From: Bacteroidaceae bacterium
GTDB lineage: Bacteria; Bacteroidota; Bacteroidia; Bacteroidales; Barnesiellaceae_A
DNA: 64,000 nt
Assembly: GCA_017532725.1 (NCBI GenBank)
Contig: JAFXIZ010000016.1
Coordinates: 43,317-107,316 of the forward strand
Direction of reading: 5' to 3'
Shown: positions 1 through 64,000 of the stretch, piece after piece
Layout of the letters: the number at the start of each line of letters is the position of its first letter
Numbering within the stretch: the first letter of the stretch is position 1
Translations under genes and position numbers: made by a program
The notes under the pieces: generated by a model
Databases searched by the model: none
What the model was told of the DNA's origin: nothing
The model's input: the letters and a program-made list of their open reading frames with translations, nothing else

Positions 1-1616
1 TGGTAAGCACCTACAAGGAATACACCTATATAATAAGGCTCTTTGCCTACGCTGTGTACAGGGAGTGATGTCGATGCTCCGTTGCTCGATATGAAGTTGG
101 CTATCTTACCGTCCGAGTCGCAAGTAATGTCTTGCAACGTAGCCGTACGGTCGGGGCGTTCATCGAGGCGGCCTATAGGCATAATGGGGAACACTTGGTC
201 GATAGCCCACGAGTCGGGCAACGATTGGAAGAGTGAGAAGTTACAGAAGTACTTATCGGGCAACATACGTTGTATCTTGCGCAACTCTTCGGGTGCGTGT
301 TTCATATCCATTGCCATCTGGTTTACCTCGCGTGCAATAGACCAGAACAACTTTTCGATAATGGCGCGTGTGTTGAGGTCGAGCAGTCCGAGGCTGAAAA
401 GGTCGAGTGCCTCTTCGCGTATCTGTAGTGCGTCGTGCCAACTTTCGAGCAGGCGAGGCGTGTTCATATTGTCCCATATATCGTAAAGTTCGCGAGCCAA
501 TTCGTGTGCATCCTCGGCAAGTTTCTCTTTGTCATCCCAAATAGGGAGCGATGTCGTTTCGAGTGCTTCGAATATGAGTACCGAGTGATGAGCCGTAAGT
601 GATCGACCACTCTCGGTTATGATATTGGGCTGGGGTAGATTGTTCTTAGTACAAACATCGACCAATGTCGATACCGAGTCGTTGACATACTCTTGTATTG
701 AGTAATTCATACTGCTCTCGCTCGACGATGAACGTGTGCCGTCGTAGTCCACACCGAGTCCACCACCTATATCAACAAACTCGATGTTGAAGCCCATCTG
801 TTGCAACTGTACATAGAATTGTGATGCCTCGCGCAAGGCGTTTTTGATGCGGCGTATCTTGGTGATTTGGCTACCGATGTGGAAATGAATAAAGCGCAAG
901 CAGTCGGTCATCTTGCGTGAACGCAAGAAGTCGAGTGCCTCAAGCAACTCGCTTGAGTTAAGACCGAATTTACTACCGTCGCCACCCGATTCTTCCCACT
1001 TACCACTGCCGGCACTTGCAAGTTTGATGCGAATACCTATATTGGGTTGTACTTTAAATCGTTTGGCTATTTCGGCAATGTTTTTCAACTCATTGAGTTT
1101 CTCAACAACGAGGAATATGCGACGACCCATCTTTTGAGCCAATAATGCCAATTCGATATAGGCTTCGTCTTTATAGCCGTTGCAGATGATGAGTGAGTTC
1201 TTGTCGGTGTTGATGGCCAATACAGCGTGCAACTCGGGCTTAGAGCCGGCTTCAAGACCTATGTTAAACTTTTTACCGTGACTTACTATCTCCTCAACAA
1301 CGGGTCGCATCTGATTGACCTTGATGGGGTAGATAATAAAGTTTTGAGCATTGTAACCATACTCTTCGGCTGCTTGTCTGAAGCAGTTTGAAATCTTCTC
1401 GATACGATTGTCGAGAATATCAGGGAAGCGAACAAGTACAGGTGCTGTCACATCGCGTAACTGCAACTCGTCCATCAATTCGCGTAGGTCAACCGAGGCG
1501 TAACCTTCGCGAGGCGTAACTTGGGCGTGACCTTTTTCATTAATCGAAAAATACTTCAAGCCCCAACCGTTAATGTTGTAAAGTTCGGCAGAGTCATCTA
1601 TGCGCCATCTTCTCAT
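1..1616 (-). CDS. speA: biosynthetic arginine decarboxylase, C-terminal part lost beyond the left window edge
   Basis: Absent from the ORF track because it runs off the edge. My translation of the minus strand from ATG (CAT 1614-1616) reads MRRWRIDDSAELYNINGWGLKYFSINEKGH...IIYPIKVNQMRPVVEEI...FIHFHIGSQI...FVDIGGGLGVDYDG... and stays open to position 1. It has PLP-lysine (PIKVN), HIGSQ and GGGLGVDY motifs of the Orn/Lys/Arg decarboxylase family. Track ORFs 43-486(+), 253-477(-) and 913-1137(+) lie inside it and are shadows. Confidence 0.9.
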   Translation of the reverse strand, partial: MRRWRIDDSAELYNINGWGLKYFSINEKGHAQVTPREGYASVDLRELMDELQLRDVTAPVLVRFPDILDNRIEKISNCFRQAAEEYGYNAQNFIIYPIKVNQMRPVVEEIVSHGKKFNIGLEAGSKPELHAVLAINTDKNSLIICNGYKDEAYIELALLAQKMGRRIFLVVEKLNELKNIAEIAKRFKVQPNIGIRIKLASAGSGKWEESGGDGSKFGLNSSELLEALDFLRSRKMTDCLRFIHFHIGSQITKIRRIKNALREASQFYVQLQQMGFNIEFVDIGGGLGVDYDGTRSSSSESSMNYSIQEYVNDSVSTLVDVCTKNNLPQPNIITESGRSLTAHHSVLIFEALETTSLPIWDDKEKLAEDAHELARELYDIWDNMNTPRLLESWHDALQIREEALDLFSLGLLDLNTRAIIEKLFWSIAREVNQMAMDMKHAPEELRKIQRMLPDKYFCNFSLFQSLPDSWAIDQVFPIMPIGRLDERPDRTATLQDITCDSDGKIANFISSNGASTSLPVHSVGKEPYYIGVFLVGAY

Positions 1617-1860
1617 TTCGTTATAATGCCTATTTATGGTTAGTAAATATATATTTATACATAAATCGTGCAAAAATACGCAATAAAAATTAAAAACAAG
1701 GCGATATGTCGCAGAAAGTTGCAATTGCCTCGCAGATATCCCCGTATATATCTCGGAATATCCTTATTGTCCCTTTATAACGATGCGTGAAACGGATGTT
1801 CCCGGCTCGCTAACAATTTTTACGAAGTATGTGTTTGATGATTATGACGTACGATTGGTG

Positions 1861-2421
1861 TTATGCAAAGAACAGATGCTCTATACATATCTTCAATCCG
1901 ATGAGAATGAGTATGATACCTCCTAATATGCCGGCGCCTTTTTTCATATAAGTGCCTACTTTCTTGCCTATGTATATGCCGGCTATTGAGAATACAAACG
2001 TTGTGATGCCTATCACCAAGGCCGATTGCAACATATCGACATTGAGAAACGATAGCGATATACCCACGGACATTGCATCGATGCTGGTGGCAAGTCCCAT
2101 ACTCATTGCTGTGCGTGTGCAGCAGGGGTCGAAGCACGCTTGCTCCTCGTTTTGCAGTGCCTCGTATATCATCCGGCCTCCCAGATAGGTAAGCAAGGCA
2201 AGTGCTATCCAATGGTCGATAGAGGTGATATAGTTGCGAAATCCTACACCCAACAGCCAACCGATGACAGGCATAAGGCCTTGAAATGCTGCCATAATGA
2301 AGGCAAATTTGCAGGCTCGCTTGGCGTTAAATGGTTTCATCAGTACGCCACTTGTCAGCGATACGGCGAAACTATCCATACTCAACCCGATAGCGAGAAC
2401 AATGAGTGAGAAGAGTGTCAT
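1861..2421 (-). CDS. mntP: manganese efflux pump MntP
   Basis: Track ORF 1861-2514 trimmed to the internal ATG (CAT 2419-2421), giving MTLFSLIVLAIGLSMDSFAVS... It has the two DUF204/MntP half-repeats (LSMDSFAVS and TSIDAMSVG), is multi-TM and is 186 aa. The 31 extra upstream codons read through a terminator hairpin. Confidence 0.8.
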   Translation of the reverse strand: MTLFSLIVLAIGLSMDSFAVSLTSGVLMKPFNAKRACKFAFIMAAFQGLMPVIGWLLGVGFRNYITSIDHWIALALLTYLGGRMIYEALQNEEQACFDPCCTRTAMSMGLATSIDAMSVGISLSFLNVDMLQSALVIGITTFVFSIAGIYIGKKVGTYMKKGAGILGGIILILIGLKICIEHLFFA

Positions 2422-2450
2422 AGTGCTATTTGCTATAGTTCGATTTTCAA

Positions 2451-2492
2451 ATAAAAAACGGGAGAACTCGGCTCTTGGAGCCTTGTCTCCCG
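2451..2492 (-). terminator. intrinsic terminator-like hairpin plus U-run between the ABC transporter gene and mntP
   Basis: The minus strand reads CGGGAGA-caaGGCTCcaaGAGCCgagt-TCTCCCG followed by TTTTTTAT. It lies about 100 nt after the ABC stop (2595) and about 30 nt before the mntP ATG. Confidence 0.5.
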
Positions 2493-2594
2493 TCATCACA
2501 CACACATAACACACATACTTATAACCATTGAGGTGTTATAAAGTTCATCGGTGTGCCACATTTTTTTATTGTGGGTGTGATGAAGGGTGTTTCC

Positions 2595-4424
2595 TTAAAA
2601 CTTCTGCATATCGACAAGGTGCTTGTAATAGCCGTTCATTGCTATCAACTCGTCGTGCTTGCCTCGTTCCACAATCTCGCCGTCGCGCATCACGCAGATG
2701 AGGTCGGCATCCTTGATGGTCGATAAACGGTGAGCCACCACCAGCGTCGTACGGTTTTGCATAAGATTTTCGAGAGCCTCTTGTACAAGACGTTCCGACT
2801 CGGTGTCGAGTGCCGATGTTGCTTCGTCGAGGATAAGAATCGGTGGATTTTTCAATATGGCGCGTGCTATACTGATGCGTTGCCTTTGACCTCCCGACAA
2901 GCGACAGCCTCGGTCGCCTATATTGGTGTCGTAGCCATTCTCGGTTTCCATTATGAAATCGTGGGCGTTGGCTATGCGTGCTGCCTCTATCACTTGTTCG
3001 GGGGTGGCATCGCTCACACCGAATGTTATGTTGTTGTAGAATGAGTCGTTAAATAGTATGGCCTCTTGGTTTACGTTACCCATCAACTCGCGCAGGTCGT
3101 GTACCTTGATGTCTTTGATGTTTACGCCGTCAATGTATATACCACCCTCGTTTACATCGTAGAAGCGTGGCAACAAGTCGGCCATAGTGGTTTTGCCCGA
3201 GCCCGATTGTCCTACAAGTGCCACTGTTTCGCCTCGCTTGATGTTGAGAGTTACATTCTTTATCACATAATCGTTTTTATACTTGAATGAAACATTGCGA
3301 TACTCGATGCCTTGTTTCATATCGGGCATCTCAACAGGATTTTGAGGGTCTTGTATGGGGTTGGGGGTAGAGAGTAGTTTATCGACACGCTCCATAGCAG
3401 CCAATCCTTGTTGTATCGAGTACATACCCTTTGACAAGTCTTTGGCAGGGTTGATGATACTGTAAAAGACAACGAGGAAGTAGATAAATTGAGCGGCATC
3501 GATGTGGCTGTTGCCCGACAAAATGAGGCTGCCACCAAACCACAATACAATGGCTATGGCTGTCGTTCCTAAAAACTCGCTCATAGGGTGTGCCAACGAT
3601 TGACGACGCGATAGGCGAGTGGAAAATTTGTATAGTTTGTTATTGAGTGCCATAAAGCGAGCCGAAGATTTTTTCTCGGCATTGAACGCCTTGATGATGC
3701 GCATACCACCCAATGTCTCTTCAAGGGTTGATGTCATCATACCCGAGCATTGTTGCAACTCGCGTGAGTTTTGCTTGAGTTTGCGACCTACAACGCCCAT
3801 CAAAGCGCCGGTGAGAGGGAGCAAGATGAGTACGAAGATGGTGAGTTGCCAACTGATGGCAAACATCATTGCCAAGCATACCAATATCATAATGGGATTC
3901 TTGAACAGCATCTCAAGCGAGGTCATAATTGAGTTCTCGACAACGATTGTATCGCCGGTCATACGAGCCATAATATCGCCCTTTCGCTCCGACGAGAAGA
4001 AGCCCATAGGCAGTGTTATCACCTTGTCGTAAACAAAGTTACGAATATCGCGCACCACACCGGCTCGCAAGGGTATGAGGAAGAACGAACTGAAGTATGC
4101 ACTGCCGGTTTTCAGTCCTGTTGCAACAGCAAGGAAAATACCCAACACCAGCAGCGATACGGAGGGGCCGTGCTGCTCTATCAGGGTGGACATAAAGTAG
4201 TAAAAGTTGTTGATGACAACATCCTTAAAGTCGCCCGAGCCCCATTCCATAAAGGTATATGTCTTGGCTTCGCTTATCTTGAATAGCATTTCAAGAATGG
4301 GTATTATCAAGGCAAACGAGAATAGTGTGAGTGCCGATGATAATATGTTGAAGAATATGTTGAGGAATAGGTAATGCTTGTAGGGAGGTACAAAGCGACG
4401 TATTAAAATAAATATATCTTTCAT
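2595..4424 (-). CDS. ABC transporter permease/ATP-binding protein (MsbA-like exporter)
   Basis: The track ORF start at 4448 is a TTG lying inside a promoter box. The first ATG (4422-4424) gives MKDIFILIRRFVPPYKHY... An N-terminal 6-TM exporter domain is followed by Walker A GQSGSGKTT, signature LSGGQRQR, Walker B ILILDEATSALD and H-loop VVAHRLS. Confidence 0.85.
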   Translation of the reverse strand: MKDIFILIRRFVPPYKHYLFLNIFFNILSSALTLFSFALIIPILEMLFKISEAKTYTFMEWGSGDFKDVVINNFYYFMSTLIEQHGPSVSLLVLGIFLAVATGLKTGSAYFSSFFLIPLRAGVVRDIRNFVYDKVITLPMGFFSSERKGDIMARMTGDTIVVENSIMTSLEMLFKNPIMILVCLAMMFAISWQLTIFVLILLPLTGALMGVVGRKLKQNSRELQQCSGMMTSTLEETLGGMRIIKAFNAEKKSSARFMALNNKLYKFSTRLSRRQSLAHPMSEFLGTTAIAIVLWFGGSLILSGNSHIDAAQFIYFLVVFYSIINPAKDLSKGMYSIQQGLAAMERVDKLLSTPNPIQDPQNPVEMPDMKQGIEYRNVSFKYKNDYVIKNVTLNIKRGETVALVGQSGSGKTTMADLLPRFYDVNEGGIYIDGVNIKDIKVHDLRELMGNVNQEAILFNDSFYNNITFGVSDATPEQVIEAARIANAHDFIMETENGYDTNIGDRGCRLSGGQRQRISIARAILKNPPILILDEATSALDTESERLVQEALENLMQNRTTLVVAHRLSTIKDADLICVMRDGEIVERGKHDELIAMNGYYKHLVDMQKF

Positions 4425-4445
4425 ATTGTCTGTTATTTCAGACTG

Positions 4446-4453
4446 CAAAGATA
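4446..4453 (-). promoter_or_regulatory. Bacteroidetes -7 promoter box TATCTTTG (TAnnTTTG)
   Basis: Plus strand CAAAGATA equals minus strand TATCTTTG, 22 nt upstream of the ATG at 4424. Confidence 0.45.
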
Positions 4454-4564
4454 GTATATTTATACTATAACTATAGTTAAATTATGAAAAGATATAGGAT
4501 GCAAAAAGAGTATCACTTACGGCCGTAGCAGCAAGTGATACTCTCTTGTTGTTGTGGATGATAA

Positions 4565-5419
4565 TCAATCTACGATAAAGGCTTGCGATGTGCCATTTAT
4601 CTCATAGTAGTAGATACCCTTGGGATAATTCGATATGTTGAGTTGTATCTGATTACTCTCGGCGGGAGTGCTGAGTTGCTCCATCAATGAGCCTTGCGAG
4701 TTGTAGATGTGTATTGTTTTGCCTCTGTATTCGCTGCTGTAAGGCAGGTTTATAACAGTGTGAGAGGGATTGGGGTAGGGTGTGAATTGCTTGGTGTCTT
4801 TTCGGGGCGCATTGGTGCTATCTACGCCGTCGATGAGATATACATCTGTTGTGTATGTATAATCATCGGAACTACTATTCCGCGATAATCTTTTTACCAC
4901 AAAATAACATTTGTTGTCTATTTGGCAACTATAGAAACCCGTATATGAGCCATTATGGTCGGTTCCATAACCCATGTATCCAAAGTCATAGATGAGTTTA
5001 TCGGATTCGTTAAAAAGGCAAAGTCTCATCATATCATTCTCTCCATACCCTATAACCAAATATTCGGAATTATCATCATTGTTGAAGAGTTTTTTAGTAT
5101 TGTAAACCAAACCCGGATAAAATTCACCGGAGGGTGTGAATACGTGTGTGTTTGTCGATTTTAAAGTAAAGTCGTTGTTGTAAATAGTCTCAGTGTAGGT
5201 ATGGCCGCTACCCCACTTACCCATATAGAAAAGACCTTCCGGTAAGTCTGAGAATCTAAAGTAACTGCCACCATTAGCTGCATCAAGTACATAAGCAGTT
5301 TTCGCACTGAAGTTTACGTGACCATCAAATGTGTGTACCAATTTAATTTGAGCATTTGCACATAGAGTGGCTGATAGCATAGCAATGATTATTGCCAAGG
5401 TGAATAGTGTTTTTTTCAT
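4565..5419 (-). CDS. secreted hypothetical protein with T9SS C-terminal sorting domain
   Basis: Signal peptide MKKTLFTLAIIIAMLSATLCANAQ. The C-terminus YPNPSHTVINLPYSS...IHIYNSQGSLMEQL...NISNYPKGIYYYEINGTSQAFIVD fits the type A CTD pattern (PNP...iydl.G..v...l..G.Y). A minus-strand TATATTTG box lies upstream. Confidence 0.7.
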   Translation of the reverse strand: MKKTLFTLAIIIAMLSATLCANAQIKLVHTFDGHVNFSAKTAYVLDAANGGSYFRFSDLPEGLFYMGKWGSGHTYTETIYNNDFTLKSTNTHVFTPSGEFYPGLVYNTKKLFNNDDNSEYLVIGYGENDMMRLCLFNESDKLIYDFGYMGYGTDHNGSYTGFYSCQIDNKCYFVVKRLSRNSSSDDYTYTTDVYLIDGVDSTNAPRKDTKQFTPYPNPSHTVINLPYSSEYRGKTIHIYNSQGSLMEQLSTPAESNQIQLNISNYPKGIYYYEINGTSQAFIVD

Positions 5420-5678
5420 ATTGTTTGAGTTTTAGGATTATGTTGCAAATATAGTAAAGACATCCTCTATTTACCCCCCAATTGTTAAATAAATATAAAT
5501 CTACTCTGACGCGTTAATTTTCTTAGTGAGAATTGAATGTAATACATCCATTGCCGAAGGATGGGATTTTTTTAAGGCTCATTTTATAAAGTGAAAAAAA
5601 TTTTTTAATCGCGATTAAACTTTTTCGTTTTGTTATAGTCATAGTGAAGATTTAAACCTATGTAGGTAACAAAACCGT

Positions 5679-8470
5679 ATGAAAAATAGATTCTATATAT
5701 TACTCCTGCTCGTAGGAGTGCTGATTCCGTTTGTGTCGCAGGCACAGCGAGTTACGATACGAGGCGTGGTGCGCGATGCTATAGACCGTGAGGCTTTGCC
5801 TCGCGTGAGTGTGCGACTGCTCACTGCCAAGGATAGTACTTATGTAACCGGTACAACCGGCGATAATAATGGTAATTTCACGTTGCAACCGGTGGCGCAA
5901 GGTAGGTACATTGCGCAATTCTCTTTCTTGGGATATCAAACCCAATGTGTCAATGTTACACCCGAGAAGGGACGTACTCGCTACGATATGGGCGAGATAC
6001 TGTTGAGTACGGGCGATATACTCTTGGCAGAGGCTACTGTTGTGGGCAAAGCCCCCGAGGTGGTGGTGAAAGAGGATACTGTGGAGTTCAATGCCGATTC
6101 GTACAAGACGCAGCCGAGTGCAGTGGTAGAAGATTTGCTCAAGCGACTGCCCGGTGTTGAGGTTGACGAGACGGGTAAGATTACTGCCAATGGCAAAGAG
6201 GTGACAAAAATCTTGTTGGATGGTAAGGAATTCTTCTCGGACGATCCCAAGGTGGCATCGAAAAACATTCCTGTCGAAATGGTGCAAAAGTTGCAGGTCG
6301 TTGACCGCAAGAGCGACTTGGCGCGTATTACCGGCGTGGATGATGGTGAGGAGGAGACTGTGATAAACCTCACAATCAAGCCGGGTATGAATCAGGGCTG
6401 GTTTGGCGAGATACAAGGTGGATATGGTTATCGACTGCTCAATAACCCCGACGGTGCAAGTCCTCATCGTTATCAAGGTGGTGCTATGGTCAACTATATT
6501 AAGGATGATGACCAATTTACGCTTATTGCCAACTCGAACAACGTAAACAGTATGGGCTTTACCGACCAAGGTCAAGGTCGTTTCCGTCGTTGGGGTGGTA
6601 ATAACGGTATCGCAACATCGCACAGTTTGGGTGTAAACTTTAATGTGGGAAATAAAGAGATATTTCGCGTAGGTGGTGATGTAATGTATTCGTACAACGA
6701 TCGCGATACGCGCAAGCGTAGTGACCGTCAAGACTTCTTCAGCGATAGTACGGCCTACAGTGACAACAAGTCCGATTCGCGCGACATCGGTCAGCAGATT
6801 AATGCTCGTTTCCGCATACAGTGGAATCCCGATTCGCTCAATACCTTTGAGTTCCGTCCTCGCTTATCGCTCAATATCAACGATTCGCGTAGGAGTGAGT
6901 GGTCAAATGCCTTTGCCGGCGATGCCAACCGTACAGCCGTCAATAGCAGTTTTAACTCCAATGATAGTCACGGCGTAAGTGTCGATGCCTCGGGTGAGTT
7001 GATATACAACCGTCAGTTGACCTCCAAACCCGGTCGTTCTATCAGTGTTCACGCGCGATACAACTTCAGCAATACACGCGAAACTGAACAAGCCTCGATA
7101 GAACAATGTATTACTTGTTGCGCGATACCAGCGAGTTGGCGCAGGAGAGCGATGACCATTCGTGGAGCAATGGCTATTCGGCACGACTTACCTATACCGA
7201 GCCTATAGGCAAGCCCGAGAAGGGTATGTTCCTGACATTTGCTTTGCGCAGTCAAGGTAACTTCCGCGATGCCGATAAATATACCTATACGGCCGATGAA
7301 GAGGGCATATATCCCACAACCCCCGATACGGCCTATAGTAATGTGTTCCGAAATGTGAATATCACCAATAGCGCACAAATAGGTTTCCGTCACGTTACGC
7401 GTAGCCTTAACTATAATGTGGGACTGTCGTTTGAGCCTACTACAACATCGTCGCAAGACTTGCTTAAGCCCCAAAACAACATTCCCACCTATACCGTATA
7501 TAATTGGGCACCGTTCTTGTGGTTGACTTATAAGGTTGACAAGCAAACCTCTTTGCGTGTATTCTACAACGGACGCACCGAGCAGCCTACCATTGCACAG
7601 ATGCAACCTGTACCCGATATATCCAACCCCTTGAATATCGTAGTGGGTAACCCCGACTTGGATCCTTCGTTTACACACCGTCTGCGTGTGCGTTTCAGCG
7701 ATTATGACACCAATACGCAACGTTCTATAATGGCTCACTTGCGTGCCAACTATACGATGAACAGTATTATATCGGCAACAGAATTTGATAATCAGACCGG
7801 TGGTCGTGTCACTACATACGAGAATGTCGATGGCGTGTGGAATGTGAATGGTATGTTTATGATTACCTTGCCCTTCCGCGACAAGCGTTGGCAGTTCAAT
7901 AACTTTACCCGTCTGGGCGTGAGCAGCAGCGTGGGTAAGAACAATGGCGAGTTGAACCGAGCCAACCAATTCACTGCCGGCGAGAGCCTTTCGTTGGCGT
8001 TCCGCAGTACCTATTTCGATACCGAATTGCGTGGAAGATACAATCTTCAATATCTTACCAATACCGTACAGACCGGCAATAACCGTACCATTCACAGTTA
8101 TGGTGGAACATATAGTTTTACGGTCAATCTGCCCTTTGGCTTGTCGTTGGGTAGTGACATAAGTTATACCGGCAATCAAGGTTACTCCGACGGCTATAAT
8201 GAGGAGGTGTGGATGTGGAATGCGCAAATATCATACTCGTTCCTCAAAGGCAAGAATGCAACAATAATACTTAAGGGAGTTGACTTACTCGATATGTCGA
8301 GCAACATACAACGTACCGTTACCGGTAACTATATGGAGGATGTCGATTATAACACCTTGGGTCGTTACTGTATGTTATCGTTCAGTTACCGATTCAATAC
8401 CTTCGGCAAGGATCGCCCCCAAATGCGTAACCAATACGGCCCCGGATTTGGCCCTCCTCCCGGACGTTGA
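5679..8470 (+). pseudogene. outer-membrane beta-barrel protein (CarboxypepD_reg-like N-domain plus TonB-dependent-receptor-like barrel), reading frame broken once
   Basis: Track ORFs 5679-7208 and 7106-8470 are consecutive halves of one protein in different frames. The N-half has signal peptide MKNRFYILLLLVGVLIPFVSQAQ, RVTIRGVVRD...GNFTL (CarboxypepD_reg) and a plug-like DLLKRLPGVEVDETGKITANGKEVTKILLDGKEF. The C-half is a beta-strand-rich barrel ending SFSYRFNTFG. The second frame is open from 7088, so the shift lies within 7088-7110. Confidence 0.7.
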
Positions 8471-8501
8471 TGATAAAAAAGTTGTAATAGATGATAGAAC
8501 A

Positions 8502-8545
8502 AGTGGAAGTACTCTTATTGTAAAGGTAACTTCCACTTTTTTATT
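8502..8545 (+). terminator. intrinsic terminator after the outer-membrane gene
   Basis: AGTGGAAGT (8502-8510) pairs with ACTTCCACT (8529-8537), followed by TTTTTTATTTATT. Confidence 0.6.
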
Positions 8546-8597
8546 TATTGTTTCGCAAAAAACGAGGTGTAATGTTTTGCTATTTGTAAAGTTTATG

Positions 8598-8605
8598 TAC
8601 CTTTG
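8598..8605 (+). promoter_or_regulatory. -7 promoter box TACCTTTG for tRNA-Pro
   Basis: Matches TAnnTTTG, 17 nt upstream of the tRNA 5' end. Confidence 0.45.
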
Positions 8606-8622
8606 CAGTCGCTAATCGCACT

Positions 8623-8696
8623 CGGGGTGTAGCACAGTTGGTTAGCGCGCCACGTTCGGGACGTGGAGGTCGGAAGTTCGAGTCTTCTCACCCCGA
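8623..8696 (+). tRNA. tRNA-Pro (anticodon CGG)
   Basis: Cloverleaf read by hand. Acceptor CGGGGTG/CACCCCG with discriminator A. D-arm GCAC-AGTTGGTTA-GCGC. Anticodon stem CCACG/CGTGG with loop TTCGGGA. T-arm GGAAG-TTCGAGT-CTTCT. 74 nt, no encoded CCA. Confidence 0.9.
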
Positions 8697-8700
8697 CAGC

Positions 8701-8741
8701 AACCGTTTTTAAGTTTCGATGCTTAAAGACGGTTTTTTTAT
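8701..8741 (+). terminator. intrinsic terminator after tRNA-Pro
   Basis: AACCGTTTTTAAG pairs with CTTAAAGACGGTT (13 bp, one mismatch), followed by TTTTTTTATTT. Confidence 0.6.
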
Positions 8742-8785
8742 TTATAATGGTATTCTTCTGTTGCTGTATATCGGCAATGTAACCA

Positions 8786-9127
8786 CTATCTCTTCTTGGC
8801 CCACTTGTCGCCGTATGTGGTGGACACAATGGCTATCACTATTATAATGGCCGTGAGTAGCAGAACGATAGGTATAGCCACATTCACGGGTAGGAATGCC
8901 GATGTGCAGAATAGGGGTAGGATGGCAGCAATCGCATAAGTGGTAAGCGACACAACTCGACGTAGGCGCACGATGTCGTACTCGGCTTGCTTCTCCTTGG
9001 GTAGTGTGTTGTAGCCCGATATCAAGGAATCTCCTTTTCCCTGCGCTACATAACGTCCTAACACGATGCACACAATGGAGCATCCGAGTATGATGGGTAT
9101 GTATATAATGATAGCAATAGTATTCAT
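8786..9127 (-). CDS. small membrane protein, DUF3784-like
   Basis: Trimmed to ATG at 9127 (MNTIAIIIYIPIILG...) to avoid overlap with the upstream regulator gene. It has hydrophobic helices flanking the motif LISGYNTLPKEKQAEYD that I associate with DUF3784. Confidence 0.5.
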   Translation of the reverse strand: MNTIAIIIYIPIILGCSIVCIVLGRYVAQGKGDSLISGYNTLPKEKQAEYDIVRLRRVVSLTTYAIAAILPLFCTSAFLPVNVAIPIVLLLTAIIIVIAIVSTTYGDKWAKKR

Positions 9128-9140
9128 TCTTTCGGGGGTA

Positions 9141-9716
9141 TTATTCGCCACGCGCAATGCGACTGCGTATGCGACTCAAGGTTTCTTGTGAGATATTAAG
9201 GTATTGCGAAATGTATTTGAGGGGTATCTGTGCAATGGTGCGTTTGCCTCTCATCTTGATATATTGTTGGTAGCGTGTGTATGCATCGCCTATGCTTGTG
9301 AGGGTGCTGCGCTTCTCGAGGGTGTATAGTTGGTACAATTGGTAATGACTTTGCCAGCGCATAAGGTCGGGATATTCGTCACACAACGCCCAGAAGTCGT
9401 CGAATGATATGCGATATACCTCTACGTCCGATATGGCTTCGAATGATGTTTGAGAGGGTTGACCGTAAACAATCGACGCCAACGAAACAAAGAAGTTGCC
9501 TTCTACGCCAAAGAGTATGGAAGTTTCCTTTTCACCATCTTCGTGCAGGCATCGTATTACGCCATCTATGATGAGGTATAGATACGACGATTTGTTGCCT
9601 TGTTCTATAATGCGAGTGCCTTTGCTGTATTTTACTCGTTCGAGTGATTGCACAAAACGCTCTATCGTAAGGTCTTTTATGGGATAAATGGCTCGCATTG
9701 ATTGTGCTATATCCAT
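9141..9716 (-). CDS. Crp/Fnr family transcriptional regulator
   Basis: Cyclic-nucleotide-binding-like beta-roll (GNKSSYLYLIIDGVIRCLHEDGEKETSILFGVEGNFF) followed by a C-terminal HTH (IPLKYISQYLNISQETLSRIRSRI). 191 aa. Confidence 0.8.
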   Translation of the reverse strand: MDIAQSMRAIYPIKDLTIERFVQSLERVKYSKGTRIIEQGNKSSYLYLIIDGVIRCLHEDGEKETSILFGVEGNFFVSLASIVYGQPSQTSFEAISDVEVYRISFDDFWALCDEYPDLMRWQSHYQLYQLYTLEKRSTLTSIGDAYTRYQQYIKMRGKRTIAQIPLKYISQYLNISQETLSRIRSRIARGE

Positions 9717-9826
9717 TTTTGTGTCTTTTTAGTGTGTAAAACAATAATAATTTTGCCAAAGTTAATAAAAAATGTTTGAATTGTAATATTTTGATATATG
9801 TCAAATCGAAAAATAAATTTATCATT

Positions 9827-9834
9827 TATATTTG
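9827..9834 (+). promoter_or_regulatory. -7 promoter box TATATTTG upstream of the 9920 cargo gene
   Basis: Matches TAnnTTTG, 85 nt upstream of the ATG. A minus-strand TAACTTTG box for the Crp gene lies in the same intergenic region. Confidence 0.4.
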
Positions 9835-9860
9835 CAACTGATATAAAAATAGTATGCTGT

Positions 9861-9884
9861 CAAAGATTTTAGGCTCAATCTTTG
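9861..9884. promoter_or_regulatory. 8-bp inverted repeat CAAAGATT-N8-AATCTTTG in the cargo-gene leader
   Basis: Perfect inverted repeat read directly. It lies between the promoter box and the ATG at 9920. It could be an operator or an RNA hairpin. Confidence 0.3.
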
Positions 9885-9919
9885 CAAACAGTTTAACAAA
9901 TGGGCCATAGGAACAACGT

Positions 9920-12304
9920 ATGAAAAGAATTTATACAATTTTAATGGCAATGTGCTTTTGCGTGTTATGCTTAAATGCACAAGTCCTTTATTCAACAGAG
10001 TTTGCTACAGAGGAGGACTTTAAAGCGTGGACTGTACTCGATGTTAACGAGGATGGTTGTACTTGGACGTTCGATGACGCCGGTACTTATTCGAAAGTAT
10101 ATTATAATTATAATTCAACCAATGCAGCAAACGATTGGATAATATCTCCTGCCATAATCTCGAGCGAGGCAGGTACGTTGGCTGTCAGTTTCACTGTGCG
10201 AGGCAGTTCCTATGGCGAGAAGATGGAGGTGTTCTATGGTACACGTCCCACGGCCGATTATATGACCAATCGCGTTTCGGAAGAGTTGAGTCTTTTTGAT
10301 AATATAACCAGCCACCTATATCTTATAGATGTTAAGGCCAATCGTCCTGTCTATATCGGATTCCGTGCTTGTAGTGATGCCGATAAATTCCGTATTTATA
10401 TGTGTGGCGTGAAGGCACAATTTACTACCAACCCCGTCGATCTTACAGTATCGGATATTATGACACCTGTGAGTGACTTCAATCTTGCTCAAGAAACGGT
10501 TACTGTAAAGGTGAAAAACAGTGGAAAGGTGGATGTTTCATCTTTCGACCTTACGTTGGCTGTCAATGACAATGTAGTGGCAACCGAAACGGTTGCTCAA
10601 TCGTTGGCTGTCGGTGCCGAGATGGAATATACGTTCACAGCCAAGGCCGATTTGTCAGCACCTCGTGTTACGCACAATGTAGCAGTGTGGACAACTCACG
10701 CCGATGATGTAAATGTACCTAACGATACTTGTCGCGTAGATGTACTGCACAAGGCCGAGGCTTCGGTACCTTACTATATGGGATTTGAGGTGGGTGAGTA
10801 CGTTGAAGGAATGACTTACTTCAATCTTAATGAAGATGATGGCGATTGGGATATATATACCGACCCTTGGTGGAATCTTGCACATACAGGCGATTTCTGC
10901 CTTGCCTACAACTATAATAAGAATAACAATGCCGATGATTGGGCTATACTTGAGCCTATTAAGATACCTGAAGCAGGTTACTATGTGTTCCGTTTCTGGT
11001 ATTCGGGTGATGATACCCATCCCGAGAAGTTGCGCCTGTGCTACGGTAACGAGGCCAAACCCGAGGCTATGACCAACGAGGTTGTAGAGTATGCTCCGTT
11101 TGCTCGCAGTGCTTATGAAGAGTCTATTAATATTATCTATTTCGACGAGCCTCAAACGGTGTTCTTCGGTTTCTATGCCTTCAGTGACAAAGATGAGAAT
11201 TGGATGTGCATAGATGATATCTCGTTAGAGAAAGTGTCAAGCGAGTCGGTTGATCTTACCGTTAACGGTATTACAAACCCCAAAGAGTATGTACACGTAG
11301 GTTCTAAAAAATCAGTAAATTACAGTGTGCGCAGTTTGGGTATAAAAGATGCCGAAGCCACCCTTCGTGTAATGATAGATGACGTTGTTATTGAAGAAAA
11401 GACGTTGATAATGAAGGCTCAAGAGATTAAAGAGTGTACTATTGCCGATGTCTTGAGCAATCTTACAGCCGGTGAGTATACCCTCGTTGTTGAGGTGGCT
11501 TGTGCCGAGGACAATGTGATAGCCAATAATACCGATACCGTACATTTCCGAGTAATGGGCGAGCCTGCGAAGATGTGGAACTTTGAGGATGGTAAATTAC
11601 CTGCCGAATTTGTATTCCGAGTTGAAGATAGTGGAACAGTAAACCCCGGTGCCGGATCCGAGTTTAATGAAGAAGGTTGGGGATTGTTCAATATCCAAAA
11701 TCACGAGTTGTATGGTGAATACGTATTGGCAGGCGCAACTTGGCTCGACGGTGCGACTAAAGCCGACAGATGGTGTGTATTACCGGCCTATACTCCTACT
11801 GCAGATTCTTACCTTGTGTGGGATGCATCTTCATTCAATCCTGCATACCTCGAAACCTACTCGATTATGATATCGACCAATGGTGATGATCCGTTTTATT
11901 ACACTACTCACGAGGAGTTTTTTGCCGAAAGTTCCGATTTCAAAACTCGTGGTGTTTCCCTCGGCGAGTATGCTCAATTCGGTGCTACTATAAATGTGGC
12001 ATTCCGTTTGCGTTCGAAGAATTGCGAAGCTCTTATTCTTGACAATATTGCCCTATATGGTGGCGAGTTGGCCGGCGTGAAAGATGTCACTGTCAGCCCT
12101 GAGCCTCGTATCGTTGTCAAGGATAATATGATACAAGTTACAAGTAATGATGCAAAGGCTATCTTACTGTATGATATGAGTGGTCGCCTTGTAGCACAAG
12201 CATCAGGTGCGTATATGGTAGTCGATGGTGTGGCTGCCGGTGCCTATGTGGTGAAGGTGCTTACCGACGACGATGCATATTCAAGCAAGGTTATTATGAG
12301 ATAA
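9920..12304 (+). CDS. large secreted adhesin-like protein: three jelly-roll modules (choice-of-anchor-J / cleaved-adhesin-like), CARDB-like Ig domains, T9SS CTD
   Basis: Signal peptide MKRIYTILMAMCFCVLCLNAQ. Three modules carry the N(A)(N/D)DW(I/A)I(S/LE)P signature (NAANDWIISP, NADDWAILEP) and end in ...MCIDDISLEKV / ...LILDNIALYGG. Two CARDB-like segments begin DLTVSDIMTP... and VDLTVNGITNP... The C-terminus ILLYDMSGRLVAQASGAYMVVDGVAAGAYVVKVLTDDDAYSSKVIMR is a T9SS CTD. Confidence 0.75.
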   Translation: MKRIYTILMAMCFCVLCLNAQVLYSTEFATEEDFKAWTVLDVNEDGCTWTFDDAGTYSKVYYNYNSTNAANDWIISPAIISSEAGTLAVSFTVRGSSYGEKMEVFYGTRPTADYMTNRVSEELSLFDNITSHLYLIDVKANRPVYIGFRACSDADKFRIYMCGVKAQFTTNPVDLTVSDIMTPVSDFNLAQETVTVKVKNSGKVDVSSFDLTLAVNDNVVATETVAQSLAVGAEMEYTFTAKADLSAPRVTHNVAVWTTHADDVNVPNDTCRVDVLHKAEASVPYYMGFEVGEYVEGMTYFNLNEDDGDWDIYTDPWWNLAHTGDFCLAYNYNKNNNADDWAILEPIKIPEAGYYVFRFWYSGDDTHPEKLRLCYGNEAKPEAMTNEVVEYAPFARSAYEESINIIYFDEPQTVFFGFYAFSDKDENWMCIDDISLEKVSSESVDLTVNGITNPKEYVHVGSKKSVNYSVRSLGIKDAEATLRVMIDDVVIEEKTLIMKAQEIKECTIADVLSNLTAGEYTLVVEVACAEDNVIANNTDTVHFRVMGEPAKMWNFEDGKLPAEFVFRVEDSGTVNPGAGSEFNEEGWGLFNIQNHELYGEYVLAGATWLDGATKADRWCVLPAYTPTADSYLVWDASSFNPAYLETYSIMISTNGDDPFYYTTHEEFFAESSDFKTRGVSLGEYAQFGATINVAFRLRSKNCEALILDNIALYGGELAGVKDVTVSPEPRIVVKDNMIQVTSNDAKAILLYDMSGRLVAQASGAYMVVDGVAAGAYVVKVLTDDDAYSSKVIMR

Positions 12305-12329
12305 TAGAGTACCTATGATGAAACAGGTT

Positions 12330-12369
12330 GATTCCATTGCAACGTGAGTTGCGATGGAATCTTTTTTTT
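12330..12369 (+). terminator. intrinsic terminator after the 9920 cargo gene
   Basis: GATTCCATTGCAA pairs with TTGCGATGGAATC (13 bp, one G-U), followed by TTTTTTTTA. Confidence 0.65.
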
Positions 12370-12525
12370 ATAATAAATTGTGGGTGAATTGTGCACCTTG
12401 ACCCGCCTTTGCAATACGGCTTATACATAACACACCACCGGTGTGCGCCTGTCTTTTATGATACTACTTGTATCTGGCACACCACCGGTGGTGCGATTTT
12501 GTGATATCTTCTTATTGAATAGGGG

Positions 12526-13374
12526 TTATTCCTTTACAAATTTCATCATAGTCCAACGATTATCCTCGGCATAAGTTTCGTAACGCAATCCGTATCGGGC
12601 TGCCTCTTGACGTAGAATATCCATATCTTCGATGTAGAATCCACTCATAAATATTACCGAGCCGGTGTGCATATGAGCGGCATAGTTTGCCATATCGGCA
12701 AGGAGAATGTTACGGTTGATGTTGGCAAGGATATAGTCGAACGTTTCGCCTTCTTTGATAGCATCTGTTCCTCCCAAGCGTATATCGATGTCGGTGGTGT
12801 CGTTGAGTCGGATGTTTTCCAATGCGTTCTCGTAGGCAAACTCGTCGATGTCTATACCTGTAACATCGCACGCTCCGTGCTTGCGAGCGAGTATAGCGAG
12901 CAGTGCCGTGCCACAACCCATATCGAGTACTCGCTTGCCTGTAAGGTCAGAGCCGAGTATGGCGCGCAGCATATGGCAAGTCGTTTGGTGGTGACCTGTG
13001 CCAAACGCCATCTTGGGGTCGATAAGGATGTCGTAACGTGCTTGAGGTATGTCGGTGTGGAAGGTGCTGTGTATAACACATTGGTCGTCGATGACAATAG
13101 GTTGGAAGTAGTTCTTCTCCCACTCGGCATTCCAGTCCTCACCCTCTATTTTTACGGTGTCGTATGCAATCTTGTAGCCCTCTAAAGGAAATTCGCCAAC
13201 AACCTGTGCCAATGCTTGTGCATCGTAACTGTTGAGGGGAACGTATGCAGTCATTCCTTGTTCATCGGGAACAAAACTTTCAAACCCAATCTCGGCGAGC
13301 ATCGCTGCCAGGATGTCGGTGGCAACCTCCTCGGGAGGTGTTACGGTAAATGTTACTTGTGTGTAATCGTTCAT
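12526..13374 (-). CDS. prmA: ribosomal protein L11 methyltransferase
   Basis: Track ORF 12526-13608 trimmed to ATG at 13374 (MNDYTQVTFTVTPPEEVATDILAAMLAEIGFESF...). It has PrmA N-domain, FGTGHHQTT, the SAM motif VLDMGCGTALLAI and ILANI. The 78 upstream codons overlap the next gene and look non-coding. Confidence 0.85.
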   Translation of the reverse strand: MNDYTQVTFTVTPPEEVATDILAAMLAEIGFESFVPDEQGMTAYVPLNSYDAQALAQVVGEFPLEGYKIAYDTVKIEGEDWNAEWEKNYFQPIVIDDQCVIHSTFHTDIPQARYDILIDPKMAFGTGHHQTTCHMLRAILGSDLTGKRVLDMGCGTALLAILARKHGACDVTGIDIDEFAYENALENIRLNDTTDIDIRLGGTDAIKEGETFDYILANINRNILLADMANYAAHMHTGSVIFMSGFYIEDMDILRQEAARYGLRYETYAEDNRWTMMKFVKE

Positions 13375-13391
13375 ATAGGTATGTTTATATG

Positions 13392-13664
13392 TTATGTAAA
13401 TCGTTTTATAAGGCGTAAAGCCAACTGCACCCAACGCCAGCCCCGATTGAACATATCGAACAACGAAAAGCCGTGTGCCACGTTGCCCATTACAATCCCC
13501 GATATTGCCTTGACAATATTTTGTGGGCTGATGAGTTGCTGTGCTGCATCTATCAGGTACAACTCTTGTTGTGCAATGTCGGCCTCTATGCCTCGGCGAC
13601 GACGACACAACTCGTCGTATGTGAGTCGTTTCGGTGTATGTGACGGTAATAAAATATCAGCCAT
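13392..13664 (-). CDS. hypothetical small protein (third gene of a YtxH / holin-like / small-protein triad)
   Basis: 90-aa ORF with an ATG start, 14 nt after the upstream gene's stop. No motif I recognise. Confidence 0.45.
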   Translation of the reverse strand: MADILLPSHTPKRLTYDELCRRRRGIEADIAQQELYLIDAAQQLISPQNIVKAISGIVMGNVAHGFSLFDMFNRGWRWVQLALRLIKRFT

Positions 13665-13678
13665 ATTCAGTCCTATAT

Positions 13679-14032
13679 TTATTCTGTTTCATCACCTTCG
13701 TCGAGTATGCTGCGAGCCAATATGCGAGTGATAGGATTGAGCAACCATTGTTTCCTCTTGAGGTAGAGTAGTGCAACAAAGAGTATCGCTACGGCTCCCA
13801 TTATGGCGTAAGCACCTGCCGTACCTACATAAATGCGTAGCAAATGTACTAAAGAGAGTGAAAAATAGCAAATCGCAATGATGCCAAATATTGTGGCGAT
13901 TATCATAAATGCCACAGCAGCAATAAGATAACTTAATTTCTCAGTACCGAGAAATTTAATGTGCTGCAAGCGCAAGTCGATGTAGCGTTTCAACTCTACA
14001 ATGAGAGCCTCGGCCGACGATAGTTCTTCCAT
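13679..14032 (-). CDS. membrane protein of the phage holin-X-like (Phage_holin_3_6) type
   Basis: Preferred start is the ATG at 14032 (MEELSSAEALIVELKRYIDLRLQHIKFLGTEKLS...); an alternative ATG is at 14071. An amphipathic N-helix is followed by two TM helices and KRKQWLLNP, an architecture typical of the family annotated as phage holin family protein in Bacteroidales. Confidence 0.5.
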   Translation of the reverse strand: MEELSSAEALIVELKRYIDLRLQHIKFLGTEKLSYLIAAVAFMIIATIFGIIAICYFSLSLVHLLRIYVGTAGAYAIMGAVAILFVALLYLKRKQWLLNPITRILARSILDEGDETE

Positions 14033-14096
14033 AAATATTATATATAAAACGTATGGTAACCGAGCGACCATTCTTGATTACTCGGTTACCATAATG

Positions 14097-14309
14097 TTAC
14101 ATTTTGTCATCGACGATATTTTCGCCTTTCTCTATATTCTCTATCATTCGGTCAAACTCCTCCTTGCAGCAAGGCACGCCTTTTTTCTTCATCATTTGGC
14201 ATACTTGTGCGCGCATCTCTTTTCCGGAGCAGGGCGCAAATAGCAGAGCGGCAGTGGCACCCACAACAGCACCACCCAACATCACCAACAAACAGTCTAA
14301 TCCTTTCAT
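14097..14309 (-). CDS. YtxH domain-containing protein
   Basis: 70 aa. The N-terminal glycine-zipper TM (LVMLGGAVVGATAALLFAPCSGKEMR) followed by a charged helix fits the YtxH pattern. Confidence 0.55.
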   Translation of the reverse strand: MKGLDCLLVMLGGAVVGATAALLFAPCSGKEMRAQVCQMMKKKGVPCCKEEFDRMIENIEKGENIVDDKM

Positions 14310-14439
14310 CCTTATATAAAATTAGGGGTTATAAAAATGGTGGAGCATCGATATAACACGTTGCTCGAAGGTAATGTTTGAGGCGAATTGTGACTCTTAA
14401 CAAATATGTGGTTTGTTGCTATGCCTGCGTATAATTGTG

Positions 14440-15108
14440 TTAAAATGGTTTTATGGCGCGTAGTATCTCGCGTTTGCCTCCTAAGGGACCCGATATGCGC
14501 TCTACCGAGAAGCCTATCTCGGTCAACAATCGGCGTATGCTACCCTTGGCGCAATATGTGGTGAGTACCCCACCTCTGTTTAGGCTTTCGTATAATCGTC
14601 TGAAAGCCAATTCGCTCCACATATCGGGTTGTTTCTCGGGAGCAAAGGCATCGAAATAGACAATATCGATGTTGTGGGGCAGAGGGTCGCATAGATAGTC
14701 GGCTTGCCGTTTCTCCAAGGTGAAATAGGGCGTAATGGCCGTAGGAGTATCCCACGGTGCTGCGTGTATGGCATTAAACAACTCTGCGTCTATCCAACGG
14801 TCGTAACCCAGCGCACTGGCTGTTTGGGCATCGATGGGGTATTTTTCGAACGTTATATAATGAACAGGATGCAACGTGTCGGTAGCCATAGCAGTAACTG
14901 TGGCATTCAATCCGGTACCAAACCCCACCTCAAGCAGTCGCAACGGCAGCCCCTTGCTGCGATGTAGGAATGCACAATCGCGATATATGTGGTTCGACTC
15001 GGCGAGCGCGCCTTTTATCGAATGATAATGCTCGTCGAGCGACTTAACGTACAAGGTAGCCGAGCCGTCGGCTGTAATTTTAATCTCTATATCTTTTATA
15101 TCTTTCAT
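14440..15108 (-). CDS. mnmD: tRNA (5-methylaminomethyl-2-thiouridine)(34) methyltransferase MnmD-like
   Basis: Trimmed to ATG at 15108 (MKDIKDIEIKITADGSATLYVKSLDEHYHSIKGALAES...). It has the SAM motif LEVGFGTGLNA, then VYFDAFAPEKQPDMW, TYCAKGSIRR and GPLGGKREILRA. The minus-strand box TATCTTTG at 15127-15134 overlaps the longer track start. Confidence 0.8.
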   Translation of the reverse strand: MKDIKDIEIKITADGSATLYVKSLDEHYHSIKGALAESNHIYRDCAFLHRSKGLPLRLLEVGFGTGLNATVTAMATDTLHPVHYITFEKYPIDAQTASALGYDRWIDAELFNAIHAAPWDTPTAITPYFTLEKRQADYLCDPLPHNIDIVYFDAFAPEKQPDMWSELAFRRLYESLNRGGVLTTYCAKGSIRRLLTEIGFSVERISGPLGGKREILRAIKPF

Positions 15109-15290
15109 AGTTCTGTTTTTCCGATGCAAAGATAAGTGAACATTTATAAATTCTACTGAATTATTGAGCTTTAGTTGTGAGGTGTTTTTTATGCGATGTT
15201 GATAATCAGCAAAAAAGGTCTTTTAACATCAATGTGTGTTTAAACAGTGTTAAAAAATGTATAGTGGGGTAAATTTCACTTTTTTTTTAT

Positions 15291-15298
15291 TAAGTTTG
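15291..15298 (+). promoter_or_regulatory. -7 promoter box TAAGTTTG for the two-gene cargo operon
   Basis: Matches TAnnTTTG, 22 nt upstream of the ATG at 15321. Confidence 0.45.
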
Positions 15299-15320
15299 CC
15301 TATAATCTTTAGTCTAAATT

Positions 15321-17690
15321 ATGATGATGAAAAAATTTTTAGTTTTATCGTTGTTTATTGCACAATTTGTAATATTTACAGCGTCGGCTGTTGAGCCAAC
15401 AGTTGTTATTGATGAAGACTTCTCCCTCTTTACTGCGGGAAGTGAAGAAAATCCCGATGATAAAAGCATTACAACTTCATCCTTTTATGTAGAAAGTAAA
15501 TATACAAAAATACCCAAATGGATTGGTTATAATGTGTGTCAGGCAGGTGGCGTGTGTGCCCTTCTTGAGTATTTTCACCCTGATTTTGGTAAGGGTTATG
15601 GTTATATAAGTACGCCCGAAATGGAGTTGTATGGCGAAACAACCGTAACCTTCCGAGCCAGAAGAGCGCACAGCAATCCATCGAGTGGAGATTTGGATTT
15701 GGCCTTGTGCGACAATACATCGGGCCGTCTTGAAACAACCAACTTTACACTCGGTAATGAGTGGAAAGAATATACTTGGACTACCGACGAGGCTGTTTTC
15801 AATGACAAGTGTATATTCCAATTTACCCCTATGAGGGGCGAAATACTTCTTGACGATATCAAGGTGGTGCGAAAAAGAACTGTCCTTCCTGTTGTCGAAG
15901 TTGTAGAACCCGAGAACATCTCAACAACCGAGTTTAAAGCAAAATGGGTAGATAGTAAACTTAAAGGCAAGACAGGCTATTACTTAAGTGTGTACTATAA
16001 AGATTGGCCCGAAACAATAGTAGAACCCGGTTCGATTCTTTTTGATTGCGAAAGCCTCAATCTTGAGGCCGACAATAAAACCATCAATGATGAAAATCCC
16101 GGTTATCCTGAGGGTTGGACTATTGATGTAAGCACACAAGGCAAGAAAGATGTTTGCACCGAAGAGGGTAACCGTAATTCGGGTGATAAAGCTCTCAACT
16201 TTGATGCCGTTGGAGATTATATCTTGACATCCGAATCGCCCGCACCTATACACAAATTTTCTTTCTGGATTAAGCCCAGCACGATGGAAAGTGAGGATTA
16301 TGTTTTCTCATTGGTATGTGTGGAGGTGAAGAGTGGCGATGAGTGGACAGTTATTGCAGCCATCCCCAATTATTGGATGGAAGAAGAGGGTGGCTACTAT
16401 GTACTGGAGGGTGATGTCTTGGGCGACTATGTTACTCAGATAAGAATGAGTTGCACCTCTATAAACAAAGTGACTTTTGCCATAGACGACATTCAGATGG
16501 ACTATGCTTCTCAACAAGTTCCCTATGAACTTATCACCGATACCTTCGTGACAGAAAATTATTGTGTCGTGACCGATATAGATCCTACCAAGGAGCATTA
16601 TTATAATGTAAAGCAAACTGATGGAGAAGTAGTGTCGGCACCTTCAAAAGATATGTGGGTAGATGGATTGATAGGATTGGCTCCCACAACATTGCCCGCT
16701 ACCGATGTGTCTGAGACAGGATTTACTGCCAATTGGGAGAGATTGCCACACGCCGGTAACTACAAATTGTATGTAAACCAAGAGTACGAAACAAAGGTTG
16801 CCAATGAAGAGGTTGTTATCCTCTCGGAAGATTTCAACTCTATAAACAAAGGCACCCTAAATTCTCCATATAATCCCAATGAGAGTATATATAACCTTGC
16901 TGATAATAGCCTCGCTGAGTTTGATTGGATGTTGACAGCACCCTATATGGTGAAGGGTATGGCAGGTACACAAGGCTCGTCGGATTATTCTGCCGGATTG
17001 GTTATTTCACCTCAATTGATTTTGGGTAATAATCCTATTGCGGTTGACTTTACGCTGCATAACGTAGAGGCCAATGATGTGATATGGGTTATTGTAATGG
17101 AAGACTATACCGATTCTAAAGCTCTCTATGGGCTCTCTGTTGAGTGTGGCGAAGCATCAGGCTCTTTTAAAGGCTCTGTTGTATTCCCCAATATGGAACT
17201 TGGCGATAAACCCGTATATTTGGCATTTATGAGTCAAGTAGGTGCTTTCTTTATAGATGATGTGAAAGTTATCGCTTCTGTAGCGAAAGCCGGCTCGGTG
17301 GTAGAACGACCCTACAAACTATACTATACAGAAGAAAACAGTTTAGCCATTAGCAGAATACGCAAAGAGGCTCCTGTTTACAACTATAGTGTAATGGCTC
17401 GACGCACCAAAAACTTTATTGATTATGTATCGGAAATTTCCGATAAGACTCGCGTGCAATTGTACGACACAAGCGTCGATGCTGTTGCAAAAGATGATAA
17501 TGTGGTGTATGTATCGGGCAAGCAGTTGCACGCTGTCTTGGCGCAAGATGCTACAATCGAAGTTTACGACATAGCCGGTGTTAAAACTGCATCGGTTGAC
17601 GGTAAACAAGGCGACAATGTTATAGACCTCAATGCGGGTATCTATGTTGTAAGAATAGACAATAAAACATATAAATTAATAATCAAATAA
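15321..17690 (+). CDS. large secreted protein of unknown function: three jelly-roll-like modules separated by Fn3-like segments, T9SS CTD
   Basis: Signal peptide MMMKKFLVLSLFIAQFVIFTASA. Three modules end in ...EILLDDIKVV, ...VTFAIDDIQMDY and ...AFFIDDVKVI. Fn3-like linkers read EPENISTTEFKAKWVDS and LPATDVSETGFTANWERLPHAGNYKLYV. The C-terminus IEVYDIAGVKTASVDGKQGDNVIDLNAGIYVVRIDNKTYKLIIK is a T9SS CTD. Confidence 0.7.
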   Translation: MMMKKFLVLSLFIAQFVIFTASAVEPTVVIDEDFSLFTAGSEENPDDKSITTSSFYVESKYTKIPKWIGYNVCQAGGVCALLEYFHPDFGKGYGYISTPEMELYGETTVTFRARRAHSNPSSGDLDLALCDNTSGRLETTNFTLGNEWKEYTWTTDEAVFNDKCIFQFTPMRGEILLDDIKVVRKRTVLPVVEVVEPENISTTEFKAKWVDSKLKGKTGYYLSVYYKDWPETIVEPGSILFDCESLNLEADNKTINDENPGYPEGWTIDVSTQGKKDVCTEEGNRNSGDKALNFDAVGDYILTSESPAPIHKFSFWIKPSTMESEDYVFSLVCVEVKSGDEWTVIAAIPNYWMEEEGGYYVLEGDVLGDYVTQIRMSCTSINKVTFAIDDIQMDYASQQVPYELITDTFVTENYCVVTDIDPTKEHYYNVKQTDGEVVSAPSKDMWVDGLIGLAPTTLPATDVSETGFTANWERLPHAGNYKLYVNQEYETKVANEEVVILSEDFNSINKGTLNSPYNPNESIYNLADNSLAEFDWMLTAPYMVKGMAGTQGSSDYSAGLVISPQLILGNNPIAVDFTLHNVEANDVIWVIVMEDYTDSKALYGLSVECGEASGSFKGSVVFPNMELGDKPVYLAFMSQVGAFFIDDVKVIASVAKAGSVVERPYKLYYTEENSLAISRIRKEAPVYNYSVMARRTKNFIDYVSEISDKTRVQLYDTSVDAVAKDDNVVYVSGKQLHAVLAQDATIEVYDIAGVKTASVDGKQGDNVIDLNAGIYVVRIDNKTYKLIIK

Positions 17691-17719
17691 CATTAGTATT
17701 AACTCAAAATTGTAAAGTT

Positions 17720-20524
17720 ATGAAAAAGATTACTATTATCTCTTTGCTACTGATGTTTATGGGTTTCTTTGGTGTAGCCAATGCTGCAACCATAACCTAT
17801 AGCATTCAAGATGGTGCTACGATGGAAGAGTTTGATGGCGTATTTACTATCACCATCGAAGGCGCCACCGACATTGAAGTGACCCCATACAAGTACTTCT
17901 ATCTGTATTCCGGTAACTCAGAGGGTTCTCCAAAGATGAAAGCAAGTTGCGAGGCTATGTTTGATAAAACTACAAATGTTTTCACTGTTACCTTCCCCAG
18001 TTACAATATGTGGCCTGATTATCCTATTCAAACAAATGGCGATTATTGTATAATGATTCCTGCCGGTTTATATAAACTTGATGGTACAGAAAATGTGCAA
18101 GAGTATATTGATTTTACAATCGACGCACCCCGTAAGTATATCACTATGGAGGATGTTACCATCGATCCGGCTCCTTGCAAATTTGAAGAGATGATTCCTC
18201 AAATTACCATTACTTTGCCCGAGGAAGTTACTTCGGTTGACTTCAATGAAGTTGCTGCCGGTTCTTCAGATTATTATGGCAAAATCACTGCAAAGGCTCA
18301 ATTCGGTTCGGTTTACAATGGCCAAATGAACAGCCCTGTCGGAGAGTATGATATTGCAGTAGAAGGAAACAAACTGATTCTTACTCCTTCTGAAACACTT
18401 GAAGCCAGTGATTTGCGTGAAGGCGAATGGGGCGTTCGCATCTTGAGAAATTCGATGTATTTCAATGGCGACAAGACCAAAACCAACGATATATTGCTTT
18501 TTGCTCCCTATGTATATCCTCGATTCTTGAAGATGATGTTTACTCCCGAAAGCGGCAGTAAAATTATCGATATGAGCAAGTTTGTTGCTAAGATTGATGG
18601 TGTAACAGCTGTTGCCGATGAAAGTATTGTTTCGACACTCTCTATGCTTAATACAGAATCAGACCAATATGAGTATGTGTGCGATATGACCGTTACAACG
18701 GCTATTAAACAAGATTCTTGGGGTTATGATTATACTGAGGTTGTGTTAACCCCCAATACAACTGCTACTCTCGATTATGGTAAGTATAAAATAGAGATGC
18801 CCAAGGGAGCTGTGAAATCTACAGCAGACCAACCCGATTTGAGCGCTCCCACTACTCTTGAGTATGAGTATATCGAAATGCCTCAAATCAGCCTTGTTCC
18901 CACTTGGAGCATTGAAGAGGGCGGTGTTGTGGCTCAATTCACCGAAGTGACAATGACATTCCCTGAAGCTACACAAATAGACTATGTAGGTCAGTATAAC
19001 TACGACGCAGTTATCTCTATCAATGAGGTTGTTGATGGTGTGGCTACACCTTGGGGTGGTAATATGGGCTTCCTTGACGTAAAAATTACGGGTAACCAAG
19101 TGAGATTGTTTATGGATGAGGGTTCGTTCTATCCCAACTATCCTATTGACAAAGATGGAGAATATCGCGTGATTGTTCCCAAAGGCAAGTTCGCTTTCGA
19201 AGGCGTTGAAACTTATACCAACGAAGAATTGGTTTTGAATTTCAAGGTTGATGCTCCCGATCCCGCTATTCCGGCCAATTGCGCTACTATCGACCCTGCT
19301 CCCTCATTAGTTACAGATATGGCAGGTCCCTACACAATCACTCTCGATGGTGTTGAAGGCGAAATTTCGGTAGTGGAAACTACAGAAGAGGTGTATGATT
19401 ATAACACCGGCGAATATGTACAAGTAACAGGTCCTGCCAAGGCTCAATTGATGATAAACTTTGGTGGCTATTATATGCAACAATGGGGTAGTTATGACAT
19501 CGCAGTAGATGGTAATAAACTCACACTCACTCCCGATGAGGCGATGCAAAATAACCTCTACTTTGAGCCTTCAGATTATCAAATCGTTATACCCAAAGGT
19601 GTACTTATCGTAGATAATGATCCTACTAAGACAAATGCTCGTTTAGAGTTTGGCTGGTACACTATAGAGCGTGTTATTAAATTGACCTTTGTAGAGCCCG
19701 AGCCCCAAGCCGTAGTTGAAAAACTTTCGACATTCACTCTTAGTTCAGATGCTTATTCAACTCCTACAACTATTGATAATTCGCTTATTACCATAGCTAA
19801 ATTGGATGAAACTACCGGTGAATATACAGTGCTGGATAATGCTATTGAGGCAACAGCAGCAATGGGTCCGGAATATTATTGTGATTTCACATTGAATCTT
19901 GCTCAAGAGATAACAGAAGCCGGCAAGTACAAAGTTACTGTAGGTAAGAGTGCATTCTTCTGGGACGAGTATATGGAGGATTATGGCAATGCCGTAATCG
20001 AAGGTGTATTTGAAGTCAAGGGTGCCATTACTCCCGAGCAAGCGTTTGCTCCTATCGCTGTAGATCCTGAAGAGGGTGAGGTAAAATCGATTAAAGATAT
20101 CACAATCACATTCGATAACCAATACTTTGCAAATGGTTTGTGGTGTGAGGATAATGCCGAGGCTAAAGTTTACAATGAGGCCGAAGAGGTTATTGCTACA
20201 GCTGGCATTGTAGCCGATGCAGCCGACGCTAAGATTACAATCTCGTTTGCCGAAGAAATTCGCTCAGTAGGTACATTCGATGTTGTAATAGAGCAAGGTA
20301 TGATCTCGGATTATGATAAACCCGAATTCGTAAATCCCGAAATACGTTTGACTTATAACATAGTAGTAGCCGGTATCGATGCTGTTGAGAAAGACGCTAA
20401 AGTGCTTACAGTAGTATCTATAAACGGTGTTGTAGTTAAAGAAAACGCTTCGTGGAATGAAATTTCTAACTTGGAGAATGGTGTCTATATCGTAAACGGA
20501 CAAAAAGTACTCGTTCGCAAGTAA
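17720..20524 (+). CDS. large secreted protein of unknown function with a duplicated ~380-aa module, T9SS CTD-like end
   Basis: Signal peptide MKKITIISLLLMFMGFFGVANA. An internal duplication is visible in paired segments: WPDYPIQTNGDYCIMIPAGLYKLDG / YPNYPIDKDGEYRVIVPKGKFAFEG; IDFTIDAP / LNFKVDAP; VTIDPAP / ATIDPAP; YDIAVEGNKLILTPSE / YDIAVDGNKLTLTPDE; DKTKTNDILLF / DPTKTNARLEF. The C-terminus is VLTVVSINGVVVKENASWNEISNLENGVYIVNGQKVLVRK. It starts 29 nt after the previous gene. Confidence 0.7.
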   Translation: MKKITIISLLLMFMGFFGVANAATITYSIQDGATMEEFDGVFTITIEGATDIEVTPYKYFYLYSGNSEGSPKMKASCEAMFDKTTNVFTVTFPSYNMWPDYPIQTNGDYCIMIPAGLYKLDGTENVQEYIDFTIDAPRKYITMEDVTIDPAPCKFEEMIPQITITLPEEVTSVDFNEVAAGSSDYYGKITAKAQFGSVYNGQMNSPVGEYDIAVEGNKLILTPSETLEASDLREGEWGVRILRNSMYFNGDKTKTNDILLFAPYVYPRFLKMMFTPESGSKIIDMSKFVAKIDGVTAVADESIVSTLSMLNTESDQYEYVCDMTVTTAIKQDSWGYDYTEVVLTPNTTATLDYGKYKIEMPKGAVKSTADQPDLSAPTTLEYEYIEMPQISLVPTWSIEEGGVVAQFTEVTMTFPEATQIDYVGQYNYDAVISINEVVDGVATPWGGNMGFLDVKITGNQVRLFMDEGSFYPNYPIDKDGEYRVIVPKGKFAFEGVETYTNEELVLNFKVDAPDPAIPANCATIDPAPSLVTDMAGPYTITLDGVEGEISVVETTEEVYDYNTGEYVQVTGPAKAQLMINFGGYYMQQWGSYDIAVDGNKLTLTPDEAMQNNLYFEPSDYQIVIPKGVLIVDNDPTKTNARLEFGWYTIERVIKLTFVEPEPQAVVEKLSTFTLSSDAYSTPTTIDNSLITIAKLDETTGEYTVLDNAIEATAAMGPEYYCDFTLNLAQEITEAGKYKVTVGKSAFFWDEYMEDYGNAVIEGVFEVKGAITPEQAFAPIAVDPEEGEVKSIKDITITFDNQYFANGLWCEDNAEAKVYNEAEEVIATAGIVADAADAKITISFAEEIRSVGTFDVVIEQGMISDYDKPEFVNPEIRLTYNIVVAGIDAVEKDAKVLTVVSINGVVVKENASWNEISNLENGVYIVNGQKVLVRK

Positions 20525-20567
20525 TATAGAAAAGCTTTTCTTGCAACAGTAATGTTGTAAAATCTAT

Positions 20568-20606
20568 AGCGATGGCGCATTGCAAGATGCGCCATCGCTC
20601 TTTTGT
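20568..20606 (+). terminator. intrinsic terminator after the cargo operon
   Basis: AGCGATGGCGCAT (20568-20580) pairs with ATGCGCCATCGCT (20587-20599), a 13-bp perfect stem, followed by CTTTTGTG. Confidence 0.65.
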
Positions 20607-20812
20607 GTTGCGAGCATTGTATTTAAATGTTTAGCGATGAGCCGATGTAGGCGTATGTTATACTTTTTCTTCACTCTGTTTCCCGTTAGGAAAATGCAAA
20701 GTAGGGTTTATGCAGTGGGGGTAAAAATAATAAATCGTTAAGCCTATAGCGTTGGTAAATTATTTATGCGTAAAAAGTTATTTAAAAATTTGGAGTCAAT
20801 TAATAAAAGCAG

Positions 20813-20820
20813 TACTTTTG
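20813..20820 (+). promoter_or_regulatory. -7 promoter box TACTTTTG for rplU-rpmA
   Basis: Matches TAnnTTTG, 83 nt upstream of the rplU ATG. Confidence 0.4.
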
Positions 20821-20903
20821 TGGGCTGATTCTGTTTCGGGCTTAAAAAGAGTTGTCACGATGACACCGCCCGGCAGAGATAACCTGAATATTAATAAATT
20901 AAA

Positions 20904-21242
20904 ATGTACGTAATCGTAGAAATTCAGGGACAACAATTCAAAGTCGAAGAAGGCAAGAAATTGTTTGTTCATTACTTGGGTGCCGAGCACGGTTCAGTAC
21001 TCGAGTTTGACAAAGTCCTTTTGGTGGACAAAGACGGTGATGTAACCGTAGGTGCTCCCACTGTAGAAGGCGCAAAAGTAGTATGTGAAGTAGTTTCGTC
21101 TGATGGTAACTATGGCAAGCCCGGTCTTGTAAAGGGTGAGCGCATCATCGTCTTCAAGAAGAAACGTCGCAAAGGTTATCGTCGTTTGAACGGTCACCGT
21201 CAAAGCTTCACCGAAGTGTTAGTTAAAGAAATAGTTGCTTAA
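20904..21242 (+). CDS. rplU: 50S ribosomal protein L21
   Basis: [23 protein letters not shown]...[23 protein letters not shown] is the canonical L21 sequence pattern. Confidence 0.95.
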
Positions 21243-21260
21243 CCTTAAAATTGTAGAAAA

Positions 21261-21518
21261 ATGGCACATAAGAAAGGTGTAGGTAGTTCTAAGAACGGTC
21301 GTGAATCACATAGCAAGCGACTCGGCGTTAAGGTTTACGGTGGTCAAGTAGCAAAAGCCGGCAACATTTTGGTTCGTCAAAGAGGTACAGTTCACCATCC
21401 CGGTGAGAACGTAGGTTTGGGTAAAGACCACACCCTCTTCGCTCTCGTTGATGGTACAGTTGTTTTCCGTAAAAAGAAAGACAACCGTTCGTATGTATCA
21501 GTAGAACCTATGAACTAA
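21261..21518 (+). CDS. rpmA: 50S ribosomal protein L27
   Basis: [29 protein letters not shown]...[10 protein letters not shown] is the canonical L27 N-terminus. Confidence 0.95.
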
Positions 21519-21543
21519 TCGGAAACGATACTGCGAAAAATAT

Positions 21544-21575
21544 ACGGTCGGAAGCATTGCTTTCGACCGTTTTTT
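21544..21575 (+). terminator. intrinsic terminator after rpmA
   Basis: ACGGTCGGAAG pairs with CTTTCGACCGT (11 bp, one G-U), followed by TTTTTGT. Confidence 0.65.
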
Positions 21576-21603
21576 GTATCTGTTATTCTGCTGTAGGGGG
21601 TGG

Positions 21604-22140
21604 CTATTCGGCTATTTTGGTTGTGAATACAGCCGATGTGTATCCTTGTGAAGTCTTAATCCATTGGGGCAGGGTGGCTACCTCGCTATAGCCACAATGA
21701 GCAAAGACGTGGCGTGAGGGGGCGTTGTCGGTCGAGATGATGGCATACAAGTGGTGGATGCCCAAGAACTCTTGGGCATAGACACTTAACAGGCCGAGCA
21801 TCAGTCTGCCATATCCTTTGCATCGCATATTGGGGGCGATATAGATGCCTACGCCGCAGCGACTGTTACGAGGGTCGTAGTCGTAGAGGTCGGCTATGCC
21901 TATTTTGTTGCCCGTTTTTCGCTCTATCGCAATAAGGCGCAATTGCCTGTCGGCATATAGGTCGGCTCGGTATTGCTCGATATATTGCTGCAAGATATGT
22001 CGCGACATAGGGGCTACTGTAGCCGATGCGCTCCACGCTTGGGAGTCGTTCTCGGCCAAGTACAAGAAGTCGATGTCATCAGGCTCTACGGCGCGTAATG
22101 CAATACCCTCTTTTTCTATGAGTGATGTCGTGTTGTTCAT
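21604..22140 (-). CDS. GNAT family N-acetyltransferase
   Basis: Trimmed to ATG at 22140 (MNNTTSLIEKEGIALRAVEPDDIDFLY...), which overlaps the upstream stop as ATGA. The acetyl-CoA motif region reads GIYIAPNMRCKGYGRLML. Confidence 0.75.
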   Translation of the reverse strand: MNNTTSLIEKEGIALRAVEPDDIDFLYLAENDSQAWSASATVAPMSRHILQQYIEQYRADLYADRQLRLIAIERKTGNKIGIADLYDYDPRNSRCGVGIYIAPNMRCKGYGRLMLGLLSVYAQEFLGIHHLYAIISTDNAPSRHVFAHCGYSEVATLPQWIKTSQGYTSAVFTTKIAE

Positions 22141-22907
22141 ATCTTTCGATGTTTGCGATAGAAATAGATAAGTGCCTCGGTATGCTTGCGTGCTATGGTC
22201 GAGAAGAGATTGCGATTGGTAATGCGCTTCCAATGGTGTATGATATTTACTTGAGGCAGGTAGGCTATCTGCCAGCCGAGTGCGCGTGTGCGTAGGCAAT
22301 AATCGGCATCTTCAGGCCCGTAGAAGATGTTTTCATCCAACAGCCCGGCCTTTTCAATAACTTCGCGACGTATTAATTGACAAGCACCTATAATATATAC
22401 AGGCTCAAATGGTTGTCCTGTCGCTAACTGCTCCTTGTAGGGGTCGGAAGGATTGCCTTTGCAGTGCAATATGCTGCGCAGTACATTGCGCATTTTAATC
22501 TTTAATCCCGGATAAGGCTTGTAACTTTGTTGTATTTCGCCGTTATTGCAAGTCAGTTGGCATCCACAAATGCCACATTCGGGGTGTTGCTGCATATATT
22601 GCAGCATAGTGGCAAGTGCCTCACGATTGGTGACAGTGTCGTCATCGAGCAACCACACGAAATTGCCTTTGGCGAGTTCTATGCCTCGGTTGCGTGCGTA
22701 TGCAACGCCCTTGTTCTGTGGTAATCGACGGTAGGTTATACCTTTATAATTCTCGGCAATAAAACGGTCGGTTCCATCGGTCGAGCCGTTGTCGATAACG
22801 ATAATTTCGCTATCGGCAGTAGCCTGTAGCGTATCTTGCAGCGAAGCAAGTGCCTCGCGCAGGTACGTCAGTGAGTTCCAGCATATAAGTACGACCGATA
22901 GTTGCAT
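22137..22907 (-). CDS. glycosyltransferase family 2
   Basis: LSVVLICWNSLTYLREALASL...VIDNGSTDGT...WLLDDDT is the GT-A fold with a DxD motif. The start overlaps the upstream stop by 1 nt (TAATG). Confidence 0.85.
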   Translation of the reverse strand: MQLSVVLICWNSLTYLREALASLQDTLQATADSEIIVIDNGSTDGTDRFIAENYKGITYRRLPQNKGVAYARNRGIELAKGNFVWLLDDDTVTNREALATMLQYMQQHPECGICGCQLTCNNGEIQQSYKPYPGLKIKMRNVLRSILHCKGNPSDPYKEQLATGQPFEPVYIIGACQLIRREVIEKAGLLDENIFYGPEDADYCLRTRALGWQIAYLPQVNIIHHWKRITNRNLFSTIARKHTEALIYFYRKHRKI

Positions 22908-24343
22908 TATCCAAACAGTTTTATTTTGAGTGCCTTAAGGGCGTGAATAAACTCCGATATATTTGTAAACTTGCGCAAGTGTGACCACACGACGTATGGC
23001 GATAGGAAGTAGCGCAGGTTGTATTGGTATAGTATCTTTTCCATATCGCGCGCCGATAGGTGTGGATAGTTCAGTATCGACTCGCGTTGGGCATTGGTTG
23101 GGGTGTATTCGCCCCCGACAATCCAACCGTTCTCCTTCGCCAACTTATAAAATTCGGTGCCGGGGAAGGGCGAAACGATGTTAAACATAATCTGGTCAAC
23201 ACGCAGTTTCTGTGCTTGTCGCAGTGTGTCGCGCAGTGTCTCCTTAGTTTCAAGGGGGCTTGTGCCTATGAGAATATTGAGTTTGACAGGTACTTTATAT
23301 TTCTTGAGCAGGCGTATGGCTGTGTAGATTTGCTCGCGAGTGATACCTTTCTTGATAAACTTGAGTATCTCATCGTTAAACGACTCTACACCGAGGTCAA
23401 CATATAGGCATCCCGATTCGCCCAGCATACGGGCTATAGGCTCGGTGATGGTATCTACTCGTGCCTGACACCCCCATTTGAAGCCATACTTTTTCAGTGC
23501 ATCGCATAGTCCGCGAGTGCGCTCCTCATCCCATATAAATTCATCATCCATAAATCCTATGGCGCGATATCCGGCTTCGTGCAACTCTTGCAACTCTCTT
23601 TCGACGCTCTCTATTGAACGGAATGAAATGGGGGGCTTGCGATTATTGTCGCGACGATATTCCAACTCCCGAGCAAACGATAACGAACTTGGCACGCAAT
23701 AGATGCAATGGAACGGACAATTGCGCGATGTTATCATCGTTGTGTAGGGCGAAGTCTTCAGTTTGGGGTTATGGTATTGCCTATGGGCTATGTGATGTCG
23801 TGCAGGGAAGGGTAACTCGTCGAAACTCTTGGTGATAGGACGTGCTGCGTTGCGTTTGATTTCCCCCTTGTGCAGGTAGGAAATGCCTTGTATCTCATCC
23901 CACGCCTTGTTGTCGCGAATGGCGTTGGTCCATTCGAGGGTGGTGTATTCCGGCTCGCCACGCACCACTACATCGCGTTCATTGGCAATATATAAATGGG
24001 TAAAGTAAGTTGCCCCGGGGCCTATAAAGCAGACGTAGGCATAGGGATGTGCTTGGCGAATGATATCACGCGCTTGTATATCGGCCGTGCGTGATAGATT
24101 TACACTCCATATATAGTATATGTCGCTATTGTCGGATGCGATAAATTGAGAAAAGTCGGCAGGACTCTTCTTATCGAACACGAAATCGCAATAGTTTACT
24201 TTGTAACCTTCTCTTTCGAGCATAGCCACAACGTATAGTTCGTATATGTTGGGCGCAGGATATACCACGCGAGTACAACCTGCTGTGCGTTCGGCAGGAG
24301 CATTAGGTGTAGGCTCGGGTGGTATGATAAAGGTTAACTTCAT
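22907..24343 (-). CDS. B12-binding domain-containing radical SAM protein
   Basis: An N-terminal Rossmann-like B12-binding region is followed by the radical SAM cluster motif SRNCPFHCIYC (CxxxCxxC) and a TIM-barrel-like remainder. 478 aa. Confidence 0.85.
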   Translation of the reverse strand: MKLTFIIPPEPTPNAPAERTAGCTRVVYPAPNIYELYVVAMLEREGYKVNYCDFVFDKKSPADFSQFIASDNSDIYYIWSVNLSRTADIQARDIIRQAHPYAYVCFIGPGATYFTHLYIANERDVVVRGEPEYTTLEWTNAIRDNKAWDEIQGISYLHKGEIKRNAARPITKSFDELPFPARHHIAHRQYHNPKLKTSPYTTMITSRNCPFHCIYCVPSSLSFARELEYRRDNNRKPPISFRSIESVERELQELHEAGYRAIGFMDDEFIWDEERTRGLCDALKKYGFKWGCQARVDTITEPIARMLGESGCLYVDLGVESFNDEILKFIKKGITREQIYTAIRLLKKYKVPVKLNILIGTSPLETKETLRDTLRQAQKLRVDQIMFNIVSPFPGTEFYKLAKENGWIVGGEYTPTNAQRESILNYPHLSARDMEKILYQYNLRYFLSPYVVWSHLRKFTNISEFIHALKALKIKLFG

Positions 24344-24396
24344 AATGCTGTGTTATATATTGAACGATTTCTATCGATGTTTTATTGTCGGGTGGT

Positions 24397-25020
24397 TTAT
24401 CCCTTGAAACTGTCGCTGAACGGTGTCCTGTTTAATATCGAGCGTCCGAGGGTTATCTCATCGGTGTACTCAAGTTCATCTCCGATGGAAACACCTCGCG
24501 CTATCAGCGTTATGCGCACATCATAGGGGGCAAGTTTGCGAAAGATGTAAAAGTTGGTGGTATCGCCCTCCATTGTGGCACTCAAGGCGAGAATAACCTC
24601 TTTCACCCCACCTTTAGCCACTCGCTGTACAAGGCTTTCAATCTCAAGGTCGGCAGGGCCTATGCCGTCCATAGGCGATATGACACCACCCAATACGTGA
24701 TAAAGCCCTCGAAATTGGCCTGTACCCTCGACAGCCATTACCTCGCGCACATTCTCGACAACGCATATCGTTGTGTTGTCGCGTGTGGTGTCGGCGCACA
24801 AAGCACACACGTCGGTGTCGCTGATGTTGTGGCACACCTTGCAGTATTTGATGTCTTGGCGTAGGCGTATAATAGCATTGCCGAAGTTTTCGGCTACCGA
24901 TTGCTCTTGGCGCAGCAAGTGCAGCACAAGGCGCAAGGCTGTCTTGCGACCTATACCGGGCAGTTTGGCAAATTTGCTTACTGCATTCTCAAGTAACTTT
25001 GATGCAAAATCGGTATTCAT
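24397..25020 (-). CDS. recR: recombination protein RecR
   Basis: HhH motif [13 protein letters not shown], zinc finger [16 protein letters not shown], and a Toprim domain with VEGDTT-like MEGDTT. Confidence 0.9.
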
Positions 25021-25031
25021 AAGGCTGCTTA

Positions 25032-26279
25032 TTATATCTTTTTGCCAAAGAGGGTGTCAAACAAGTCATCGTATATCATATCGGTAGCACCGGCATTCTG
25101 TGCTACGAATTTTCCGGCCTTGTTGCTCGTTGTCGATAGTTCTTCGGCGTTGGTTGCAAACAGGTCTAAATAGTTTTCCAACTGGCTGTAACTATTGATA
25201 GAGAAGGCACACTTCTGAGCAATCATATTGCGTGCTTCGCGAAATTTACGGAATTTCGGCCCGAAAATGACCGGCATACCATACACGGCTGCTTCGAGGA
25301 TGTTGTGGATGCCCGAGCCAAATCCACCTCCGATGTATGCCACTTGTCCGTATCGGTATATCGATGACAACAAGCCTATCGAGTCAACAATAAGGCATTC
25401 GGCTTGCTTGATGTTGGTGTCATTGGCTTGCGACAGGCGCAGATAGGGACGCTTGAGGCTACTCTCAATCTGTTGCAGATGTTCTTCGTGAATTTCGTGA
25501 GGCGCAATGATAAGGCGTTGCTTGTTGTGCGAGTTGAAGTATTTTATGATAATCTCCTCATCGGGTTGCCACGAACTGCCTACAATAAGGGTGTGATGAT
25601 TGGCAACAAACTCTTTGACTATAGGCAACTCCTTGGTGTTGCGATTGATGTCCAATACGCGATCGAAGCGAGTATCTCCGGCAACAGTCACGTTGTTTAC
25701 ATCGATGCTGTGTAGTAACTCTTTGGATGCTTCGTCTTGCACATATATGTGTGTGAAACAGTGTAGCATATTACGGAAGAAACTGCCACCACGACGGAAG
25801 AAGTTTTGGCTTTTACGGAATATGGCCGAGATGATGTAAGTGGGAATATTGCGACGTTGCAACTCGTGCAGATAGTTGCTCCAAAACTCATATTTTACGA
25901 AAATGGCTTGAGTGGGCTTTACGATGTCGAGAAAACGTGTAACGTTTGCAATGTGGTCGAATGGCAGATAACTAACAAAATCCACGCCATCGTAATTCTT
26001 GCGCACCTCATAACCCGAGGGCGAGAAGAAGGTGAGCAATATGCGCTGATTGGGTTGGTTGGCGCGTATGCGCTCAATAAGGGGGCGTCCTTGTTCAAAT
26101 TCGCCCAACGAGGCTGCGTGAATCCAAATGTAGCCTCCCTCGGGATGTAGATTTTTCTGTAGCAGGTCGAGTGCCTTGCTCTCGCCTTCCGACAGTTTGC
26201 GAGCCTTGGCATTACAATTTCCTGCCAACTTTACCATCCCTTGATAACACTTTATCCCTATGTTATATAGTATTCCCAT
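25032..26279 (-). CDS. waaA: 3-deoxy-D-manno-octulosonic acid (Kdo) transferase
   Basis: [22 protein letters not shown]...[12 protein letters not shown] is the characteristic KdtA/WaaA N-domain. The C-terminal GT-B half contains GGSFGSGIHN-like [13 protein letters not shown]. Confidence 0.85.
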
Positions 26280-26286
26280 TGCTATT

Positions 26287-27372
26287 TTAATAGAATATAT
26301 TGGGTATGCGTTGCTTTGATTTATGTTTCTCTTTAAAGTCTTGGTCGATATATGCTCTTACCACAAGTTGCTGTTGCCAGCCCCATTCGCCCGGTGTGAA
26401 ATAAAAGTTTACCGATGCAAAGCAGTTGACAAAACTATTGCGAAAGATGTAACCATATATGTCCAATCGGTTATGCCATTCTGTACCATAATAACTCTCG
26501 CCTTGGTATAGCGTGTGTCCTAAATGATTGAATAGTGTCTGTGCCGGTGTTCCGTAGTAGAATTTATTGCGAACTCCCAAGTATTTCCACTCCACTGTAA
26601 GGTCGGCAACAAAGGCGTGCGATGTAATCCATTCCGTTACGCCTCTCTCTCGGTCGAATGTGGCAAGGTAGCCACAGCGTAAGGTTAGTGAATCTAATAC
26701 AGTGCGATGCGAGAAATCTACTCCTACATAGGGGCGTAGCATAATGTTGTCGGTAACGTGCGTAGCCTTATCGGCCGGCTCGTTCTTGGCTCTTGCCAAG
26801 TGATTCATTACGGCTGCACCTCCGGCAAACAACCACGGTGTAATGATAATGCGACCCTGACCTACTATCATAAATGCCTCTCGTGTGCTTTCGGTGGGGA
26901 GTCCTCGCCAATCGGCCAATAATTCGACGTATCCCAATTGGCTGCGATGTTGAAACAATGCACCTTGTATGTTGGGGCTGAAGAACGATAGCGAATCGGT
27001 TCTCAAAAAGTCGTCGAGTGGCTCAATAAGTTGCGTGCGAGGAAACATACCCATCGACATTGCAAACTTGTGCGTGTTGTAGCGATAGTAGATTGTGGGC
27101 TTGAATGACGACAATTCTATGCGACTATCGATGGGTTGTACCCAAGAAATACCGGCTACGATGCTGTGATTCTTAAACCCGATACCCACTGTAGGAGTGA
27201 GACGGGTGGCAAAAAGCGTCTCCGACGTCATACGCTCATACTTGTACTCTCTATTGTCGAAATAGGGTACAACTTCGGCGCTCCACAACAATTTTTGTGC
27301 AGAACAGTGTATTATGCAAGAGCCTATCAAGCATAATACCAACGTCGCTATTTTAGACGCTTTTGCGGCCAT
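26287..27372 (-). CDS. predicted outer-membrane beta-barrel protein (DUF4421-like)
   Basis: It has a signal peptide, alternating aromatic/hydrophilic beta-strand pattern and a C-terminal ...NIFY. The position between gltX and waaA matches my recollection of DUF4421 genes in Bacteroidales. The start overlaps the gltX stop by 1 nt. Confidence 0.5.
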   Translation of the reverse strand: MAAKASKIATLVLCLIGSCIIHCSAQKLLWSAEVVPYFDNREYKYERMTSETLFATRLTPTVGIGFKNHSIVAGISWVQPIDSRIELSSFKPTIYYRYNTHKFAMSMGMFPRTQLIEPLDDFLRTDSLSFFSPNIQGALFQHRSQLGYVELLADWRGLPTESTREAFMIVGQGRIIITPWLFAGGAAVMNHLARAKNEPADKATHVTDNIMLRPYVGVDFSHRTVLDSLTLRCGYLATFDRERGVTEWITSHAFVADLTVEWKYLGVRNKFYYGTPAQTLFNHLGHTLYQGESYYGTEWHNRLDIYGYIFRNSFVNCFASVNFYFTPGEWGWQQQLVVRAYIDQDFKEKHKSKQRIPNIFY

Positions 27373-28889
27373 TATCCGAGTCGGTCGATTGCTGCTTGTA
27401 GGCGATTGAAGGTTTCTTCTCGACCCATAATCTCCGATATGTCAAACATATGAGGGCCTTTGCAGTAACCTACTACAGCCAAGCGATAGGCATTCATAAC
27501 GTTGCCCATATGGTAGCCTTTGTCGGTAATCCAACCCAATACAATCTCCTCGGCTGCCTTCGACTCCATAGTAGGCAGATTACGGATAATCTCTATGAGT
27601 TCGCCCATACGCGCTCCCATTCCTTCATCCCAGCGTTTGCGCACCGACTTTTCTTCATACTCGGTGGGAGCCTCAAAGAAGAATGCTGTTTGATCCCACA
27701 ATTCGTTAACGAAGTTTACGCGACTCTTTACAAGCGCAACAATGCGTGTAAGTGTTTCTATATCGCAGTTGTGACCTTTGGCTGCGACTATAGGCATAAA
27801 CATCTCTGCAACATCGCGGTCACTACGGTTTTGCAAGTATTGGTGGTTGAACCATTTGCCTTTTTCGTAATCAAACTTGGCGCCACTCTTGCTGCATCGT
27901 TGCAAGTCGAAGAGTTTTATCAACTCATCCATCGACATTATCTCTTGGTCGTTGCCGGGGTTCCAGCCCAATAGGGCAAGGAAGTTGACAACGGCTTCGG
28001 GCAGATAGCCGGCTTCGCGATATCCCGACGATACCTCGCCTGTCTTGGGGTCGTGCCACTCCAAGGGGAATACGGGGAATCCCAAACGGTCACCGTCGCG
28101 CTTGCTCAATTTGCCTTTACCGTCGGGCTTGAGCAACAAGGGTAGGTGGGCAAATTGAGGCATACTATCTTCCCAACCGAAGGCGCGATACAACAAAACG
28201 TGAAGAGGTGCCGAGGGCAACCACTCCTCACCACGAATTACGTGCGATACCTCCATCAAGTGGTCATCGACTATGTTGGCAAGGTGGTATGTAGGCAGGT
28301 TGTCGGCCGATTTGTACAATACCTTATCATCGAGGATAGTTGAATTGATAACTACCTCACCACGAATGATGTCGTTTACCTTTACATCCTCGCCCGGCTC
28401 TATCTTGAAACGTACAACGTACTTCTCGCCGGCTTCTATGGCGGCTTTTACATCCTCGGCACTCATTGTGAGTGAGTTGCGCATACTCATACGAGTCGAT
28501 GCATCATATTGGAAGTTGGCAATCTCGTTGCGCTTGGCGTCAAGTTCCTCGGGGGTGTCGAATGCGATGTAACCTTTGCCATTCTCAAGCAATATATCTA
28601 CATACTTGCGATATATATCTTTGCGCTCCGATTGGCGATAAGGTCCGTAATTACCACCATATCCCACGCCTTCATCAAATTTTATACCCAACCATTCGAG
28701 TGCTTCCATAATATACTCTTCGGCTCCGGGTACAAAACGTTGTGAGTCGGTATCTTCTATACGGAATATCATATCGCCACCTTGTTGTTTGGCAAAGAGG
28801 TAGTTGTATAGAGCAGTGCGAACACCACCAATGTGGAGTGCCCCTGTAGGGCTGGGTGCGAAACGCACCCTTACTTTACGTTCTGACAT
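27372..28889 (-). CDS. gltX: glutamate--tRNA ligase
   Basis: [28 protein letters not shown] (HIGH motif) and KLSKRDG (KMSKS motif). 505 aa. Confidence 0.95.
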
Positions 28890-29000
28890 AGTATATCTTT
28901 AATTTTTGTTGTATTTTTCCAAGTTTTATATCTCTATTGTCACAGTATATGTGCAAGGTAAGAACCTAATTGTATAATTCGTACAAAGGTAGTGAAAGAT

Positions 29001-29040
29001 AAGGGAATAAAAAACAAACTTGTCTGTTTTTTATTCCCTT
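29001..29040 (-). terminator. 16-bp perfect hairpin downstream of the ydeI-like gene
   Basis: AAGGGAATAAAAAACA (29001-29016) pairs with TGTTTTTTATTCCCTT (29025-29040). It lies about 100 nt after the stop at 29138. The gltX promoter box (minus-strand TACCTTTG, 28984-28991) follows immediately. Confidence 0.5.
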
Positions 29041-29137
29041 GTGGATTATTGATGATGTTGGTTGGATGTTTTTGCTGTGTTATGAGAAATATTTACTTGG
29101 CTTACAATGGGTTTGTTTGTGGTGTTTGGTTGACCTT

Positions 29138-29479
29138 TTATTTTGCCTCGGAGAGTGCTTTGCGTCCAACTTCGGTCATCAATCCTCGTTGCTCAAGGCT
29201 TGCACAACGCTGTTTATTCAGTTCGGTCCAATGGCTGTTTTTGCGACGTGGCAATAGGCGTTGCGCAAGGCGACCATCGGGTAGGCGTTTCAAGGTTGAG
29301 TCTATCCACCCATAGCATAGGGCTTCCTCGACAATTTCAATGTAAGGTATGGTACCCTCGACGGGTTGTTTGCTGCGCGAGGTTATTACCCAACATACAC
29401 GCTCGGTAGGGTGATTTTCTTCGAGCCATTGCCTCAACTCGGCTCGCGTGGTGCAGTGTAGAAGATTTACAATATCCAT
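29138..29479 (-). CDS. YdeI/OmpD-associated family protein
   Basis: RAELRQWLEENH...CWVI...IPYIEIVEEALCYGWIDS...SHWTELNKQ matches my recollection of the YdeI-type (DUF1801-related) family. Confidence 0.55.
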   Translation of the reverse strand: MDIVNLLHCTTRAELRQWLEENHPTERVCWVITSRSKQPVEGTIPYIEIVEEALCYGWIDSTLKRLPDGRLAQRLLPRRKNSHWTELNKQRCASLEQRGLMTEVGRKALSEAK

Positions 29480-29482
29480 CGA

Positions 29483-29791
29483 TTACTTCTTTGATTTTTC
29501 TTCATCCAGCAACTTGCGCTTTTGTTCTATCATTTCGCCCTCGCGCATACCGTTGTAACCACCCAATGAGCCGTCGGCTGCCACTACGCGATGACAAGGT
29601 ACATCGGGCGCAAAAGGGTTGCGTTTGAGAGCCTGACCCACGGCTTGCGCACTGCCACACCCAATGCGCCGAGCCAACTCGCCGTATGTGATGGTAGTCC
29701 CTGCCGGCACATCCAGCAGAGCCAAATACACCCGTCGCTGAAACGACGTTATCTCTGCCGATTGCATAACCTTGTGGCGTATATTGTTCAT
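29483..29791 (-). CDS. ogt: methylated-DNA--protein-cysteine methyltransferase (MGMT family)
   Basis: The track start at 29812 is a TTG, so I trimmed to the ATG at 29791 (MNNIRHKVM...). Active-site motif VPCHRVV, then TYGELARRIG and AVGQALKRNP. Confidence 0.8.
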   Translation of the reverse strand: MNNIRHKVMQSAEITSFQRRVYLALLDVPAGTTITYGELARRIGCGSAQAVGQALKRNPFAPDVPCHRVVAADGSLGGYNGMREGEMIEQKRKLLDEEKSKK

Positions 29792-29798
29792 TTCGCCC

Positions 29799-30020
29799 TT
29801 ACTCTTTCTCAAGTTCTTCGAGGAGTTTGCGCAGTTCTTCGTCGGTTTGTGTAAGGCGTGTTTTGCAGAATTTCAGCAGGGCAAGCGATTGCTTGGTGTA
29901 GTCGCGTAGCAAGTCTATCTCGCAGTTGGGATTTTGCATTTGGGCTACTATCTCTTCAAGTTGTTGCATCGCTTGTGTGTAGGTGAGTTCTTGGGTTGTT
30001 TCGGGGGTGTTATTCTTCAT
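29799..30020 (-). CDS. xseB: exodeoxyribonuclease VII small subunit
   Basis: Trimmed to ATG at 30020 (MKNNTPETTQELTYTQAMQQLEEIVAQMQN...). Helical and 73 aa. It overlaps the xseA 3' end by 11 nt. Confidence 0.8.
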   Translation of the reverse strand: MKNNTPETTQELTYTQAMQQLEEIVAQMQNPNCEIDLLRDYTKQSLALLKFCKTRLTQTDEELRKLLEELEKE

Positions 30021-31344
30021 TGCTTTTTTGTTTTGTGGTTGTTGTAATGTGGGCTTGTGCCGTACCGTCGGCAAGTTGTATTTCGATGTTGCTGTAGGGT
30101 GACAGGCTGTCTATTGTTTTTACTACTTTATTGCCTTGCAGAATAAGACTGTATCCTCGCGACAGCACAGCGTCGGGCGATAGCAGTTGTACCGTGTGCG
30201 CAAGGTTGTCTATGTGTTGTTGCTCTTGGCGTAGCAGGGCAGTGGTGCGCTCGGGTATGAGGTGAGCAAGGAGCGATAGTCGTTGATGTTCGCGACTCAT
30301 TCTATCGGTTGTATTGCGCTCGATGTGGTGTGCAATGTTTTGTTGCTGCCACTTCTCCTTGTGCAGTCGTTGCGTTACAATGTACGGAATGTTGCCTGTG
30401 AGTTGTTGCAAGCGATTGTTCTCGGCCATAATGCGTCGGCTCACAATTTCGGTAATCACTTTGCGTGTGCTTTGTGCAGCGAGGTCGGCACGATGTAGTT
30501 GCTCGATAAGCCATTCGGCTGCCGCAGTGGGTGTTTTTACCCTTATGGCGGCGACGTAGTCGAGGATGGTTTCGTCGCGTTCGTGGCCTATTCCTACGAT
30601 AATGGGTAGGGGAAATTGTGCTACGTTGCCGGCAAGGTTGTAGGTGTCGAAACACGACAATTCCGATGTAGAGCCTCCACCTCGGATGATGACTACGCAA
30701 TCGAATAGGTCGATGTGGCAGTGAATGCGATTGAGTGCATCGATGACCGATGTTTCGGTGTTCTCGCCCTGCATAATGGCAGGAAACAATACGGGGTAGA
30801 ATTTATAGCCGTAGGGGTTGTTATGCAATTGCTCGCTGAAGTCGCCATATCCGGCGGCAGTGTGCGATGATATGACTGCAATGCGTTGGGGTAGTATGGG
30901 TAGGGGCAACTCCTTGTTGTCGTTTATTATGCCATCGGCTTCGAGTTGTGCCAATATCTCGGCGCGTCGGCGTGCAGCCTCGCCTATGGTGTAGGTGGGA
31001 TTGATGTCGTGTATGGTGAGGCTCATACCGTACAACTCGTGGTATGTTATCGATACCGAAACCAGCACTTGTATGCCGGCAGTAAATGTTTGCCCTGTCT
31101 CCTGCTCGAAGTAGGGGCGTAGCAGGTTGTAGGTATTGGCCCATATAATGGCGCGTTGGCGAGCCGTGGTGCGACCCTGATGGTCTTTTTCTATCAACTC
31201 CAAGTAGCAATGACCGTTGCGATTGGGGTGGCACTCGCTTATCTCGGCACAAACCCAATATTCGTGTGGCAACCTCTCTTCTATTGCCTCGCGAATGCTC
31301 ATATTCAACTCGGTGAGGGTGTATATGTGTTCTTGCTCGCTCAT
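30010..31344 (-). CDS. xseA: exodeoxyribonuclease VII large subunit
   Basis: OB-fold N-terminus (YWVCAEISE...NGHCYLELIEKD), then IAVISSHTAAGYGDF, IIRGGGS and IGHERDETI. Confidence 0.9.
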   Translation of the reverse strand: MSEQEHIYTLTELNMSIREAIEERLPHEYWVCAEISECHPNRNGHCYLELIEKDHQGRTTARQRAIIWANTYNLLRPYFEQETGQTFTAGIQVLVSVSITYHELYGMSLTIHDINPTYTIGEAARRRAEILAQLEADGIINDNKELPLPILPQRIAVISSHTAAGYGDFSEQLHNNPYGYKFYPVLFPAIMQGENTETSVIDALNRIHCHIDLFDCVVIIRGGGSTSELSCFDTYNLAGNVAQFPLPIIVGIGHERDETILDYVAAIRVKTPTAAAEWLIEQLHRADLAAQSTRKVITEIVSRRIMAENNRLQQLTGNIPYIVTQRLHKEKWQQQNIAHHIERNTTDRMSREHQRLSLLAHLIPERTTALLRQEQQHIDNLAHTVQLLSPDAVLSRGYSLILQGNKVVKTIDSLSPYSNIEIQLADGTAQAHITTTTKQKSNEE

Positions 31345-31346
31345 TC

Positions 31347-32954
31347 CTATCGCTTTATTTTTATTGCTTTATATTCGGTGTCACTCTGCCACACCACTAT
31401 GTATATACCTGCATCTATATCGGGCATATCTATCTCGGTTGTGCCTTGCTCGATGCTGCGTCGGGCAACGGTGCGACCTGTCGTATCGTATATGGTAAGG
31501 GTGGCTTGTCGTAAGGATTGGGGTAGATGTAACCTACCGTTGCTGTAGTGCAATGAGCATTGTGTCTTACCGTCTGTCGGCACACTGCTGTTGTTTCGGT
31601 ATATGGCATATATATCGGGTATCCCATAGCCACATAGGGCATCGGGGGTTTCGTACTGCGAGGCTCCACGTTGTATCTCCTCAATAAGCCGAGTTACCGA
31701 CCATTGTGGTTGCGACTGCCACAGGCAGGCTATGGCTCCACACATAATAGGTGCGGCGTATGATGTGCCCGATGTGCGCTTGACAGCATCACCGGCAGTA
31801 ATGGTGTTTACGTTGCTACCCATCGCTACGACATCGGGCTTGATGCGACCATCGGCTGTAGGGCCACAACTGCTGAAGGGGCTGTGGCTGCCGTCGTTTG
31901 TTACACTGCCTACGGTAATAACGCCCTCGGCATCTGACGGAACGGCTATTTTCTTCCATTCGTTTCGATATTCATTGCCGGCGGCCACCACTACCAACAA
32001 CCCTTTGTGATAAGCCATATTGGCTGCGCGTGATGAGAAGGCTGTTTGGCCGTCGAGGTTGTTGTGGGTATAGTTCATACCTTCATCATCGAAAGTATTG
32101 TATGCCAACGATGTGTTTACAATGTCGGCTCCAATGCTGTCGGCCAACTCCAACCCTGCTACCCAATAATCTTCCTCTATGGGGTATTCGCTATTGATAT
32201 CTTCGGTGACAATGAGTATATACTCGGCTTCGGGGGCTGTGCCTATGTAGTCGTTGGGCTTGTTGGCTGCCATACACGATAGCACTTCCGAGCCGTGTGT
32301 TTCGTTTCCGTAGGTCATTGCGTTATGAGGAAAATCGTACAGGAAAGTTATCTTCTCGTGGTTGTAGTATGCCGAATTTTTTACACCGTAGAAGCCTGCA
32401 TCAATAACGGCAATAGTCATACCTTCGCCTCTGTATCCCTCGTTGTGGAGCCGGTCGATATGTAGCATATCGGTCTGTTGCCACGCATCGCCGTATAGGG
32501 TGGCGTTGTCGGTTGCTGTTGTCTGATATTGAGTTGCTAACTCCCTCTCACGCTGTTGTTTGCTTTTAGCCGTAGGTGCTATTTCGTTTTTCCATACACA
32601 CTCGGTGTGGCTCACAAAGGGTAGGGCTGCAATATCGGCTACGACGGCAGTGTCATCGACAGCCACAACGACGGTATTCATCCAGCGTGAGGTGACAACC
32701 AATCGGCATCCCACAGCCTCGATCTGCTCAATGTATTGTTGGCACACCGGCAAGTCGCGCTCATCGATGGCATATCCTTGTCGGTTGCGTCGGTCGATGC
32801 ACGCTTGCGATAGAAAAGCCTCGGGTTGTGAGGCTGTATATTGGCTCGCATCCTTGTCGGTAAGCCATACGCGATATTTGTAGTCGTTGGCTCGGCTACA
32901 TATAAGGGTTGTTGCAATTGTCAGCAACAGCAGTATGGCTACAAGTCGTTTCAT
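31347..32954 (-). CDS. S8 family (subtilisin-like) serine peptidase with T9SS CTD
   Basis: Catalytic triad contexts AVIDAGF (Asp), HGSEVLS (His) and GTSYAAP (Ser). Signal peptide MKRLVAILLLLTIATTLICS. The C-terminus LTIYDTTGRTVARRSIEQGTTEIDMPDIDAGIYIVVWQSDTEYKAIKIKR is a T9SS CTD. Confidence 0.85.
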   Translation of the reverse strand: MKRLVAILLLLTIATTLICSRANDYKYRVWLTDKDASQYTASQPEAFLSQACIDRRNRQGYAIDERDLPVCQQYIEQIEAVGCRLVVTSRWMNTVVVAVDDTAVVADIAALPFVSHTECVWKNEIAPTAKSKQQRERELATQYQTTATDNATLYGDAWQQTDMLHIDRLHNEGYRGEGMTIAVIDAGFYGVKNSAYYNHEKITFLYDFPHNAMTYGNETHGSEVLSCMAANKPNDYIGTAPEAEYILIVTEDINSEYPIEEDYWVAGLELADSIGADIVNTSLAYNTFDDEGMNYTHNNLDGQTAFSSRAANMAYHKGLLVVVAAGNEYRNEWKKIAVPSDAEGVITVGSVTNDGSHSPFSSCGPTADGRIKPDVVAMGSNVNTITAGDAVKRTSGTSYAAPIMCGAIACLWQSQPQWSVTRLIEEIQRGASQYETPDALCGYGIPDIYAIYRNNSSVPTDGKTQCSLHYSNGRLHLPQSLRQATLTIYDTTGRTVARRSIEQGTTEIDMPDIDAGIYIVVWQSDTEYKAIKIKR

Positions 32955-34057
32955 TGTTGTTTGTAATTCTTCAGCAGTCGGGTGTCCTCAATAATACCAC
33001 CACCTACTACCACGTCGCCGTCGTATATAACGGCCGATTGTCCCGGTGTAAGGGCCGATACCGGTGAGGCAAAACGTACAATGGCATTGCCGTCGTCGAG
33101 TGTTTCGATGGATGCTTCTACGGCCTTGCTGCGATAGCGAATACGCACAGCAAGTTGTGACAGAGGTTGATATGAGGCATCGAATCGCACATTTGATATC
33201 AAGGCCGTCGATTGCAATAACTCATCGGCGTTGCCCAATCGTATGGTATTCTTGGCTGCGTTGATGCGAATGACGTATGCCGGATGTCCCAAAGCGATTT
33301 CCAATCCTTTGCGTTGTCCTATGGTGTAGAACGGGTAACCCTTGTGTTGTCCCAACTTGCGACCTTTCTCATCTACAAAAAATCCTCCACCTACTTGGCT
33401 GTCGAGGTTGGGTATCATTTCTCGCAAGAAATCGCGGTAGTCATCGGGAACAAAGCAAGCCTCCATACTCTCTTTTTTTTCGGCTTTCTGTGTGAAACCC
33501 TTTTGGCGAACATACTCTTTGATGTCTTGCTTGATAAGTCCCCCCAAGGGGAAGATTGTGCGAGAAAGTTGTTCTTCGGTAAGTCGCCACAAGAAGTACG
33601 ATTGGTCCTTCTTGTTGTCTATGCCACACGCCAGCATAGGCTTGCCGTTGTGCTCGATAATGCGTGCGTAGTGTCCTGTTGCCACTTTATCGCAATGTAG
33701 TTTGTCGGCTGCTTCAAGCAGATATTTCCACTTGAAAAAACGGTTGCACATTACGCAAGGGTTGGGGGTGCGTCCACGCATATACTCATCGATAAAGGCT
33801 TGTACCACTTCGGCACGAAATTCGTTGCGTATATCGAGCGTGTGGTGTTCTATGCCTAATTTTTCGGCCAATTCGCGTGCTTCGAGAATATGATTGGGCT
33901 CGACCTGCTCTGGGGTATTGAATTGTGAGGGAACGTCCCACATACGCAGGGTTAGTCCTACAACCTCGTAGCCCTCATCCTGTAGCATCATACATACGGC
34001 CGAACTATCCACGCCACCACTCATTCCTACCAAAACTCTTTTGTTCTGCATTGTCAT
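32951..34057 (-). CDS. mnmA: tRNA 2-thiouridine(34) synthase
   Basis: PP-loop VLVGMSGGVDSS, then NPCVMCN and GHYAR motifs. Confidence 0.95.
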   Translation of the reverse strand: MTMQNKRVLVGMSGGVDSSAVCMMLQDEGYEVVGLTLRMWDVPSQFNTPEQVEPNHILEARELAEKLGIEHHTLDIRNEFRAEVVQAFIDEYMRGRTPNPCVMCNRFFKWKYLLEAADKLHCDKVATGHYARIIEHNGKPMLACGIDNKKDQSYFLWRLTEEQLSRTIFPLGGLIKQDIKEYVRQKGFTQKAEKKESMEACFVPDDYRDFLREMIPNLDSQVGGGFFVDEKGRKLGQHKGYPFYTIGQRKGLEIALGHPAYVIRINAAKNTIRLGNADELLQSTALISNVRFDASYQPLSQLAVRIRYRSKAVEASIETLDDGNAIVRFASPVSALTPGQSAVIYDGDVVVGGGIIEDTRLLKNYKQQ

Positions 34058-34078
34058 ACCAATACTTTTTTAATAGAA

Positions 34079-34086
34079 CAAAGATA
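34079..34086 (-). promoter_or_regulatory. -7 promoter box TATCTTTG for mnmA
   Basis: Plus strand CAAAGATA. It lies 22 nt upstream of the mnmA ATG and just downstream of an A/U-rich hairpin (TTTTTTCTG/CAGAAAAAA) that follows the preceding gene. Confidence 0.4.
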
Positions 34087-34135
34087 TACAATTTTTTTCT
34101 GTTTATCGCAGAAAAAAGATAGGATTGAAACTCTT

Positions 34136-35881
34136 TTATTCGATTACCTTGTATAAGGTTAAATGTGAATTATGAAATACCTCTTGGTAACTGTTCCTTT
34201 GCATAAATTCGAGTAGAATCTTGGCCTTCCCTTGCAATTCGGGGTGTTCCTGTGCATCGAGATATTGTGTCGATGATAGGTCTTTGTAGTAGAAATGAGG
34301 TATTGCTATGAGGGGTAATTCGCGTGAACTGTTTTCGGCTTCAAAAAGTTTTTTCTCAAACATTTTATTACCCCAGAATGTACTCCAAGGCGAGCCTAAA
34401 TAGGGCTGCATATTGGTGAGGTAGTGCAACATAGGTAGGTTGTCGAATACCAACAGATAGTTGCCTTGTGCGCGATGTTGTGTGGTGTGCGTTACTATGT
34501 CATCAATTATATTGGCGCGCTCTTGTGTGGTGAATGTTGTGGCTTGGTAGGCTTGTGCGCGATGTAGTTTTCCCAAGCGACTGCCATCGTCGAAATAGCA
34601 ATTGCTATGCAATGCTACAAATAGCAGAAATGCTGTACCTGCTATAATGCTCAATTGTCGGCTGGTGGGCTTGTCGGTGTGGATGTTGATACTGCGTTGA
34701 TACTCATCGTTGTACGATATGTTCCACTGAATAGGATATCGAAACATATTGATAAGCAGAGGCATACCCAGCCACATACAAGAGTAACATATATTGGCAT
34801 AGGAATCTCCACCTAATGGAATTACAATGAGCATTGTGAGTGCTGATAATCCTAATGTTAGGCGTTGGGTGTCTCTATGATGCATCAGTGTGTAGATGAT
34901 GCTTGCAGCCGTAACCCCTCCCCACATAGCGTAGAAGTTGCGCGACAGCAGCGAGTAGATAAAAGCAATACTTATTATACCCACTATCAAGCCTATACCT
35001 TTTATTTTGATGTGTCTGATTGAAATGATATATAGCAGGCACACGATAAAGACTTTAATAGATACACTGATTATGTTCTTGTATGTCCCAACGTAGTTGC
35101 CCAACAGGTGCGTGATGCTGTGTGTATCGGAAGAGTCGCCACCCATAACAAATAGCGAGAGTATTGCCGATACGAAAGGTGTTATATGTCCCAACAGATA
35201 CATTATTGTCAGTACAACAACCTTTCCAATAAAGGCACCTCCAATGATGCGCAGTATGTTGTGTCCTGCCTTACTATAATTGCCTGTGTGAATACTCTCT
35301 ATGATAGGAATGAATATGAGTATCCATAGCGTGATGTTGGGCGTGCGAGTAAATGTATTAAGTGCAAGAAATAAGCCCATACTCCACCAAGCCCATCGTT
35401 TACCATTCATTCCTTGTGTCAACGCATATACGGTGAGAAGGAAAAGTAGTGCAGTGAGGCAATCGTGGTTGAAGTAGTGCAGGCACAACCCCGGATACAA
35501 AACGCAGGCAAGTGTACTCAGTACAATGGTTGATGTCTTAAAGTAGGGCTTTAGAATGGCAAACGTGGTAAGTACAATTCCCCCCGATGTTAAGGCAAAG
35601 AGTATGCGATATGCGTAGTTACCCCAATTGCCAAAGAGTACCTCCCATATACCTCCTATTAAGCCCGAGAGGTAGTACAGGAACAGATATTCCACATCCG
35701 ATGGGTGTGTAAAGATGTTTTGGTAGAAAGTTAGTGAGAAACCTTCATCGGCAAAGTCAAATCCCTGTAGTGAGATGAGAACGTAGTAAATAACTGCAAA
35801 AAGTGTCATACCCCACATACATCTGCGAGGATGCCTATCGAGTGTGGCGAGTATGCCGGATATGCCTTGCAGGAGTTTCAT
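34136..35881 (-). CDS. polytopic membrane protein, GT-C (ArnT/PMT-like) glycosyltransferase fold suspected
   Basis: 581 aa with roughly a dozen hydrophobic segments, then a ~170-aa soluble C-terminal domain. An acidic motif (FDFADEG) sits in the first predicted loop, as in GT-C enzymes. The assignment comes from architecture only. Confidence 0.4.
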   Translation of the reverse strand: MKLLQGISGILATLDRHPRRCMWGMTLFAVIYYVLISLQGFDFADEGFSLTFYQNIFTHPSDVEYLFLYYLSGLIGGIWEVLFGNWGNYAYRILFALTSGGIVLTTFAILKPYFKTSTIVLSTLACVLYPGLCLHYFNHDCLTALLFLLTVYALTQGMNGKRWAWWSMGLFLALNTFTRTPNITLWILIFIPIIESIHTGNYSKAGHNILRIIGGAFIGKVVVLTIMYLLGHITPFVSAILSLFVMGGDSSDTHSITHLLGNYVGTYKNIISVSIKVFIVCLLYIISIRHIKIKGIGLIVGIISIAFIYSLLSRNFYAMWGGVTAASIIYTLMHHRDTQRLTLGLSALTMLIVIPLGGDSYANICYSCMWLGMPLLINMFRYPIQWNISYNDEYQRSINIHTDKPTSRQLSIIAGTAFLLFVALHSNCYFDDGSRLGKLHRAQAYQATTFTTQERANIIDDIVTHTTQHRAQGNYLLVFDNLPMLHYLTNMQPYLGSPWSTFWGNKMFEKKLFEAENSSRELPLIAIPHFYYKDLSSTQYLDAQEHPELQGKAKILLEFMQRNSYQEVFHNSHLTLYKVIE

Positions 35882-35889
35882 AGTGAAAA

Positions 35890-36366
35890 TTATTTTTCTA
35901 TAAGAACGACAGCGTATGCCGAAATGCCCTCTTCGCGACCTGTAAAGCCCAATTTCTCGGTAGTAGTGGCTTTTATGGAAATATCCTCAATATCTATACC
36001 CATACAAGCAGCCATCGCTTCTTTCATAGCCGGTATATGAGGATTGAGTTTGGGTCGTTCGGCGCATATTGTCATATCGGCATTGCCTATGCGATAACCT
36101 TTCTCGGCGAGTAATTCGGTGACTTTACGCAGTAATATTTTGCTATCTATGCCGGCATATTCACCTGCCGTATCGGGAAAGTGATACCCTATATCGCGCA
36201 TATTGGCTGCTCCTAACAGTGCATCGCACAGGGCGTGTATTGCAACATCGGCATCGGAGTGCCCTAACAGTCCGGCTGTGTGTTCTATGCGAACACCGCC
36301 TAACCAAAGGTCGCGACCTTCGACAAGACGGTGTACATCATATCCCATTCCTACTCTTATTTTCAT
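35890..36366 (-). CDS. ispF: 2-C-methyl-D-erythritol 2,4-cyclodiphosphate synthase
   Basis: RVGMGYDVHRL...GHSDADV...HALCDALLGA is the canonical IspF pattern. Confidence 0.95.
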   Translation of the reverse strand: MKIRVGMGYDVHRLVEGRDLWLGGVRIEHTAGLLGHSDADVAIHALCDALLGAANMRDIGYHFPDTAGEYAGIDSKILLRKVTELLAEKGYRIGNADMTICAERPKLNPHIPAMKEAMAACMGIDIEDISIKATTTEKLGFTGREEGISAYAVVLIEK

Positions 36367-36377
36367 AGGATTGTTTT

Positions 36378-37595
36378 TTATTTTATCAGATTCTTGATTC
36401 CTTCAAGGTCAAACGCCAAAGTGAAACGTAATGTTTGGTCGAGAGGGCTTGATGCTGCTGTGGCGAGCAGGTATGCTGCATCGACTTGAATAATGCTGTA
36501 GGCAAAACTTGCACCGAATGCAAAGAATTGACGGTTACCTTTGTACTCATCTTCCCAATAATATCCGGCACGAAGTGAGAACATACGGTTGTATGAGTAT
36601 TCAAGACCTACCGAGAAGTTTATCTCGCGCATCTCCTCTTCAAATCCACCCGGAGCATCGTAGAACGACTTGGCGATACCCTCAAACGGCGACATATTGT
36701 AGTACTCCTCTCGCGCTGCATTGTAAGCATCGGTATTGATAGTTCCATCCTCATTCTTGTATTGATACTCTTGAGGCATTGTGGGTACAAGCATCTTGTT
36801 GGCATCGACGTTGATAGAGATTGTATTCTTGTCGGCTATGGGGAACAGGAATGTTGTACCAATCTTCAAGTTGGTGGGCAAGAATGCAGGCTGATTGCCG
36901 TTGTCGTATGCCAATTTTGAACCGATGTTCGATATGTTCATACCCCACGACCATTGGCACTCGTTGCGTGCAATGATGGGGTAGAATGTATAGTACCACG
37001 AAATGTCGGCTCCAAAGGCCGATGCGCCTTTTACGCTACCTGTTGCGCTACCACTTTCATCGTATTGGAAACCGAGATCGGAGTAGATGTAGCGCATCAC
37101 AACACCCATTGAGAAGTTTTCCGACAACTTGCGCGAGTAACCCAAGTCCACTGCCATTTCGAAGGGGTTGATTGAGTTTACGGCATCGCCATTCTGGTTG
37201 GTGAGTGTTATACTACCCAATGAGAAGTAACGCAGCGAGAGGCTCATCGCTTGGGGCTTGTTGGGGCCAAACTTGAGGTAACCACTGAGGTTGAGCAGGT
37301 AGATGTCATTGACCAATTTGCTCAACCAAGGTGTGTATGACAGGCCGATACCGGCATCGCTGAATGCAAAGGCATATTTTGAAGCATTCCAGAATTGCGA
37401 GTTTACATCGGGGTCGGTTGCAGCACCTATGTCACCCATACCGGCACCTCGCGCATCGGGGGCTATGGTGAGTGATGTTGCACCGGTGTTGACAGGGTTG
37501 AATTGTTTAATAACTTCTCCTTGTCCGTATGCTTGAAACGCTGTTATACAAGCAAATAATAGAGTTACAATTGATATAATGCTATTTTTATTCAT
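36378..37595 (-). CDS. porV: T9SS outer-membrane channel/shuttle protein PorV (LptO)
   Basis: Signal peptide followed by TGATSLTIAPDARGAGMGDIGAATDPDVNSQFWNASKYAF, the conserved PorV N-terminal block. It is a FadL-like 14-strand barrel-sized protein (405 aa) lying directly downstream of porU, as in other T9SS loci. Confidence 0.8.
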   Translation of the reverse strand: MNKNSIISIVTLLFACITAFQAYGQGEVIKQFNPVNTGATSLTIAPDARGAGMGDIGAATDPDVNSQFWNASKYAFAFSDAGIGLSYTPWLSKLVNDIYLLNLSGYLKFGPNKPQAMSLSLRYFSLGSITLTNQNGDAVNSINPFEMAVDLGYSRKLSENFSMGVVMRYIYSDLGFQYDESGSATGSVKGASAFGADISWYYTFYPIIARNECQWSWGMNISNIGSKLAYDNGNQPAFLPTNLKIGTTFLFPIADKNTISINVDANKMLVPTMPQEYQYKNEDGTINTDAYNAAREEYYNMSPFEGIAKSFYDAPGGFEEEMREINFSVGLEYSYNRMFSLRAGYYWEDEYKGNRQFFAFGASFAYSIIQVDAAYLLATAASSPLDQTLRFTLAFDLEGIKNLIK

Positions 37596-37652
37596 CTTTC
37601 AGTGATTGTTTTTTTGTTCAGTCATATCTTTATAAACAGCATTTATCCCTAT

Positions 37653-40600
37653 TTATTGCCTTATGATAACTATTTTTTTGCCGTTGGTCACAAATTTGCT
37701 CTCTCCAATTGATATGTAGGCGTAACAAACATACTCGCCGGGTTGGGCTGTTCCGTCGTACGTTGACAAGTCCCATACTACTTGAGTCGCGCTTGTGCGA
37801 CTTGTCCACACCTCATTTCCTGTAGCACTATCGGCAATAACATATTGTATTGACATCTCGTTATTGACAACACCGTCGATGCTGATGGTGGCTTGTGTCA
37901 TAACGGGGTCTTCGGCAATGTTTATGGTATATTGTTGTGTGGCATCGGCCTCAACGGTAAATGTTGTAGTTGCTTCGCTCGAATTTCCGGCATTATCGAA
38001 TACTTTAACGGTAATGCTATGAACACCTACTGACAGATTGTTAAGCGCGTAATCTATGCTACCACTGCCACAACCCATTGAGGGTGAGTAGTGTCTTGAT
38101 AGGTCGTTGCAAATGATATTGCCATCTAACCACAATGTCATAGCCTTACCCATCGACAACTCATTATTGGTGATTCCACTCTCCTCATCGCTGACGGTGC
38201 AGTGGAATGTGGTGTTGCTGTTTACAGCATCGCCTTCAACAAAATTCTCATCTCCTACCCATATATCCGAGATAGTGGGGGCTGTAATGTCGGGCTCCGA
38301 TTCGGCAATACCATTTATAAACATATTCTTATTATAACCTTTGGCCTCTATATCTTTGGTCGTATTATAGGCATAAAGGCTGATAAAACCTGTTGTGTCG
38401 CTTTGCAAGCATTGTACAGGAAGACGGAATGTGGCTGTAAACTTACCGTTAACGATTGTGTCGGCGGCTGTTACCAACTTGTATTTGTATAGATTGAATT
38501 TTTCGGTCAATGTAGTTGTACCCGATGATGATGACACACTTTCGGTTGCTACCTCTCCGGTGAAGGCATCATATACCTCGTAACACAATGTTCCGTTAAA
38601 GTCGGTAGCCTCTTTGCCTGCTGTGTCGTATATGCTACCTGTAATGGTTACCTCGCTGTTGGCAGGGGTTGCGATTTTGCTACCTTGACTTACAGTGGTG
38701 CCATTGATGGTTTCAACCTTGATGTCGTAGGTGGGTAGAGGAATGGCAAGAGCCGGATCGCCAATCAAGCAATATTTCAGTTTGTTTGGGTCGCTTGTAA
38801 TCTTGCCGTTTTTGTCGTATTGCAGCGTGGCTTTAGCGCGTCGCATCACGTCGCCAAGTCTTATCTTGCCATCGGCCGAGGGAATGAAAAACTCGCGTAA
38901 GAGTTCACGATTTATATCCTCATTACCATTGGTATATACGGTGCGTGTTGTGGTATATAGGGCTATAAAACCACCTCTGTCGTTCTTAAACAGTGCTTCG
39001 CCTACCGAGTTTTCATCTTTGTCGAAGGGGCATACGTCGCAAGTGGCAGTGATGAAAATGGGCCAAATGCTATTGGTCATCTCCTTGGCGTGTGTGATAT
39101 TGATGAGGTTGGTACCTATCGACAGGTGACCTGCGTGTCCCATATAATCGTATATCATAGCACCCTCCTCAAGATCTTGGAATATTTGTTCTTGTGAGCC
39201 TATGAATTTTTCTTCATTAGTTGAGTTGTATGCGCTGAGATATACTTTATCAACTATTATATGTTCTTGGTCTGCCTCTACGGTCAGTTTCGATACGTTG
39301 TTCATTTGGCGAATGTGCAAGTTGTTGTCGCCATTAAGACCTATAAAGCAAGCCTTGTTTTTCCACAAGTTGTTGATAGGTTTCTGATTGATGTATGTTG
39401 TCAACTTCTTATATACCTTTTGCGACTCCTCAAGGTTGCGTATGGGCATACGACCTATGCTTATCTGCATTGCCTCGGATGTGATATCTACGCCCGAATT
39501 GTCCTCCAAAAATCCGAAGTAGTCGTCGGTGACATACGAGTAGCGTTGGTCGGTGCTGCTTTCCGATTGGTAAGTTACCAACAGGATGTTATCCTCTTGG
39601 TGTAACTTGTCGGCTATGGCACGGTTGTTATATGAGCCACGACCGTAGAAGAGCAGGTAGCGAGGCGCATTACCGTAACCGGCCTGTGCGCGGTCGTAGA
39701 ACATCTTCATCATACGGCGTATGGCTGTTGCATCGGGTGTTCCTCCCGAGAACTCGTTGAAGATGGCAAGTTGGTCGCATACCAATACCTTCATATTGTC
39801 CATATCGCGGTGCAATTGTGCTATGCGCTCGGCTTCTTTGATGAAGTATCGGGTTGTCACGATAACCATATCGGGTATATCGTCTATTCCGTGAATATTT
39901 TGTGACTCTACGTTGCACACAAATTGAGGGGTGTTTAATGTGTCTTGCACGTCAAATGCAATGTATTCGTTGTAACTGAGTTGGTTGGCGTCGGGGGTAA
40001 AGGCTACCTTGCCTTCGACAACCGTAGTGGGTCGGATATATGGTTTGTTGACGTCCGATATATTCCATACTCTGATGTCCTTGCTGTTTCTATCCTTGAT
40101 GTCGATGGCAAAGTAGTTGCCGTCGATGGTTGTGCGACGGAAGTTCATTTGAGCATCGGTAAGTTCCAGACGACGTGTGTAGAATAAGCGAATATAGTCG
40201 AGGTGGAATTTGTTGAGTGTACCTGAGCCATTTGCGCTGAAGTTGAGCGAGAAATCTTCGGCTGCATCAAGGGTATAGTAGCGTTTAGCCTCCTTGATGT
40301 ATGTGTAAGAGTCGGATGCTCCCACAGTAACGTAAGGAGTGAGGGCTGTGCCATTGTATTGCGCAATGAGAGTGTATGTTGAGGTACTGTTGGCACCCAT
40401 CGAAATATATACTGTCATCTTGTCGCCTGTAATACCGGGGGCTTGCAGGTCGATAGTGCTATTGCTGATAAGATCCTCGCCCAAATAGAGGCGGCCGGTT
40501 TGTCCTAAGCATACTATATCTTGTTCGTGTAGGCGATATTCGTTGAAGGTAGTCATCGGTGTGCCTTCGGCTGCGTTGCCATCTACTATTTCAATCGCTT

Positions 40601-41051
40601 GTTGAGGGTGGCTCTCGGTAAGGAAGTAGTAGGTGGTTGTCGAATAATAGTTATTGGTGTGTGTCCAATAAGTTGTTCCCGATGTTCTTGTCCATTGTGT
40701 GCTACCCGAAGCGTAGAAATATAGGTCGCCATTCTCAACGTGAACAGGTATTGCTTGCAAGTCGTCGGTGTCGCTGTTGCTGAAGGTTTCGGGCAGCATA
40801 TAACCGTTTTGTCCGTATAGACTTACATTCGATGCGTCGGAGAAACCCCAACTTTGCAATGTTGCGGCATCAATGCGATGAATACCTTGTTCCGTAGTCG
40901 CTATCTTAACCCATTTGCCTTGGCTTAATACCGACTGCTCGGCATAGTGTGATGCGGGAAGTGCCGTTGTGTGCAGGTTGAAACATAAGGCTATTACTAT
41001 AGTAGTAACAAATTGTGATGTCGTGTGTAGTATGCTTATGAATTTTTTCAT
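37653..41051 (-). CDS. porU: T9SS sortase PorU (C25 peptidase family)
   Basis: 1132 aa. The N-terminus HYAEQSVLSQGKWVKIATTEQGIHRIDAATLQSWGF is typical of PorU. Gingipain-like catalytic contexts are YDYMGHAGHLS (His) and FITATCDVCPFD (Cys). It has a C-terminal beta-sandwich/CTD and is adjacent to porV. Confidence 0.8.
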   Translation of the reverse strand: MKKFISILHTTSQFVTTIVIALCFNLHTTALPASHYAEQSVLSQGKWVKIATTEQGIHRIDAATLQSWGFSDASNVSLYGQNGYMLPETFSNSDTDDLQAIPVHVENGDLYFYASGSTQWTRTSGTTYWTHTNNYYSTTTYYFLTESHPQQAIEIVDGNAAEGTPMTTFNEYRLHEQDIVCLGQTGRLYLGEDLISNSTIDLQAPGITGDKMTVYISMGANSTSTYTLIAQYNGTALTPYVTVGASDSYTYIKEAKRYYTLDAAEDFSLNFSANGSGTLNKFHLDYIRLFYTRRLELTDAQMNFRRTTIDGNYFAIDIKDRNSKDIRVWNISDVNKPYIRPTTVVEGKVAFTPDANQLSYNEYIAFDVQDTLNTPQFVCNVESQNIHGIDDIPDMVIVTTRYFIKEAERIAQLHRDMDNMKVLVCDQLAIFNEFSGGTPDATAIRRMMKMFYDRAQAGYGNAPRYLLFYGRGSYNNRAIADKLHQEDNILLVTYQSESSTDQRYSYVTDDYFGFLEDNSGVDITSEAMQISIGRMPIRNLEESQKVYKKLTTYINQKPINNLWKNKACFIGLNGDNNLHIRQMNNVSKLTVEADQEHIIVDKVYLSAYNSTNEEKFIGSQEQIFQDLEEGAMIYDYMGHAGHLSIGTNLINITHAKEMTNSIWPIFITATCDVCPFDKDENSVGEALFKNDRGGFIALYTTTRTVYTNGNEDINRELLREFFIPSADGKIRLGDVMRRAKATLQYDKNGKITSDPNKLKYCLIGDPALAIPLPTYDIKVETINGTTVSQGSKIATPANSEVTITGSIYDTAGKEATDFNGTLCYEVYDAFTGEVATESVSSSSGTTTLTEKFNLYKYKLVTAADTIVNGKFTATFRLPVQCLQSDTTGFISLYAYNTTKDIEAKGYNKNMFINGIAESEPDITAPTISDIWVGDENFVEGDAVNSNTTFHCTVSDEESGITNNELSMGKAMTLWLDGNIICNDLSRHYSPSMGCGSGSIDYALNNLSVGVHSITVKVFDNAGNSSEATTTFTVEADATQQYTINIAEDPVMTQATISIDGVVNNEMSIQYVIADSATGNEVWTSRTSATQVVWDLSTYDGTAQPGEYVCYAYISIGESKFVTNGKKIVIIRQ

Positions 41052-41072
41052 AACTGTATGGCGTGGTTTATA

Positions 41073-41687
41073 TTATTTTATGTTGAATTCGAGTACTTTA
41101 CGATTGTCGATATAGCCGGTAACGTGGTCGTTGATAGCTACGGGACCAACACCTGCCGGTGTGCCGGTGTATAAGATGTCGCCCATCTTGAGTGTAAAGA
41201 AGCGACTGACGTACGATATGATATTGTCGATGCTGTGTATCATATCGCGAGTGTTACCTGCTTGTACGGTTGTTCCGTTTAGTTGCAGCGAGAAATCTAC
41301 TCCTGTTTCCAATGGCAACTCCTCTTTGGCTACCCACGAGCCTATGGCTGCCGAGCCGTCAAATCCTTTCGATAGTTCCCAAGGTGCGCCGGCTGCTCGC
41401 AGTTGCTGTTGCAGGTCGCGTGCAGTGAAATCGACTCCTACGGTGAGCGCGTCGTAATATCGGTGAGCAAATCGTGGGGCTACATTCTTGCCTACGCGGC
41501 ATATACGCACAACTACTTCGGCCTCATATTCGATGCGATTGCTGTGAGGTGGCAGAAACAACGGCTTGCCATCCTTGAGCAAGGCTGTCTCGGGCTTGAG
41601 GAATACAACGGGGTATTCGTTCTCCTCTGGTCTGTTCATCTCGGCGTTGTGCGCTCGGTAGTTCCAACCTACTGCTATTATCTTCAT
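41073..41687 (-). CDS. fumarylacetoacetate hydrolase (FAH) family protein
   Basis: Trimmed to ATG at 41687 (MKIIAVGWNYRAHN...). It has the EAEVVVRI, FTARDLQ, PWELSKGFDGSA and GDILYTGTPAGVGPV motifs of the FAH fold. Confidence 0.8.
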   Translation of the reverse strand: MKIIAVGWNYRAHNAEMNRPEENEYPVVFLKPETALLKDGKPLFLPPHSNRIEYEAEVVVRICRVGKNVAPRFAHRYYDALTVGVDFTARDLQQQLRAAGAPWELSKGFDGSAAIGSWVAKEELPLETGVDFSLQLNGTTVQAGNTRDMIHSIDNIISYVSRFFTLKMGDILYTGTPAGVGPVAINDHVTGYIDNRKVLEFNIK

Positions 41688-41700
41688 TTCGGTTGCGTGG

Positions 41701-42345
41701 TTATTCAATAGCACCCATACGGTTGAACATTACAGCCAAATGGGCGTATATTGAGGTGTTCTGTATTACTATATTTTGTGGCACGCGCAGGCGATAGGGC
41801 GTAAAATTCCATATCGCGCGTATGCCGTTTTGTACCATATTGTCGGTTGCTTCCTGAGCCTTATCGACGGGTACGGTGAGGATACCTATGTGTGCATCCA
41901 ATTCGGCTCGCTTTTGTGCAAAATCGTTGACGTTGAATATAGGTATTCCGTTGATGTTGTCGTGGGGCAAGGGACGTATGTCAAATCCTGCAACAATCTC
42001 CAATCCGTATTGCACCAATCCCGAGTCGTGCATCAATGCTGCTCCCAAGCGTCCCACTCCATATACTATGGCGCGATGTTGAGAGGTAAAGCCCAAGAAT
42101 TGCTCCAGCACGTATACAAGCGAGTTGACCTCATAGCCTACACGAGTCTTTCCCGATATGTTGATGAAAGAGAGGTCTTTGGCTATTTGTGAGGCATCGA
42201 CGTTGATGGCCTTGGCTATTTGGGTCGATGATATATACTCGATACCTTGAGCCTGAACCAACTTGACATACGCAAGATACCAAGGAAGCCTATGCAATGT
42301 AGGTTCCGGCAATTTGGTGATTGTATTTGTGTTGGTTGCGTTCAT
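41701..42345 (-). CDS. rex: redox-sensing transcriptional repressor Rex
   Basis: Winged-helix N-domain (RLPWYLAYVKLVQAQGIEYISSTQIAKAINVDASQIAKDLS) and an NADH-binding Rossmann fold (VYGVGRLGAAL). Confidence 0.85.
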   Translation of the reverse strand: MNATNTNTITKLPEPTLHRLPWYLAYVKLVQAQGIEYISSTQIAKAINVDASQIAKDLSFINISGKTRVGYEVNSLVYVLEQFLGFTSQHRAIVYGVGRLGAALMHDSGLVQYGLEIVAGFDIRPLPHDNINGIPIFNVNDFAQKRAELDAHIGILTVPVDKAQEATDNMVQNGIRAIWNFTPYRLRVPQNIVIQNTSIYAHLAVMFNRMGAIE

Positions 42346-42372
42346 ATTGGTTGGGCAATACTATTCAAGATG

Positions 42373-42380
42373 CAAAGGTA
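42373..42380 (-). promoter_or_regulatory. -7 promoter box TACCTTTG for rex
   Basis: Plus strand CAAAGGTA, 27 nt upstream of the rex ATG and immediately after the terminator of the upstream gene. Confidence 0.45.
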
Positions 42381-42383
42381 ATA

Positions 42384-42420
42384 AATTGTCCCGTTTTTTA
42401 TGCAAAAAAACGAGACAATT
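42384..42420 (-). terminator. intrinsic terminator after the porU paralog
   Basis: The minus strand reads AATTGTCTCGTTTTTT-tgcat-AAAAAACGGGACAATT, a 16-bp stem with one mismatch, about 70 nt after the stop at 42490. Confidence 0.6.
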
Positions 42421-42489
42421 CTTTGTATCTGTTATTGTTAAGTACTTGGTAATAGAACGATGCTCCCAATGGGCTGCAATGGGTAGTAA

Positions 42490-45400
42490 CTATCGTGATG
42501 GGGCTACAAGCAGTTTTTGGGTTTTGGTGGCTATGTGCGTATTGTCGGTCGAGATGGTGGCTCGGTACAAATATACGCCTCCGGGTACTTTCGCACCACT
42601 GCTTGTTGTTAAGTTCCACGTTATGGGGAAGGTCTTGAACTTGTCGGAAGTTCCTTTCTTTTCGCTTTGCCATACGGGCATACCCATCAGGTTATATACC
42701 GAAATGGTTACTGTTACAATGCCGTCGGGTCGGTCGTGTTCGAGATAGAAATTGGTCGATGTACGTGCCGGGTTTTGGTCGGCATATACTTTGTATATCT
42801 CGGGTGTCAATCCCTTCTGAACGGTAAATTCTATCGTTACTGTTGATGAATTGCCTTCGTTGTCCCATACCCTGAAGGATAGGGTGTGGTAGCCCTCGCT
42901 CAAGTTGCTCAACGGGTAGCATATAGTACCCGATGTGCCTGTAGTGTCGGGCGAATAGTAACTGCTTATATCCGAGTAACTTGTCTGTCCGTCGAGGTTG
43001 ACGGTCATACAGTGTCCGATACCCGATGTCGAGAGGTTGATGCCCGATGGGTCGTTGAAGGCGGCGAATAGTACCGGCGATTCGTTGACAATATCTCCGT
43101 CGTTAAAGTCGGATGTATTCAGGTACATATAGGTTATATCGGGCCCTATGGTGTCGGTTTCTGTTACTTCAGCCATACCTCCGATTCTTATTGCCGAGTT
43201 GGCTCCACTTGCCTCTATTGCATCCCAACTGTGGGCGTAGAACAGCATCAGTCCGTTTTTATTGGAGAAACTTGTCTCCTTGGGCATACGGAATGATAGG
43301 CTGAATTTTCCCCCTCTTACGTTGGCTTTGCCCGAGAATAGTTTGTTGTTTCGCTCGGCAAACTCTACTTCTACACCTCCGTCATATCCGTGCGACTTGG
43401 TTGTTTGTTCGGCATCGTAAAGGTTGATATATACCTCTCCGTCAAAGTCGGTGGCCTCTTTGCCTGCCGGTGTGAGGATGCATCCCTCCAAGAATACCTC
43501 CGAGCGTGCTTCGAGGGTTATGTCTTTGTTGGCATCGGTGTTGTTGATTCGGGTTGCCACAACTTGGTGCGACGGGTATCCGAGTCGCATCGCGGGGTCA
43601 CCCAGCAGGGTATATACCAACTTATTGCTATCAGGGGCATATTTGTTGGGCGATGTAAGGTATTGCGATGTGAGGTAATTCTTTCCTTTTTTTATTATGT
43701 CGCCAAGTCGATAATGCTCGTTGTTCTCATCGCGTTCAAACAGGTAGTCGCCTATTGCGTTATTAAGACGACCGTTCTCGTTTATCCACGCTACGCGAGT
43801 GGATGATAAGAGTGCTATTGCGCCACCAAATTCGTTGAGGAAGAAGTATTCGCCACCCGATATCTCCTCCGAGTCGTAGCGACTGAAGTCGCACGTTGCC
43901 GTAAACATAAAGGGCAGATTCTTGATGTATAGCGACTTGATATCGTTGATGTTGAGCAAGTCCTCGGCAGTCCAACTTACGGGGTTGGCGTGACCTATGT
44001 AATCGAGGACTAATTGCCCCTCTTCCAACAACTGCATCATACGCTTTTTGGCATCGGGGAATGTGCGTCCTGTCGATGTGTTTACCTCGTTGTAGGCGTC
44101 GATATATACTTTGTTAATCAGTAGGTCGGGCTTGTCCTCAATCCAATATGATGCCACGCTCTCGGCTTGTCGCATATGTGTGCCCGAGTTGCCGTCATCG
44201 GCTACGATAATGGCTTGGTTGCGCCACGCTCCGTAGTGGGGCTTGTTTACATAGTTGTATAGTTTCTCTACAACAATATTGGCCTCTTCGCTACTCTTTA
44301 CAGGGAAGCGACCTACGCCTATGCTCATCAGGTTGGTGGCATTCCTTGAGTCGGCATCATCCTCGAGATATGTGAAAAAGTCGTCGCAAGTGTAGGAGTA
44401 AGTTTCATTCTCGCTGCGAGGGCTTTGGTAGGTGAGCAGGGTGGGATAATCGCACGTTTGTATATCGCTCGATATCTTGCGATTGTCATACAAGCCTCTG
44501 CCAAACAATAACAAATATTTAACTTGACGTCCCGAGGGGTTGGCCTTGGAACGGTCGTAAAACATCTTCATCAGTCGGCGATATGCCACTCCATCGGGAG
44601 TACCTGAAGAAAATTCGTTGAAAACCAAGTCGTGCTTGATAACGTGTACCTTCATCGAATCGACACTCTCGTGCAAGGCTGCAACTTGTTGTGCTTGATT
44701 GAGATATGCACCCGGAGCCAATATCACCATATCGGGTATCTCCAATGCGTGAAGATCTTGATTATTGATATTGCCTACGCCGGTGGGAGTGGGGAATGTT
44801 GCCGAAGGATTGAATGCAATATATTCCCTATTGTGTTGTGCCGGGCTGAATAATGCTTGCTCGCCCGACAGAGTGTATTCAACGTGCAGTGGAGTGTGTG
44901 CTTTTGTTATGTCCCAAATGATGCATTTGCTGTTCATCCCGGATACGGCAAGACTATTGCCATACTCCATACTGTGTACCCTGAATTTTACCGAGCCGTT
45001 GTACAATTGCAACTTGCGTTTGTACGAAAGCCTGATAAAGTCGAGTCGGGCATTGATAACGTTGCCTCCTGATTGGAATGTGATGGAAAAGTCCTCCGTT
45101 CCACCGCGAGGAGTAACGGTGGTCTTGGGGGTAATGTATTTCATAAACTCATAAGTGTTGTCGGTATTGGCTTTTATCTGCCAATTGCTTCCACTTGATA
45201 TGAGTGAGCCGTTATGATATACCTTCAGTAATCCGGTGCTGCCCAATATCTTGGCTCCGAATGCAATTTCTACAAGCATCGGTGTATGAGTGTCGATGCC
45301 CGGTATGTTGAACGAGAATTTTTGTGTCTGTGTATAGCGAAAATCCTCACCGAAAAACATTTGCCCGGTCTTACTCATTGAGGCCGATTCTACTTCGTGC

Positions 45401-45927
45401 AGAGAATATCCGTCAAATATATCTATCACTGTTCCGTCGGGTGTGGCAAGTCTGGCTGCTTCGGTGGCAACGGCACTGTCGCTATTCTCGGTAATAAAGT
45501 AGTAACCTGCTGTTGCGTAGGTGTTTTGTCGTTGCTTCATCCTGCCATCGGATTTGTCGTACCACCATTTTACGGTGCCTTGTGCGTAGAAGAGAATACG
45601 GTTGTTGTTATGCACAACGGGTATCTGTGGCAAGTCATCCACATCGTTGGTGTTATAAGTTTCGGGTAAGAGGTTGCCTCCGTAACCGTATATGTGTACG
45701 CGCGACGGGTCGCTGAAGCCCCAATCCTTCAGTTGCGAATAAGATATTTCGTGAATGCCACTTTGGGTAACACTTACCTTGTACCACTTACCACTGCTCA
45801 ATACCGAGTGCTCGGCGTAATGCTCGGTGGGCAGTGCGTGGGCAATAAAAGTGTTGCCTATTGCTATACTTATAACCCCTATTAAGGTTACAAGCCTATA
45901 TATGTCTGTAATTCGTGTCAATTTCAT
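42490..45927 (-). CDS. second PorU-like C25 family peptidase (paralog of 37653-41051)
   Basis: 1145 aa and colinear with PorU. Paired segments: HYAEHSVLSSGKWYKVSVTQSGIHEISYSQLKDWGF versus HYAEQSVLSQGKWVKIATTEQGIHRIDAATLQSWGF; FNEFSSGTPDGVAYRRLMKMFYDR versus FNEFSGGTPDATAIRRMMKMFYDR. Catalytic contexts are retained: LDYIGHANPVSW (His) and FMFTATCDFSRYD (Cys). Confidence 0.75.
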   Translation of the reverse strand: MKLTRITDIYRLVTLIGVISIAIGNTFIAHALPTEHYAEHSVLSSGKWYKVSVTQSGIHEISYSQLKDWGFSDPSRVHIYGYGGNLLPETYNTNDVDDLPQIPVVHNNNRILFYAQGTVKWWYDKSDGRMKQRQNTYATAGYYFITENSDSAVATEAARLATPDGTVIDIFDGYSLHEVESASMSKTGQMFFGEDFRYTQTQKFSFNIPGIDTHTPMLVEIAFGAKILGSTGLLKVYHNGSLISSGSNWQIKANTDNTYEFMKYITPKTTVTPRGGTEDFSITFQSGGNVINARLDFIRLSYKRKLQLYNGSVKFRVHSMEYGNSLAVSGMNSKCIIWDITKAHTPLHVEYTLSGEQALFSPAQHNREYIAFNPSATFPTPTGVGNINNQDLHALEIPDMVILAPGAYLNQAQQVAALHESVDSMKVHVIKHDLVFNEFSSGTPDGVAYRRLMKMFYDRSKANPSGRQVKYLLLFGRGLYDNRKISSDIQTCDYPTLLTYQSPRSENETYSYTCDDFFTYLEDDADSRNATNLMSIGVGRFPVKSSEEANIVVEKLYNYVNKPHYGAWRNQAIIVADDGNSGTHMRQAESVASYWIEDKPDLLINKVYIDAYNEVNTSTGRTFPDAKKRMMQLLEEGQLVLDYIGHANPVSWTAEDLLNINDIKSLYIKNLPFMFTATCDFSRYDSEEISGGEYFFLNEFGGAIALLSSTRVAWINENGRLNNAIGDYLFERDENNEHYRLGDIIKKGKNYLTSQYLTSPNKYAPDSNKLVYTLLGDPAMRLGYPSHQVVATRINNTDANKDITLEARSEVFLEGCILTPAGKEATDFDGEVYINLYDAEQTTKSHGYDGGVEVEFAERNNKLFSGKANVRGGKFSLSFRMPKETSFSNKNGLMLFYAHSWDAIEASGANSAIRIGGMAEVTETDTIGPDITYMYLNTSDFNDGDIVNESPVLFAAFNDPSGINLSTSGIGHCMTVNLDGQTSYSDISSYYSPDTTGTSGTICYPLSNLSEGYHTLSFRVWDNEGNSSTVTIEFTVQKGLTPEIYKVYADQNPARTSTNFYLEHDRPDGIVTVTISVYNLMGMPVWQSEKKGTSDKFKTFPITWNLTTSSGAKVPGGVYLYRATISTDNTHIATKTQKLLVAPSR

Positions 45928-46073
45928 TTTTCGCTATTTGCCTTCTTATATAACGATGGCAATTGGGCTTTATTGTATAGGGTGCGAATTTACGCATATT
46001 ATCTTAAAAATGGTGATGTTTTGTTTATCATTATGCCCGTTTTTTGTATCTTCGCCATACTAAAATTGTAACT

Positions 46074-46418
46074 ATGGCAAAAGATAACGATTGGAAAGAC
46101 CGACTATCGGTGGTGTATTCTACCAATCCCGATTTTCGATATGATACAGGCGAGATAGAAGAGAGCGAAACATTGCCCCCAGCCAAGCAAAACTTGCGTA
46201 TAAAACTCGATAAGCGTCACCGTAACGGCAAGGCCGTAACGCTTATTACCGGCTTTGTGGGTACAAGTGCCGACCTTAAGTCGTTGGCAAAACAACTGAA
46301 ATCGGCTTGTGGCGTAGGTGGCTCGGATAAGGATGGCGAGATACTTATTCAAGGTGACCATCGTGAAAAGGTGCTTGCCATACTTATTAAGGATGGATAT
46401 AAGGCTCGTATTATATAG
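46074..46418 (+). CDS. yciH: translation initiation factor SUI1/YciH family
   Basis: Trimmed to ATG at 46074 ([19 protein letters not shown]...). [21 protein letters not shown]...[26 protein letters not shown] is the SUI1 fold signature. Confidence 0.85.
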
Positions 46419-46437
46419 TGCTTAAGTGTGATTTGTT

Positions 46438-49400
46438 ATGTTGAATGTATATAGAGCATCGGCAGGCTCGGGAAAGACCTATAGGCTTACTTATGAGTAT
46501 ATTAAAATGCTGTTGGGTAGGCGTGACTGCAATGATAATACCCTGAATAGAGATGTAAAAGGGTGCTACAAATTCTATGATAATTTTAATAGCCCTCATC
46601 GCCGCATTCTTGCTGTAACGTTTACCAATAAAGCCACAGGCGAAATGAAACAGCGTATTGTAGAGCAACTCGACATCTTGGCACATAATACCACCGAGTC
46701 GGACTATTGTGCCGATTTGTGTCGTGACTTTGCCTGCGATGTGGCGCAGTTACAAAGGAATGTTACTCTTGTCTTGGAGCAGTTATTGCACGATTTTTCC
46801 TATTTCAATGTCTCGACAATCGATAGTTTCTTCCAGCAGGTGCTTCGTGCCTTTGCAAGAGAGGTGGGCCTTCAAGGTGGATATGAGGTGGAAATGGATG
46901 TCCAATATGTGAGGTCGGCAGCCATCGACCGTATGTTCGATGACTTGGAGGATAATAAAGATGTATTTGATTGGTTGTTGAAATATGCCGAACAGTGTAT
47001 TCGTGAAGATAGTAATTGGGATATTCAAGGTGGTGCTGAAATTTCACAATTGGCTAAACAATTGAGTACCGAAATCTACAGAAAATATCGTGATAAATTC
47101 GCTGAAAAGAGCATCAATGACTATAATGGTTATGTAGAGAAACTTACTGAATATAAGTCGGAACTACGCACAAAGATAGTAGAAATAGTTCGTGCTGCGA
47201 AGCGATTTTTAGAGAGCAATAATATACCAGAAGAGGCGTTTAAGGCTCATTTCGCCAAACCTATGAATGATTTGTGTGGCGATATTGAACAAATCGATGA
47301 TAAAAAATTTCTCACCTGTTTTTCAAAATTTTATAAGTATTATAGTGATCCTGAGCAATGGTTTACTGCAACTGGCCTGAAGAAAAGTCGTAGGACAGCC
47401 GAGGAGTTGTATGATATTTTATTACCGGTATTTTCGGACAAAACAGAGACTTTGGGTAATCTGCATCGCGAATATTGTTCCATAACTCCATCACTCAAAC
47501 TTATATATTCGTTAGGAGTATTGTCAACCATCGATAGGTATGTGAGAGAGTATGAACGGGAGCATAATACGTTGTTGTTGGAAAAAACACCCGAAATATT
47601 GAGCCGATTGATAAACGAGAGTGAGGCTCCGTTTATATATGAGAAGGTGGGCACTCGTGTGGCTCATTATATGATTGATGAGTTTCAAGATACATCCGAT
47701 TTGCAGTGGAGCAACTTCCAACCGTTGGTCAATGAGAGCCTCGCTTGGCATAACGAAAATCTTATTGTGGGCGATGTGAAACAGAGTATCTATCGCTTCC
47801 GTAATACCAATTGGCAACTGTTGCATCGGGGCTTGGAATCGTACGACTATAATTCTATCAACCAAGGCTACGATACCAATTGGCGCAGTTGTGCCGGTAT
47901 AATTGCCTTTAATAACTCATTCTTTTCCAATGCTGCACGATTGTTGCAGCACAAGTTGGCTTCGCAAATTTGTGAAGTATTCCCTGACGGCTCAAACCTA
48001 AAACCACTTGTGGCAGACATATTCAAAGGTGTTGAGCAAAAAGTTTCGCCTAAACATAAGGAGCATAGTGGGCATATTGAGGTGCGTATTCTCCCCAAAG
48101 AGAACTTTGAAGATGAGGTGTGCAAGCGTGTACCCGGAATAGTAAAATCGTTGCTCGAAAAAGGGTATAGGCAGAGAGATATAGCCTTCCTTGTGCGCGA
48201 AGCGAAAGAAGGTCGCAAACTTGTAGAATTGTTGTTGGCCGAAAGTGTCGAGGGCGAAAGTCTCTTGCGTAATCTGCGAGTCGTATCGGATGAATCGTTG
48301 CTTGTTGCCACAGCCCCTCCTGTAAAACTTATATTGGGTATTCTGCGATATTTGCATAACCCCGGTTATCCCATCAATGAGTTGGTGCTGGCCTATGAGC
48401 ATAGTTTGGTAAGTACGGCCGATGGGAATGCAAGTGAAGCTCTTGTGTCGTATTTCAATGGAAGGGTTGAAGGCGAACCTATCGGTAAAGAGTTGAAAGA
48501 ATTTATTGATGAGATAGCAACCAAGCCTCTGTTTGAGATGTGCGAGATGATAATAGATAAGTTCGGTATGCACAAGTTGTCGGCCTATATGGCTTATATA
48601 GAGGCTTTCCAAGATGCTGTGATAGACTATTGTCGCAATCACAGTGCCGATTTGTTTTCGTTCTTGCAATGGTGGGATGAAACGGGGGTATCGTCAACTG
48701 TCAAAACACCCGAAAATCTCGATGCTATTAAAGTATTGACTATACATAAGTCGAAGGGATTGGAGTATCCTGTAGTTGTCATACCATTTGCAACTTGGAC
48801 GTTTACTCACAAAACCGGCAGTTCAACTCCCATAAAATGGTTTGTACCCGATCGACCACCCTTCGATGCTATGCCGGCGCTGCCTATTAAAATGGCGAAG
48901 GAGTTGCAATCGACTATCTATGCCGAGCAGTATCTCGAAGAGAGTATCAATGAGTACATTGATAACCTGAATATAATGTATGTAGCCTTTACGCGTGCAT
49001 CGCAAGAGTTGATAGTACTCACTTATTCTCAAAATGGTTTCTCGGGTGAGGTGATAGAGGGGGCATTGAATATGGATGTGGAAAGTAATGCTGATTGTGC
49101 AATGATGGACTTCTCACCACATATCGAGCAACGCGACAATGAGAGTGTCTTTGAGGTGGGTGCCGATTGGAGGCCTTTGTTTGATGATAAGCCTGCTGCA
49201 CAACTTGTTGATGTGTCGTACAAGGTGGTGGTACCTAACGAGAGCCGTCTCAAGCAGCGTACTCAATCGCATAGTGTGTCGGGCGACCGAAAGCGAAATT
49301 ATGGTATTCTTATGCACGAAATACTTGCCGATATATACACTGCCGATGATATAGCAGATGTGGTGCAACGTTGTGTGCGCGAGGGACGACTGAAGAGTGC

Positions 49401-49716
49401 CAAAGCCCGTAAGACTGAAGAGAAGATACGTTCTTTCATCGCTCATCCCCGGGTGCAACGTTGGTTCTCGCCCGATGTGCGTATTGTCAATGAAACCGAT
49501 ATCCTCAAGTCGGGCAAGAAGGTAAATCGCCCCGACCGTATTGTTATAGATGGCAACTGCGTTACGGTGGTTGACTATAAGTTTGGTTGGGTAGAGAGTG
49601 ACGACTACAATAAAAAGGTGTCGGAGTATATGCAACTTGTTCGCGATATGGGCTATAAACAAGTAGAGGGATATATATGGTATGTCGAGAAAGAGAAGTT
49701 TGTACCTGTAGAGTAG
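46438..49716 (+). CDS. UvrD-family helicase with C-terminal PD-(D/E)XK nuclease (AddA/RecB-like)
   Basis: Walker A ASAGSGKTYRLT, motif II YMIDEFQDTS, later helicase motifs (TIHKSKGLEYPVV, YVAFTRA) and the C-terminal nuclease motif DRIVIDGNCVTVVDYKFG. Confidence 0.8.
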   Translation: MLNVYRASAGSGKTYRLTYEYIKMLLGRRDCNDNTLNRDVKGCYKFYDNFNSPHRRILAVTFTNKATGEMKQRIVEQLDILAHNTTESDYCADLCRDFACDVAQLQRNVTLVLEQLLHDFSYFNVSTIDSFFQQVLRAFAREVGLQGGYEVEMDVQYVRSAAIDRMFDDLEDNKDVFDWLLKYAEQCIREDSNWDIQGGAEISQLAKQLSTEIYRKYRDKFAEKSINDYNGYVEKLTEYKSELRTKIVEIVRAAKRFLESNNIPEEAFKAHFAKPMNDLCGDIEQIDDKKFLTCFSKFYKYYSDPEQWFTATGLKKSRRTAEELYDILLPVFSDKTETLGNLHREYCSITPSLKLIYSLGVLSTIDRYVREYEREHNTLLLEKTPEILSRLINESEAPFIYEKVGTRVAHYMIDEFQDTSDLQWSNFQPLVNESLAWHNENLIVGDVKQSIYRFRNTNWQLLHRGLESYDYNSINQGYDTNWRSCAGIIAFNNSFFSNAARLLQHKLASQICEVFPDGSNLKPLVADIFKGVEQKVSPKHKEHSGHIEVRILPKENFEDEVCKRVPGIVKSLLEKGYRQRDIAFLVREAKEGRKLVELLLAESVEGESLLRNLRVVSDESLLVATAPPVKLILGILRYLHNPGYPINELVLAYEHSLVSTADGNASEALVSYFNGRVEGEPIGKELKEFIDEIATKPLFEMCEMIIDKFGMHKLSAYMAYIEAFQDAVIDYCRNHSADLFSFLQWWDETGVSSTVKTPENLDAIKVLTIHKSKGLEYPVVVIPFATWTFTHKTGSSTPIKWFVPDRPPFDAMPALPIKMAKELQSTIYAEQYLEESINEYIDNLNIMYVAFTRASQELIVLTYSQNGFSGEVIEGALNMDVESNADCAMMDFSPHIEQRDNESVFEVGADWRPLFDDKPAAQLVDVSYKVVVPNESRLKQRTQSHSVSGDRKRNYGILMHEILADIYTADDIADVVQRCVREGRLKSAKARKTEEKIRSFIAHPRVQRWFSPDVRIVNETDILKSGKKVNRPDRIVIDGNCVTVVDYKFGWVESDDYNKKVSEYMQLVRDMGYKQVEGYIWYVEKEKFVPVE

Positions 49717-49739
49717 TACCTATATATTATTGAAAGATA

Positions 49740-49779
49740 AGGAGGCTGCGTCAAAAATTTCATTTTAACGCAGCCTCCT
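49740..49779. terminator. bidirectional hairpin between convergent helicase and mrp genes
   Basis: AGGAGGCTGCGT (49740-49751) pairs with ACGCAGCCTCCT (49768-49779), a 12-bp perfect stem. Confidence 0.6.
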
Positions 49780-49809
49780 CATATAATTTGTCTATTGTAT
49801 TGCTGTTGG

Positions 49810-50916
49810 TTACTTGTGTACCTCTACCTTTTGAGTGGCAGGCTGGGTGTCGTTGCGATGTTCTACGGCATTTATTACCTCTGTTGCCAACAATCGGAAT
49901 GCCAAGCCCGATGCTGTGTCATCAAGGGCTACGGGATGTCCGGCATCGCCACCGTCGCAAATGCTTTGTACGAGGGGTATTTGTCCGAGCAGAGTTACGC
50001 CCAACTCTTCGGCAAGGCGTTTGCCTCCTTCGCGACCGAAGATGTAGTAGCGATTGTCGGGCAGTTCGGCAGGGGTAAACCAACTCATATTCTCTACCAA
50101 ACCGAGGATGGGCACATTTACCTTATCGCCCATAAACATACTTATACCCTTGCGAGCATCGGCAAGTGCCACCTCTTGAGGTGTTGTGACAACGATAGCG
50201 CCGGTTATGCCCAATGTTTGCACCAATGTGAGGTGTATGTCGCTTGTGCCGGGGGGAAGGTCGAGTACAAAATAGTCGAGTTCATCCCATGCAGCGTCGG
50301 TGATGAGTTGTTTCAGCGCGTTACTTGCCATACCTCCACGCCACAGTACGGCATCGTCCTTGCGTACGAAGAAGCCAATTGACAAAATCTTCACACCATA
50401 CTTTTCGATAGGTATGATGTAACTGTGTCCGTTGCGCTCCTCGGCATAGACTTGCTCATCTTCTATATTGAACATCTTGGGAGCCGAAGGGCCGAATATA
50501 TCGGCATCGAGCAGTCCTACCTTGTAACCGGCTTGAGCCAATGCCACGGCCAAATTAGACGCTACGGTCGATTTTCCTACGCCACCCTTACCCGACGATA
50601 CGGCTATGATGTTTTTTACACCCGGCAGTGGGTTTTCGCGAGTAGGGCGATTGGCTACGCGATACTTCACAGCGATATTATCTTGTATCTCCACATCGGG
50701 AGCGACAAAGGTGAGTATGGCTGCCTCGGCTGCCTTTACTACCGATCGTATGAAGGGGTCATTCTCCTTCTCGAAGATGATAGAGAACGATACTTTGCGT
50801 CCATCAATGCGTATATCATCTTCAATCATATTATTCTCGACAAGGTTTTTACCGTTGCCGGGATAACGTACTTGTGCCAGCGCATCAAGTATCAGTTGGG
50901 GATATAGTGCATCCAT
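49810..50916 (-). CDS. mrp: Mrp/NBP35 (ApbC) iron-sulfur cluster carrier ATPase
   Basis: N-terminal DUF59-like domain, deviant Walker A AVSSGKGGVGKST, and the CxxC-equivalent region followed by ENMSWF. Confidence 0.9.
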   Translation of the reverse strand: MDALYPQLILDALAQVRYPGNGKNLVENNMIEDDIRIDGRKVSFSIIFEKENDPFIRSVVKAAEAAILTFVAPDVEIQDNIAVKYRVANRPTRENPLPGVKNIIAVSSGKGGVGKSTVASNLAVALAQAGYKVGLLDADIFGPSAPKMFNIEDEQVYAEERNGHSYIIPIEKYGVKILSIGFFVRKDDAVLWRGGMASNALKQLITDAAWDELDYFVLDLPPGTSDIHLTLVQTLGITGAIVVTTPQEVALADARKGISMFMGDKVNVPILGLVENMSWFTPAELPDNRYYIFGREGGKRLAEELGVTLLGQIPLVQSICDGGDAGHPVALDDTASGLAFRLLATEVINAVEHRNDTQPATQKVEVHK

Positions 50917-51063
50917 ATTTTTGTTATTTTATTGCGATTGAAATTTATCTTTGCGATTTAATGCAAAGATACAATAATTCGGTGAGTATGTTTGTGTCAA
51001 TCGCAAAATATTGAGTAATTTTGCAACTTAAAAATTCAGAAACACATAAAGAATTTATCACAA

Positions 51064-52353
51064 ATGGAAATGCTTCAAAGGCTCTTTGGGTTTGACAAGA
51101 AGGTAACAACTGTTCGTACCGAGATTACGGCAGGTATAACTACCTTCCTTGCTATGGCTTACATCTTGGCTGTCAATCCCAATATTTTGAGTGAAACGGG
51201 TATGGATGAGGGTGCATTGTTTACAACTACTGCTCTCATTGCTGGTTTTGCAACAATATTGATGGGTGTATATGCTAAGTTGCCCTTTGCCCTTGCCCCC
51301 GGTATGGGACTTAATGCCTTCTTTGCCTACTCGATATGTTCGGTTATGGGCTACTCGTGGCAGTTTGCTCTTACGGCTGTATTCTTGGAGGGTATTATCT
51401 TTATATTGCTCACAATATCCAATCTGCGCGAGAAGATTGTTGATGTCATCCCTGATACGCTCAAGAATGCCATCAGTGTGGGTATTGGTTTGTATATAGC
51501 CTTTATAGGGTTGCAAAGTTGTGGTATTATAGTCAATCACGACTCGACGTTGGTAAGCCTCAGCCCATTGTCGGCACCGGCTCCGATGTTGGCTATTATT
51601 GGTGTTATATTTACCTCAATACTGCTTGTTAAGAAGGTGCAAGGTGCCTTGCTCTGGGGTATATTGGTCACTACCATTGTGGGTATTCCTATGGGTGTTA
51701 CACAGATGACCGGTGTTATGAGTGCTCCTCCTTCTATCGAGCCTATTGCGCTGAAGTTTGAATGGGGTAAAATCTTTACTCCCGATATGTTTGTGGTGGT
51801 GTTTACGTTGTTATTTGTCGATTTGTTCGATACGATAGGTACGTTGATAGGTGTTTCTACCAAAGCCGGAATGGTGAAGAATGGTAAGATACCTCGACTT
51901 AAACAGGCATTTTTTGTCGATTCTATAGCAACTACTGCCGGTGCTATGATGGGTACAAGTACGGTTACAACATTTGTCGAGAGTGCCGCCGGTGTTAACG
52001 AGGGTGGTCGCAGTGGACTGACAGCCTTCGTAACAGGTGTATGCTTCTTGTTGTCATTGTTCTTCGCTCCGTTCTTCTTGGCTATCCCCGAGTCGGCTAC
52101 AGCCCCGGCGCTTATTCTTGTGGGATTGATGATGATGTCGTCGGTTGTTAAGGTCAATTTCGATGACTACAGTGAGGCTATACCTGCTTTTGTGTGTATC
52201 TTGTTTATGCCCTTGTCGTATAGCATATCGGATGGTATCGTGATGGGTCACCTCAGTTACATTCTTGTCAACTTATTCAGTGGCAAGTACAAGAAAGTAA
52301 CGGTGGGTATGTATATATTGGGTGCATTCTTCCTATTGCGATTCTTGCTGTAA
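51064..52353 (+). CDS. NCS2 (AzgA/PbuG-type) purine permease
   Basis: FGFDKKVTTVRTEITAGITTFLAMAYILAVNP...PFALAPGMGLNAFF...ESAAGVNEGGRSGLTA are conserved blocks of adenine/guanine/hypoxanthine permeases. A TAATTTTG box lies at 51016-51023. Confidence 0.85.
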   Translation: MEMLQRLFGFDKKVTTVRTEITAGITTFLAMAYILAVNPNILSETGMDEGALFTTTALIAGFATILMGVYAKLPFALAPGMGLNAFFAYSICSVMGYSWQFALTAVFLEGIIFILLTISNLREKIVDVIPDTLKNAISVGIGLYIAFIGLQSCGIIVNHDSTLVSLSPLSAPAPMLAIIGVIFTSILLVKKVQGALLWGILVTTIVGIPMGVTQMTGVMSAPPSIEPIALKFEWGKIFTPDMFVVVFTLLFVDLFDTIGTLIGVSTKAGMVKNGKIPRLKQAFFVDSIATTAGAMMGTSTVTTFVESAAGVNEGGRSGLTAFVTGVCFLLSLFFAPFFLAIPESATAPALILVGLMMMSSVVKVNFDDYSEAIPAFVCILFMPLSYSISDGIVMGHLSYILVNLFSGKYKKVTVGMYILGAFFLLRFLL

Positions 52354-52365
52354 TATTGCGATAGA

Positions 52366-52397
52366 TAGAAATAATAACGCGCGAGTATCATTCGATG
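52366..52397. terminator. bidirectional hairpin between convergent permease and pgi genes
   Basis: AACGCGCGAG (52366-52375) pairs with CTCGCGCGTT (52388-52397), a 10-bp perfect GC-rich stem. Confidence 0.6.
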
Positions 52398-52426
52398 CTC
52401 GCGCGTTGTTTATTGTGTGATTGTTA

Positions 52427-53773
52427 TTACAATCTCTTGCGAATGGCTTTGCTTTCCTCTTCATATCCGGGCTTGTCGAGGAGGGCAAACATATTGCGCT
52501 TGTAGTCCTCAACACCGGGTTGGTTGAAGGGGTTAACGCCCAAGATGTAACCACTGATACCACAAGCCTTCTCGAAGAAGTAGATGAGTTGACCCAAGTA
52601 ACGCTCGGTAAGAGCAGGTATCTCAATCTTGAGGTTGGGTACACCACCATCGACGTGGGCTATTTGAGTACCCAATTCGGCCATTTGGTTTACCTCATCG
52701 ACGCGTTTTCCGGCAAGGAAGTTAAGACCATCGAGGTTGTCTTTGTCCGAAGGAATAACAACTTCGTGTTTCATCTCGCCTACCGAAAGAACGGTTTCAA
52801 ATATTGTGCGCTCGCCATCTTGTATCCATTGACCCATTGAGTGTAAGTCGGTAGTAAAGTCAACCGATGCAGGGAAGATACCCAAGTGGTCTTTACCCTC
52901 GCTCTCGCCGTAGAGTTGTTTCCACCACTCGGCAAGGAAGTGCAATTTGGGGTTGAAGTTTACAAGTATCTCAATCTTCTTACCGGCTTGGTACAAGGCG
53001 TTACGAGTAGCGGCATATATGGCAGCAGGGTTTTTGGCGAAGGGAACATCTTCGGCGCAAGCCTTTTGCATCTCTACGGCACCGGCTACAAGGGTGCGAA
53101 TGTCATATCCGGCAATGGCGATAGGAAGAAGACCTACAGGCGAAAGTACCGAGAAGCGACCACCTACGTTGTCGGCAATAACAAATGTCTTGTAACCCTC
53201 GGTGTCGGCAAGTTTGCGCAACGCACCACGAGCAGCATCGGTTACGGCTACGATGCGTTTGCCGGCCTCTTCTTTGCCAACTTGTTTCTCGAGTTGTTCT
53301 TTGAGCAAACGGAATGCGATAGCAGGCTCGGTAGTAGTACCCGATTTAGAGATTACTACGATACCAAACTGACGGTCGGCAAGCAGTTCTTGCAATTCGT
53401 ATAGATAATCTTCGCCGATATTTTGTCCGGCAAAGAGTACGATGGGGGCTTCGTGTTGTTTGCGCAAATGCTCGAAACTGTGTGAGAGGGCTTCGATAAC
53501 TGCTTTTGCGCCAAGATAACTACCACCAATACCTATTACAACCACGATTTCGCACTTCGATTGCAATTGACGAGCAGCGTTTTCTACATCTTGCAGATGC
53601 TCTTCGGTAATCTCTGTGGGTAAATTCAGCCAGCCGAGGAAATCGTTTCCGAGTCCTGTACCTTTGTGTAATTGTTCGATGCCGTTAAGAGCCTTACCTT
53701 CCAAGGCAAATACATCTTCACGGCTTACGGCTCCAAGAGCCTTGTCGATAACCAAATTAATCTTTTTTTCCAT
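52427..53773 (-). CDS. pgi: glucose-6-phosphate isomerase
   Basis: [19 protein letters not shown] and NPFNQPGVE motifs. 448 aa. Confidence 0.95.
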
Positions 53774-53800
53774 TTTTATAGTAGTTTGTGTAACTGTTGC

Positions 53801-54799
53801 TTATAAGAAAGTGTCGGCCATACGGGCTATAGCCTTCTTTACCGATACTCTGCGATACAATATATCGTACATACAATCGAGTATGGGCATTGCTACCTCA
53901 TATTTGGCATTTACTTCGTGCATACATTTTGTTCCGTAGTAACCTTCGGCAATCATATCCATCTCTACTTGAGCCGACTTAACCGAATAACCACGACCAA
54001 TCATTGTACCAAAGTTGTGGTTACGGCTGAAGCGTGAGTAGGCTGTTACCAGCAAGTCGCCCAGATATACCGAGTCGCTCATATCGCGCACGAGGTCGGG
54101 CGATGCGGCTTGTATAAAGTGCGACATCTCCTTGAGGGCGTTAGAGGTGAGCATTGCTTGGAAGTTGTCACCGTATCGTGCGCCTTGACACACGCCCGAT
54201 GCGATGGCGTAAACATTCTTCAGCACAGCGCAGTACTCAATACCTATCACGTCGGACGATACGATGGTGCGCAACTTGTTGCACGAGAGTGTTTGTGCAA
54301 AGGCGCGAGCGCGTTCAATGTCCTGACAACCTACTGTGAGGTACGAAAGGCGTTCGAGTGCCACCTCTTCGGCGTGGCAAGGACCTCCTATCACTGCCAG
54401 CATATCATCCGATACTCCATACACTTGTTTGAAGTAATCGGTTACGATGAGGTTTTCATCGGGTACGATACCTTTGATGGCTGTTACAAGGAATTTTCCT
54501 TTGAGGTCGGCTGTGAGTTTTTCAAGGTGCGATTTCAGGTAAGGCGAGGGCGTTGCAAACAACAATGTGTCGGCTTTTTCTACCACTTCATTGATGTCGG
54601 AACTAAACTCGATGCGATTAGGGTCGAATGCAACATCTGAGAGGTATGCGGGGTTGTGACCGTCGCGAATAAAGTCGGCTATACGGTCGTCACGGCGCAT
54701 ATACCATAAGATTTTCTCCTCGTTGTTAAGCACCAATTTGGCGAGAGCAGTAGCCCAACTACCACCTCCCATAATGGCTATTTTACCGATGGGTTGCAT
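53801..54799 (-). CDS. gpsA: NAD(P)H-dependent glycerol-3-phosphate dehydrogenase
   Basis: N-terminal IAIMGGGSWATALAK Rossmann motif, then GPCHAEEVA and LKNVYAIA. Confidence 0.9.
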   Translation of the reverse strand: MQPIGKIAIMGGGSWATALAKLVLNNEEKILWYMRRDDRIADFIRDGHNPAYLSDVAFDPNRIEFSSDINEVVEKADTLLFATPSPYLKSHLEKLTADLKGKFLVTAIKGIVPDENLIVTDYFKQVYGVSDDMLAVIGGPCHAEEVALERLSYLTVGCQDIERARAFAQTLSCNKLRTIVSSDVIGIEYCAVLKNVYAIASGVCQGARYGDNFQAMLTSNALKEMSHFIQAASPDLVRDMSDSVYLGDLLVTAYSRFSRNHNFGTMIGRGYSVKSAQVEMDMIAEGYYGTKCMHEVNAKYEVAMPILDCMYDILYRRVSVKKAIARMADTFL

Positions 54800-54807
54800 A
54801 ATATGAT

Positions 54808-56538
54808 TTATTTTTGCACTTGTTCAATCCAACCTGCCACTTGTTCGACAGTAGGATTGGGTAAGTTGAGTTTAAATTTCTTATTGATGCCACATATTTC
54901 TTGATGCAGTTTGCCGGGGTTTACTTCGGCCATAGCGGCAACGGTCAGGTATCCGGCTTTCTGTATGGGGGCTACCCATTCGGTGGGTACGCCTACGGCT
55001 GTGTATGCTGCCTCGTTGTCGCGTTTTTGTACTTTCTCGGGGCGCATTTGGGGGAATAGCAATACCTCTTGAATGGTAGTTTGGTTGGTCATAAGCATTA
55101 CCAAACGGTCCATACCTATACCTATACCGGCAGTGGGGGGCATACCGTATTCGAGTGCGCGCAAGAAGTCTTGGTCGATAAACATTGCCTCGTCATCACC
55201 CTTCTCCGACAAGCGCAGTTGCTCCATAAAGCGCTCGCGTTGGTCGATGGGGTCGTTCAACTCCGAGTAAGCATTGGCAAGTTCCTTACCGTTAACCATC
55301 AACTCGAAACGCTCGGTGAGGTCGGGATTGTTACGGTGACGCTTGGTAAGAGGTGACATTTCGATGGGGTAGTCGGTAATAAAGGTGGGTTGGATGTAGT
55401 TTCCTTCGCACTTCTCACCAAATATTTCATCGATAAGTTTACCCTTACCCATTGTCTCGTCGGTTTCAATGCCCAATTGCTTGCATACGCCACGCAGTTG
55501 CTCCTCGTCCATACCGGTAATGTCTATGCCGGTGTGTTCTTTGATGGCATCTATCATAGTAACGCGTTTGAAGGGGGCTTTGAAACTTATTACATTGTCG
55601 CCTACGGGTATCTCGGTAGTACCGTTGGTGACCATACATATCTTTTCGAGCATTTGCTCGGTAAAGGTCATCAACCAATTGTAGTCCTTGTACGACACAT
55701 ACATCTCCATACAAGTGAACTCGGGGTTGTGTGTACGGTCCATACCCTCGTTACGGAAGTTGCGTGAGAACTCATACACACCTTCAAATCCACCTACGAT
55801 AAGGCGTTTGAGGTATAATTCATTGGCAATACGTAAGTATAGGGGAATATCGAGTGCGTTGTGGTGTGTGATAAATGGGCGTGCTGCTGCACCACCGGGG
55901 ATGGCTTGCAGTACGGGAGTATCTACCTCAACGTAGCCGTGCGAGTTGATAAAGTCGCGCATTGTGTTGAATACAATGGCACGTTTCATAAATATATCTT
56001 TTACGCCCTCGTTTACCACAAGGTCAACGTAGCGTTGTCGGTAGCGCAATTCGGGATCGCTGAAAGCGTCATATACCACGCCGTCTTTCATCTTTACGAT
56101 GGGCAGGGGACGCAACGACTTGGATAGTACGGTAAGTTCTTGTGCGTGGATAGTGATTTCGCCCATTTGTGTACGGAAAACGAAACCTTTGATACCCACA
56201 AAGTCGCCTATGTCGAGCAACTTCTTGAATACTGTATTGTACAACTCCTTGTCTTCGCCGGGGCATAAGTCATCGCGTGAGATATATACTTGGATGCGAC
56301 CTTGCGAATCCTTCAGTTCCATAAAAGAGGCTTTACCCATAATGCGACGGCTCATAATACGACCTGCCACCGATACTTGACGGGGCTCGGCATCATCGTT
56401 GAAAGACTCTTTGATTTCTGTTGTGTAGGCATCCACCGGATATTCGGCTGCAGGATAGGGTTCGATACCTATCTTGCGCAACTCATCCATACTGTTGCGG
56501 CGGATTATTTCTTGTTCGCTTAATTCTAAAATGTTCAT
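54808..56538 (-). CDS. lysS: lysine--tRNA ligase (class II) with the Bacteroidetes-type C-terminal extension
   Basis: OB anticodon-binding domain ([31 protein letters not shown]). Class II motifs [15 protein letters not shown] and [12 protein letters not shown] minus-strand TACTTTTG box lies at 56562-56569. Confidence 0.95.
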
Positions 56539-56771
56539 AATTTACAAAAAACTGTTTGGTGCAAAAGTACAAAAAAAAAGCGTGATGCCCATACTTTATT
56601 ATCGTATTTCGCACAATAGTGTGCCAAAACATTGCAAATGTGCGCTGAACGGTATTGTAGGGCTGATATTTGCGCACACATTTTTCTCTCCTGTCGCTTG
56701 ATATGCAAACGGTTGCACCGTCGAATGCAAGAAAAATTGTACCTGTTGTTGTGAGGTTTGTGATGCGACAT

Positions 56772-56779
56772 TACCTTTG
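56772..56779 (+). promoter_or_regulatory. -7 promoter box TACCTTTG at the head of the ORF-free island
   Basis: Matches TAnnTTTG on the plus strand. No protein gene follows. The first hairpin of the candidate RNA begins 2 nt later. Confidence 0.4.
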
Positions 56780-56780
56780 C

Positions 56781-57165
56781 AGTGTGATTAACGAATAGAG
56801 CGTTATCACACTCCACACGAGTTGTGTGGACCCCATACAATAGGATTAAGGTAAAGATTGGTTTTATCATCACACTGAATTAGGTTAATAGGTTTTTAAG
56901 GTTAGATTGTTATTAGATAGGTAAATTTGATTGTTTGTAAGGTTTTTGATAGATTAAGTGTAAAAAGATTGTGGTTAGTATGAAGGGTTCCCGCCGTGAG
57001 GTGGATGACCTATAAAGCCGAAAGGCACGATTGGAGGTTGCAGTTTGACTGCAACCTCCGGAGAGAGCAAGAAACTCTTTCCTCAGAATACGCAAAGGAG
57101 AATGTCGTGAGATGTTCTCCTTTGTTGCTTTATATACCGACATCAAGATGTGGGGGGCTTGTCGG
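56781..57165 (+). ncRNA. candidate structured non-coding RNA of unrecognised family
   Basis: A chain of hairpins read by hand. 56781-56812: AGTGTGATTAACG/CGTTATCACACT. 56813-56829: CCACAC/GTGTGG. 56991-57004: CCGCC-GTGA-GGTGG. 57017-57026: GCC-GAAA-GGC. 57033-57059: GGAGGTTGCAG/CTGCAACCTCC. 57060-57082: GGAGAGAG/CTCTTTCC. 57094-57123: AAAGGAGAA/TTCTCCTTT. 57137-57165: CCGACA/TGTCGG. GNRA loops appear only on the plus strand. I saw no coding signal. Boundaries are approximate. Confidence 0.35.
56847..56971. repeat. degenerate direct repeats T(A)AGGT-N(1-6)-GATT(G/A) inside a C-free tract
   Basis: T(A)AGGT starts at 56847, 56881, 56889, 56897, 56918 and 56938. GATTG is at 56856, 56904, 56929 and 56967. 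Composite units are TAAGGTAAAGATTG (56847-60), TAAGGTTAGATTG (56897-908), TAGGTAAATTTGATTG (56918-33) and TAAGGTTTTTGATAGATTA (56938-56). There is no C on the plus strand from 56876 to 56989. Confidence 0.4.
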
Positions 57166-57390
57166 GACTTATGGCTTGTTGGTCGCAATGTGGCTTATAG
57201 ATTGTAAAATTCCGGTGACTATACTATTACCTGTTGCACGTTGTGGTGGTGCGCAGCCAACTGATGATTTATAGGCTTATTGATCAAAATTAGTAGGTAA
57301 AATCGGTGCAATCTGTTGATTTTTATATATTTGCACGATTTGCATTGGAAATGGATAAAAGGTTTGACCAAAATATGATAAGGCAATGAT

Positions 57391-57439
57391 ACATACACAA
57401 CGAGCAGCCACGGTGTTAGTGACTGCTCGTTGTGTATGT
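57391..57439. terminator. 17-bp perfect hairpin just downstream of the HTH gene
   Basis: ACATACACAACGAGCAG (57391-57407) pairs with CTGCTCGTTGTGTATGT (57423-57439). It lies 15 nt after the HTH gene stop (57454) on the minus strand and directly after a 12-codon mini-ORF on the plus strand. Confidence 0.5.
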
Positions 57440-57453
57440 GAGGTAAAACTCTT

Positions 57454-57873
57454 TTATAATTTACCTAAATCTATATCGAAATGTTGTGCTATCTTGCGTT
57501 CGATGCCTTGATTGATGGCAATCTGTGTGCGCATATAGTCGAGTTGGCTTATGAGTAGGTCTATCTTTTCGTGTTGTTTTTTGATAGTTGTCTCCAGAGT
57601 TGATATCTTTTCGTTGATGATTTGTTGCCCTTGTAGGGGTTGCAGTTCTTTGTTTACAAGCATCTCTCCCTTGCCAAGCAGCAGCCACGATGGGTTTAAC
57701 TCTGGGTAGGTATTTAGTATCTTTACTATGCTTTCGTACGACAAGCCTTTACCACTGCGGCGTTGTTTGCCTAACGTTCCTACGGCAATGTGCGTTTGTA
57801 CGGTGATTTTGTTGTCGTTTAGCCCCTTGTATTGCATAAACTTGTCAAGCCGGCTGAATAGTGTGTCTTCCAT
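57454..57873 (-). CDS. helix-turn-helix DNA-binding protein with C-terminal coiled coil
   Basis: N-terminal HTH (LNDNKITVQTHIAVGTLGKQRRSGKGLSYESIVKILNTYPELNPSWLLLGKGEM) resembles the CI-repressor-like HTH proteins common in Bacteroidales. The C-terminal half is heptad-like (ISTLETTIKKQHEKIDLLISQLDYMRTQI). It has its own promoter box, minus-strand TATCTTTG at 57906-57913. Confidence 0.7.
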   Translation of the reverse strand: MEDTLFSRLDKFMQYKGLNDNKITVQTHIAVGTLGKQRRSGKGLSYESIVKILNTYPELNPSWLLLGKGEMLVNKELQPLQGQQIINEKISTLETTIKKQHEKIDLLISQLDYMRTQIAINQGIERKIAQHFDIDLGKL

Positions 57874-57943
57874 TATTCCTTTTCGTTAATTTGGGATTTA
57901 TATCGCAAAGATAATTACATTTGCCGATTTTAAAAGCATTTAT

Positions 57944-57985
57944 TTAAAAAAATACAGGGTCGATACATAGATGTATCGACCCTGT
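57944..57985 (-). terminator. intrinsic terminator after the GH13 gene
   Basis: ACAGGGTCGATACAT (57954-57968) pairs with ATGTATCGACCCTGT (57971-57985), a 15-bp perfect stem. On the minus strand it is followed by ATTTTTTT. Confidence 0.7.
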
Positions 57986-58008
57986 TGTATTATATTAACC
58001 GTGCTATG

Positions 58009-60807
58009 TTATTTCTTGATAAATTTCACGCTTTGGCTGTCGTTGCCGTTGGTGATGTTCAAGATATACATTCCCGAGGGGAGGTCGCGTACCTCAACAC
58101 AGTTGCCTTCGGCTTGTCTTACCAAGTTACCGGCTACGTTGTAGATTGACAACTCGCCTTGAGCGTTGGTATATACATAGTCGCTTGCAGGGTTGGGATA
58201 TACGCTATATTCCACCTTGTCGGCTACGGCGTCCTCAACACCTGTTACCTCGAAGTTGGTGTAGATAACGCAACTATGAGCAGGTACCGATTGGCTGTAG
58301 GTTGTGCTGCTTACTTGTATAGTTTCGTCGGTAAGCAAGTTGGTCCAAGTTCCGGTTTTGGGGAATGTGAGTGTGTAGTTACCTGCGCTGTTAGTGAGGT
58401 TGATGGCTACTACAACGCTCTTGTTGCCGTCTTTGCTGGTAAGTGTTACGAAACGACCGTTGGTCCAATCGCTTTCGTTCAACTTGTAGGTGAAAGTAGC
58501 ATCGGTGGTAAAGAGTTCGGCGTGGTAGTTACGCAAAGTATTCAACTTGGCGTATGCCATCCACAGACGGTGACGCTCGGGATCTTGAGCATACTCCCAT
58601 TTTACGGGTTTCTCGGCTGTACGGTCGCCGTTATAGTTGATGCTATAGTCGTAGCCAAGTTCACCAAATTGCCATATCATCTTAGGACCGGGAACGGTGA
58701 GGAATTGGGCAACGTTGGCAATTGCTTGATCCATACGAGTAGCAAGATTGGTGTCAACGTTGTCGTAGAGCATATTATCATCGCTACCGTTTGAGTTGCT
58801 ATCTTTGATACCACTCACACCCCATTTGGCTGCTTTGTATGTTGTGCGCTCTTCGTCGTGGCTCTCCATATAACCTACCAAGCCGTTCTTGGGCATATTG
58901 CTACCGTTGGCATACACTGAGGCAACAGCGCTTTGCGATTGGTAACCCATAGCCGATTGGCAGTAAGCGTTGTTCATATTTCTCCAGCATATCATACCGT
59001 CTTGAGCCAAAACTTTCTCTTCGCTTTCGGCGCAGAGGTGTTCAAGAATCATACAAGCGTCGGGACGTACTGCCTTGATAGCAGCGTTGTACTCTTTGAG
59101 GATATTGATACGGCTTTGGTCGTAGTTGCTGGCTGTGCTTTCGGTGCATTTACGGTTGGTGAAACCTTTTGTCAAGTCGAAACGGAAACCATCAATCTTG
59201 TACTCTTCGAGCAAGTAAACGAGGTTGCGTTTGATGTACTCTTTCACCTCGGGTACTTCGTGGTTGAAGTCGTGGAATACGCTGAAGGGGTGGGGTGCAT
59301 CTACGTTAAACCAAGGGTTGTTGGCCGATGTCTTGTTGTTGGCGCTGTCCCACCACAATTTACAGTAGGGGAAGTTACCTGTAGCGTGGTTATATACTAC
59401 GTCGAAGAATACGGCAATACCCAATTTGTGGCACTCGTCGATAAACTTGCGATAGTCTTCATCAGTACCATAAGCCTTGTCGAGAGCGTAGAAGTATGCA
59501 GGGTTGTAACCCCAACTGAGGTTACCGTCAAACTCTTGTACGGGCATCAACTCGATGGCGTTTACGCCGAGGCTTTGCAAGTAGGGGAGTTTCTCCATTG
59601 CTGCCTTCAACGACTTTTGTGTAGTGAAGTCACGAAGCAAAAGTTCGTAGATAACGAGGTTGTCGCGATTCTTAACAGTAAAATCGGTTACCTCCCACTT
59701 GTAGTCCGAGCCTGTTGTTTTGAATACAGTAGCAGGTTGTTCCCACGCTTTAGCAGGGAATTCGCGCAAGTTGGGATATACGTTTTTGTCTATCCATTTG
59801 TCGTTCCAGGGGTCGAGAATCTTGGTTGAGTAGGGGTCGGCAAAACGGATGGCGTTGCCACTCTTGGGAATAACGTGGTATTGGAAGGCATACTCTTTGC
59901 CGGGCTCAAGGCCGTTAATGGTTATCCACCAGCATTTGTTGGTGTTATCACGTTTCATCAAGTAGTCGCTCTTGATGTCCCAGTCGGTGTTGTCACCTAC
60001 CCAGAATACGCACTCGCTGTATGCACCGTTCTTATCGCAGTCGAAGAGAACGAATGTAACAGTGTTATCGTTGATGATGTTGATGCCCTCTTTAGTACCT
60101 GCAGGGCGAGTTTCGTTTACCACAGCACCACGCGCTGTAACTTTGGCTGAGACTTCGTGGTTTTCGCTTGCTGTAGTGGCTTTGGCTGTGAAAGTATAGT
60201 CGCCTTGCTTGGCAAATGTATAGTTTTGCTTGAGGGTCTTGCTACCTTTGGCAGTAAATGTTTCAGTGCCGTTAGGGCCTGTAACAGTGAGGGTGATGTC
60301 GGATGCTTTAGTAGCGTTAACAACAACATCGATAGCCTTACCGGCTTCAACGATACCCGATGAGGGAAGACCGGCTATCTCGCAGTAGAGAGCAGCATCT
60401 TGGCACTCAAGGTAGAAGTCGGGTTTGGTTTGTTTAGTACCATCGGCGTTGCGAACAACAACACCAATCTTGTTTATGGCAATAGTAGCGCCAAAGTAAT
60501 CGCGTACGGTGGGACCCATAACGAGTTTCCAAGAGCCGTCGCTTTGTTTGGTCATTTTGTATTTCTCGCTATTGTCGCACCATTTTGATGGGCTGTTTTG
60601 CCAAGTGTCGGTTTCGTCCAATACACCAATGTGTACGTACAGTTCATCGTTAGCACCGAAAATCTTATTGGTGTCTTTCCAAATGAAGGTTCCTTCTTTG
60701 TCGGCGTTGAGGGGGCTGGGATCGGTAGAGTAAGTACCTGTTCCTTGTGCCCAACAACTCAATGCGGCGAAGATTGTAGCAACTAATAGTAAAAATCTCT
60801 TTTGCAT
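58009..60807 (-). CDS. GH13 alpha-amylase family glycoside hydrolase with N-terminal Ig/CBM-like domains and T9SS CTD
   Basis: GH13 conserved regions FDVVYNH, DGFRFDLTKG, MILEHL and YMESHDE. Signal peptide MQKRFLLLVATIFAALSCWAQG. The C-terminus YSVYPNPASDYVYTNAQGELSIYNVAGNLVRQAEGNCVEVRDLPSGMYILNITNGNDSQSVKFIKK is a canonical type A CTD. Confidence 0.85.
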   Translation of the reverse strand: MQKRFLLLVATIFAALSCWAQGTGTYSTDPSPLNADKEGTFIWKDTNKIFGANDELYVHIGVLDETDTWQNSPSKWCDNSEKYKMTKQSDGSWKLVMGPTVRDYFGATIAINKIGVVVRNADGTKQTKPDFYLECQDAALYCEIAGLPSSGIVEAGKAIDVVVNATKASDITLTVTGPNGTETFTAKGSKTLKQNYTFAKQGDYTFTAKATTASENHEVSAKVTARGAVVNETRPAGTKEGINIINDNTVTFVLFDCDKNGAYSECVFWVGDNTDWDIKSDYLMKRDNTNKCWWITINGLEPGKEYAFQYHVIPKSGNAIRFADPYSTKILDPWNDKWIDKNVYPNLREFPAKAWEQPATVFKTTGSDYKWEVTDFTVKNRDNLVIYELLLRDFTTQKSLKAAMEKLPYLQSLGVNAIELMPVQEFDGNLSWGYNPAYFYALDKAYGTDEDYRKFIDECHKLGIAVFFDVVYNHATGNFPYCKLWWDSANNKTSANNPWFNVDAPHPFSVFHDFNHEVPEVKEYIKRNLVYLLEEYKIDGFRFDLTKGFTNRKCTESTASNYDQSRINILKEYNAAIKAVRPDACMILEHLCAESEEKVLAQDGMICWRNMNNAYCQSAMGYQSQSAVASVYANGSNMPKNGLVGYMESHDEERTTYKAAKWGVSGIKDSNSNGSDDNMLYDNVDTNLATRMDQAIANVAQFLTVPGPKMIWQFGELGYDYSINYNGDRTAEKPVKWEYAQDPERHRLWMAYAKLNTLRNYHAELFTTDATFTYKLNESDWTNGRFVTLTSKDGNKSVVVAINLTNSAGNYTLTFPKTGTWTNLLTDETIQVSSTTYSQSVPAHSCVIYTNFEVTGVEDAVADKVEYSVYPNPASDYVYTNAQGELSIYNVAGNLVRQAEGNCVEVRDLPSGMYILNITNGNDSQSVKFIKK

Positions 60808-60906
60808 AGTTGTAATTCTTTAAAGATTCTTTTTTAAACAACAAGGTGGCATACTCACATTTTAGGGGTATGCCGCCTTGTTTATGTTGTATACATTACT
60901 CTATGA

Positions 60907-62367
60907 TTAGAGTTTTGTAACAGTGTAGTAAGGAGCCTGAGCGCAGAAGTAGAAACGTACTTCATAGTCGCCTGCTTCATCAACTTTAAAGTTAGCACCG
61001 TCGCGAGCGAGTGTGCCGTCGCCTGCACCTGCATCACCGAAGTTGATAGCCCAATCTTCGTTGGCACGAATCTTGAACTCAGCACCGGCTTCCAATGTAA
61101 CTGTTGCTACCAAGTAGTCCATACCTGCCTCTGCTGAGAGAGTCATAGGAACATCGGGAGCACCCCAGCCGTTGAAACTACCTACAAGACCCCAAGTGTT
61201 CACTGTGTTGATGATATTGAGAGTCAAGTTAGTAGCATCGAAAGAAACCTCATAACTGAATGCGCTGTATTGAGTGATGTTACCAGCACCACCGTCGGTA
61301 GAGAGGAGCATCGAGGGAGCCTCGGCAGCAGCCTCTTCGCCGGCACCGTAGTTAGTACCGTTCCAGTCGGCTTGAGTAGAAATCTTCCAACCGTTAGCAC
61401 CTGCACCGTTCAATACGATCCAACCTTGTGCGGGAGCACCTGCAACGCTGTAAAGACGTTGACCGTCTGTTTGGCTCCAACTACTGAAATCACCTACAAC
61501 GAAGTATTCGATTACATCGGGAACTACCTCAACAGTGTAAGTGTAAGCCTCCATATTAAGAGTTACCTTGTAGTTACCTGCCTCGGGGAATTGCATACAA
61601 CCTGCAGCCGAGTTGTTATCAGCGAGGTTACCTGTGAGGGCAGTATTTTGGTCAGCCTCTGTGTTACCAAGTACAGTATCCCACGAGTTGTTGTCGAGAG
61701 CCGATTGAGGAGCAACCTTCCAGTTTGTAGCACCTTCTACAGTAACTGTGATAGTGAAGATAGGATCTTCATACACGTCTTTACCACTGTGGCTGAAAGG
61801 CATAGTAGCAGCAGCAGCGAAATCCCATCCGGGAACATCACCGATGAGGTAGTATGCGCTCTCGATAGGAGTAGCAACGGGTGTAACTGTAGCAGCGATT
61901 ACGTTAGAGATGATAGTAAAGTTACGGCCTTCAACGGCTTTAACTTTAGCATCCAAACGTGTGCTGAAAGTATTGGGTTGAGGACGTTTGCCAAAGAGAG
62001 TTTGTACCTTAACGTTAAGGTCGGCTTTAGCAACTTTAGCAACGTTGCCTTCAACTGTTACGGGCACTTCAACAGCGTTTGCCATATCTTCGGCAGCAGC
62101 CATTTTGAGTGTGTACTCAAGTGTAGTACCTTCGGTCAATTCGGGAGTTGCGCTCAAGTCGATTGTGAACGCAGAGATTGAGTCGGCAGCATAAGTGTTC
62201 AAGTCGATTGCTTGAGCATACTCCTCAGCAGTGATAGCGATTGCTACAGTAGCAGCAGCCTCGGGATCGTAGCCTATAGGATCTTGTGCGGGCTCGATTT
62301 CGGGTGTACAAGCCGAGAAAGCTACCACACCTGCCAACAATGTGCTGAAAATCGATATTTTTTTCAT
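60907..62367 (-). CDS. SusF/SusE-family outer-membrane lipoprotein (starch-binding, CBM-like repeats)
   Basis: Lipoprotein signal MKKISIFSTLLAGVVAFSAC. Repeated beta-sandwich modules contain W...G..(Y)(K/E)V-type blocks (NWKVAPQSAL...AGNYKVTLNMEAYTYTVEV; GWKISTQADW...; EFKIRANEDWAINFG...GDYEVRFYF). Its position in the Sus-like locus also supports the call. Confidence 0.65.
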   Translation of the reverse strand: MKKISIFSTLLAGVVAFSACTPEIEPAQDPIGYDPEAAATVAIAITAEEYAQAIDLNTYAADSISAFTIDLSATPELTEGTTLEYTLKMAAAEDMANAVEVPVTVEGNVAKVAKADLNVKVQTLFGKRPQPNTFSTRLDAKVKAVEGRNFTIISNVIAATVTPVATPIESAYYLIGDVPGWDFAAAATMPFSHSGKDVYEDPIFTITVTVEGATNWKVAPQSALDNNSWDTVLGNTEADQNTALTGNLADNNSAAGCMQFPEAGNYKVTLNMEAYTYTVEVVPDVIEYFVVGDFSSWSQTDGQRLYSVAGAPAQGWIVLNGAGANGWKISTQADWNGTNYGAGEEAAAEAPSMLLSTDGGAGNITQYSAFSYEVSFDATNLTLNIINTVNTWGLVGSFNGWGAPDVPMTLSAEAGMDYLVATVTLEAGAEFKIRANEDWAINFGDAGAGDGTLARDGANFKVDEAGDYEVRFYFCAQAPYYTVTKL

Positions 62368-62451
62368 TTTATTTTCGATATTTAATGTTGTTTGTTGTGA
62401 GAATTGGGCGAGGCGATTGTCTCGCCCAATTCGTGATATATTCTCGGTCTA

Positions 62452-63621
62452 TTATTTCGCGAAGAAATAGTAGTTACCATCGAGGTCGTTGAATACTACG
62501 TTGTAAGTACCGGCCAATACCTTGATGTTGTTGCCCGACTTGATTGTCGAGTAGGGGAATGAATCACCACCCCAGTTTGCACTCCAAGATGAGTCGTTAC
62601 GGAACTTACCTTCGCAGTCTTCGGCAAATGTCATTTCGGCGAACCACACGTGCTTCATATTCATAGGAGTCATCACGATAGGATTTTCACCCCAGTTGTC
62701 GAATGAGCCTACAAACTCCATAGTAGCGTGCTCGGCAGGAGCAACGTCGGCTGCTTCAAACTTACCTTCGAACTTCTCTGAGTTTGCTGTAAGAGTGTAG
62801 TAACCACTTTCGGCTACAGTGATGTTGCCTGAACCACCATCGTTGAATACGAGGTTAGCACCGTCGTAACCTACTTGAACATCCCAACTACCGGGAGCGA
62901 GAACGAGTTTGTAACCCAAACCGGCCTCGAAGTAACCTGTGAATGTAAAGTCGCCGGCACCTGTTACGGTGTTGTAACTGTAACCATCTACCAAACTCAT
63001 AGGTATCATACCTGCCATAACACCGGCAGCGTCGTTTGACCAACTGTTGAAGTCACCTACAAAGTAGTAGGGAGCAGGAAGTGCATCAACCAAGAGCATA
63101 TAGTAGGGTTGTACACGCAATTTGAGTACATTTGAATAAGCATCCTTTACAATTTGCTCTTTGCTTGTAACAGATGCAGTCTTGTCAGAGAGGTGAGCGC
63201 GCAAGCGAACATAGATATCCATTTCGCCGGGGTTCTCGTTTACATTGTCACCTTGGAGCAAAGTGATACCTTTGTTTACCTCTTTGGTGTTCAATTCGAT
63301 TTTTTGTGCGCTACCGGCACCTTCGAGTTCTACAAATGTACCTTCTTCGAAAGTTTCGCCGAAACTAATTTGTGCGAAGTAAGTAGTAGCAGCGGTAAAA
63401 CCGTAGTCGGGTTGCTCGCGAATGTAGAGAGTCTCCATAACGTTGGCACCATTCTCTTCGCTCAATGTGTAAGTGTAACCGGCGTAGGCAGGCTCGTTAA
63501 CAGTGAATGTAAGTGTACCTTCTTCAGCAGCCGGGTTGATTGTTGTCATAGGATCTTCTTGGCAACCTGTGAGAAGTGCCAAACCCATGATTCCTGAAAT
63601 TATATAATTTAACTTTTTCAT
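62452..63621 (-). CDS. SusE-like outer-membrane lipoprotein
   Basis: Lipoprotein signal MKKLNYIISGIMGLALLTGC. The N-terminal SusE-type domain contains PDYGFTAATTYFAQISF, followed by CBM-like modules (GYKLVLAPGSWDVQVGY; GKFRNDSSWSANWGG...GTYNVVFND). It lies directly downstream of susD. Confidence 0.65.
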   Translation of the reverse strand: MKKLNYIISGIMGLALLTGCQEDPMTTINPAAEEGTLTFTVNEPAYAGYTYTLSEENGANVMETLYIREQPDYGFTAATTYFAQISFGETFEEGTFVELEGAGSAQKIELNTKEVNKGITLLQGDNVNENPGEMDIYVRLRAHLSDKTASVTSKEQIVKDAYSNVLKLRVQPYYMLLVDALPAPYYFVGDFNSWSNDAAGVMAGMIPMSLVDGYSYNTVTGAGDFTFTGYFEAGLGYKLVLAPGSWDVQVGYDGANLVFNDGGSGNITVAESGYYTLTANSEKFEGKFEAADVAPAEHATMEFVGSFDNWGENPIVMTPMNMKHVWFAEMTFAEDCEGKFRNDSSWSANWGGDSFPYSTIKSGNNIKVLAGTYNVVFNDLDGNYYFFAK

Positions 63622-63649
63622 ATTAAATCTCTTTTAAAAAAACAGTTGA

Positions 63650-64000
63650 TTAATAACCCGGGTTTTGTTCCAAGTTGCTGTTGGCATTTCTATCCGATAC
63701 AGGTATGGGAAGGATGTTGTACTTGGCATCAAATGCAGTACCGTTGGCTACGCCACCTTTCCAGTCCCAATTGTAATCGGTATTACCACCGAAACTGTTG
63801 AAACGTACCAAGTCGATACGACGACGACCTTCGAAGTAGAACTCACGGCTCCACTCGTCACGAAGCAATTCGAGAGTAAGGTTGCTTACTGTTTGAGCAT
63901 TGGCACGAGTACGGAGAGCGTTGAATTTCTCGATAGCAGCACCACTTTCACCCAAGCGGAATTTAGCCTCGGCATAGGTCAAGTAAGCCTCAGCAGCACG
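63650..64000 (-). CDS. susD: RagB/SusD family nutrient-binding outer-membrane lipoprotein, C-terminal part only (continues beyond the right edge)
   Basis: The frame is open to position 64000. The sequence ...EAYLTYAEAKFRLGESGAAIEKFNALRTRA...LLRDEWSREFYFEGRRRIDLVRF...ILPIPVSDRNANSNLEQNPGY is the conserved SusD C-terminal region (E.FEG.R..DL.R; P.P..e...N..l.QNPGY). Confidence 0.85.
   Translation of the reverse strand, partial: RAAEAYLTYAEAKFRLGESGAAIEKFNALRTRANAQTVSNLTLELLRDEWSREFYFEGRRRIDLVRFNSFGGNTDYNWDWKGGVANGTAFDAKYNILPIPVSDRNANSNLEQNPGY

Follow-up and report, generated by a model that had tools for sequence, protein, structure and literature searches.

A conserved T9SS attachment locus with two diverged PorU sortases in an uncultured Barnesiellaceae-like gut bacterium

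The window analyzed here, meaning the whole 64-kb stretch of DNA, contains a conserved two-sortase T9SS attachment locus of an uncultured Barnesiellaceae-like gut bacterium, in which a gene for a canonical PorU sortase (porU_B) lies upstream of a gene for a diverged PorU paralogue (porU_A; Table 1). With modest confidence, we favor the interpretation that this conserved locus encodes non-redundant sortases that would differ in docking or in partner, and not in chemistry. The PorU family is already known; what appears to be new is the ancient, diverged pair, for which no published account was found.

Table 1. Features of the locus in window coordinates, listed in the 5' to 3' order of the minus strand.
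Feature	Position	Strand	Description
porU_B	42490..45927	-	PorU sortase, canonical type, 1145 aa; upstream copy; NF033707 1020 bits
terminator-like hairpin 3' of porU_B	42383..42421	-	17-bp stem, 5-nt loop
TACCTTTG	42373..42380	-	fits Bacteroidetes -7 promoter consensus TAnnTTTG; rex ATG 35 nt downstream
rex	41701..42345	-	redox-sensing repressor; Put_DNA-bind_N + CoA_binding; 14-bp overlap with next ORF
fumarylacetoacetate-hydrolase-family (FAA) gene	41073..41714	-	PF01557, E 2.8e-48; porU_A starts 21 bp downstream
porU_A	37653..41051	-	diverged PorU paralogue, 1132 aa; porV-adjacent; NF033707 752 bits
porV	36378..37595	-	outer-membrane shuttle/anchor barrel; NF033710 480 bits (cut-off 250); PF19572, E 6.7e-66
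ispF	35890..36366	-	PF02542, E 2.9e-71
orf581	34136..35881	-	polytopic membrane protein; 8 bp after ispF; many hydrophobic segments in translation

The order of the locus is porU_B, followed after a spacer by rex, the FAA hydrolase gene, porU_A, porV and ispF. As the first-pass annotation of this DNA had stated, porV directly follows only one of the two copies, porU_A, from which it is separated by 57 bp, and porU_B lies in a separate unit about 4.9 kb upstream of porV. The adjacency of ispF and porV extends from Chitinophagaceae to Bacteroidales (synteny in loci L013-L039). The gene after ispF, orf581, had no family match in Pfam or NCBIfam; it was found at 53-63% identity in loci L002-L011 and is missing from the Barnesiella intestinihominis locus, and it may close the operon, in the window's clade only. 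GC content is even across the locus.

Both proteins are complete C25 proteins of the PorU type in which the catalytic dyad is intact, an assignment made in the first-pass annotation and confirmed by BLASTP, Pfam, NF033707, the 6za2 comparison and the His/Cys alignment. BLASTP over the full length gave 408 identities in 1153 positions (35%) and 53% positives (E = 0), so the earlier estimate of 40-55% identity holds in the conserved blocks it was based on (HYAE.SVLS.GKW, FNEFS.GTPD...RR.MKMFYDR, Y.GHA and TATCD, all of which were found in both proteins) but is too high overall. Peptidase_C25 (PF01364) is complete in PorU_A (E 2.8e-83) and PorU_B (E 5.8e-89). The BLASTP or PorU-HMM comparison that had been proposed for the two proteins places both above the curated equivalog cut-off of 420 bits for NCBIfam NF033707, "T9SS sortase PorU" (751.7 bits for PorU_A and 1020.4 bits for PorU_B), with alignments that span model positions 1-1094 of 1095 in each case. 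Both also matched Porphyromonas gingivalis PorU (PDB 6za2) end to end (E 1.6e-120 for PorU_A; phmmer E 3.3e-171 for PorU_B). Loss of the catalytic His or Cys from one copy had been considered, and the dyad is kept in both: the equivalents of P. gingivalis His657/Cys690 are H639/C671 in PorU_A and H646/C679 in PorU_B, and these two residues are invariant in 62 of 62 aligned PorU homologues. An AF2 model of PorU_A (pLDDT 71, pTM 0.52) had 6za2 as its best Foldseek match (E 3.8e-65, about 1175 columns aligned), with RgpB as the next structural match after PorU; the resemblance of PorU_B to the 6za2 fold was judged from its phmmer match. Both copies also keep the complete multidomain architecture and, at the N-terminus, a hydrophobic stretch that resembles a signal peptide.

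Both copies are under strong purifying selection, with dN/dS between 0.06 and 0.10 (0.085 for PorU_A and 0.062 for PorU_B against locus L050; 0.10 and 0.07, respectively, against L001). An exact look-up of the window's PorU_A matched nothing on record; the 99%-identical contig L050 came from a homology search.

Divergence of the two copies has been unequal. The first-pass annotation regarded the upstream copy, which is not followed by porV, as "the paralog", a view that the sequences reverse, since that copy is the canonical one and the porV-linked copy is diverged. PorU_A has evolved about 1.2-1.6 times faster than PorU_B, and among the same genomes orthologue identity is 52-99% for the A type vs 66-99% for the B type. 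Twelve otherwise conserved positions are lost in PorU_A, mostly in its C-terminal third, and none in PorU_B. The contrast is strong in the C-terminal domain (CTD), where the A type is 16-25% and the B type 28-42% identical to single-copy PorUs. Alignment revealed derived characters common to the A-type proteins, and in the PorU_A CTD an H-[ND]-R-P motif is lost, 4-7 residues are deleted (7 in the window protein) and E-[DE]-P replaces N-P. The last 110 aa of PorU_B still match the PorU model (3.5e-21) and its last 200 aa match the C-terminus of 6za2 (1.3e-27); the C-terminal 110-200 aa of PorU_A, searched alone, gave no match. The A-type tail scored 16-63 bits on PorU-tail profiles, vs 109-143 bits for single-copy tails, is still homologous to the PorU tail by hhalign (99.6% probability) and is predicted by AF2 to form a beta-sandwich. 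By these alignments and profiles PorU_B retains all ancestral features, including a canonical PorU CTD, and PorU_A appears as the copy with a remodeled CTD and C-terminal third and an intact catalytic dyad.

In P. gingivalis the CTD of PorU is retained and bound to PorV (PMC10202324), and an L-beta5-beta6 hairpin specific to PorU and PorZ has been described (PMC11285876). Identification of the A-type CTD deletion with this hairpin was considered and dropped, the strand register being uncertain. A 125-column profile of the A-type CTD, in which the first ~35 columns cover an Ig-like repeat, was searched against 1.84 billion representatives and matched mostly giant repeat proteins.

The two genes probably belong to different transcription units, and to that extent the suggestion in the first-pass annotation that they are regulated separately stands. 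Within the 144-bp spacer 3' of porU_B lie a hairpin with a 17-bp stem and, beyond it, TACCTTTG. The conspecific contig L050 has the hairpin as well, and other strong hairpins fill the same spacer in related loci; we infer that it is a terminator, one without a clear U-tract. The Bacteroidetes -7 promoter consensus, known from Bacteroides promoters, is TAnnTTTG, and a motif of this type was found 30-44 nt 5' of rex in all 13 of the related loci with a short spacer. Scans for promoters and terminators were less informative: overall, terminators were no more frequent than chance would give (13 vs 10.9), with the 17-bp hairpin alone standing out, and a sigma-70 promoter scan, which is uninformative for Bacteroidetes, found 34 sites, barely above the 25.8 expected from shuffles. 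A rex-FAA-porU_A-porV-ispF operon with rex as its first gene is probable on this sequence evidence, and porU_B is probably its own transcription unit. Separate promoters would leave the ratio of PorU_A to PorU_B open to regulation.

Relatives were compared through loci of about 20 kb. Of 12 related species-level genomes (GTDB species), 10 have the two-sortase gene order, as does cultured B. intestinihominis, whose two genes already carry the PorU annotation. This order also recurs on Muribaculaceae-like contigs, one of which (L049) encodes three copies, two of them (c1 and c2) in tandem and 73% identical, and in two abundant gut lineages (L051, L052). Linkage is not obligatory, as porU_B lies away from the rex operon in L002, L004 and L045. 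The first-pass annotation had set the pair against the single porU of familiar T9SS loci; the pair is not peculiar to this genome but is the norm in the clade and beyond it. That annotation had itself allowed that two copies might be normal in this clade for a known reason; they are normal, but literature searches returned no report of a duplicated PorU and no explanation of the pair.

Single-copy relatives (Coprobacter, Parabacteroides merdae and Chitinophagaceae) have the order (rex -) FAA - porU - porV - ispF, with the FAA gene immediately 5' of porU in Coprobacter and Parabacteroides. From this order it follows that PorU_A occupies the ancestral site and that PorU_B is the copy placed upstream of rex. 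In a neighbor-joining tree with 100 bootstraps, the B-type clade had support of 100, the A-type clade 98, and A and B together 87, with single-copy taxa outside. When the CTD columns were omitted, support fell to 68% for A-type monophyly and 67% for A plus B, and a tree of the N-terminal region alone resolved neither paralogue clade. A single ancient duplication is favored, though not proven, because of the shared position of the B copy upstream of rex and the CTD characters. Judged from gene order and phylogeny, the pair is old and is standard in Barnesiella, Muribaculaceae and their relatives.

As a T9SS sortase, PorU cleaves the CTD from cargo and transfers the cargo to a surface glycan as part of a PorU-PorV-PorZ-PorQ complex. 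Duplication was followed by unequal divergence, in which PorU_B was conserved and PorU_A changed, and we propose that both would be active surface CTD peptidase/transpeptidases with non-redundant roles. Two distinct attachment complexes seem the likeliest division of labor, because the changes cluster in the module by which PorU is tethered to PorV in P. gingivalis, and not in the catalytic core. PorU_B would then be the canonical sortase. PorU_A, which is probably co-transcribed with porV, would have another mode of docking or another partner, and might serve a subset of cargo or confer another fate, such as attachment to a different glycan acceptor, or release in place of anchoring. It is plausible that each enzyme has its own class of cargo or that the anchoring fates differ, and a difference between PorU_A and PorU_B in chemistry or specificity is possible.

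Other readings of the pair were considered. PorU_A and PorU_B might form a heterodimer in one attachment complex, one modulating the other, an arrangement that would build on the latency between monomers known from P. gingivalis, where PorU crystallizes as a latent homodimer with the hairpin of one monomer blocking the active site of the other (6za2 title; PMC10202324). The strict co-occurrence of the paralogues in many lineages is in keeping with this, but the catalytic residues, needless for a purely regulatory subunit, are invariant in both, and each gene has its own promoter and, in some genomes, its own locus; we consider a heterodimer unlikely. The separate promoters would also suit two sortases of equal function, retained so that expression is higher or differently timed, with their divergence attributable to neutral drift, and so would the shared equivalog model, architecture and dyad and the additional tandem copies in L049. 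Redundant gene copies are normally lost, however, and this pair has been kept across at least two families at only ~35% identity, with divergence that is strongly asymmetric and domain-specific and with dN/dS values on both copies that argue for distinct constrained functions; simple dosage is a distinctly unlikely explanation.

The first-pass annotation suggested that one copy had been recruited as a cargo-like protease. Such a copy would be T9SS cargo, a C25 protease on the surface and not part of the attachment complex, which is in our judgment very unlikely. PorU has the fold of the gingipains (C25), as the RgpB match illustrates, and the window is rich in cargo with type A CTDs, the only type visible within its 64 kb. 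Neither PorU tail resembles the cargo CTDs of this genome, however: the PorU_A tail had no match to the type A sorting domain (TIGR04183 / PF18962) at E <= 1 and is a diverged PorU CTD, the PorU_B tail matched TIGR04183 weakly (21 bits, under the cut-off of 23), and the cargo tails of the window scored 0-12 bits on all three PorU-tail profiles. Both proteins keep the entire ~1100-aa PorU-specific architecture, and porU_A is closely packed with porV. An assembly or binning artefact that joined the PorU genes of two organisms was raised only because most relatives are metagenome-assembled, and no point was found in its favor; recurrence of the arrangement across dozens of contigs that come independently from different studies, and in the RefSeq proteins of B. 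intestinihominis, together with uniform GC across the locus, effectively refutes it and leaves it a negligible probability.

Current models of the T9SS are based on single-PorU species. The choice between releasing cargo and anchoring it covalently is a recognized problem (PMC10202324), and so is the way in which different linking sugars are used (PMC11969387). A sortase duplication under selection in families that dominate the mouse and human gut, with changes concentrated in the docking domain, is a natural experiment on these points. More tentatively, Barnesiellaceae, Muribaculaceae and related dominant gut Bacteroidales may run two T9SS attachment machines, one with a canonical PorU and one with an ancient paralogue that has a remodeled docking domain and is co-expressed with PorV, for a separate subset or fate of cargo (another linking glycan, or release). 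We regard this broader proposal as somewhat doubtful; if true, it would answer how PorU chooses between release and attachment. Since B. intestinihominis can be grown in culture and there are cultured Muribaculaceae as well, the pair is experimentally tractable. Annotation pipelines give both genes one name, which hides the A/B distinction.

The closest well-described counterpart is P. gingivalis PorU (PG0026, 6za2, NF033707; MEROPS C25), with which PorU_A and PorU_B have in common the multidomain architecture, the C25 domain and the His/Cys dyad. Its position directly 5' of porV is shared by PorU_A and its CTD by PorU_B, whereas the CTD and preceding domains of PorU_A are too diverged to be recognized alone. 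P. gingivalis, Flavobacterium johnsoniae and the single-copy relatives have one porU, and the window genome has two, 35% identical. The B. intestinihominis locus has the same order as the window, UvrD-SUI1 | B - rex - FAA - A - porV - ispF, with a pair (WP_302279116.1, B type; WP_279132303.1, A type) that shows the same A/B asymmetry and shares only 47% (B type) and 36% (A type) identity with the window proteins; the window's clade has added orf581 after ispF.

A second PorU-like C25 protein in Bacteroidota is likewise represented by NF052324, "putative T9SS sortase PorU2", which is accompanied by NF052325, "PorV2". The window proteins belong to a different family, with scores of 87.3 bits (A) and 104.9 bits (B) vs the NF052324 cut-off of 450, and the window's PorV scored 21 bits on the PorV2 model. 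Other T9SS components have also been duplicated and specialized, including GldJ/GldK, GldN/GldO, the PorP/SprF families and PorV/PorQ, and barrels of the PorP/SprF-like and PorV/PorQ kinds are paired with specific CTD proteins (PMC10202324). Those are structural or docking proteins, whereas in the window it is the catalytic sortase itself that is duplicated.

[quoted passage not shown] The first-pass annotation described two colinear ORFs, and this was confirmed by an alignment spanning their full length, both on the minus strand, but the 40-55% identity it reported holds in conserved blocks only, the overall figure being 35% (53% positives). Against NF033707, the NCBI PorU equivalog (curated cut-off 420), PorU_A scored 752 bits and PorU_B 1020 bits; membership of the "PorU2" family was ruled out by scores of 87 and 105 bits, far below its cut-off of 450. 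Both proteins matched Porphyromonas gingivalis PorU (PDB 6za2) end to end (E 1.6e-120 for PorU_A, 3.3e-171 for PorU_B), and counting along these alignments placed the equivalents of its H657/C690 at H639/C671 in PorU_A and H646/C679 in PorU_B. The catalytic His and Cys columns were invariant in 62/62 aligned homologues, and these scores, matches and columns together uphold the claim that both copies are PorU-type with their catalytic residues intact. The best structural match of a PorU_A AlphaFold2 (AF2) model (pLDDT 71, pTM 0.52) was 6za2 (E 3.8e-65), followed by gingipain RgpB.

Coordinates of the sortase locus and of T9SS cargo genes in the window
Feature	Position	Strand	Remarks
porU_B	42490-45927	-	1145 aa
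Hairpin	42421-42383		17-bp stem; porU_B-rex spacer
TACCTTTG	42380-42373		after hairpin; fits TAnnTTTG, 35 nt before rex ATG
rex	41701-42345	-	overlaps FAA-hydrolase gene
FAA-hydrolase gene	41073-41714	-	21 bp ahead of porU_A
porU_A	37653-41051	-	1132 aa
porV	36378-37595	-	57 bp after porU_A
ispF	35890-36366	-	11 bp after porV
orf581	34136-35881	-	8 bp after ispF
Type A CTD cargo	4565-5419	-	
Type A CTD cargo	9920-12304	+	
Type A CTD cargo	15321-17690	+	
Type A CTD cargo	17720-20524	+	weak match
Type A CTD cargo	31347-32954	-	
Type A CTD cargo	58009-60807	-	

The divergence between the paralogues is asymmetric. Among orthologues of PorU_A and PorU_B in other genomes (A-type and B-type), every residue conserved in A-type and single-copy PorUs (those of taxa with one porU) is retained in the B-type proteins; A-type proteins have lost 12 of those conserved in B-type and single-copy PorUs, 10 of the 12 in the C-terminal third. 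Identity between PorU_A and PorU_B is 32% in the N-terminal domains, 38% in the catalytic domain, 35% in the post-catalytic Ig-like region and 20% in the C-terminal domain (CTD). The PorU_B CTD shares 42% identity with its Coprobacter and Parabacteroides counterparts and 60% with Barnesiella intestinihominis B; for PorU_A, identity to the CTDs of single-copy PorUs is 16-25%. Searched alone, the last 200 aa of PorU_B matched 6za2 (E 1.3e-27), and those of PorU_A matched nothing. With only the last 110 aa as query, PorU_B again matched the PorU model (3.5e-21), with weak matches to TIGR04183 and CHU_C, and PorU_A gave no match at E <= 1. In the alignment, every A-type CTD has a 4-7-residue deletion ahead of the W-[DN]-L strand, carries E-[DE]-P in place of the N-P of other PorUs, and lacks the H-[ND]-R-P motif kept from Chitinophagaceae through B-type. 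These comparisons show that the porV-linked copy has diverged mainly in its CTD and the domains next to it. Its tail is a diverged PorU tail: profile-profile comparison with the B tail gave a 99.6% homology probability, and residues 1042-1129 are predicted to form a beta-sandwich in the AF2 model.

Single-copy gene orders (Coprobacter, SUI1 | FAA - porU - porV - ispF; Parabacteroides merdae, rex - FAA - porU ... porV - ispF; Chitinophagaceae, porU - porV - ispF) place PorU_A at the ancestral site. In an NJ tree (62 sequences, 1076 columns, 100 bootstraps), a method in which long-branch effects are possible, bootstraps were 100 for the B-type clade, 98 for the A-type clade and 87 for A+B, with Barnesiellaceae A (96) and Muribaculaceae-like A (100) inside the A-type clade and Coprobacter, Parabacteroides and the outgroups outside A+B. 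Path length from the A/B node was about 0.83 to PorU_A and 0.52 to PorU_B. With the CTD removed, support was 68% for A-type monophyly, 97% for B-type and 67% for A+B. One old duplication is favoured on two independent grounds: in every family concerned the extra copy sits directly ahead of rex, and all A-type CTDs have derived features in common; the pair is older than the diversification of Barnesiellaceae, at least, and probably than the Barnesiellaceae/Muribaculaceae split.

Homology searches returned two parallel orthologue series on the same contigs, 52-99% identical to PorU_A and 66-99% to PorU_B. Scanning GTDB species representatives yielded 12 A-type loci, from gut MAGs labelled Barnesiella sp., Porphyromonadaceae or "Bacteroidaceae"; in 10 of these the (rex-)FAA-A block has porU_B a short way upstream (L011 is without rex, and the L012 contig stops inside porU_A), and porV-ispF comes next wherever the contig runs on. 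The other two, L002 and L004, have different genes upstream of rex/FAA (region 1-10000), and in a further locus, L045 (8001-11450), porU_B is still beside UvrD-SUI1 but is then followed by unrelated genes; rearrangement can therefore part porU_A and porU_B. The porU_B-rex spacer is a recurring breakpoint in these three close relatives. The next tier of matches is a sister lineage with identical gene order, whose clusters include two RefSeq proteins of B. intestinihominis, the A-type WP_279132303.1 and the B-type WP_302279116.1, both named "type IX secretion system sortase PorU" by NCBI. In the assembly collection, >1500 blocks contain the exact B-type protein, and a 1136-aa A-type gene adjoins porV there. 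Downstream, the window's block at 25032-34057 (-) reads MnmA - S8 peptidase - XseA - XseB - ... - GltX - 361-aa protein (named Lipid_A_deac in related loci) - KdtA, and its synteny matches that at the B. intestinihominis locus, in support of a Barnesiellaceae placement for the window organism.

The Muribaculaceae-like locus L049 (3733-16190) has three porU copies in the order c1 - GH25 - c2 - rex - FAA - c3 - porV - ispF, of which c1 and c2, with a GH25 lysozyme-like gene between them, are B type (73% identical) and c3 is A type. Relatives of c3, annotated from Muribaculaceae and Sodaliphilus MAGs, include several further same-contig pairs (among A-type relatives, e.g., P0350/P0353, P0352/P0361 and P0367/P0391), and sortase duplication thus continued in this family. 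Two very abundant lineages (L051 and L052; cluster sizes 7505 and 3831 sequences) again have the B ... rex - FAA - A architecture, with GH and the catalytic Cys kept in their downstream copies.

Nei-Gojobori dN/dS was 0.085 for PorU_A and 0.062 for PorU_B against a conspecific contig (L050), and 0.10 and 0.07 against L001, a related locus; in comparisons with L001 and with the more distant species tested, PorU_A dN was 1.2-1.4 times that of PorU_B. Neither gene is decaying. Between the window and L050, dS was 0.19 in porU_B and 0.17 in porV, 2-3 times higher than in porU_A, rex, the FAA gene and ispF (0.07-0.09), suggesting recombination or allele exchange hitting specifically the surface-exposed porU_B and porV.

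On the minus strand the gene order is porU_B, a 144-bp spacer, rex, the FAA-hydrolase gene, porU_A, porV, ispF and orf581, and SUI1 and a UvrD-like helicase gene lie divergently upstream of porU_B. TAnnTTTG, the Bacteroidetes -7 promoter consensus, occurs 30-44 nt ahead of rex in 13/13 related short-spacer loci, most of which also have a strong hairpin in this spacer. Since both elements recur, the earlier proposal that porU_B has its own terminator, followed by a rex promoter, is well founded, the transcription units themselves being predicted. The rex gene heads the porU(-porV) cluster in several Bacteroidales families, single-copy Parabacteroides included (L048, L040, L049, L051, L052), a position hinting that attachment-complex expression may be coupled to redox state. 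The 581-aa polytopic membrane protein encoded by orf581, which had no match in Pfam or NCBIfam, is probably co-transcribed with porU_A-porV-ispF, given its close start after ispF. Within the window's clade it is only 53-63% identical (dN/dS about 0.2), it is missing at the B. intestinihominis locus, and a speculative reading is a membrane glycosyltransferase-like protein.

At least five window proteins have type A T9SS sorting domains, and no type B CTD was found at cut-off within the window. Among the type A cargo are a choice-of-anchor-J/CARDB protein, a protein with an N-terminus like that of a T9SS-dependent surface endonuclease, an S8 peptidase whose synteny near the sortase locus is conserved, and an alpha-amylase beside SusE/SusF-like genes.

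Judged from their sequences, PorU_A and PorU_B form a conserved pair of catalytically intact paralogues, and we infer that they are non-redundant sortases differing mainly in docking or partner. P. gingivalis PorU retains its own CTD, which holds it on PorV, and forms a latent dimer; how it chooses between release and anchoring has been posed as a question (PMC10202324), and linking sugars vary among species (PMC11969387). Non-redundant sortases would give two kinds of attachment complex, with differing cargo subsets or fates. Alternatively, the paralogues could be a heteromeric regulatory pair, or simply redundant. One copy might also act as a cargo-like protease, but the PorU_A tail is of PorU and not of cargo descent; a cargo tail was rejected, the window's cargo tails reaching scores of 0-12 bits with each of the three PorU-tail profiles.

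Neither gene is new in itself, since public genomes already carry the PorU annotation for both; an S24-7 genome survey merely listed PorU as present, and no paper found in our literature search noted or explained a duplicated PorU. What is new is that a canonical paralogue can be told apart from a porV-linked one with a remodelled CTD, and that this pair extends broadly across major gut families. The two-sortase locus had looked like an oddity beside the known single-porU T9SS loci, but the pair recurs across Barnesiella, Muribaculaceae-like and other gut lineages.

Follow-up and report, generated by a model that had tools for sequence, protein, structure and literature searches.

Knowledge of post-transcriptional control in Bacteroidota is limited and, to our knowledge, the small RNAs (sRNAs) of this phylum with a known mechanism are few (GibS, FopS, MasB, and a handful more). 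In Bacteroidota, a phylum lacking Hfq and CsrA, the place of these two proteins is taken by RRM-1 family proteins (RbpA, RbpB, and RbpC), and we know of no antagonist RNA for these global proteins. CsrB, RsmY, and RsmZ act as sponges on CsrA/RsmA, and CrcZ acts in the same way on Hfq/Crc.

Within Bacteroides, where Hfq and CsrA are lacking (PMC13370968), RbpB binds single-stranded RNA, the best in vitro motif being GUAGGAUA, which contains only G, U, and A; a threefold repeat of GUAGGAUA was bound with a Kd of 5.1 µM, and a C/U-rich motif was left unbound (bioRxiv 10.1101/2021.04.27.441718). Moreover, the 5' region of FopS carries RbpB CLIP peaks and has the consensus GTGTTTTTCATAGTATTAGATTTAAGGTTAACAAA (PMC11697453). 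The consensus for the primary sigma factor of Bacteroides is TAnnTTTG at -7 and TTG near -33 (PMC7366714).

In the window, i.e., the whole 64-kb stretch of DNA analyzed here, we predict a new ~350-nt non-coding RNA, encoded by a previously undescribed gene within the order amylase-HTH-[RNA]-lysS, where HTH denotes a gene for a helix-turn-helix protein. Comparison of homologous loci shows this predicted gene to be single-copy and encoded on the plus strand, with its own promoter, a candidate operator at a fixed distance, and an intrinsic terminator (Table 1). Like GibS and FopS of Bacteroides thetaiotaomicron, it is intergenic, adjoins glycan-utilization genes, and has a TAnnTTTG promoter and an intrinsic terminator (PMC7366714, PMC11697453); furthermore, the functional region of GibS and FopS is single-stranded, A/U/G-rich, and best conserved, and the corresponding region here is likewise A/U/G-rich and best conserved and may be single-stranded. 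In contrast, GibS and FopS are short RNAs of ~65-145 nt, with a single 5' seed followed by a terminator hairpin, whereas the 350-nt RNA, from a different bacterial family, has an internal motif region with 6-9 repeats flanked by two structured domains, and shows neither an Rfam match nor a significant overall alignment to them.

Boundaries, promoter, and structured ends of the RNA gene

The intergenic gap was described as free of ORFs in the original prediction, which gave about 880 bp for the part between the lysS promoter box and the HTH gene; counted from the ATG of lysS (56538) up to the stop of the HTH gene (57454), the whole gap measures 915 nt. The original prediction put nearly all other gaps of the window below 250 bp; two other stretches longer than 1 kb lack an ORF of at least 120 aa, but contain ORFs of 85-113 aa. 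The 0.9-kb RNA that had been proposed to occupy this gap was reduced to a unit of ~350 nt, the remaining ~560 nt corresponding to promoter/operator DNA and a species-specific spacer. Searching with the family profile (nhmmer) matched positions 56780-57131 (E 5e-92), the single copy in the 64-kb window, and RNA lengths among homologs are constant (334-357 nt). Within the species, the spacer retains 95.9-97.8% identity, diverging more than the RNA does, and in one relative (L091) only ~15 nt separate the RNA 3' end from the HTH stop.

Table 1. Features of the lysS-HTH intergenic region and their positions in the window.
Feature	Position	Strand	Remarks
lysS promoter -7 box	56562-56569	-	TACTTTTG; read from sequence; kept in relatives; outside the RNA
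Divergent promoter/operator DNA	56570-56770		Outside the RNA
Palindrome, candidate operator	56704-56717		14 bp, TGCAAACGGTTGCA (consensus TGCAAACGTTTGCA); in 14/14 distinct relatives
RNA promoter -33 element	56749-56751	+	TTG; 20 nt upstream of the -7 box; invariant in the upstream alignment
RNA promoter -7 box	56772-56779	+	TACCTTTG (TAnnTTTG); in 21/21 loci examined
P1, 5' hairpin	56781-56812	+	56781-93 pairs with 56801-12; core pairs kept; 2 pairs changed on both sides
Predicted transcript	56784-57133	+	~350 nt; 5' end predicted from the promoter (±3 nt), 3' end from the terminator T-tail
P2 hairpin	56813-56829	+	56813-18 pairs with 56824-29; compensatory changes in 5/6 pairs
Central C-poor domain	56832-56985	+	~150 nt, without conserved secondary structure; GC skew +0.70
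Block A	56835-56870	+	ATACAATAGGATTAAGGTAAAGATTGGTTTTATCAT; most conserved segment, near-invariant; 36/36 identical to L001
P3, two-part hairpin	56985-57011	+	GUGA loop; outer 56985-89/57007-11, inner 56991-95/57000-04
P4 hairpin	57017-57026	+	GCC-GAAA-GGC; covarying pairs 4/5
P5 hairpin	57033-57059	+	12 bp, perfect in the window; covarying pairs 7/11
P6 hairpin	57060-57082	+	Outer stem conserved; inner GCAG-GAAA-CUGC stem in most relatives
Intrinsic terminator	57092-57133	+	15-bp stem with GUGA loop (57092-57125), then T-rich tail; from terminator scan
Species-specific spacer	57134-57390		Outside the RNA; no similarity beyond the same species
21-bp hairpin	57391-57439		3' of the stop of the convergent HTH gene
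HTH gene	57454-57873	-	139 aa; XRE/P22 c2-type HTH and long C-terminal helix; co-occurs with the RNA

The -7 box of lysS, whose position in the original prediction was correct, lies on the minus strand and forms the left border of a divergent control region. On the plus strand, the promoter that had been proposed for the RNA itself at TACCTTTG was confirmed, its boxes being conserved in 14/14 distinct homologs, and an own primary-sigma promoter is characteristic of intergenic sRNAs of Bacteroidota (PMC7366714). Among 14 distinct relatives, no alignment gaps occur between the palindrome and the -7 box, and the distance from the palindrome to lysS varies. Of the 29 loci that carry the RNA, 28 have a single copy of the 12-bp core of the palindrome with no more than one mismatch, located upstream of the RNA, the exception being L001 with two mismatches; in the window, the palindrome is unique when up to two mismatches are allowed.

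This candidate operator has the features of LacI-type operators, namely a palindrome of 14-16 bp, GCAAAC half-sites, and a central CG, and has the same core as the operators of MalR and PurR (PMC4451989, PMC3159470). As in the sites of these LacI-family regulators of Streptococcus pneumoniae (MalR) and E. coli (PurR), the core reads GCAAACGTTTGC around the central CG; moreover, MalR targets amylase, pullulanase, and maltose genes, and the RNA lies beside an amylase locus. Unlike the MalR and PurR sites, the candidate site is located ~54 nt upstream of the -7 box and not over the promoter. No LacI-family gene was found among the 16 window ORFs scanned with Pfam, and the adjacent XRE-type protein and a LacI-family regulator are equally good candidate binders of the palindrome.

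The layout comprises two 5' hairpins, a C-poor domain, and four 3' hairpins followed by the terminator. All eight hairpins of the original prediction were recovered, with the P5 stem extending to 12 perfect base pairs, and seven of them are conserved; the last one (57137-65) is present, but lies inside the spacer and recurs only within the species. In the 3' domain, 95.1% of cells are paired (45-52% with slid partners), and 33 of the 48 pairs show compensatory changes, compared with 14±2 in shuffles, none of 500 shuffles reaching the observed value; thus, both the conservation and the covariation on which the prediction had been made to depend are present. Likewise, 82% of cells are paired in the 5' domain, against at most 48%. 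Covariation involves all five outer and three of the five inner pairs of P3, a hairpin missing from three Barnesiella-like variants, and 12 of 14 pairs of the terminator (99.5% of cells paired), whose structure is kept as the sequence changes. The T-tail of the terminator is on the plus strand in every homolog, and Rho-independent 3' termination is also characteristic of Bacteroidota intergenic sRNAs (PMC7366714). Since G·U pairs far exceed A·C oppositions in the helices (65:13 and 60:23), the RNA was assigned to the plus strand, the orientation initially favored, and promoter box and T-tail are conserved on this strand only. In our assessment, the region with this architecture (hairpin ends, C-poor core, promoter, operator, and terminator) very probably represents a functional RNA gene, as judged from comparative sequence data.

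The region was first interpreted as a large structured RNA of unknown family, folded compactly and having a biochemical function of its own. Such an RNA would account for the folding energy, which is very low relative to shuffles (plus-strand z-score of -9.7 for 56770-57460 and -6.7 for the RNA proper), for the series of adjoining hairpins with GNRA loops, each of them conserved and covarying, and for the lack of a match to known families. In fact, like GOLLD, ROOL, HEARO, OLE, and raiA, the locus is free of ORFs, exceeds the typical sRNA length, and has several conserved helices and GNRA loops. However, unlike those RNAs, it has no Rfam match, and its distribution is restricted to one narrow lineage; the supported helices are all local, independent hairpins, the analysis revealed no junction of several helices, long-range helix, or pseudoknot that is conserved, and P3 is dispensable in the Barnesiella-like variants. 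Moreover, the ~150-nt core, the best-conserved part, is devoid of conserved structure, and a candidate helix that would close it (CCCCAUAC with GUAUG..GGG) forms well in the window and in L100 but is not maintained in the alignment of homologs. We consider a compact RNA of this kind quite improbable; the architecture fits a regulatory or sponge-type sRNA and not a ribozyme-like large RNA.

Regarding known classes, no Rfam 15 family matched the region, in agreement with the original prediction; the families covered include tmRNA, RNase P, SRP, and 6S RNA, riboswitches, Bacteroidales motifs, and large RNAs. At gathering thresholds, the whole window yielded only the tRNA at 8623-8696; with E values up to 10, the RNA region gave hairpin noise only, the best match being mir-6 with 21 bits against a threshold of 58, and ARAGORN found no tRNA or tmRNA in the region. 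Spurious miRNA-like matches arose because of the 21-bp hairpin at 57391-57439, which is probably the terminator of the HTH gene. A riboswitch or cis-regulatory leader was rejected, since the terminator is followed by the spacer and a convergent gene, with no ORF downstream on the same strand, where the absence of a cis target had already been pointed out. Similarly, a type III toxin-antitoxin RNA (ToxI type) was rejected, as TRF found no tandem repeat array at a minimum score of 30 and there is no same-strand downstream gene.

Mechanically called ORFs of 91-112 aa overlap the region, and the G-poor minus strand has stop-free runs of up to 109 codons, as might be expected from a decayed protein gene or a neutral spacer. 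Nevertheless, Pfam gave no match with E up to 1, and the length of most indels is not divisible by three (e.g., 6/6 in the comparison with the closest relative, and 10/10 and 12/12 in others). Conservation tracks helices, promoter, and terminator, not codons, and the neighboring true spacer evolves much faster, so that we assign a practically negligible probability to this origin; no conserved ORF was found, and the non-coding character first attributed to the region was upheld.

The C-poor central domain and its candidate partners

The central domain is the best-conserved part of the RNA and does not form a helix. It had escaped the original prediction, in spite of being the most conserved feature of the region. 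Among seven contigs of the same species no substitutions were found in it, and 13 of 14 sequences, those of the Barnesiella-like variants among them, retain the core of block A, AAGGTAAAGATTGGTTT. In the window, this domain contains seven AGG-centered motifs (WWAGGUW) and four GAUUG motifs; in 14/14 homologs there are 6-9 copies of WWAGGUW (UAAGGU, AUAGGU) and 2-5 of AGAUUG, the number of AGG motifs staying at 6-9 even in L105 and L121, where the alignment breaks down. Both words are enriched over dinucleotide shuffles (AGGT, 6 vs. 1.9, p~0.003; GATTG, 4 vs. 0.22, p<0.001). Accordingly, the many motif copies in conserved number that characterize sponge RNAs are found in all 14 homologs, enriched over shuffles.

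RNAalifold detected one weak invariant hairpin in the central domain and no other conserved structure. In a thermodynamic model the probability that the AGG motifs are paired averages 0.48, owing to A-U and G·U pairs, and the single-strandedness proposed for this domain follows from the absence of conserved structure and not from a positive prediction. The best-conserved stretch, with its UAAGGU and AGAUUG words, probably binds protein or other RNAs.

Repeated motifs and an HTH gene co-occurring at every locus could also be explained at the DNA level, with TAAGGT/GATTG as binding sites for the XRE-type or another DNA-binding protein and the hairpins as incidental. Against this, the motifs are all on one strand, not palindromic, and irregularly spaced (7-31 nt), and the strong strand asymmetry in C content points to selection on a transcript. 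Furthermore, a conserved promoter and a covarying terminator enclose the element, its helices contain G·U pairs, for which the opposite strand would have A·C mismatches, and a separate, proper palindromic operator lies upstream; a DNA-level element is therefore very improbable. A role of the AAGGU motifs as Shine-Dalgarno (SD) or 5' splice-site mimics was dropped as well. SD pairing is little used in Bacteroidota, and pairing of the Bacteroides anti-SD with AAGGU would involve only 4 nt.

The resemblance of the RNA to CsrB, RsmY, RsmZ, and CrcZ includes a length of a few hundred nt, an own regulated promoter (here with the candidate operator), a terminator, and many short purine-rich motifs whose number is better conserved than the intervening sequence. 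The motifs themselves differ, being GGA in hairpin loops in the CsrB type and AAnAAnAA in the CrcZ type, whereas WWAGGUW and AGAUUG are located here in a region without conserved hairpins; moreover, CsrA and Hfq are absent from Bacteroides, and the partner protein of the RNA is inferred from the literature. In this context, the central domain may function as a multivalent single-stranded platform for proteins, a sponge mechanism that we propose tentatively as the likeliest of those considered and hold to be somewhat short of an even chance. RRM-1 family RNA-binding proteins (RbpA/B/C) would be its most plausible partners, and the RNA would titrate or recruit them, as CsrB and RsmZ do with CsrA, or CrcZ with Hfq. 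The terminal hairpins would stabilize the RNA, and the operator would couple its level to a signal, via the XRE-type neighbor or a LacI-type sugar or purine regulator. No RRM-1 gene was found in the 64-kb window by its RNP1 motif.

At the sequence level, the motifs of the central domain resemble the G/U/A motif of RbpB and the FopS/GibS seed. Block A contains AAUAGGAUUAAGGU, whose resemblance to GUAGGAUA is limited to a 6-mer. With the FopS consensus, the central domain of the window has 10 7-mers in common, compared with 2.0 in shuffles, and such an overlap reaches significance in 10 of 14 homologs but not in the four most distant; local alignment to the same consensus is not significant alone (score 20-22; null 16±2.5, maximum 27). 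The words common to the RNA and the R1' region of FopS are UUUAAGGUUA, UAUUAGAU, and GUUUUUCAUA.

The same sharing of 7-mers with the FopS R1' seed consensus, above shuffles in 10/14 homologs, would be expected if the RNA were a base-pairing sRNA with several seeds like those of GibS and FopS R1 (UUAAGGUUA, UAUUAGAU, and in some species GUUUUUCAUA), pairing with the initiation regions of several mRNAs, e.g., those of SusC-like transporters and glycoside hydrolases of polysaccharide utilization loci (PULs), with Rbp proteins as helpers at most. In L098-type sequences, GTTTTTCATAAGGTTAA, with a 12-nt deletion, matches the FopS R1' consensus at 17/17 positions; FopS and GibS use single-stranded seeds on susC and GH13 mRNAs (PMC11697453, PMC7366714), and the RNA gene is adjacent to a starch-type locus (SusE, SusF, and GH13 amylase). 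A long pairing would also be suited by the 36-nt invariant block. On the other hand, the anti-start-codon CAU occurs in one subgroup only, the window and the relatives closest to it having GAU or AAU instead, and ~150 conserved nt with 6-9 repeats far exceed known seeds. Perfectly complementary k-mers are about as frequent in the 64-kb window as expected by chance (six 11-mers vs. ~4), and no convincing AACCUUA-type site precedes the window genes; the RNAduplex target scan of the window, with its long query, returned huge loops. In addition, the lack of an Rfam match extends to a FopS/GibS model, if Rfam 15 holds one. We regard multi-seed base pairing as possible, but rather unlikely.

A broader proposal, that this is the first dedicated multivalent Rbp (RRM-1) partner RNA in Bacteroidota, either as a sponge or as concatenated FopS-like seeds, forming a two-gene module with the XRE regulator via the operator, is in our view rather unlikely; if true, the phylum would gain a functional counterpart of the CsrB/CsrA or CrcZ/Hfq circuits, thought to be absent there. 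Supported structured ends, a motif array resembling the in vitro RbpB motif and the FopS seed, and a recognizable operator provide a testable candidate circuit. Against a protein platform, the 36 invariant nt of block A are more than such a site would require, and this length is suited to base pairing as well.

Distribution of the RNA and its neighboring HTH gene

All close relatives fetched (~14 distinct sequences, with lysS at least ~86% identical) carry the RNA at the corresponding locus. In contrast, one relative with 86% lysS identity, in a different context, had neither the RNA nor the HTH gene, as was the case for 79 other Bacteroidales lysS loci, including those of Coprobacter, Parabacteroides, Muribaculaceae, and Bacteroides. 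No RNA match was found by blastn in phage and plasmid collections; in viral contigs, an 18-mer and a 21-mer from conserved blocks gave two chance matches in coding sequences and none, respectively. Scanning of metagenomes with a 19-base pattern (20 positions, one N) returned 47 matches, of which 45 were due to chance and located inside protein-coding genes (e.g., encoding KGKDWF-type peptides); the only real ones, L113 and L121, both have the same synteny. The comparison shows a pattern of vertical inheritance of the predicted RNA gene in one lineage of uncultured Bacteroidales from animal guts, related to Barnesiella. Uncultured gut Bacteroidales have, on this evidence, lineage-specific regulatory RNAs beside glycan-utilization loci, and the RNA offers a sequence model for finding further members, within the limits of a narrow family, uncultured hosts, and an inferred function.

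By tblastn, all 19 loci of relatives that were searched carry the HTH gene beside the RNA, and none of the loci L002-L080 has it; the contigs of the same species had been fetched by means of this gene. Relatives of the protein are limited to 121 among 5.8 billion proteins. Because sequence searches returned no match (Pfam, NCBIfam, PADLOC, and PDB), the XRE-type domain was recognized through a fold search, in which the AlphaFold model (pLDDT 87) matched the N-terminal domains of P22 c2, 434 Cro, and TP901-1 CI.

Gene structure and distribution of the RNA

The 915-nt gap between the lysS start codon (ATG at 56538, minus strand) and the stop codon of the 139-aa HTH gene (57454, minus strand) is predicted to hold a real RNA of a new family. 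The gene structure is clear and the helices are well supported; the family is narrowly distributed and its function putative. The original prediction of a structured RNA was largely right, and all the hairpins that it listed were found in place; the proposed size of 0.9 kb was an overestimate, since homologs are 334–357 nt long and the sequence past 57133 is unalignable. Likewise, its remark that nearly all other gaps in the window are below 250 bp is not strictly true unless the small ORFs (85–113 aa) in 20525-21603 and 28890-30009, two stretches of >1 kb each in which ORFs of at least 120 aa are absent, are genes.

Features of the lysS/HTH gap, with pairing and folding statistics (pairing values from alignments fitted to the model, sequences being mutually related)
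Feature	Position	Strand	Description
lysS-side neighbours			lysine-tRNA ligase, gpsA, pgi
Divergent control region	56570-56770
14-bp palindrome	56704-56717		TGCAAACGGTTGCA; consensus TGCAAACGTTTGCA; in 14/14 distinct sequences
Predicted RNA	~56784-57133	+	~350 nt
5' domain (hairpins P1 and P2)			82% of cells paired; slid partners at most 48%; both-side changes in 5/6 pairs of P2
Central domain	56832-56985	+	cytosine-poor
Block A	56835-56870	+	most conserved segment
3' domain (hairpins P3-P6 and terminator)			95.1% of cells paired; slid partners 45-52%; both-side changes in 33/48 pairs
Terminator stem	57092-57125	+	15 bp, then TGCTTTATAT
Spacer	57134-57390		same species only; varies more within the species than the RNA
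TAnnTTTG-like box	57326-57333	+	TATATTTG
Near-perfect hairpin	57391-57439		21 bp; just beyond the HTH gene stop
HTH gene	57454-57873	-	139 aa
Other-side neighbours			139-aa gene, GH13 alpha-amylase with T9SS sorting domain, SusF/SusE-like genes
Fold z-score	56770-57460	+	-9.7 against shuffled sequence
Fold z-score	56770-57460	-	-7.6 against shuffled sequence
Fold z-score	56783-57133		-6.7 against shuffled sequence

A promoter of its own had been proposed for the RNA, and a −7 box TA(C/T)(C/T)TTTG was indeed present in all 21 loci examined, with TTG 20 nt upstream; these elements agree with the Bacteroides primary sigma factor consensus quoted in PMC7366714. At the other end, the terminator scan identified the stem listed in the table, and a T-rich tail follows the last stem on the plus strand in all homologs. 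Moreover, G·U exceeds A·C in the helices (3' domain, 65:13; 5' domain, 60:23), so that the same helices would be poorer on the opposite strand; both the tail and this excess uphold the plus-strand orientation. In Bacteroides thetaiotaomicron, sRNA genes are recognized by their own promoter and a Rho-independent terminator (PMC7366714), and on these criteria the RNA would be a canonical intergenic sRNA gene, though a long one.

No known family was recognized, in agreement with the original prediction: with Rfam 15 at gathering thresholds the sole match in the whole window was a tRNA outside the region, and at E-values up to 10 the region returned hairpin noise alone. ARAGORN and TRF gave no match, and similar DNA was not found in phage and plasmid collections. 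A decayed protein gene, the alternative raised at the outset, was rejected, since the mechanical ORFs are devoid of Pfam matches and indels among homologs are mostly frame-breaking, not being multiples of three (6/6 against the closest relative). That the minus strand has long runs free of stop codons is due to its lack of G.

From a LysS scan of 185,579 species genomes, 80 loci were obtained, of which one (L001, LysS 91% identical) showed similarity in the gap. This alignment shows near-identity over the promoter box and the C-poor stretch (36/36 bases in ATACAATAGGATTAAGGTAAAGATTGGTTTTATCAT), a compensatory change in the hairpin at 57033-57059 and a terminator of unchanged shape with a different sequence; nothing could be aligned past 57133. 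Further relatives (LysS 86–97% identical) were taken from the protein collection and their contigs fetched; the RNA element was found in every such locus with the order amylase, small HTH gene, gap and lysS, including loci near Candidatus Barnesiella excrementipullorum. Neither the element nor the HTH gene was found in Coprobacter, Parabacteroides, Muribaculaceae, Bacteroides and other lysS loci, nor in a relative at 86% LysS identity with another gene upstream of lysS. A 19-base pattern from the invariant block (20 positions, one N) matched 47 metagenome contigs, 45 by chance inside coding sequence and two genuinely, with synteny as in the window. Given this distribution, the RNA family is a narrow one that occupies one fixed locus and has a single copy in the window. 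The reason why the pattern itself, AAGGTAAAGATTGGTTTNAT, turns up in unrelated environmental contigs (metagenome scan, L108-L154) is its capacity to encode common peptides (KGKDWF and GKVKIGF, for example); a scan with conserved words of such composition catches coding sequence.

Helices and the cytosine-poor central domain

Single-sequence folds gave the same layout everywhere, with P1, P2, a long open region, P3, P4, P5, P6 and the terminator. The expectation that relatives keep the RNA and that its helices covary was borne out: from 14 sequences in a plain MAFFT alignment, RNAalifold predicted 52 pairs, with compensatory changes in 30. After realignment with two covariance models, which fits the alignments to the model, none of 500 shuffles of the 3' domain (14±2 pairs with both-side changes) reached the observed 33, and covariation was detected in every 3' helix, including 12/14 terminator pairs; the plain-alignment result agrees with these in direction. 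P3 is absent from three Barnesiella-like loci (L105, L106 and L121), which instead have ~20 extra nt between P6 and the terminator, and single-sequence folds of these loci suggest a long-range helix of the P4 region with a GCAGGGC segment, around P5.

The compact fold originally envisaged did not hold. In the columns of the central domain, RNAalifold predicted a sole weak hairpin of invariant bases (GGUAAAG with UUUUAUC, −1.7 kcal/mol), and a helix closing the domain in the window was discarded, as its conservation fails across the aligned homologs. This stretch, unmentioned in the original prediction, is nearly cytosine-free (GC skew +0.70), and no part of the RNA is better conserved; across seven same-species contigs it is unchanged, in contrast to the variable 3' loops and downstream spacer. 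The motifs WWAGGUW (6–9 copies per homolog) and A(A/G)GAUUGU (2–5 copies) persist in these numbers even where the alignment breaks down. In the window, AGGT occurs six times in the domain (dinucleotide shuffles, 1.9±1.2) and GATTG four times (shuffles, 0.22±0.46). The missing conserved structure suggests that the central domain is single-stranded, although the thermodynamic model foresees some pairing here through A-U and G·U, and the motifs have a mean probability of 0.48 of being paired. A word of the same type as the central motifs is seen in the final codons of the HTH gene (57458-57474; GAUUUAGGUAAAUU on its mRNA; inverted repeats I6, I8 and I17), a likeness that may be due to chance.

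Putative function of the RNA

Bacteroides have neither Hfq nor CsrA and depend on small RRM-1 proteins (PMC13370968). RbpB of B. thetaiotaomicron binds single-stranded RNA; the motif exclusive to RbpB-bound probes, GUAGGAUA, consists of G, U and A only, its triple repeat is bound with a Kd of 5.1 µM, and a C/U-rich motif is unbound (bioRxiv 10.1101/2021.04.27.441718). Set beside this motif, block A reads AAUAGGAUUAAGGU. RbpB CLIP peaks lie on the 5' region of FopS sRNAs, with the consensus GTGTTTTTCATAGTATTAGATTTAAGGTTAACAAA (PMC11697453), and the window central domain has ten 7-mers in common with it, against 2.0 in shuffles. This sharing is significant in 10/14 homologs, the four most distant being those in which it is not, and the overall local alignment of the RNA to the consensus is not significant. 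The published motif and the 7-mer sharing lead us to favour, tentatively, a role as sponge or hub, in which the RNA would be a multivalent platform for Rbp-type proteins. The main rival, an array of FopS-like seeds that would pair with mRNAs, is somewhat less likely. Only one subgroup has the anti-start-codon CAU of the FopS seed, and no mRNA targets were found within the 64-kb window, each weighing slightly against it.

Control region and the HTH neighbour

The palindrome is aligned without gaps relative to the −7 box, and its distance to lysS is variable. Allowing one mismatch, the 12-bp core is present in one copy, upstream of the RNA, in 28/29 RNA-bearing loci (in L001 there are two mismatches), and with up to two mismatches the palindrome is single-copy in the 64-kb window. 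GCAAACGTTTGC, the core of the palindrome, also forms the operator core of two LacI-family repressors: MalR of Streptococcus pneumoniae, whose targets are amylase, pullulanase and maltose genes, and Escherichia coli PurR (PMC4451989, PMC3159470). No LacI-family gene was found among the window ORFs tested.

The HTH protein has no sequence match in Pfam, NCBIfam, PADLOC or PDB, and its relatives number just 121 in a collection of 5.8 billion proteins; a peptidase S24 domain, also found in phage repressors, is present in some of the relatives. Its AlphaFold model (pLDDT 87) comprises a five-helix N-terminal domain and a long helix (residues 79–131). In support of the HTH label, the N-terminal domain superposes on the DNA-binding domains of P22 c2, 434 Cro, TP901-1 CI and SinR; TM-scores reach 0.8 on the target, and E-values are weak. 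In every locus examined the gene lies beside the RNA, and it is absent from L002-L080, the remaining LysS-scan loci; its protein is a plausible candidate binder of the palindrome, and shared descent alone could also explain the co-occurrence. No copy of the palindrome was found in the gene's own promoter region. A perfect 13-bp hairpin with a T-run at 57905-57995 (minus strand) forms the amylase terminator and is followed by a promoter box, TATCTTTG; the HTH gene is therefore a separate transcription unit.

Beyond the RNA, the arms of the 57391-57439 hairpin are perfectly complementary across 49 nt in a same-species contig (L082), and a clean T-tract is found on neither strand. The second box, TATATTTG, located ~60 nt upstream of this hairpin, could give rise to a short plus-strand transcript, and conservation of the stretch around it is limited to the species. 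The RNA terminator and the HTH gene stop are ~15 nt apart in L091 (2401-2417), where one hairpin may serve as terminator of both the RNA and the convergent HTH transcript.

Follow-up and report, generated by a model that had tools for sequence, protein, structure and literature searches.

Background

CsrB, RsmZ and RsmY, the antagonists of CsrA/RsmE in Gammaproteobacteria, are RNAs of about 350 nt that carry many copies of a short G-rich motif, end in a 3' terminator, and titrate a small RNA-binding protein by capturing multiple copies of it. Their motif, A(N)GGA, is presented in many hairpin loops. CrcZ and CrcY of Pseudomonas, which sequester Hfq/Crc, are about 400 nt long and combine repeated single-stranded motifs with a one-sided base composition; the CrcZ motifs are A-rich (AANAANAA) and bind Hfq. 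GibS and FopS are much shorter than the RNA described here. These two ligands of RbpB belong to the same order-level host group as the present locus and share with it a TAnnTTTG promoter, an intrinsic terminator, low GC content, and a long conserved single-stranded region, which in GibS and FopS lies at the 5' end (PMC7366714, PMC11697453).

The locus considered here lies in a 64-kb stretch of DNA (the window) from an uncultured member of the Bacteroidaceae and centers on a tract devoid of C on the plus strand. It resembles CsrB, RsmZ and RsmY in size, in its repeated G-rich motif, in its terminator and, as proposed here, in its titrating logic. However, its motifs, (A/U)AGGU and GAUUG, occupy one long unstructured C-free stretch, and the many loop-borne A(N)GGA copies that mark a CsrA sponge are absent, with only a minority of motifs reading AGGA. 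In contrast to CrcZ, the tract consists of G, U and A with WAGGU as its motif, and none of the canonical RNA chaperones, Hfq, ProQ and CsrA, has yet been identified in Bacteroides (PMC13370968). In contrast to GibS and FopS, the single-stranded region is about 150 nt long, internal, C-free, repeat-bearing, and placed between structured domains.

The candidate RNA gene

The C-free tract forms the central section of a previously undescribed candidate non-coding RNA of about 350 nt, encoded on the plus strand in one clade of Bacteroidaceae. That the RNA gene is genuine, and that the tract is its unstructured core and under selection, is very probable from comparison of its homologues. The transcription, start and 3' end of the RNA are predictions from sequence. 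The predicted elements of the gene, and the protein-coding gene that converges on it, are the following:

56749-56751, plus strand: putative -33 element TTG, 20 nt upstream of the -7 box (in the alignment of 11 lineages TG never varies and the T before it hardly does)
56772-56779, plus strand: -7 box TACCTTTG, of the TAnnTTTG type (TA[C/T]CTTTGCA invariant in 11/11 lineages; the DNA upstream diverges)
56784-57135, plus strand: candidate non-coding RNA gene, about 350 nt (limits from homology; predicted 5' end within about 3 nt)
57092-57135, plus strand: predicted intrinsic terminator, with a U-rich tail after a 15-bp hairpin at 57092-57125 (8/15 pairs changed on both sides)
57454-57873, minus strand: 139-aa gene, converging on the RNA, for a protein with an XRE/phage-repressor-like helix-turn-helix (HTH) and a coiled coil (assigned by fold search)

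The predicted promoter is of the conserved Bacteroidetes type (TTG-N20-TAccTTTG), and its spacing fits the Bacteroides consensus TTTG-N19-21-TAnnTTTG. No U run follows the terminator hairpin on the opposite strand. Homology with the nearest relative, locus L011, is confined to 56539-57131 of the window and thus ends just past the terminator hairpin, and a query made of the RNA only aligned from promoter to terminator in six further loci. The z-score of the minimum free energy (MFE) of the candidate RNA is -6.6. High-confidence intergenic sRNAs of Bacteroides (Ryan et al. 2020) are expected to have their own promoter or start site and a Rho-independent terminator; here a promoter motif and a terminator are predicted and are conserved at the level of sequence.

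No conserved open reading frame exists on either strand of the gene. On the minus strand, a 112-aa frame (56535-56873) is broken in L011 by indels of 1, 4, 6 and 9 nt, and a 65-aa antisense frame of L093, L094 and L096 covers the same region, where alignments contain non-triplet indels. On the plus strand the tract holds 17 stop codons over the three frames, and a short ATG frame at 56979 is not retained in relatives. A scan of 54000-60000 against Rfam 15 with permissive filters returned no match up to E = 1, and over the whole window tRNA-Pro alone reaches its gathering score. The known families 6S, T-box, lysine riboswitch, FopS (which is deposited in Rfam) and CsrB are accordingly rejected.

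Structured ends and an unfolded middle

The candidate RNA has three parts: 5' hairpins P1 and P2, an unfolded center of about 150 nt, and a 3' domain comprising P4 to P7 and the terminator. All of the following predicted elements are on the plus strand:

56784-56809, plus strand: P1, the 5'-terminal hairpin (stem extendable to 56782-56811 in the window; A-U/U-A swaps and G-U wobbles)
56812-56830, plus strand: P2 hairpin (5/7 pairs changed on both sides; 93% of cells paired)
56834-56870, plus strand: most conserved block, CATACAATAGGATTAAGGTAAAGATTGGTTTTATCAT, with the first WAGG-WAGGU-GAUUG unit (core 56846-56867, TTAAGGTAAAGATTGGTTTTAT, identical in 11/11 lineages)
56876-56989, plus strand: C-free tract, main part of the central single-stranded domain of about 56832-56989 (low C, no conserved structure, motifs)
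56927-56947, plus strand: second strongly conserved stretch, TTGATTGTTTGTAAGGTTTTT (nearly invariant in 9/11 lineages; column identity 0.83 at 56930-56948)
56983-57013, plus strand: P4, an outer stem P4a around the hairpin P4b with a GNRA loop (GUGA/GAGA) (P4b: 3/5 pairs changed on both sides)
57017-57026, plus strand: P5 hairpin with a GAAA-type loop (folds and covariation)
57033-57059, plus strand: P6, a long hairpin formed by a 12-bp perfect inverted repeat (compensatory changes relative to L011)
57060-57082, plus strand: P7 hairpin with a GAAA loop in most lineages (folds and covariation)

Helices on both sides of the tract are supported by compensatory changes, as befits a structured RNA. 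At the 5' end, P1 and P2 jointly show 6 of 16 pairs changed on both sides and 83% of cells paired, compared with 25-53% for slid partners; P1 is read as RNA pairing rather than as a DNA palindrome because its pairs survive through A-U/U-A swaps and G-U wobbles. In the 3' domain, 12 of 31 pairs are doubly changed as against 3.9 in shuffles (0/500), and 94% of cells are paired as against 47-57% with slid partners. The helices of this domain, which include three GNRA-type loops, recur in independent single-sequence folds of 10/11 lineages. The P4a stem, whose 5' strand consists of the final bases of the C-free tract, appears in single-sequence folds with differing sequences (AAAGUU/AACUUU, ACAGCA/UGCUGU, GUGGU/GCCAC), and a hairpin at the P6 position, also of differing sequence, is found in most of them.

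The central domain has no conserved fold: the RNAalifold consensus is -1.6 kcal/mol with zero covarying pairs, and full-length MFE folds disagree among lineages over this part of the RNA. A weak A-U/G-U hairpin can be modeled in the block at 56834-56870, although its pairs never vary. Column identity reaches 0.93 at 56842-56861, and no other part of the RNA is as well conserved. The perfect identity of the 22-nt core across lineages would sooner be expected of a base-pairing seed, or of a site of high specificity, than of a degenerate sponge motif. A G-quadruplex is rejected by inspection, as the GG tracts are too distant and their register is not conserved.

Absence of C from the central domain

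The run of 114 nt at 56876-56989 (A35 G30 T49) is C-free exactly as the earlier note had described it. No other C-free run in the window exceeds 44 nt, and no G-free run exceeds 48 nt; under a model of independent bases, 2e-8 C-free runs of at least 114 nt are expected per 64 kb. Over the 0.93 Mb of fetched loci, long runs without C or without G seldom occur outside homologues of the candidate RNA. C is missing from the spacers as well as from the motifs, and on one strand only.

The same depletion marks the homologues. The central domain contains 3-6% C in 11/11 lineages, compared with 16-25% in its flanks. Its columns vary between C and T at 20 positions as against 51 for A and G, whereas the corresponding counts in the 3' domain are 53 and 63. 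Alignment of the lineages thus points to selection on C depletion in the central domain, which is kept where the sequence itself has diverged. The 3' domain has 9% C even at unpaired positions.

Repeated motifs in the tract

T(A)AGGT starts at 56847, 56881, 56889, 56897, 56918 and 56938, with AGGT spacings of 33, 8, 9, 20 and 21 nt; these positions and spacings are correct as first reported. The six copies compare with 1.0 in dinucleotide shuffles of the region (P = 2e-4, an optimistic value, as are all such shuffle P values here, since the motifs were picked after the sequence was seen) and with 0.17 expected from plus-strand density over the window, in which every other 143-nt window holds at most three. 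GATTG starts at 56856, 56905, 56929 and 56967; the earlier note had three of these right and placed the second one nucleotide too early, at 56904. Its four copies compare with 0.24 in shuffles, and another 143-nt window, near 62157, also holds four. The two motifs had further been read as four composite units of the form T(A)AGGT-N(1-6)-GATT(G/A). Three units (56849, 56899 and 56919) fit AGGT-N(1-7)-GATTG; the fourth requires N = 8 and ends in GATTA.

The notions that these units are arranged in degenerate tandem and spaced near multiples of a helical turn did not hold. Tandem Repeats Finder detects no tandem array in the region, in which there are two pairs of direct repeats of 12-13 nt and otherwise dispersed motif recurrences. 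Phasing at 10.5 nt is not significant in the window (Rayleigh P = 0.33) or in 10 homologues (P = 0.14-0.94).

Among the homologues both the motif and its approximate number are kept. Each central domain carries 6-9 copies of WAGG (7-9 in 10/11 lineages) as against about 2 in shuffles, an excess that holds throughout, even in the most diverged lineages L103 and L115. GAUU(G) occurs 4-6 times per RNA across lineages, often coupled to WAGG as AGGU-N2-6-GAUUG. Shuffles of equal composition, whether mononucleotide or dinucleotide, yield fewer motifs in every lineage, and the positions and spacings of the motifs drift between lineages while their number is kept. A motif enriched beyond composition, retained in relatives and drifting in position is the pattern looked for in a multivalent sponge.

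Distribution and genomic neighborhood

Homologues occur in 11 lineages of uncultured Bacteroidaceae, always between the 139-aa repressor-like gene and lysS, and the family is so far limited to one clade from gut or rumen. Searches of 79 other Bacteroidales lysS loci, made with an nhmmer profile and with a covariance model built on the 3' domain, detected no distant homologue. A match in L012 proved to be the rpsO terminator, and those in L106 and other exact-pattern matches are due to chance. No viral, phage or plasmid homologue of the RNA was found. The candidate RNA points away from lysS, faces a convergent gene downstream, and adjoins a GH13/SusE-F-like locus.

The neighboring protein had been described from its sequence as an HTH and coiled-coil protein, and fold search agrees, giving an XRE/lambda-repressor-like HTH followed by a long coiled-coil helix. 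Searches of Pfam, NCBIfam and PDB sequences gave no match, and the identification comes from the fold search only, whose matches include the repressors P2 C and 186 CI. The gene lies beside the RNA in 11/11 lineages, including three loci found without use of the protein. Because the family is known from one clade with fixed synteny, this co-occurrence is uninformative about partners. Distant homologues of the protein are repressors beside Mu-like prophage genes, with no such RNA or array nearby.

Proximity to lysS also invites comparison with T-box leaders: in the invariant block, a Lys codon (AAA) falls where a loop may form, and a UGGU is a possible pairing partner for an ACCA 3' end. No T-box is known from Bacteroidota, and no tRNA-Lys gene for comparison was present in 60 loci. 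The T-box assignment is rejected, as the RNA lacks an Rfam match, is transcribed away from lysS, has no antiterminator alternative, and ends in a terminator with no gene to control downstream, the next gene being convergent. A type III toxin-antitoxin RNA (ToxI-like, with exact tandem repeats of about 34-36 nt ahead of a same-strand toxin frame) or a CRISPR-like element is likewise rejected for want of a tandem repeat, and a ToxI-like element also on account of the downstream position of the terminator and the lack of a conserved open reading frame.

A proposed multivalent single-stranded platform

The explanation that we prefer overall, while holding it tentatively, is an RNA-level, multivalent, single-stranded platform with an RRM-1 protein as lead ligand. 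Judged by motif enrichment and retention, the chances that the central domain is a multivalent ligand platform, whether sponge or scaffold, are evenly balanced; that its ligand is an RRM-1 protein is a possibility suggested by analogy, and an uncertain one. The central domain would display its motifs and thereby sequester or scaffold multiple molecules of a factor that recognizes G/U/A motifs, the likeliest candidate being a small Bacteroidota RRM-1 RNA-binding protein. Lacking C, the many G residues could not form G-C helices, and the motifs would stay exposed. Rho requires a single-stranded stretch of 60-80 nt that is rich in C, poor in G and supplied with YC dimers (PMC6144790), and a long untranslated strand without C would offer it neither YC dimers nor a C>G bubble for loading. 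The structured ends would guard the RNA against exonucleases.

An RRM-1 protein is the leading candidate because RbpB binds GUAGGAUA, a motif composed of G, U and A only. RbpB of B. thetaiotaomicron binds a probe of three GUAGGAUA copies with a KD of 5.1 uM and leaves a 3x UCCUGUGC probe unbound, preferring the C-free motif to a C/U-rich one, which is not bound (bioRxiv 10.1101/2021.04.27.441718). Its targets are single-stranded parts of sRNAs (PMC11697453). The invariant block of the candidate RNA contains AUAGGAUUA; the core shared with the RbpB motif, UAGGAU, is short, and the RbpB motif was defined with in-vitro probes for a protein of another genus. Neither the window nor the loci fetched for comparison yielded an RRM gene to generic RRM queries. 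The RNA-level reading of the earlier note, in which the tract is a protein sponge within an RNA, is thus partly supported, as regards an unpaired stretch in a promoter-to-terminator unit conserved in 11 lineages, with retained motifs and covarying flanks; protein binding we infer. The most specific form of the proposal, a dedicated Bacteroidota sponge RNA that titrates the RRM-1 RbpA/B/C family through a C-less UAGG-type array and doubles as a means of Rho escape, is rather unlikely to be correct in full.

Alternative explanations

The central domain may instead consist of long seeds that pair with G-poor RNAs bearing ACCUU- or CAAUC-type sequences, and C would then be missing because the partners lack G. 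Such partners could be the A/C/U-rich initiation regions of Bacteroidetes mRNAs or other sRNAs. Two invariant or nearly invariant stretches, of 22 nt (56846-56867) and about 20 nt (56927-56947), are as seeds should be; Bacteroides trans-acting sRNAs do apply single-stranded seeds of 30-50 nt to initiation regions, as GibS does on a GH13 gene (PMC7366714), FopS sRNAs target susC start regions (PMC11697453), and the candidate RNA lies beside a GH13/SusE-F-like locus. However, the turnover of motifs at constant number is unexpected for seeds, and no recurrent complement of at least 10 nt occurs in the flanks of the 11 loci. Exact complementary 11-mers in the window number 6 as against about 4.5 expected (own estimate), and duplex energies with 39 start regions match those of shuffled tracts (-25.3 and -25.8 kcal/mol). 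Given long inputs, RNAduplex forms unrealistic looped duplexes. The target search covered 64 kb of the genome and is weak negative evidence. Base pairing is unlikely on this balance, though it is the most probable of the alternatives.

It is improbable that the center is a passive linker, whose only requirements would be length, lack of pairing, and escape from Rho and nucleases as it tethers the 5' and 3' domains; its motifs would then have arisen incidentally from the G/U/A-only composition and from old duplications within the RNA. The two pairs of 12-13-nt direct repeats do suggest internal duplication, the unpaired bases of the 3' domain are likewise poor in C (9%), and Rho avoidance alone could account for the depletion (PMC6144790). 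Yet every lineage has more motifs than shuffles of the same composition, and a spacer would not be expected to hold the peak of conservation of the whole RNA (0.93 at 56842-56861).

More doubtful still is a DNA-level operator or iteron-like array, in which T(A)AGGT and GATTG would be bound in double-stranded form by the 139-aa XRE-type protein and would control or roadblock the RNA gene. Iteron arrays and phage-repressor operators do place a short motif in one orientation near the gene of a DNA-binding protein. The protein has a phage-repressor-type HTH and coiled coil and adjoins the RNA in 11/11 lineages, so that DNA binding is conceivable, and its fold matches P2 C and 186 CI bind direct repeats. 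Co-occurrence, however, is confounded by the fixed synteny, and the prophage-repressor homologues have neither array nor RNA nearby. The units in the tract are 5-6 nt long, degenerate and irregularly spaced, without tandem array, and lie inside a structured RNA, where the sites would fall at +60 to +200 of the promoter-to-terminator transcript. Drift of the spacings between lineages, together with the lack of helical phasing, argues against the iteron/HTH reading, as does a one-strand depletion of C that extends to the spacers. The region upstream of the 139-aa gene itself shows no motif enrichment in 10 lineages, and the earlier note's proposal of phased sites for this protein is not sustained. 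An iteron-type replication origin is rejected: there is no Rep gene among the neighbors, no GC-skew switch in the window, and no array of regularly spaced, near-identical repeats of about 17-22 bp.

Titration of ribosomes, in which UAAGG and AGGU would hold 30S subunits by pairing with the 16S rRNA 3' tail, is very improbable. These motifs are partial complements of an E. coli-type tail, as the earlier note observed of the 16S tail, and SD-like GGAGG/AAGGAG are present in the 3' domain, but matches to the E. coli-type tail are 4-5 nt only, the GGAGG copies are buried in the P6 and terminator stems, and the Bacteroidetes tail ends in CCUCCUUUCU rather than CCUUA, its anti-SD being occluded in the ribosome.

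Conclusions

Post-transcriptional control in Bacteroides is only now being mapped, and no global RNA binders other than the RRM-1 proteins are known there. A limited search of the literature found no description of an RNA antagonist of RRM-1 proteins or of a Bacteroidota protein-sponge RNA. An RNA whose structured ends hold out a motif-bearing strand of 110-150 nt without C is a concrete and testable candidate for such an antagonist or for a scaffold. It would also illustrate a design rule, in which a strand rich in G is kept from pairing, and from attracting Rho, by the omission of C. Should the ligand prove to be an RNA rather than a protein, the candidate RNA would still be an unusually long multi-seed regulator.

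Composition and motif content of the tract

The plus strand lacks cytosine from 56876 to 56989, a run of 114 nt (A35, G30, T49), as an earlier note had read it. An independent-base model using the C frequency of the window (0.21) predicts 2e-8 C-free runs this long in 64 kb; the runner-up in the window reaches 44 nt, and G-free runs there do not exceed 48 nt. The earlier note had named commonness of similar tracts in the genome's intergenic DNA as something that would refute it; C- or G-free runs of at least 70 nt are rare in 0.93 Mb of fetched loci, homologues of this locus aside. A 119-nt stretch of G, A and T only (8803-8921 of L073, a Muribaculaceae MAG locus) lies downstream of lysS; it is built of GGAGAG / GGTTTAG-like simple repeats and is unrelated in sequence. 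An 80-nt G-free stretch, longer than any G-free run in the window, lies immediately upstream of the 139-aa protein homologue in the nearest relative (L011 2736-2815; promoter/5' UTR region).

Six T(A)AGGT copies occur at the positions and AGGT spacings first reported. Shuffling the 143-nt region with its dinucleotides preserved gives 1.0 (P=2e-4), and the plus-strand density of the whole window predicts 0.17; every other 143-nt window on that strand holds at most three. The four GATTG copies (0.24 in the same shuffles) also stand, with one start moved from 56904 to 56905. The GATTG cluster is less unusual and by itself not unique to the tract, because a 143-nt window at ~62157-62300, inside a SusE/F-like gene, also carries four on the plus strand. 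A strict AGGT-N(1-7)-GATTG pattern fits three of the four composite units claimed, and Tandem Repeats Finder gives no tandem array where tandem units had been described. The tract instead contains scattered motif recurrences and two direct-repeat pairs of 12-13 nt, which point to an old internal duplication as the possible source of some of the central domain:

56892-56903 / 56933-56944, direct-repeat pair 1, GTTTTTAAGGTT/GTTTGTAAGGTT
56904-56916 / 56966-56978, direct-repeat pair 2, AGATTGTTATTAG/AGATTGTGGTTAG

The RNA gene and its relatives

The tract sits within a 915-bp gap flanked by two minus-strand genes. Comparison across relatives supports a structured RNA gene that is conserved; its middle ~150 nt are depleted in C, apparently under selection, carry many copies of a recurring short motif and are predicted to be unpaired. 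The features of the locus are:

54808-56538, minus, lysS, then gpsA and pgi
56772-56779, plus, Bacteroidetes-type -7 box (TACCTTTG), with a conserved TTG 20 nt upstream
56784-56809, plus, P1 hairpin, 5' end
56812-56830, plus, P2 hairpin, 5' end
~56832-56989, plus, central domain, starting with the RNA's most conserved sequence
56983-57013, plus, P4a/P4b, GNRA loop
57017-57026, plus, P5, GAAA-type loop
57033-57059, plus, P6, 3' domain
57060-57082, plus, P7, GAAA loop in most lineages
57092-57135, plus, terminator (15-bp hairpin and U-rich tail, scored as a plus-strand terminator)
57454-57873, minus, 139-aa gene, preceded by a GH13 amylase gene (T9SS sorting domain) and a SusE/F-like gene

Since lysS has its own TAnnTTTG box near its start codon on the opposite strand, the RNA is a separate divergent unit. 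The window contains no GC-skew inflection.

Relatives were gathered through homologues of the 139-aa protein, through lysS, and by an exact-pattern scan of metagenomes. Eleven distinct lineages carry the RNA. They are uncultured Bacteroidaceae or Bacteroidales, each sampled from gut or rumen, and none departs from the gene order amylase, 139-aa gene, RNA (opposite strand), lysS. Neither the RNA nor the 139-aa gene occurs at any of 79 other Bacteroidales lysS loci, and no phage, plasmid or viral-contig homologue was found. A candidate in Coprobacter secundus (L012 3436-3767; 33 bits to the 3'-domain covariance model) was rejected as a false positive; it is the terminator of rpsO, which lies upstream of lysS there. 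In the nearest relative among GTDB genomes (L011; lysS 91% identical), similarity across the gap is confined to 56539-57131 and ends just past the terminator hairpin of the RNA.

A long inverted repeat at 57393-57440 (acatacacaacgagcag...ctgctcgttgtgtatgt) lies directly downstream of the 139-aa gene and is probably its terminator; the 320 bp separating it from the RNA terminator are not conserved in L011. The stretch separating the amylase and 139-aa genes contains a perfect 14-bp hairpin (57954-57985) that is scored as a terminator in either orientation; the long T run is confined to the minus-strand reading (ATTTTTTTAA). The amylase gene (58009-60807, minus) follows the SusE/F-like gene (60907-62367, minus), and at its C-terminus the product bears a sorting domain for type IX secretion (Por_Secre_tail); all RNA-carrying relatives retain such a secreted amylase within a Sus-like locus. 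The lysS product has a C-terminal DUF4332 extension past the class II core (residues 497-575, E=3.8e-7).

Architecture and conservation

In P1 and P2, 83% of cells are paired, as against 25-53% with partners slid, and both sides change in 18 cells compared with 7.9 in shuffles; G-U pairs occur among them, which speaks for pairing in RNA and against a palindrome in DNA. The 3' domain (P4-P7 and terminator) is paired in 94.2% of cells (47-57% with partners slid), with both-side change in 12 of 31 pairs versus 3.9 +/- 1.5 in shuffles (0/500 reach 12). Independent single-sequence folds recover the same 3'-domain helices in 10 of the 11 lineages. For the central domain, RNAalifold finds no conserved structure (-1.6 kcal/mol, zero covarying pairs), and the lineages disagree there in full-length MFE folds. 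The central domain opens with TTAAGGTAAAGATTGGTTTTAT (56846-56867), identical in 11/11 lineages, and has a further conserved stretch at 56927-56947.

Every lineage has 3-6% C in the central domain, compared with 16-25% in the domains on either side (5' and 3'). The run is broken by one or two C in most relatives, and the longest C-free runs measure 41-112 nt. Where the 3' domain is unpaired, C still makes up 9%, and the core is therefore more extreme than a general loop bias. C and T co-occur in 20 variable columns of the central domain, versus 51 for A and G (53 and 63, respectively, in the 3' domain), the pattern expected if selection acted against C on the RNA-like strand. Each lineage, including the most diverged (L103 and L115), has 6-9 WAGG motifs (7-9 in 10 of 11; ~2 expected from composition) with the extended consensus WWAGGUW, and 4-6 GAUU(G). 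Over the three plus frames the tract is interrupted by 17 stop codons, and the lineage alignments contain no conserved ORF on either strand.

The neighbouring 139-aa protein

The earlier description of the neighbouring protein as an HTH plus a coiled coil is borne out by its AlphaFold model (pLDDT 86.5; an N-terminal domain of five helices and a long helix at residues 79-131) and by PDB fold matches. The top matches (probability 0.97-1.0) are DNA-binding domains of phage/XRE repressors (P22 c2, 434 Cro, TP901-1 CI, P2 C, 186 CI), so that the fold is that of a lambda/XRE-type repressor, extended by a coiled coil at the C-terminus; the N-domain is common to S24-peptidase repressors, and Pfam and NCBIfam give no match. 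A distant homologue is a divergent repressor adjoining genes of a Mu-like prophage, and its surroundings lack any such RNA. Distant homologues (L116 3696-4402) are placed divergently next to small genes and the genes of a 659-aa protein and of an AAA_22 protein, the layout of a Mu-like transposable prophage, and the lysS-linked copy may for this reason be a domesticated prophage repressor. Fixed synteny alone ties the protein to the tract.

Proposed function and alternatives

The central domain would act as a multivalent single-stranded platform. Absence of C could bar its 26% G from G-C helices, and could deprive a long naked transcript of what Rho requires across 60-80 nt, namely YC dimers and C>G skew (PMC6144790). 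We favour a protein ligand because motif number is kept while positions drift, because the motifs are short, and because the sole preference published for the group's abundant ssRNA binders, that of the RRM-1 protein RbpB, fits. For a 3x GUAGGAUA probe (G/U/A only), the KD of B. thetaiotaomicron RbpB is 5.1 uM, and the protein does not bind a C/U-rich motif (bioRxiv 10.1101/2021.04.27.441718); in vivo it contacts single-stranded sRNA parts (PMC11697453). The invariant block of the RNA includes AUAGGAUUAAGGUA, set here beside an RbpB motif from another genus. The canonical chaperones Hfq, ProQ and CsrA have not been identified in Bacteroides (PMC13370968), and no RRM gene was found within the 64-kb window.

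A serious but unlikely alternative is that the central domain base-pairs, as a multi-seed regulator or RNA sponge. Two long stretches of invariant sequence are in keeping with it, as are the long seeds known from GibS (PMC7366714) and FopS (PMC11697453), whereas the sequence searched yielded no complementary partner, a weak negative. A passive Rho-proof linker is improbable, as it leaves motif enrichment and sequence invariance unexplained. The DNA-level reading of the earlier note, an operator array for the HTH protein, is disfavoured and has little probability: spacings vary between lineages, their near-helical phasing lacks significance with 10.5-nt periodicity absent from every lineage, and the DNA upstream of the 139-aa gene shows no excess of T(A)AGGT or GATTG in 10 lineages. 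Anti-SD titration is scarcely credible with matches of just 4-5 nt.

With a protein ligand, the RNA would by analogy most resemble the motif-array sponges CsrB/RsmZ and CrcZ in its way of working. It lies outside these families, differing in motif, structural context and host proteins, and Rfam, whose sole family across the entire window is tRNA-Pro, gives the RNA region no match at E<=1. Bacteroides sRNAs such as GibS and FopS have the same type of promoter, a terminator and a long single strand too, but the RNA is set apart from them by its size and its three-domain organisation. Judged from its sequence, the gene would represent a new RNA family of narrow distribution, with an unusual C-less display domain and a hypothetical function.
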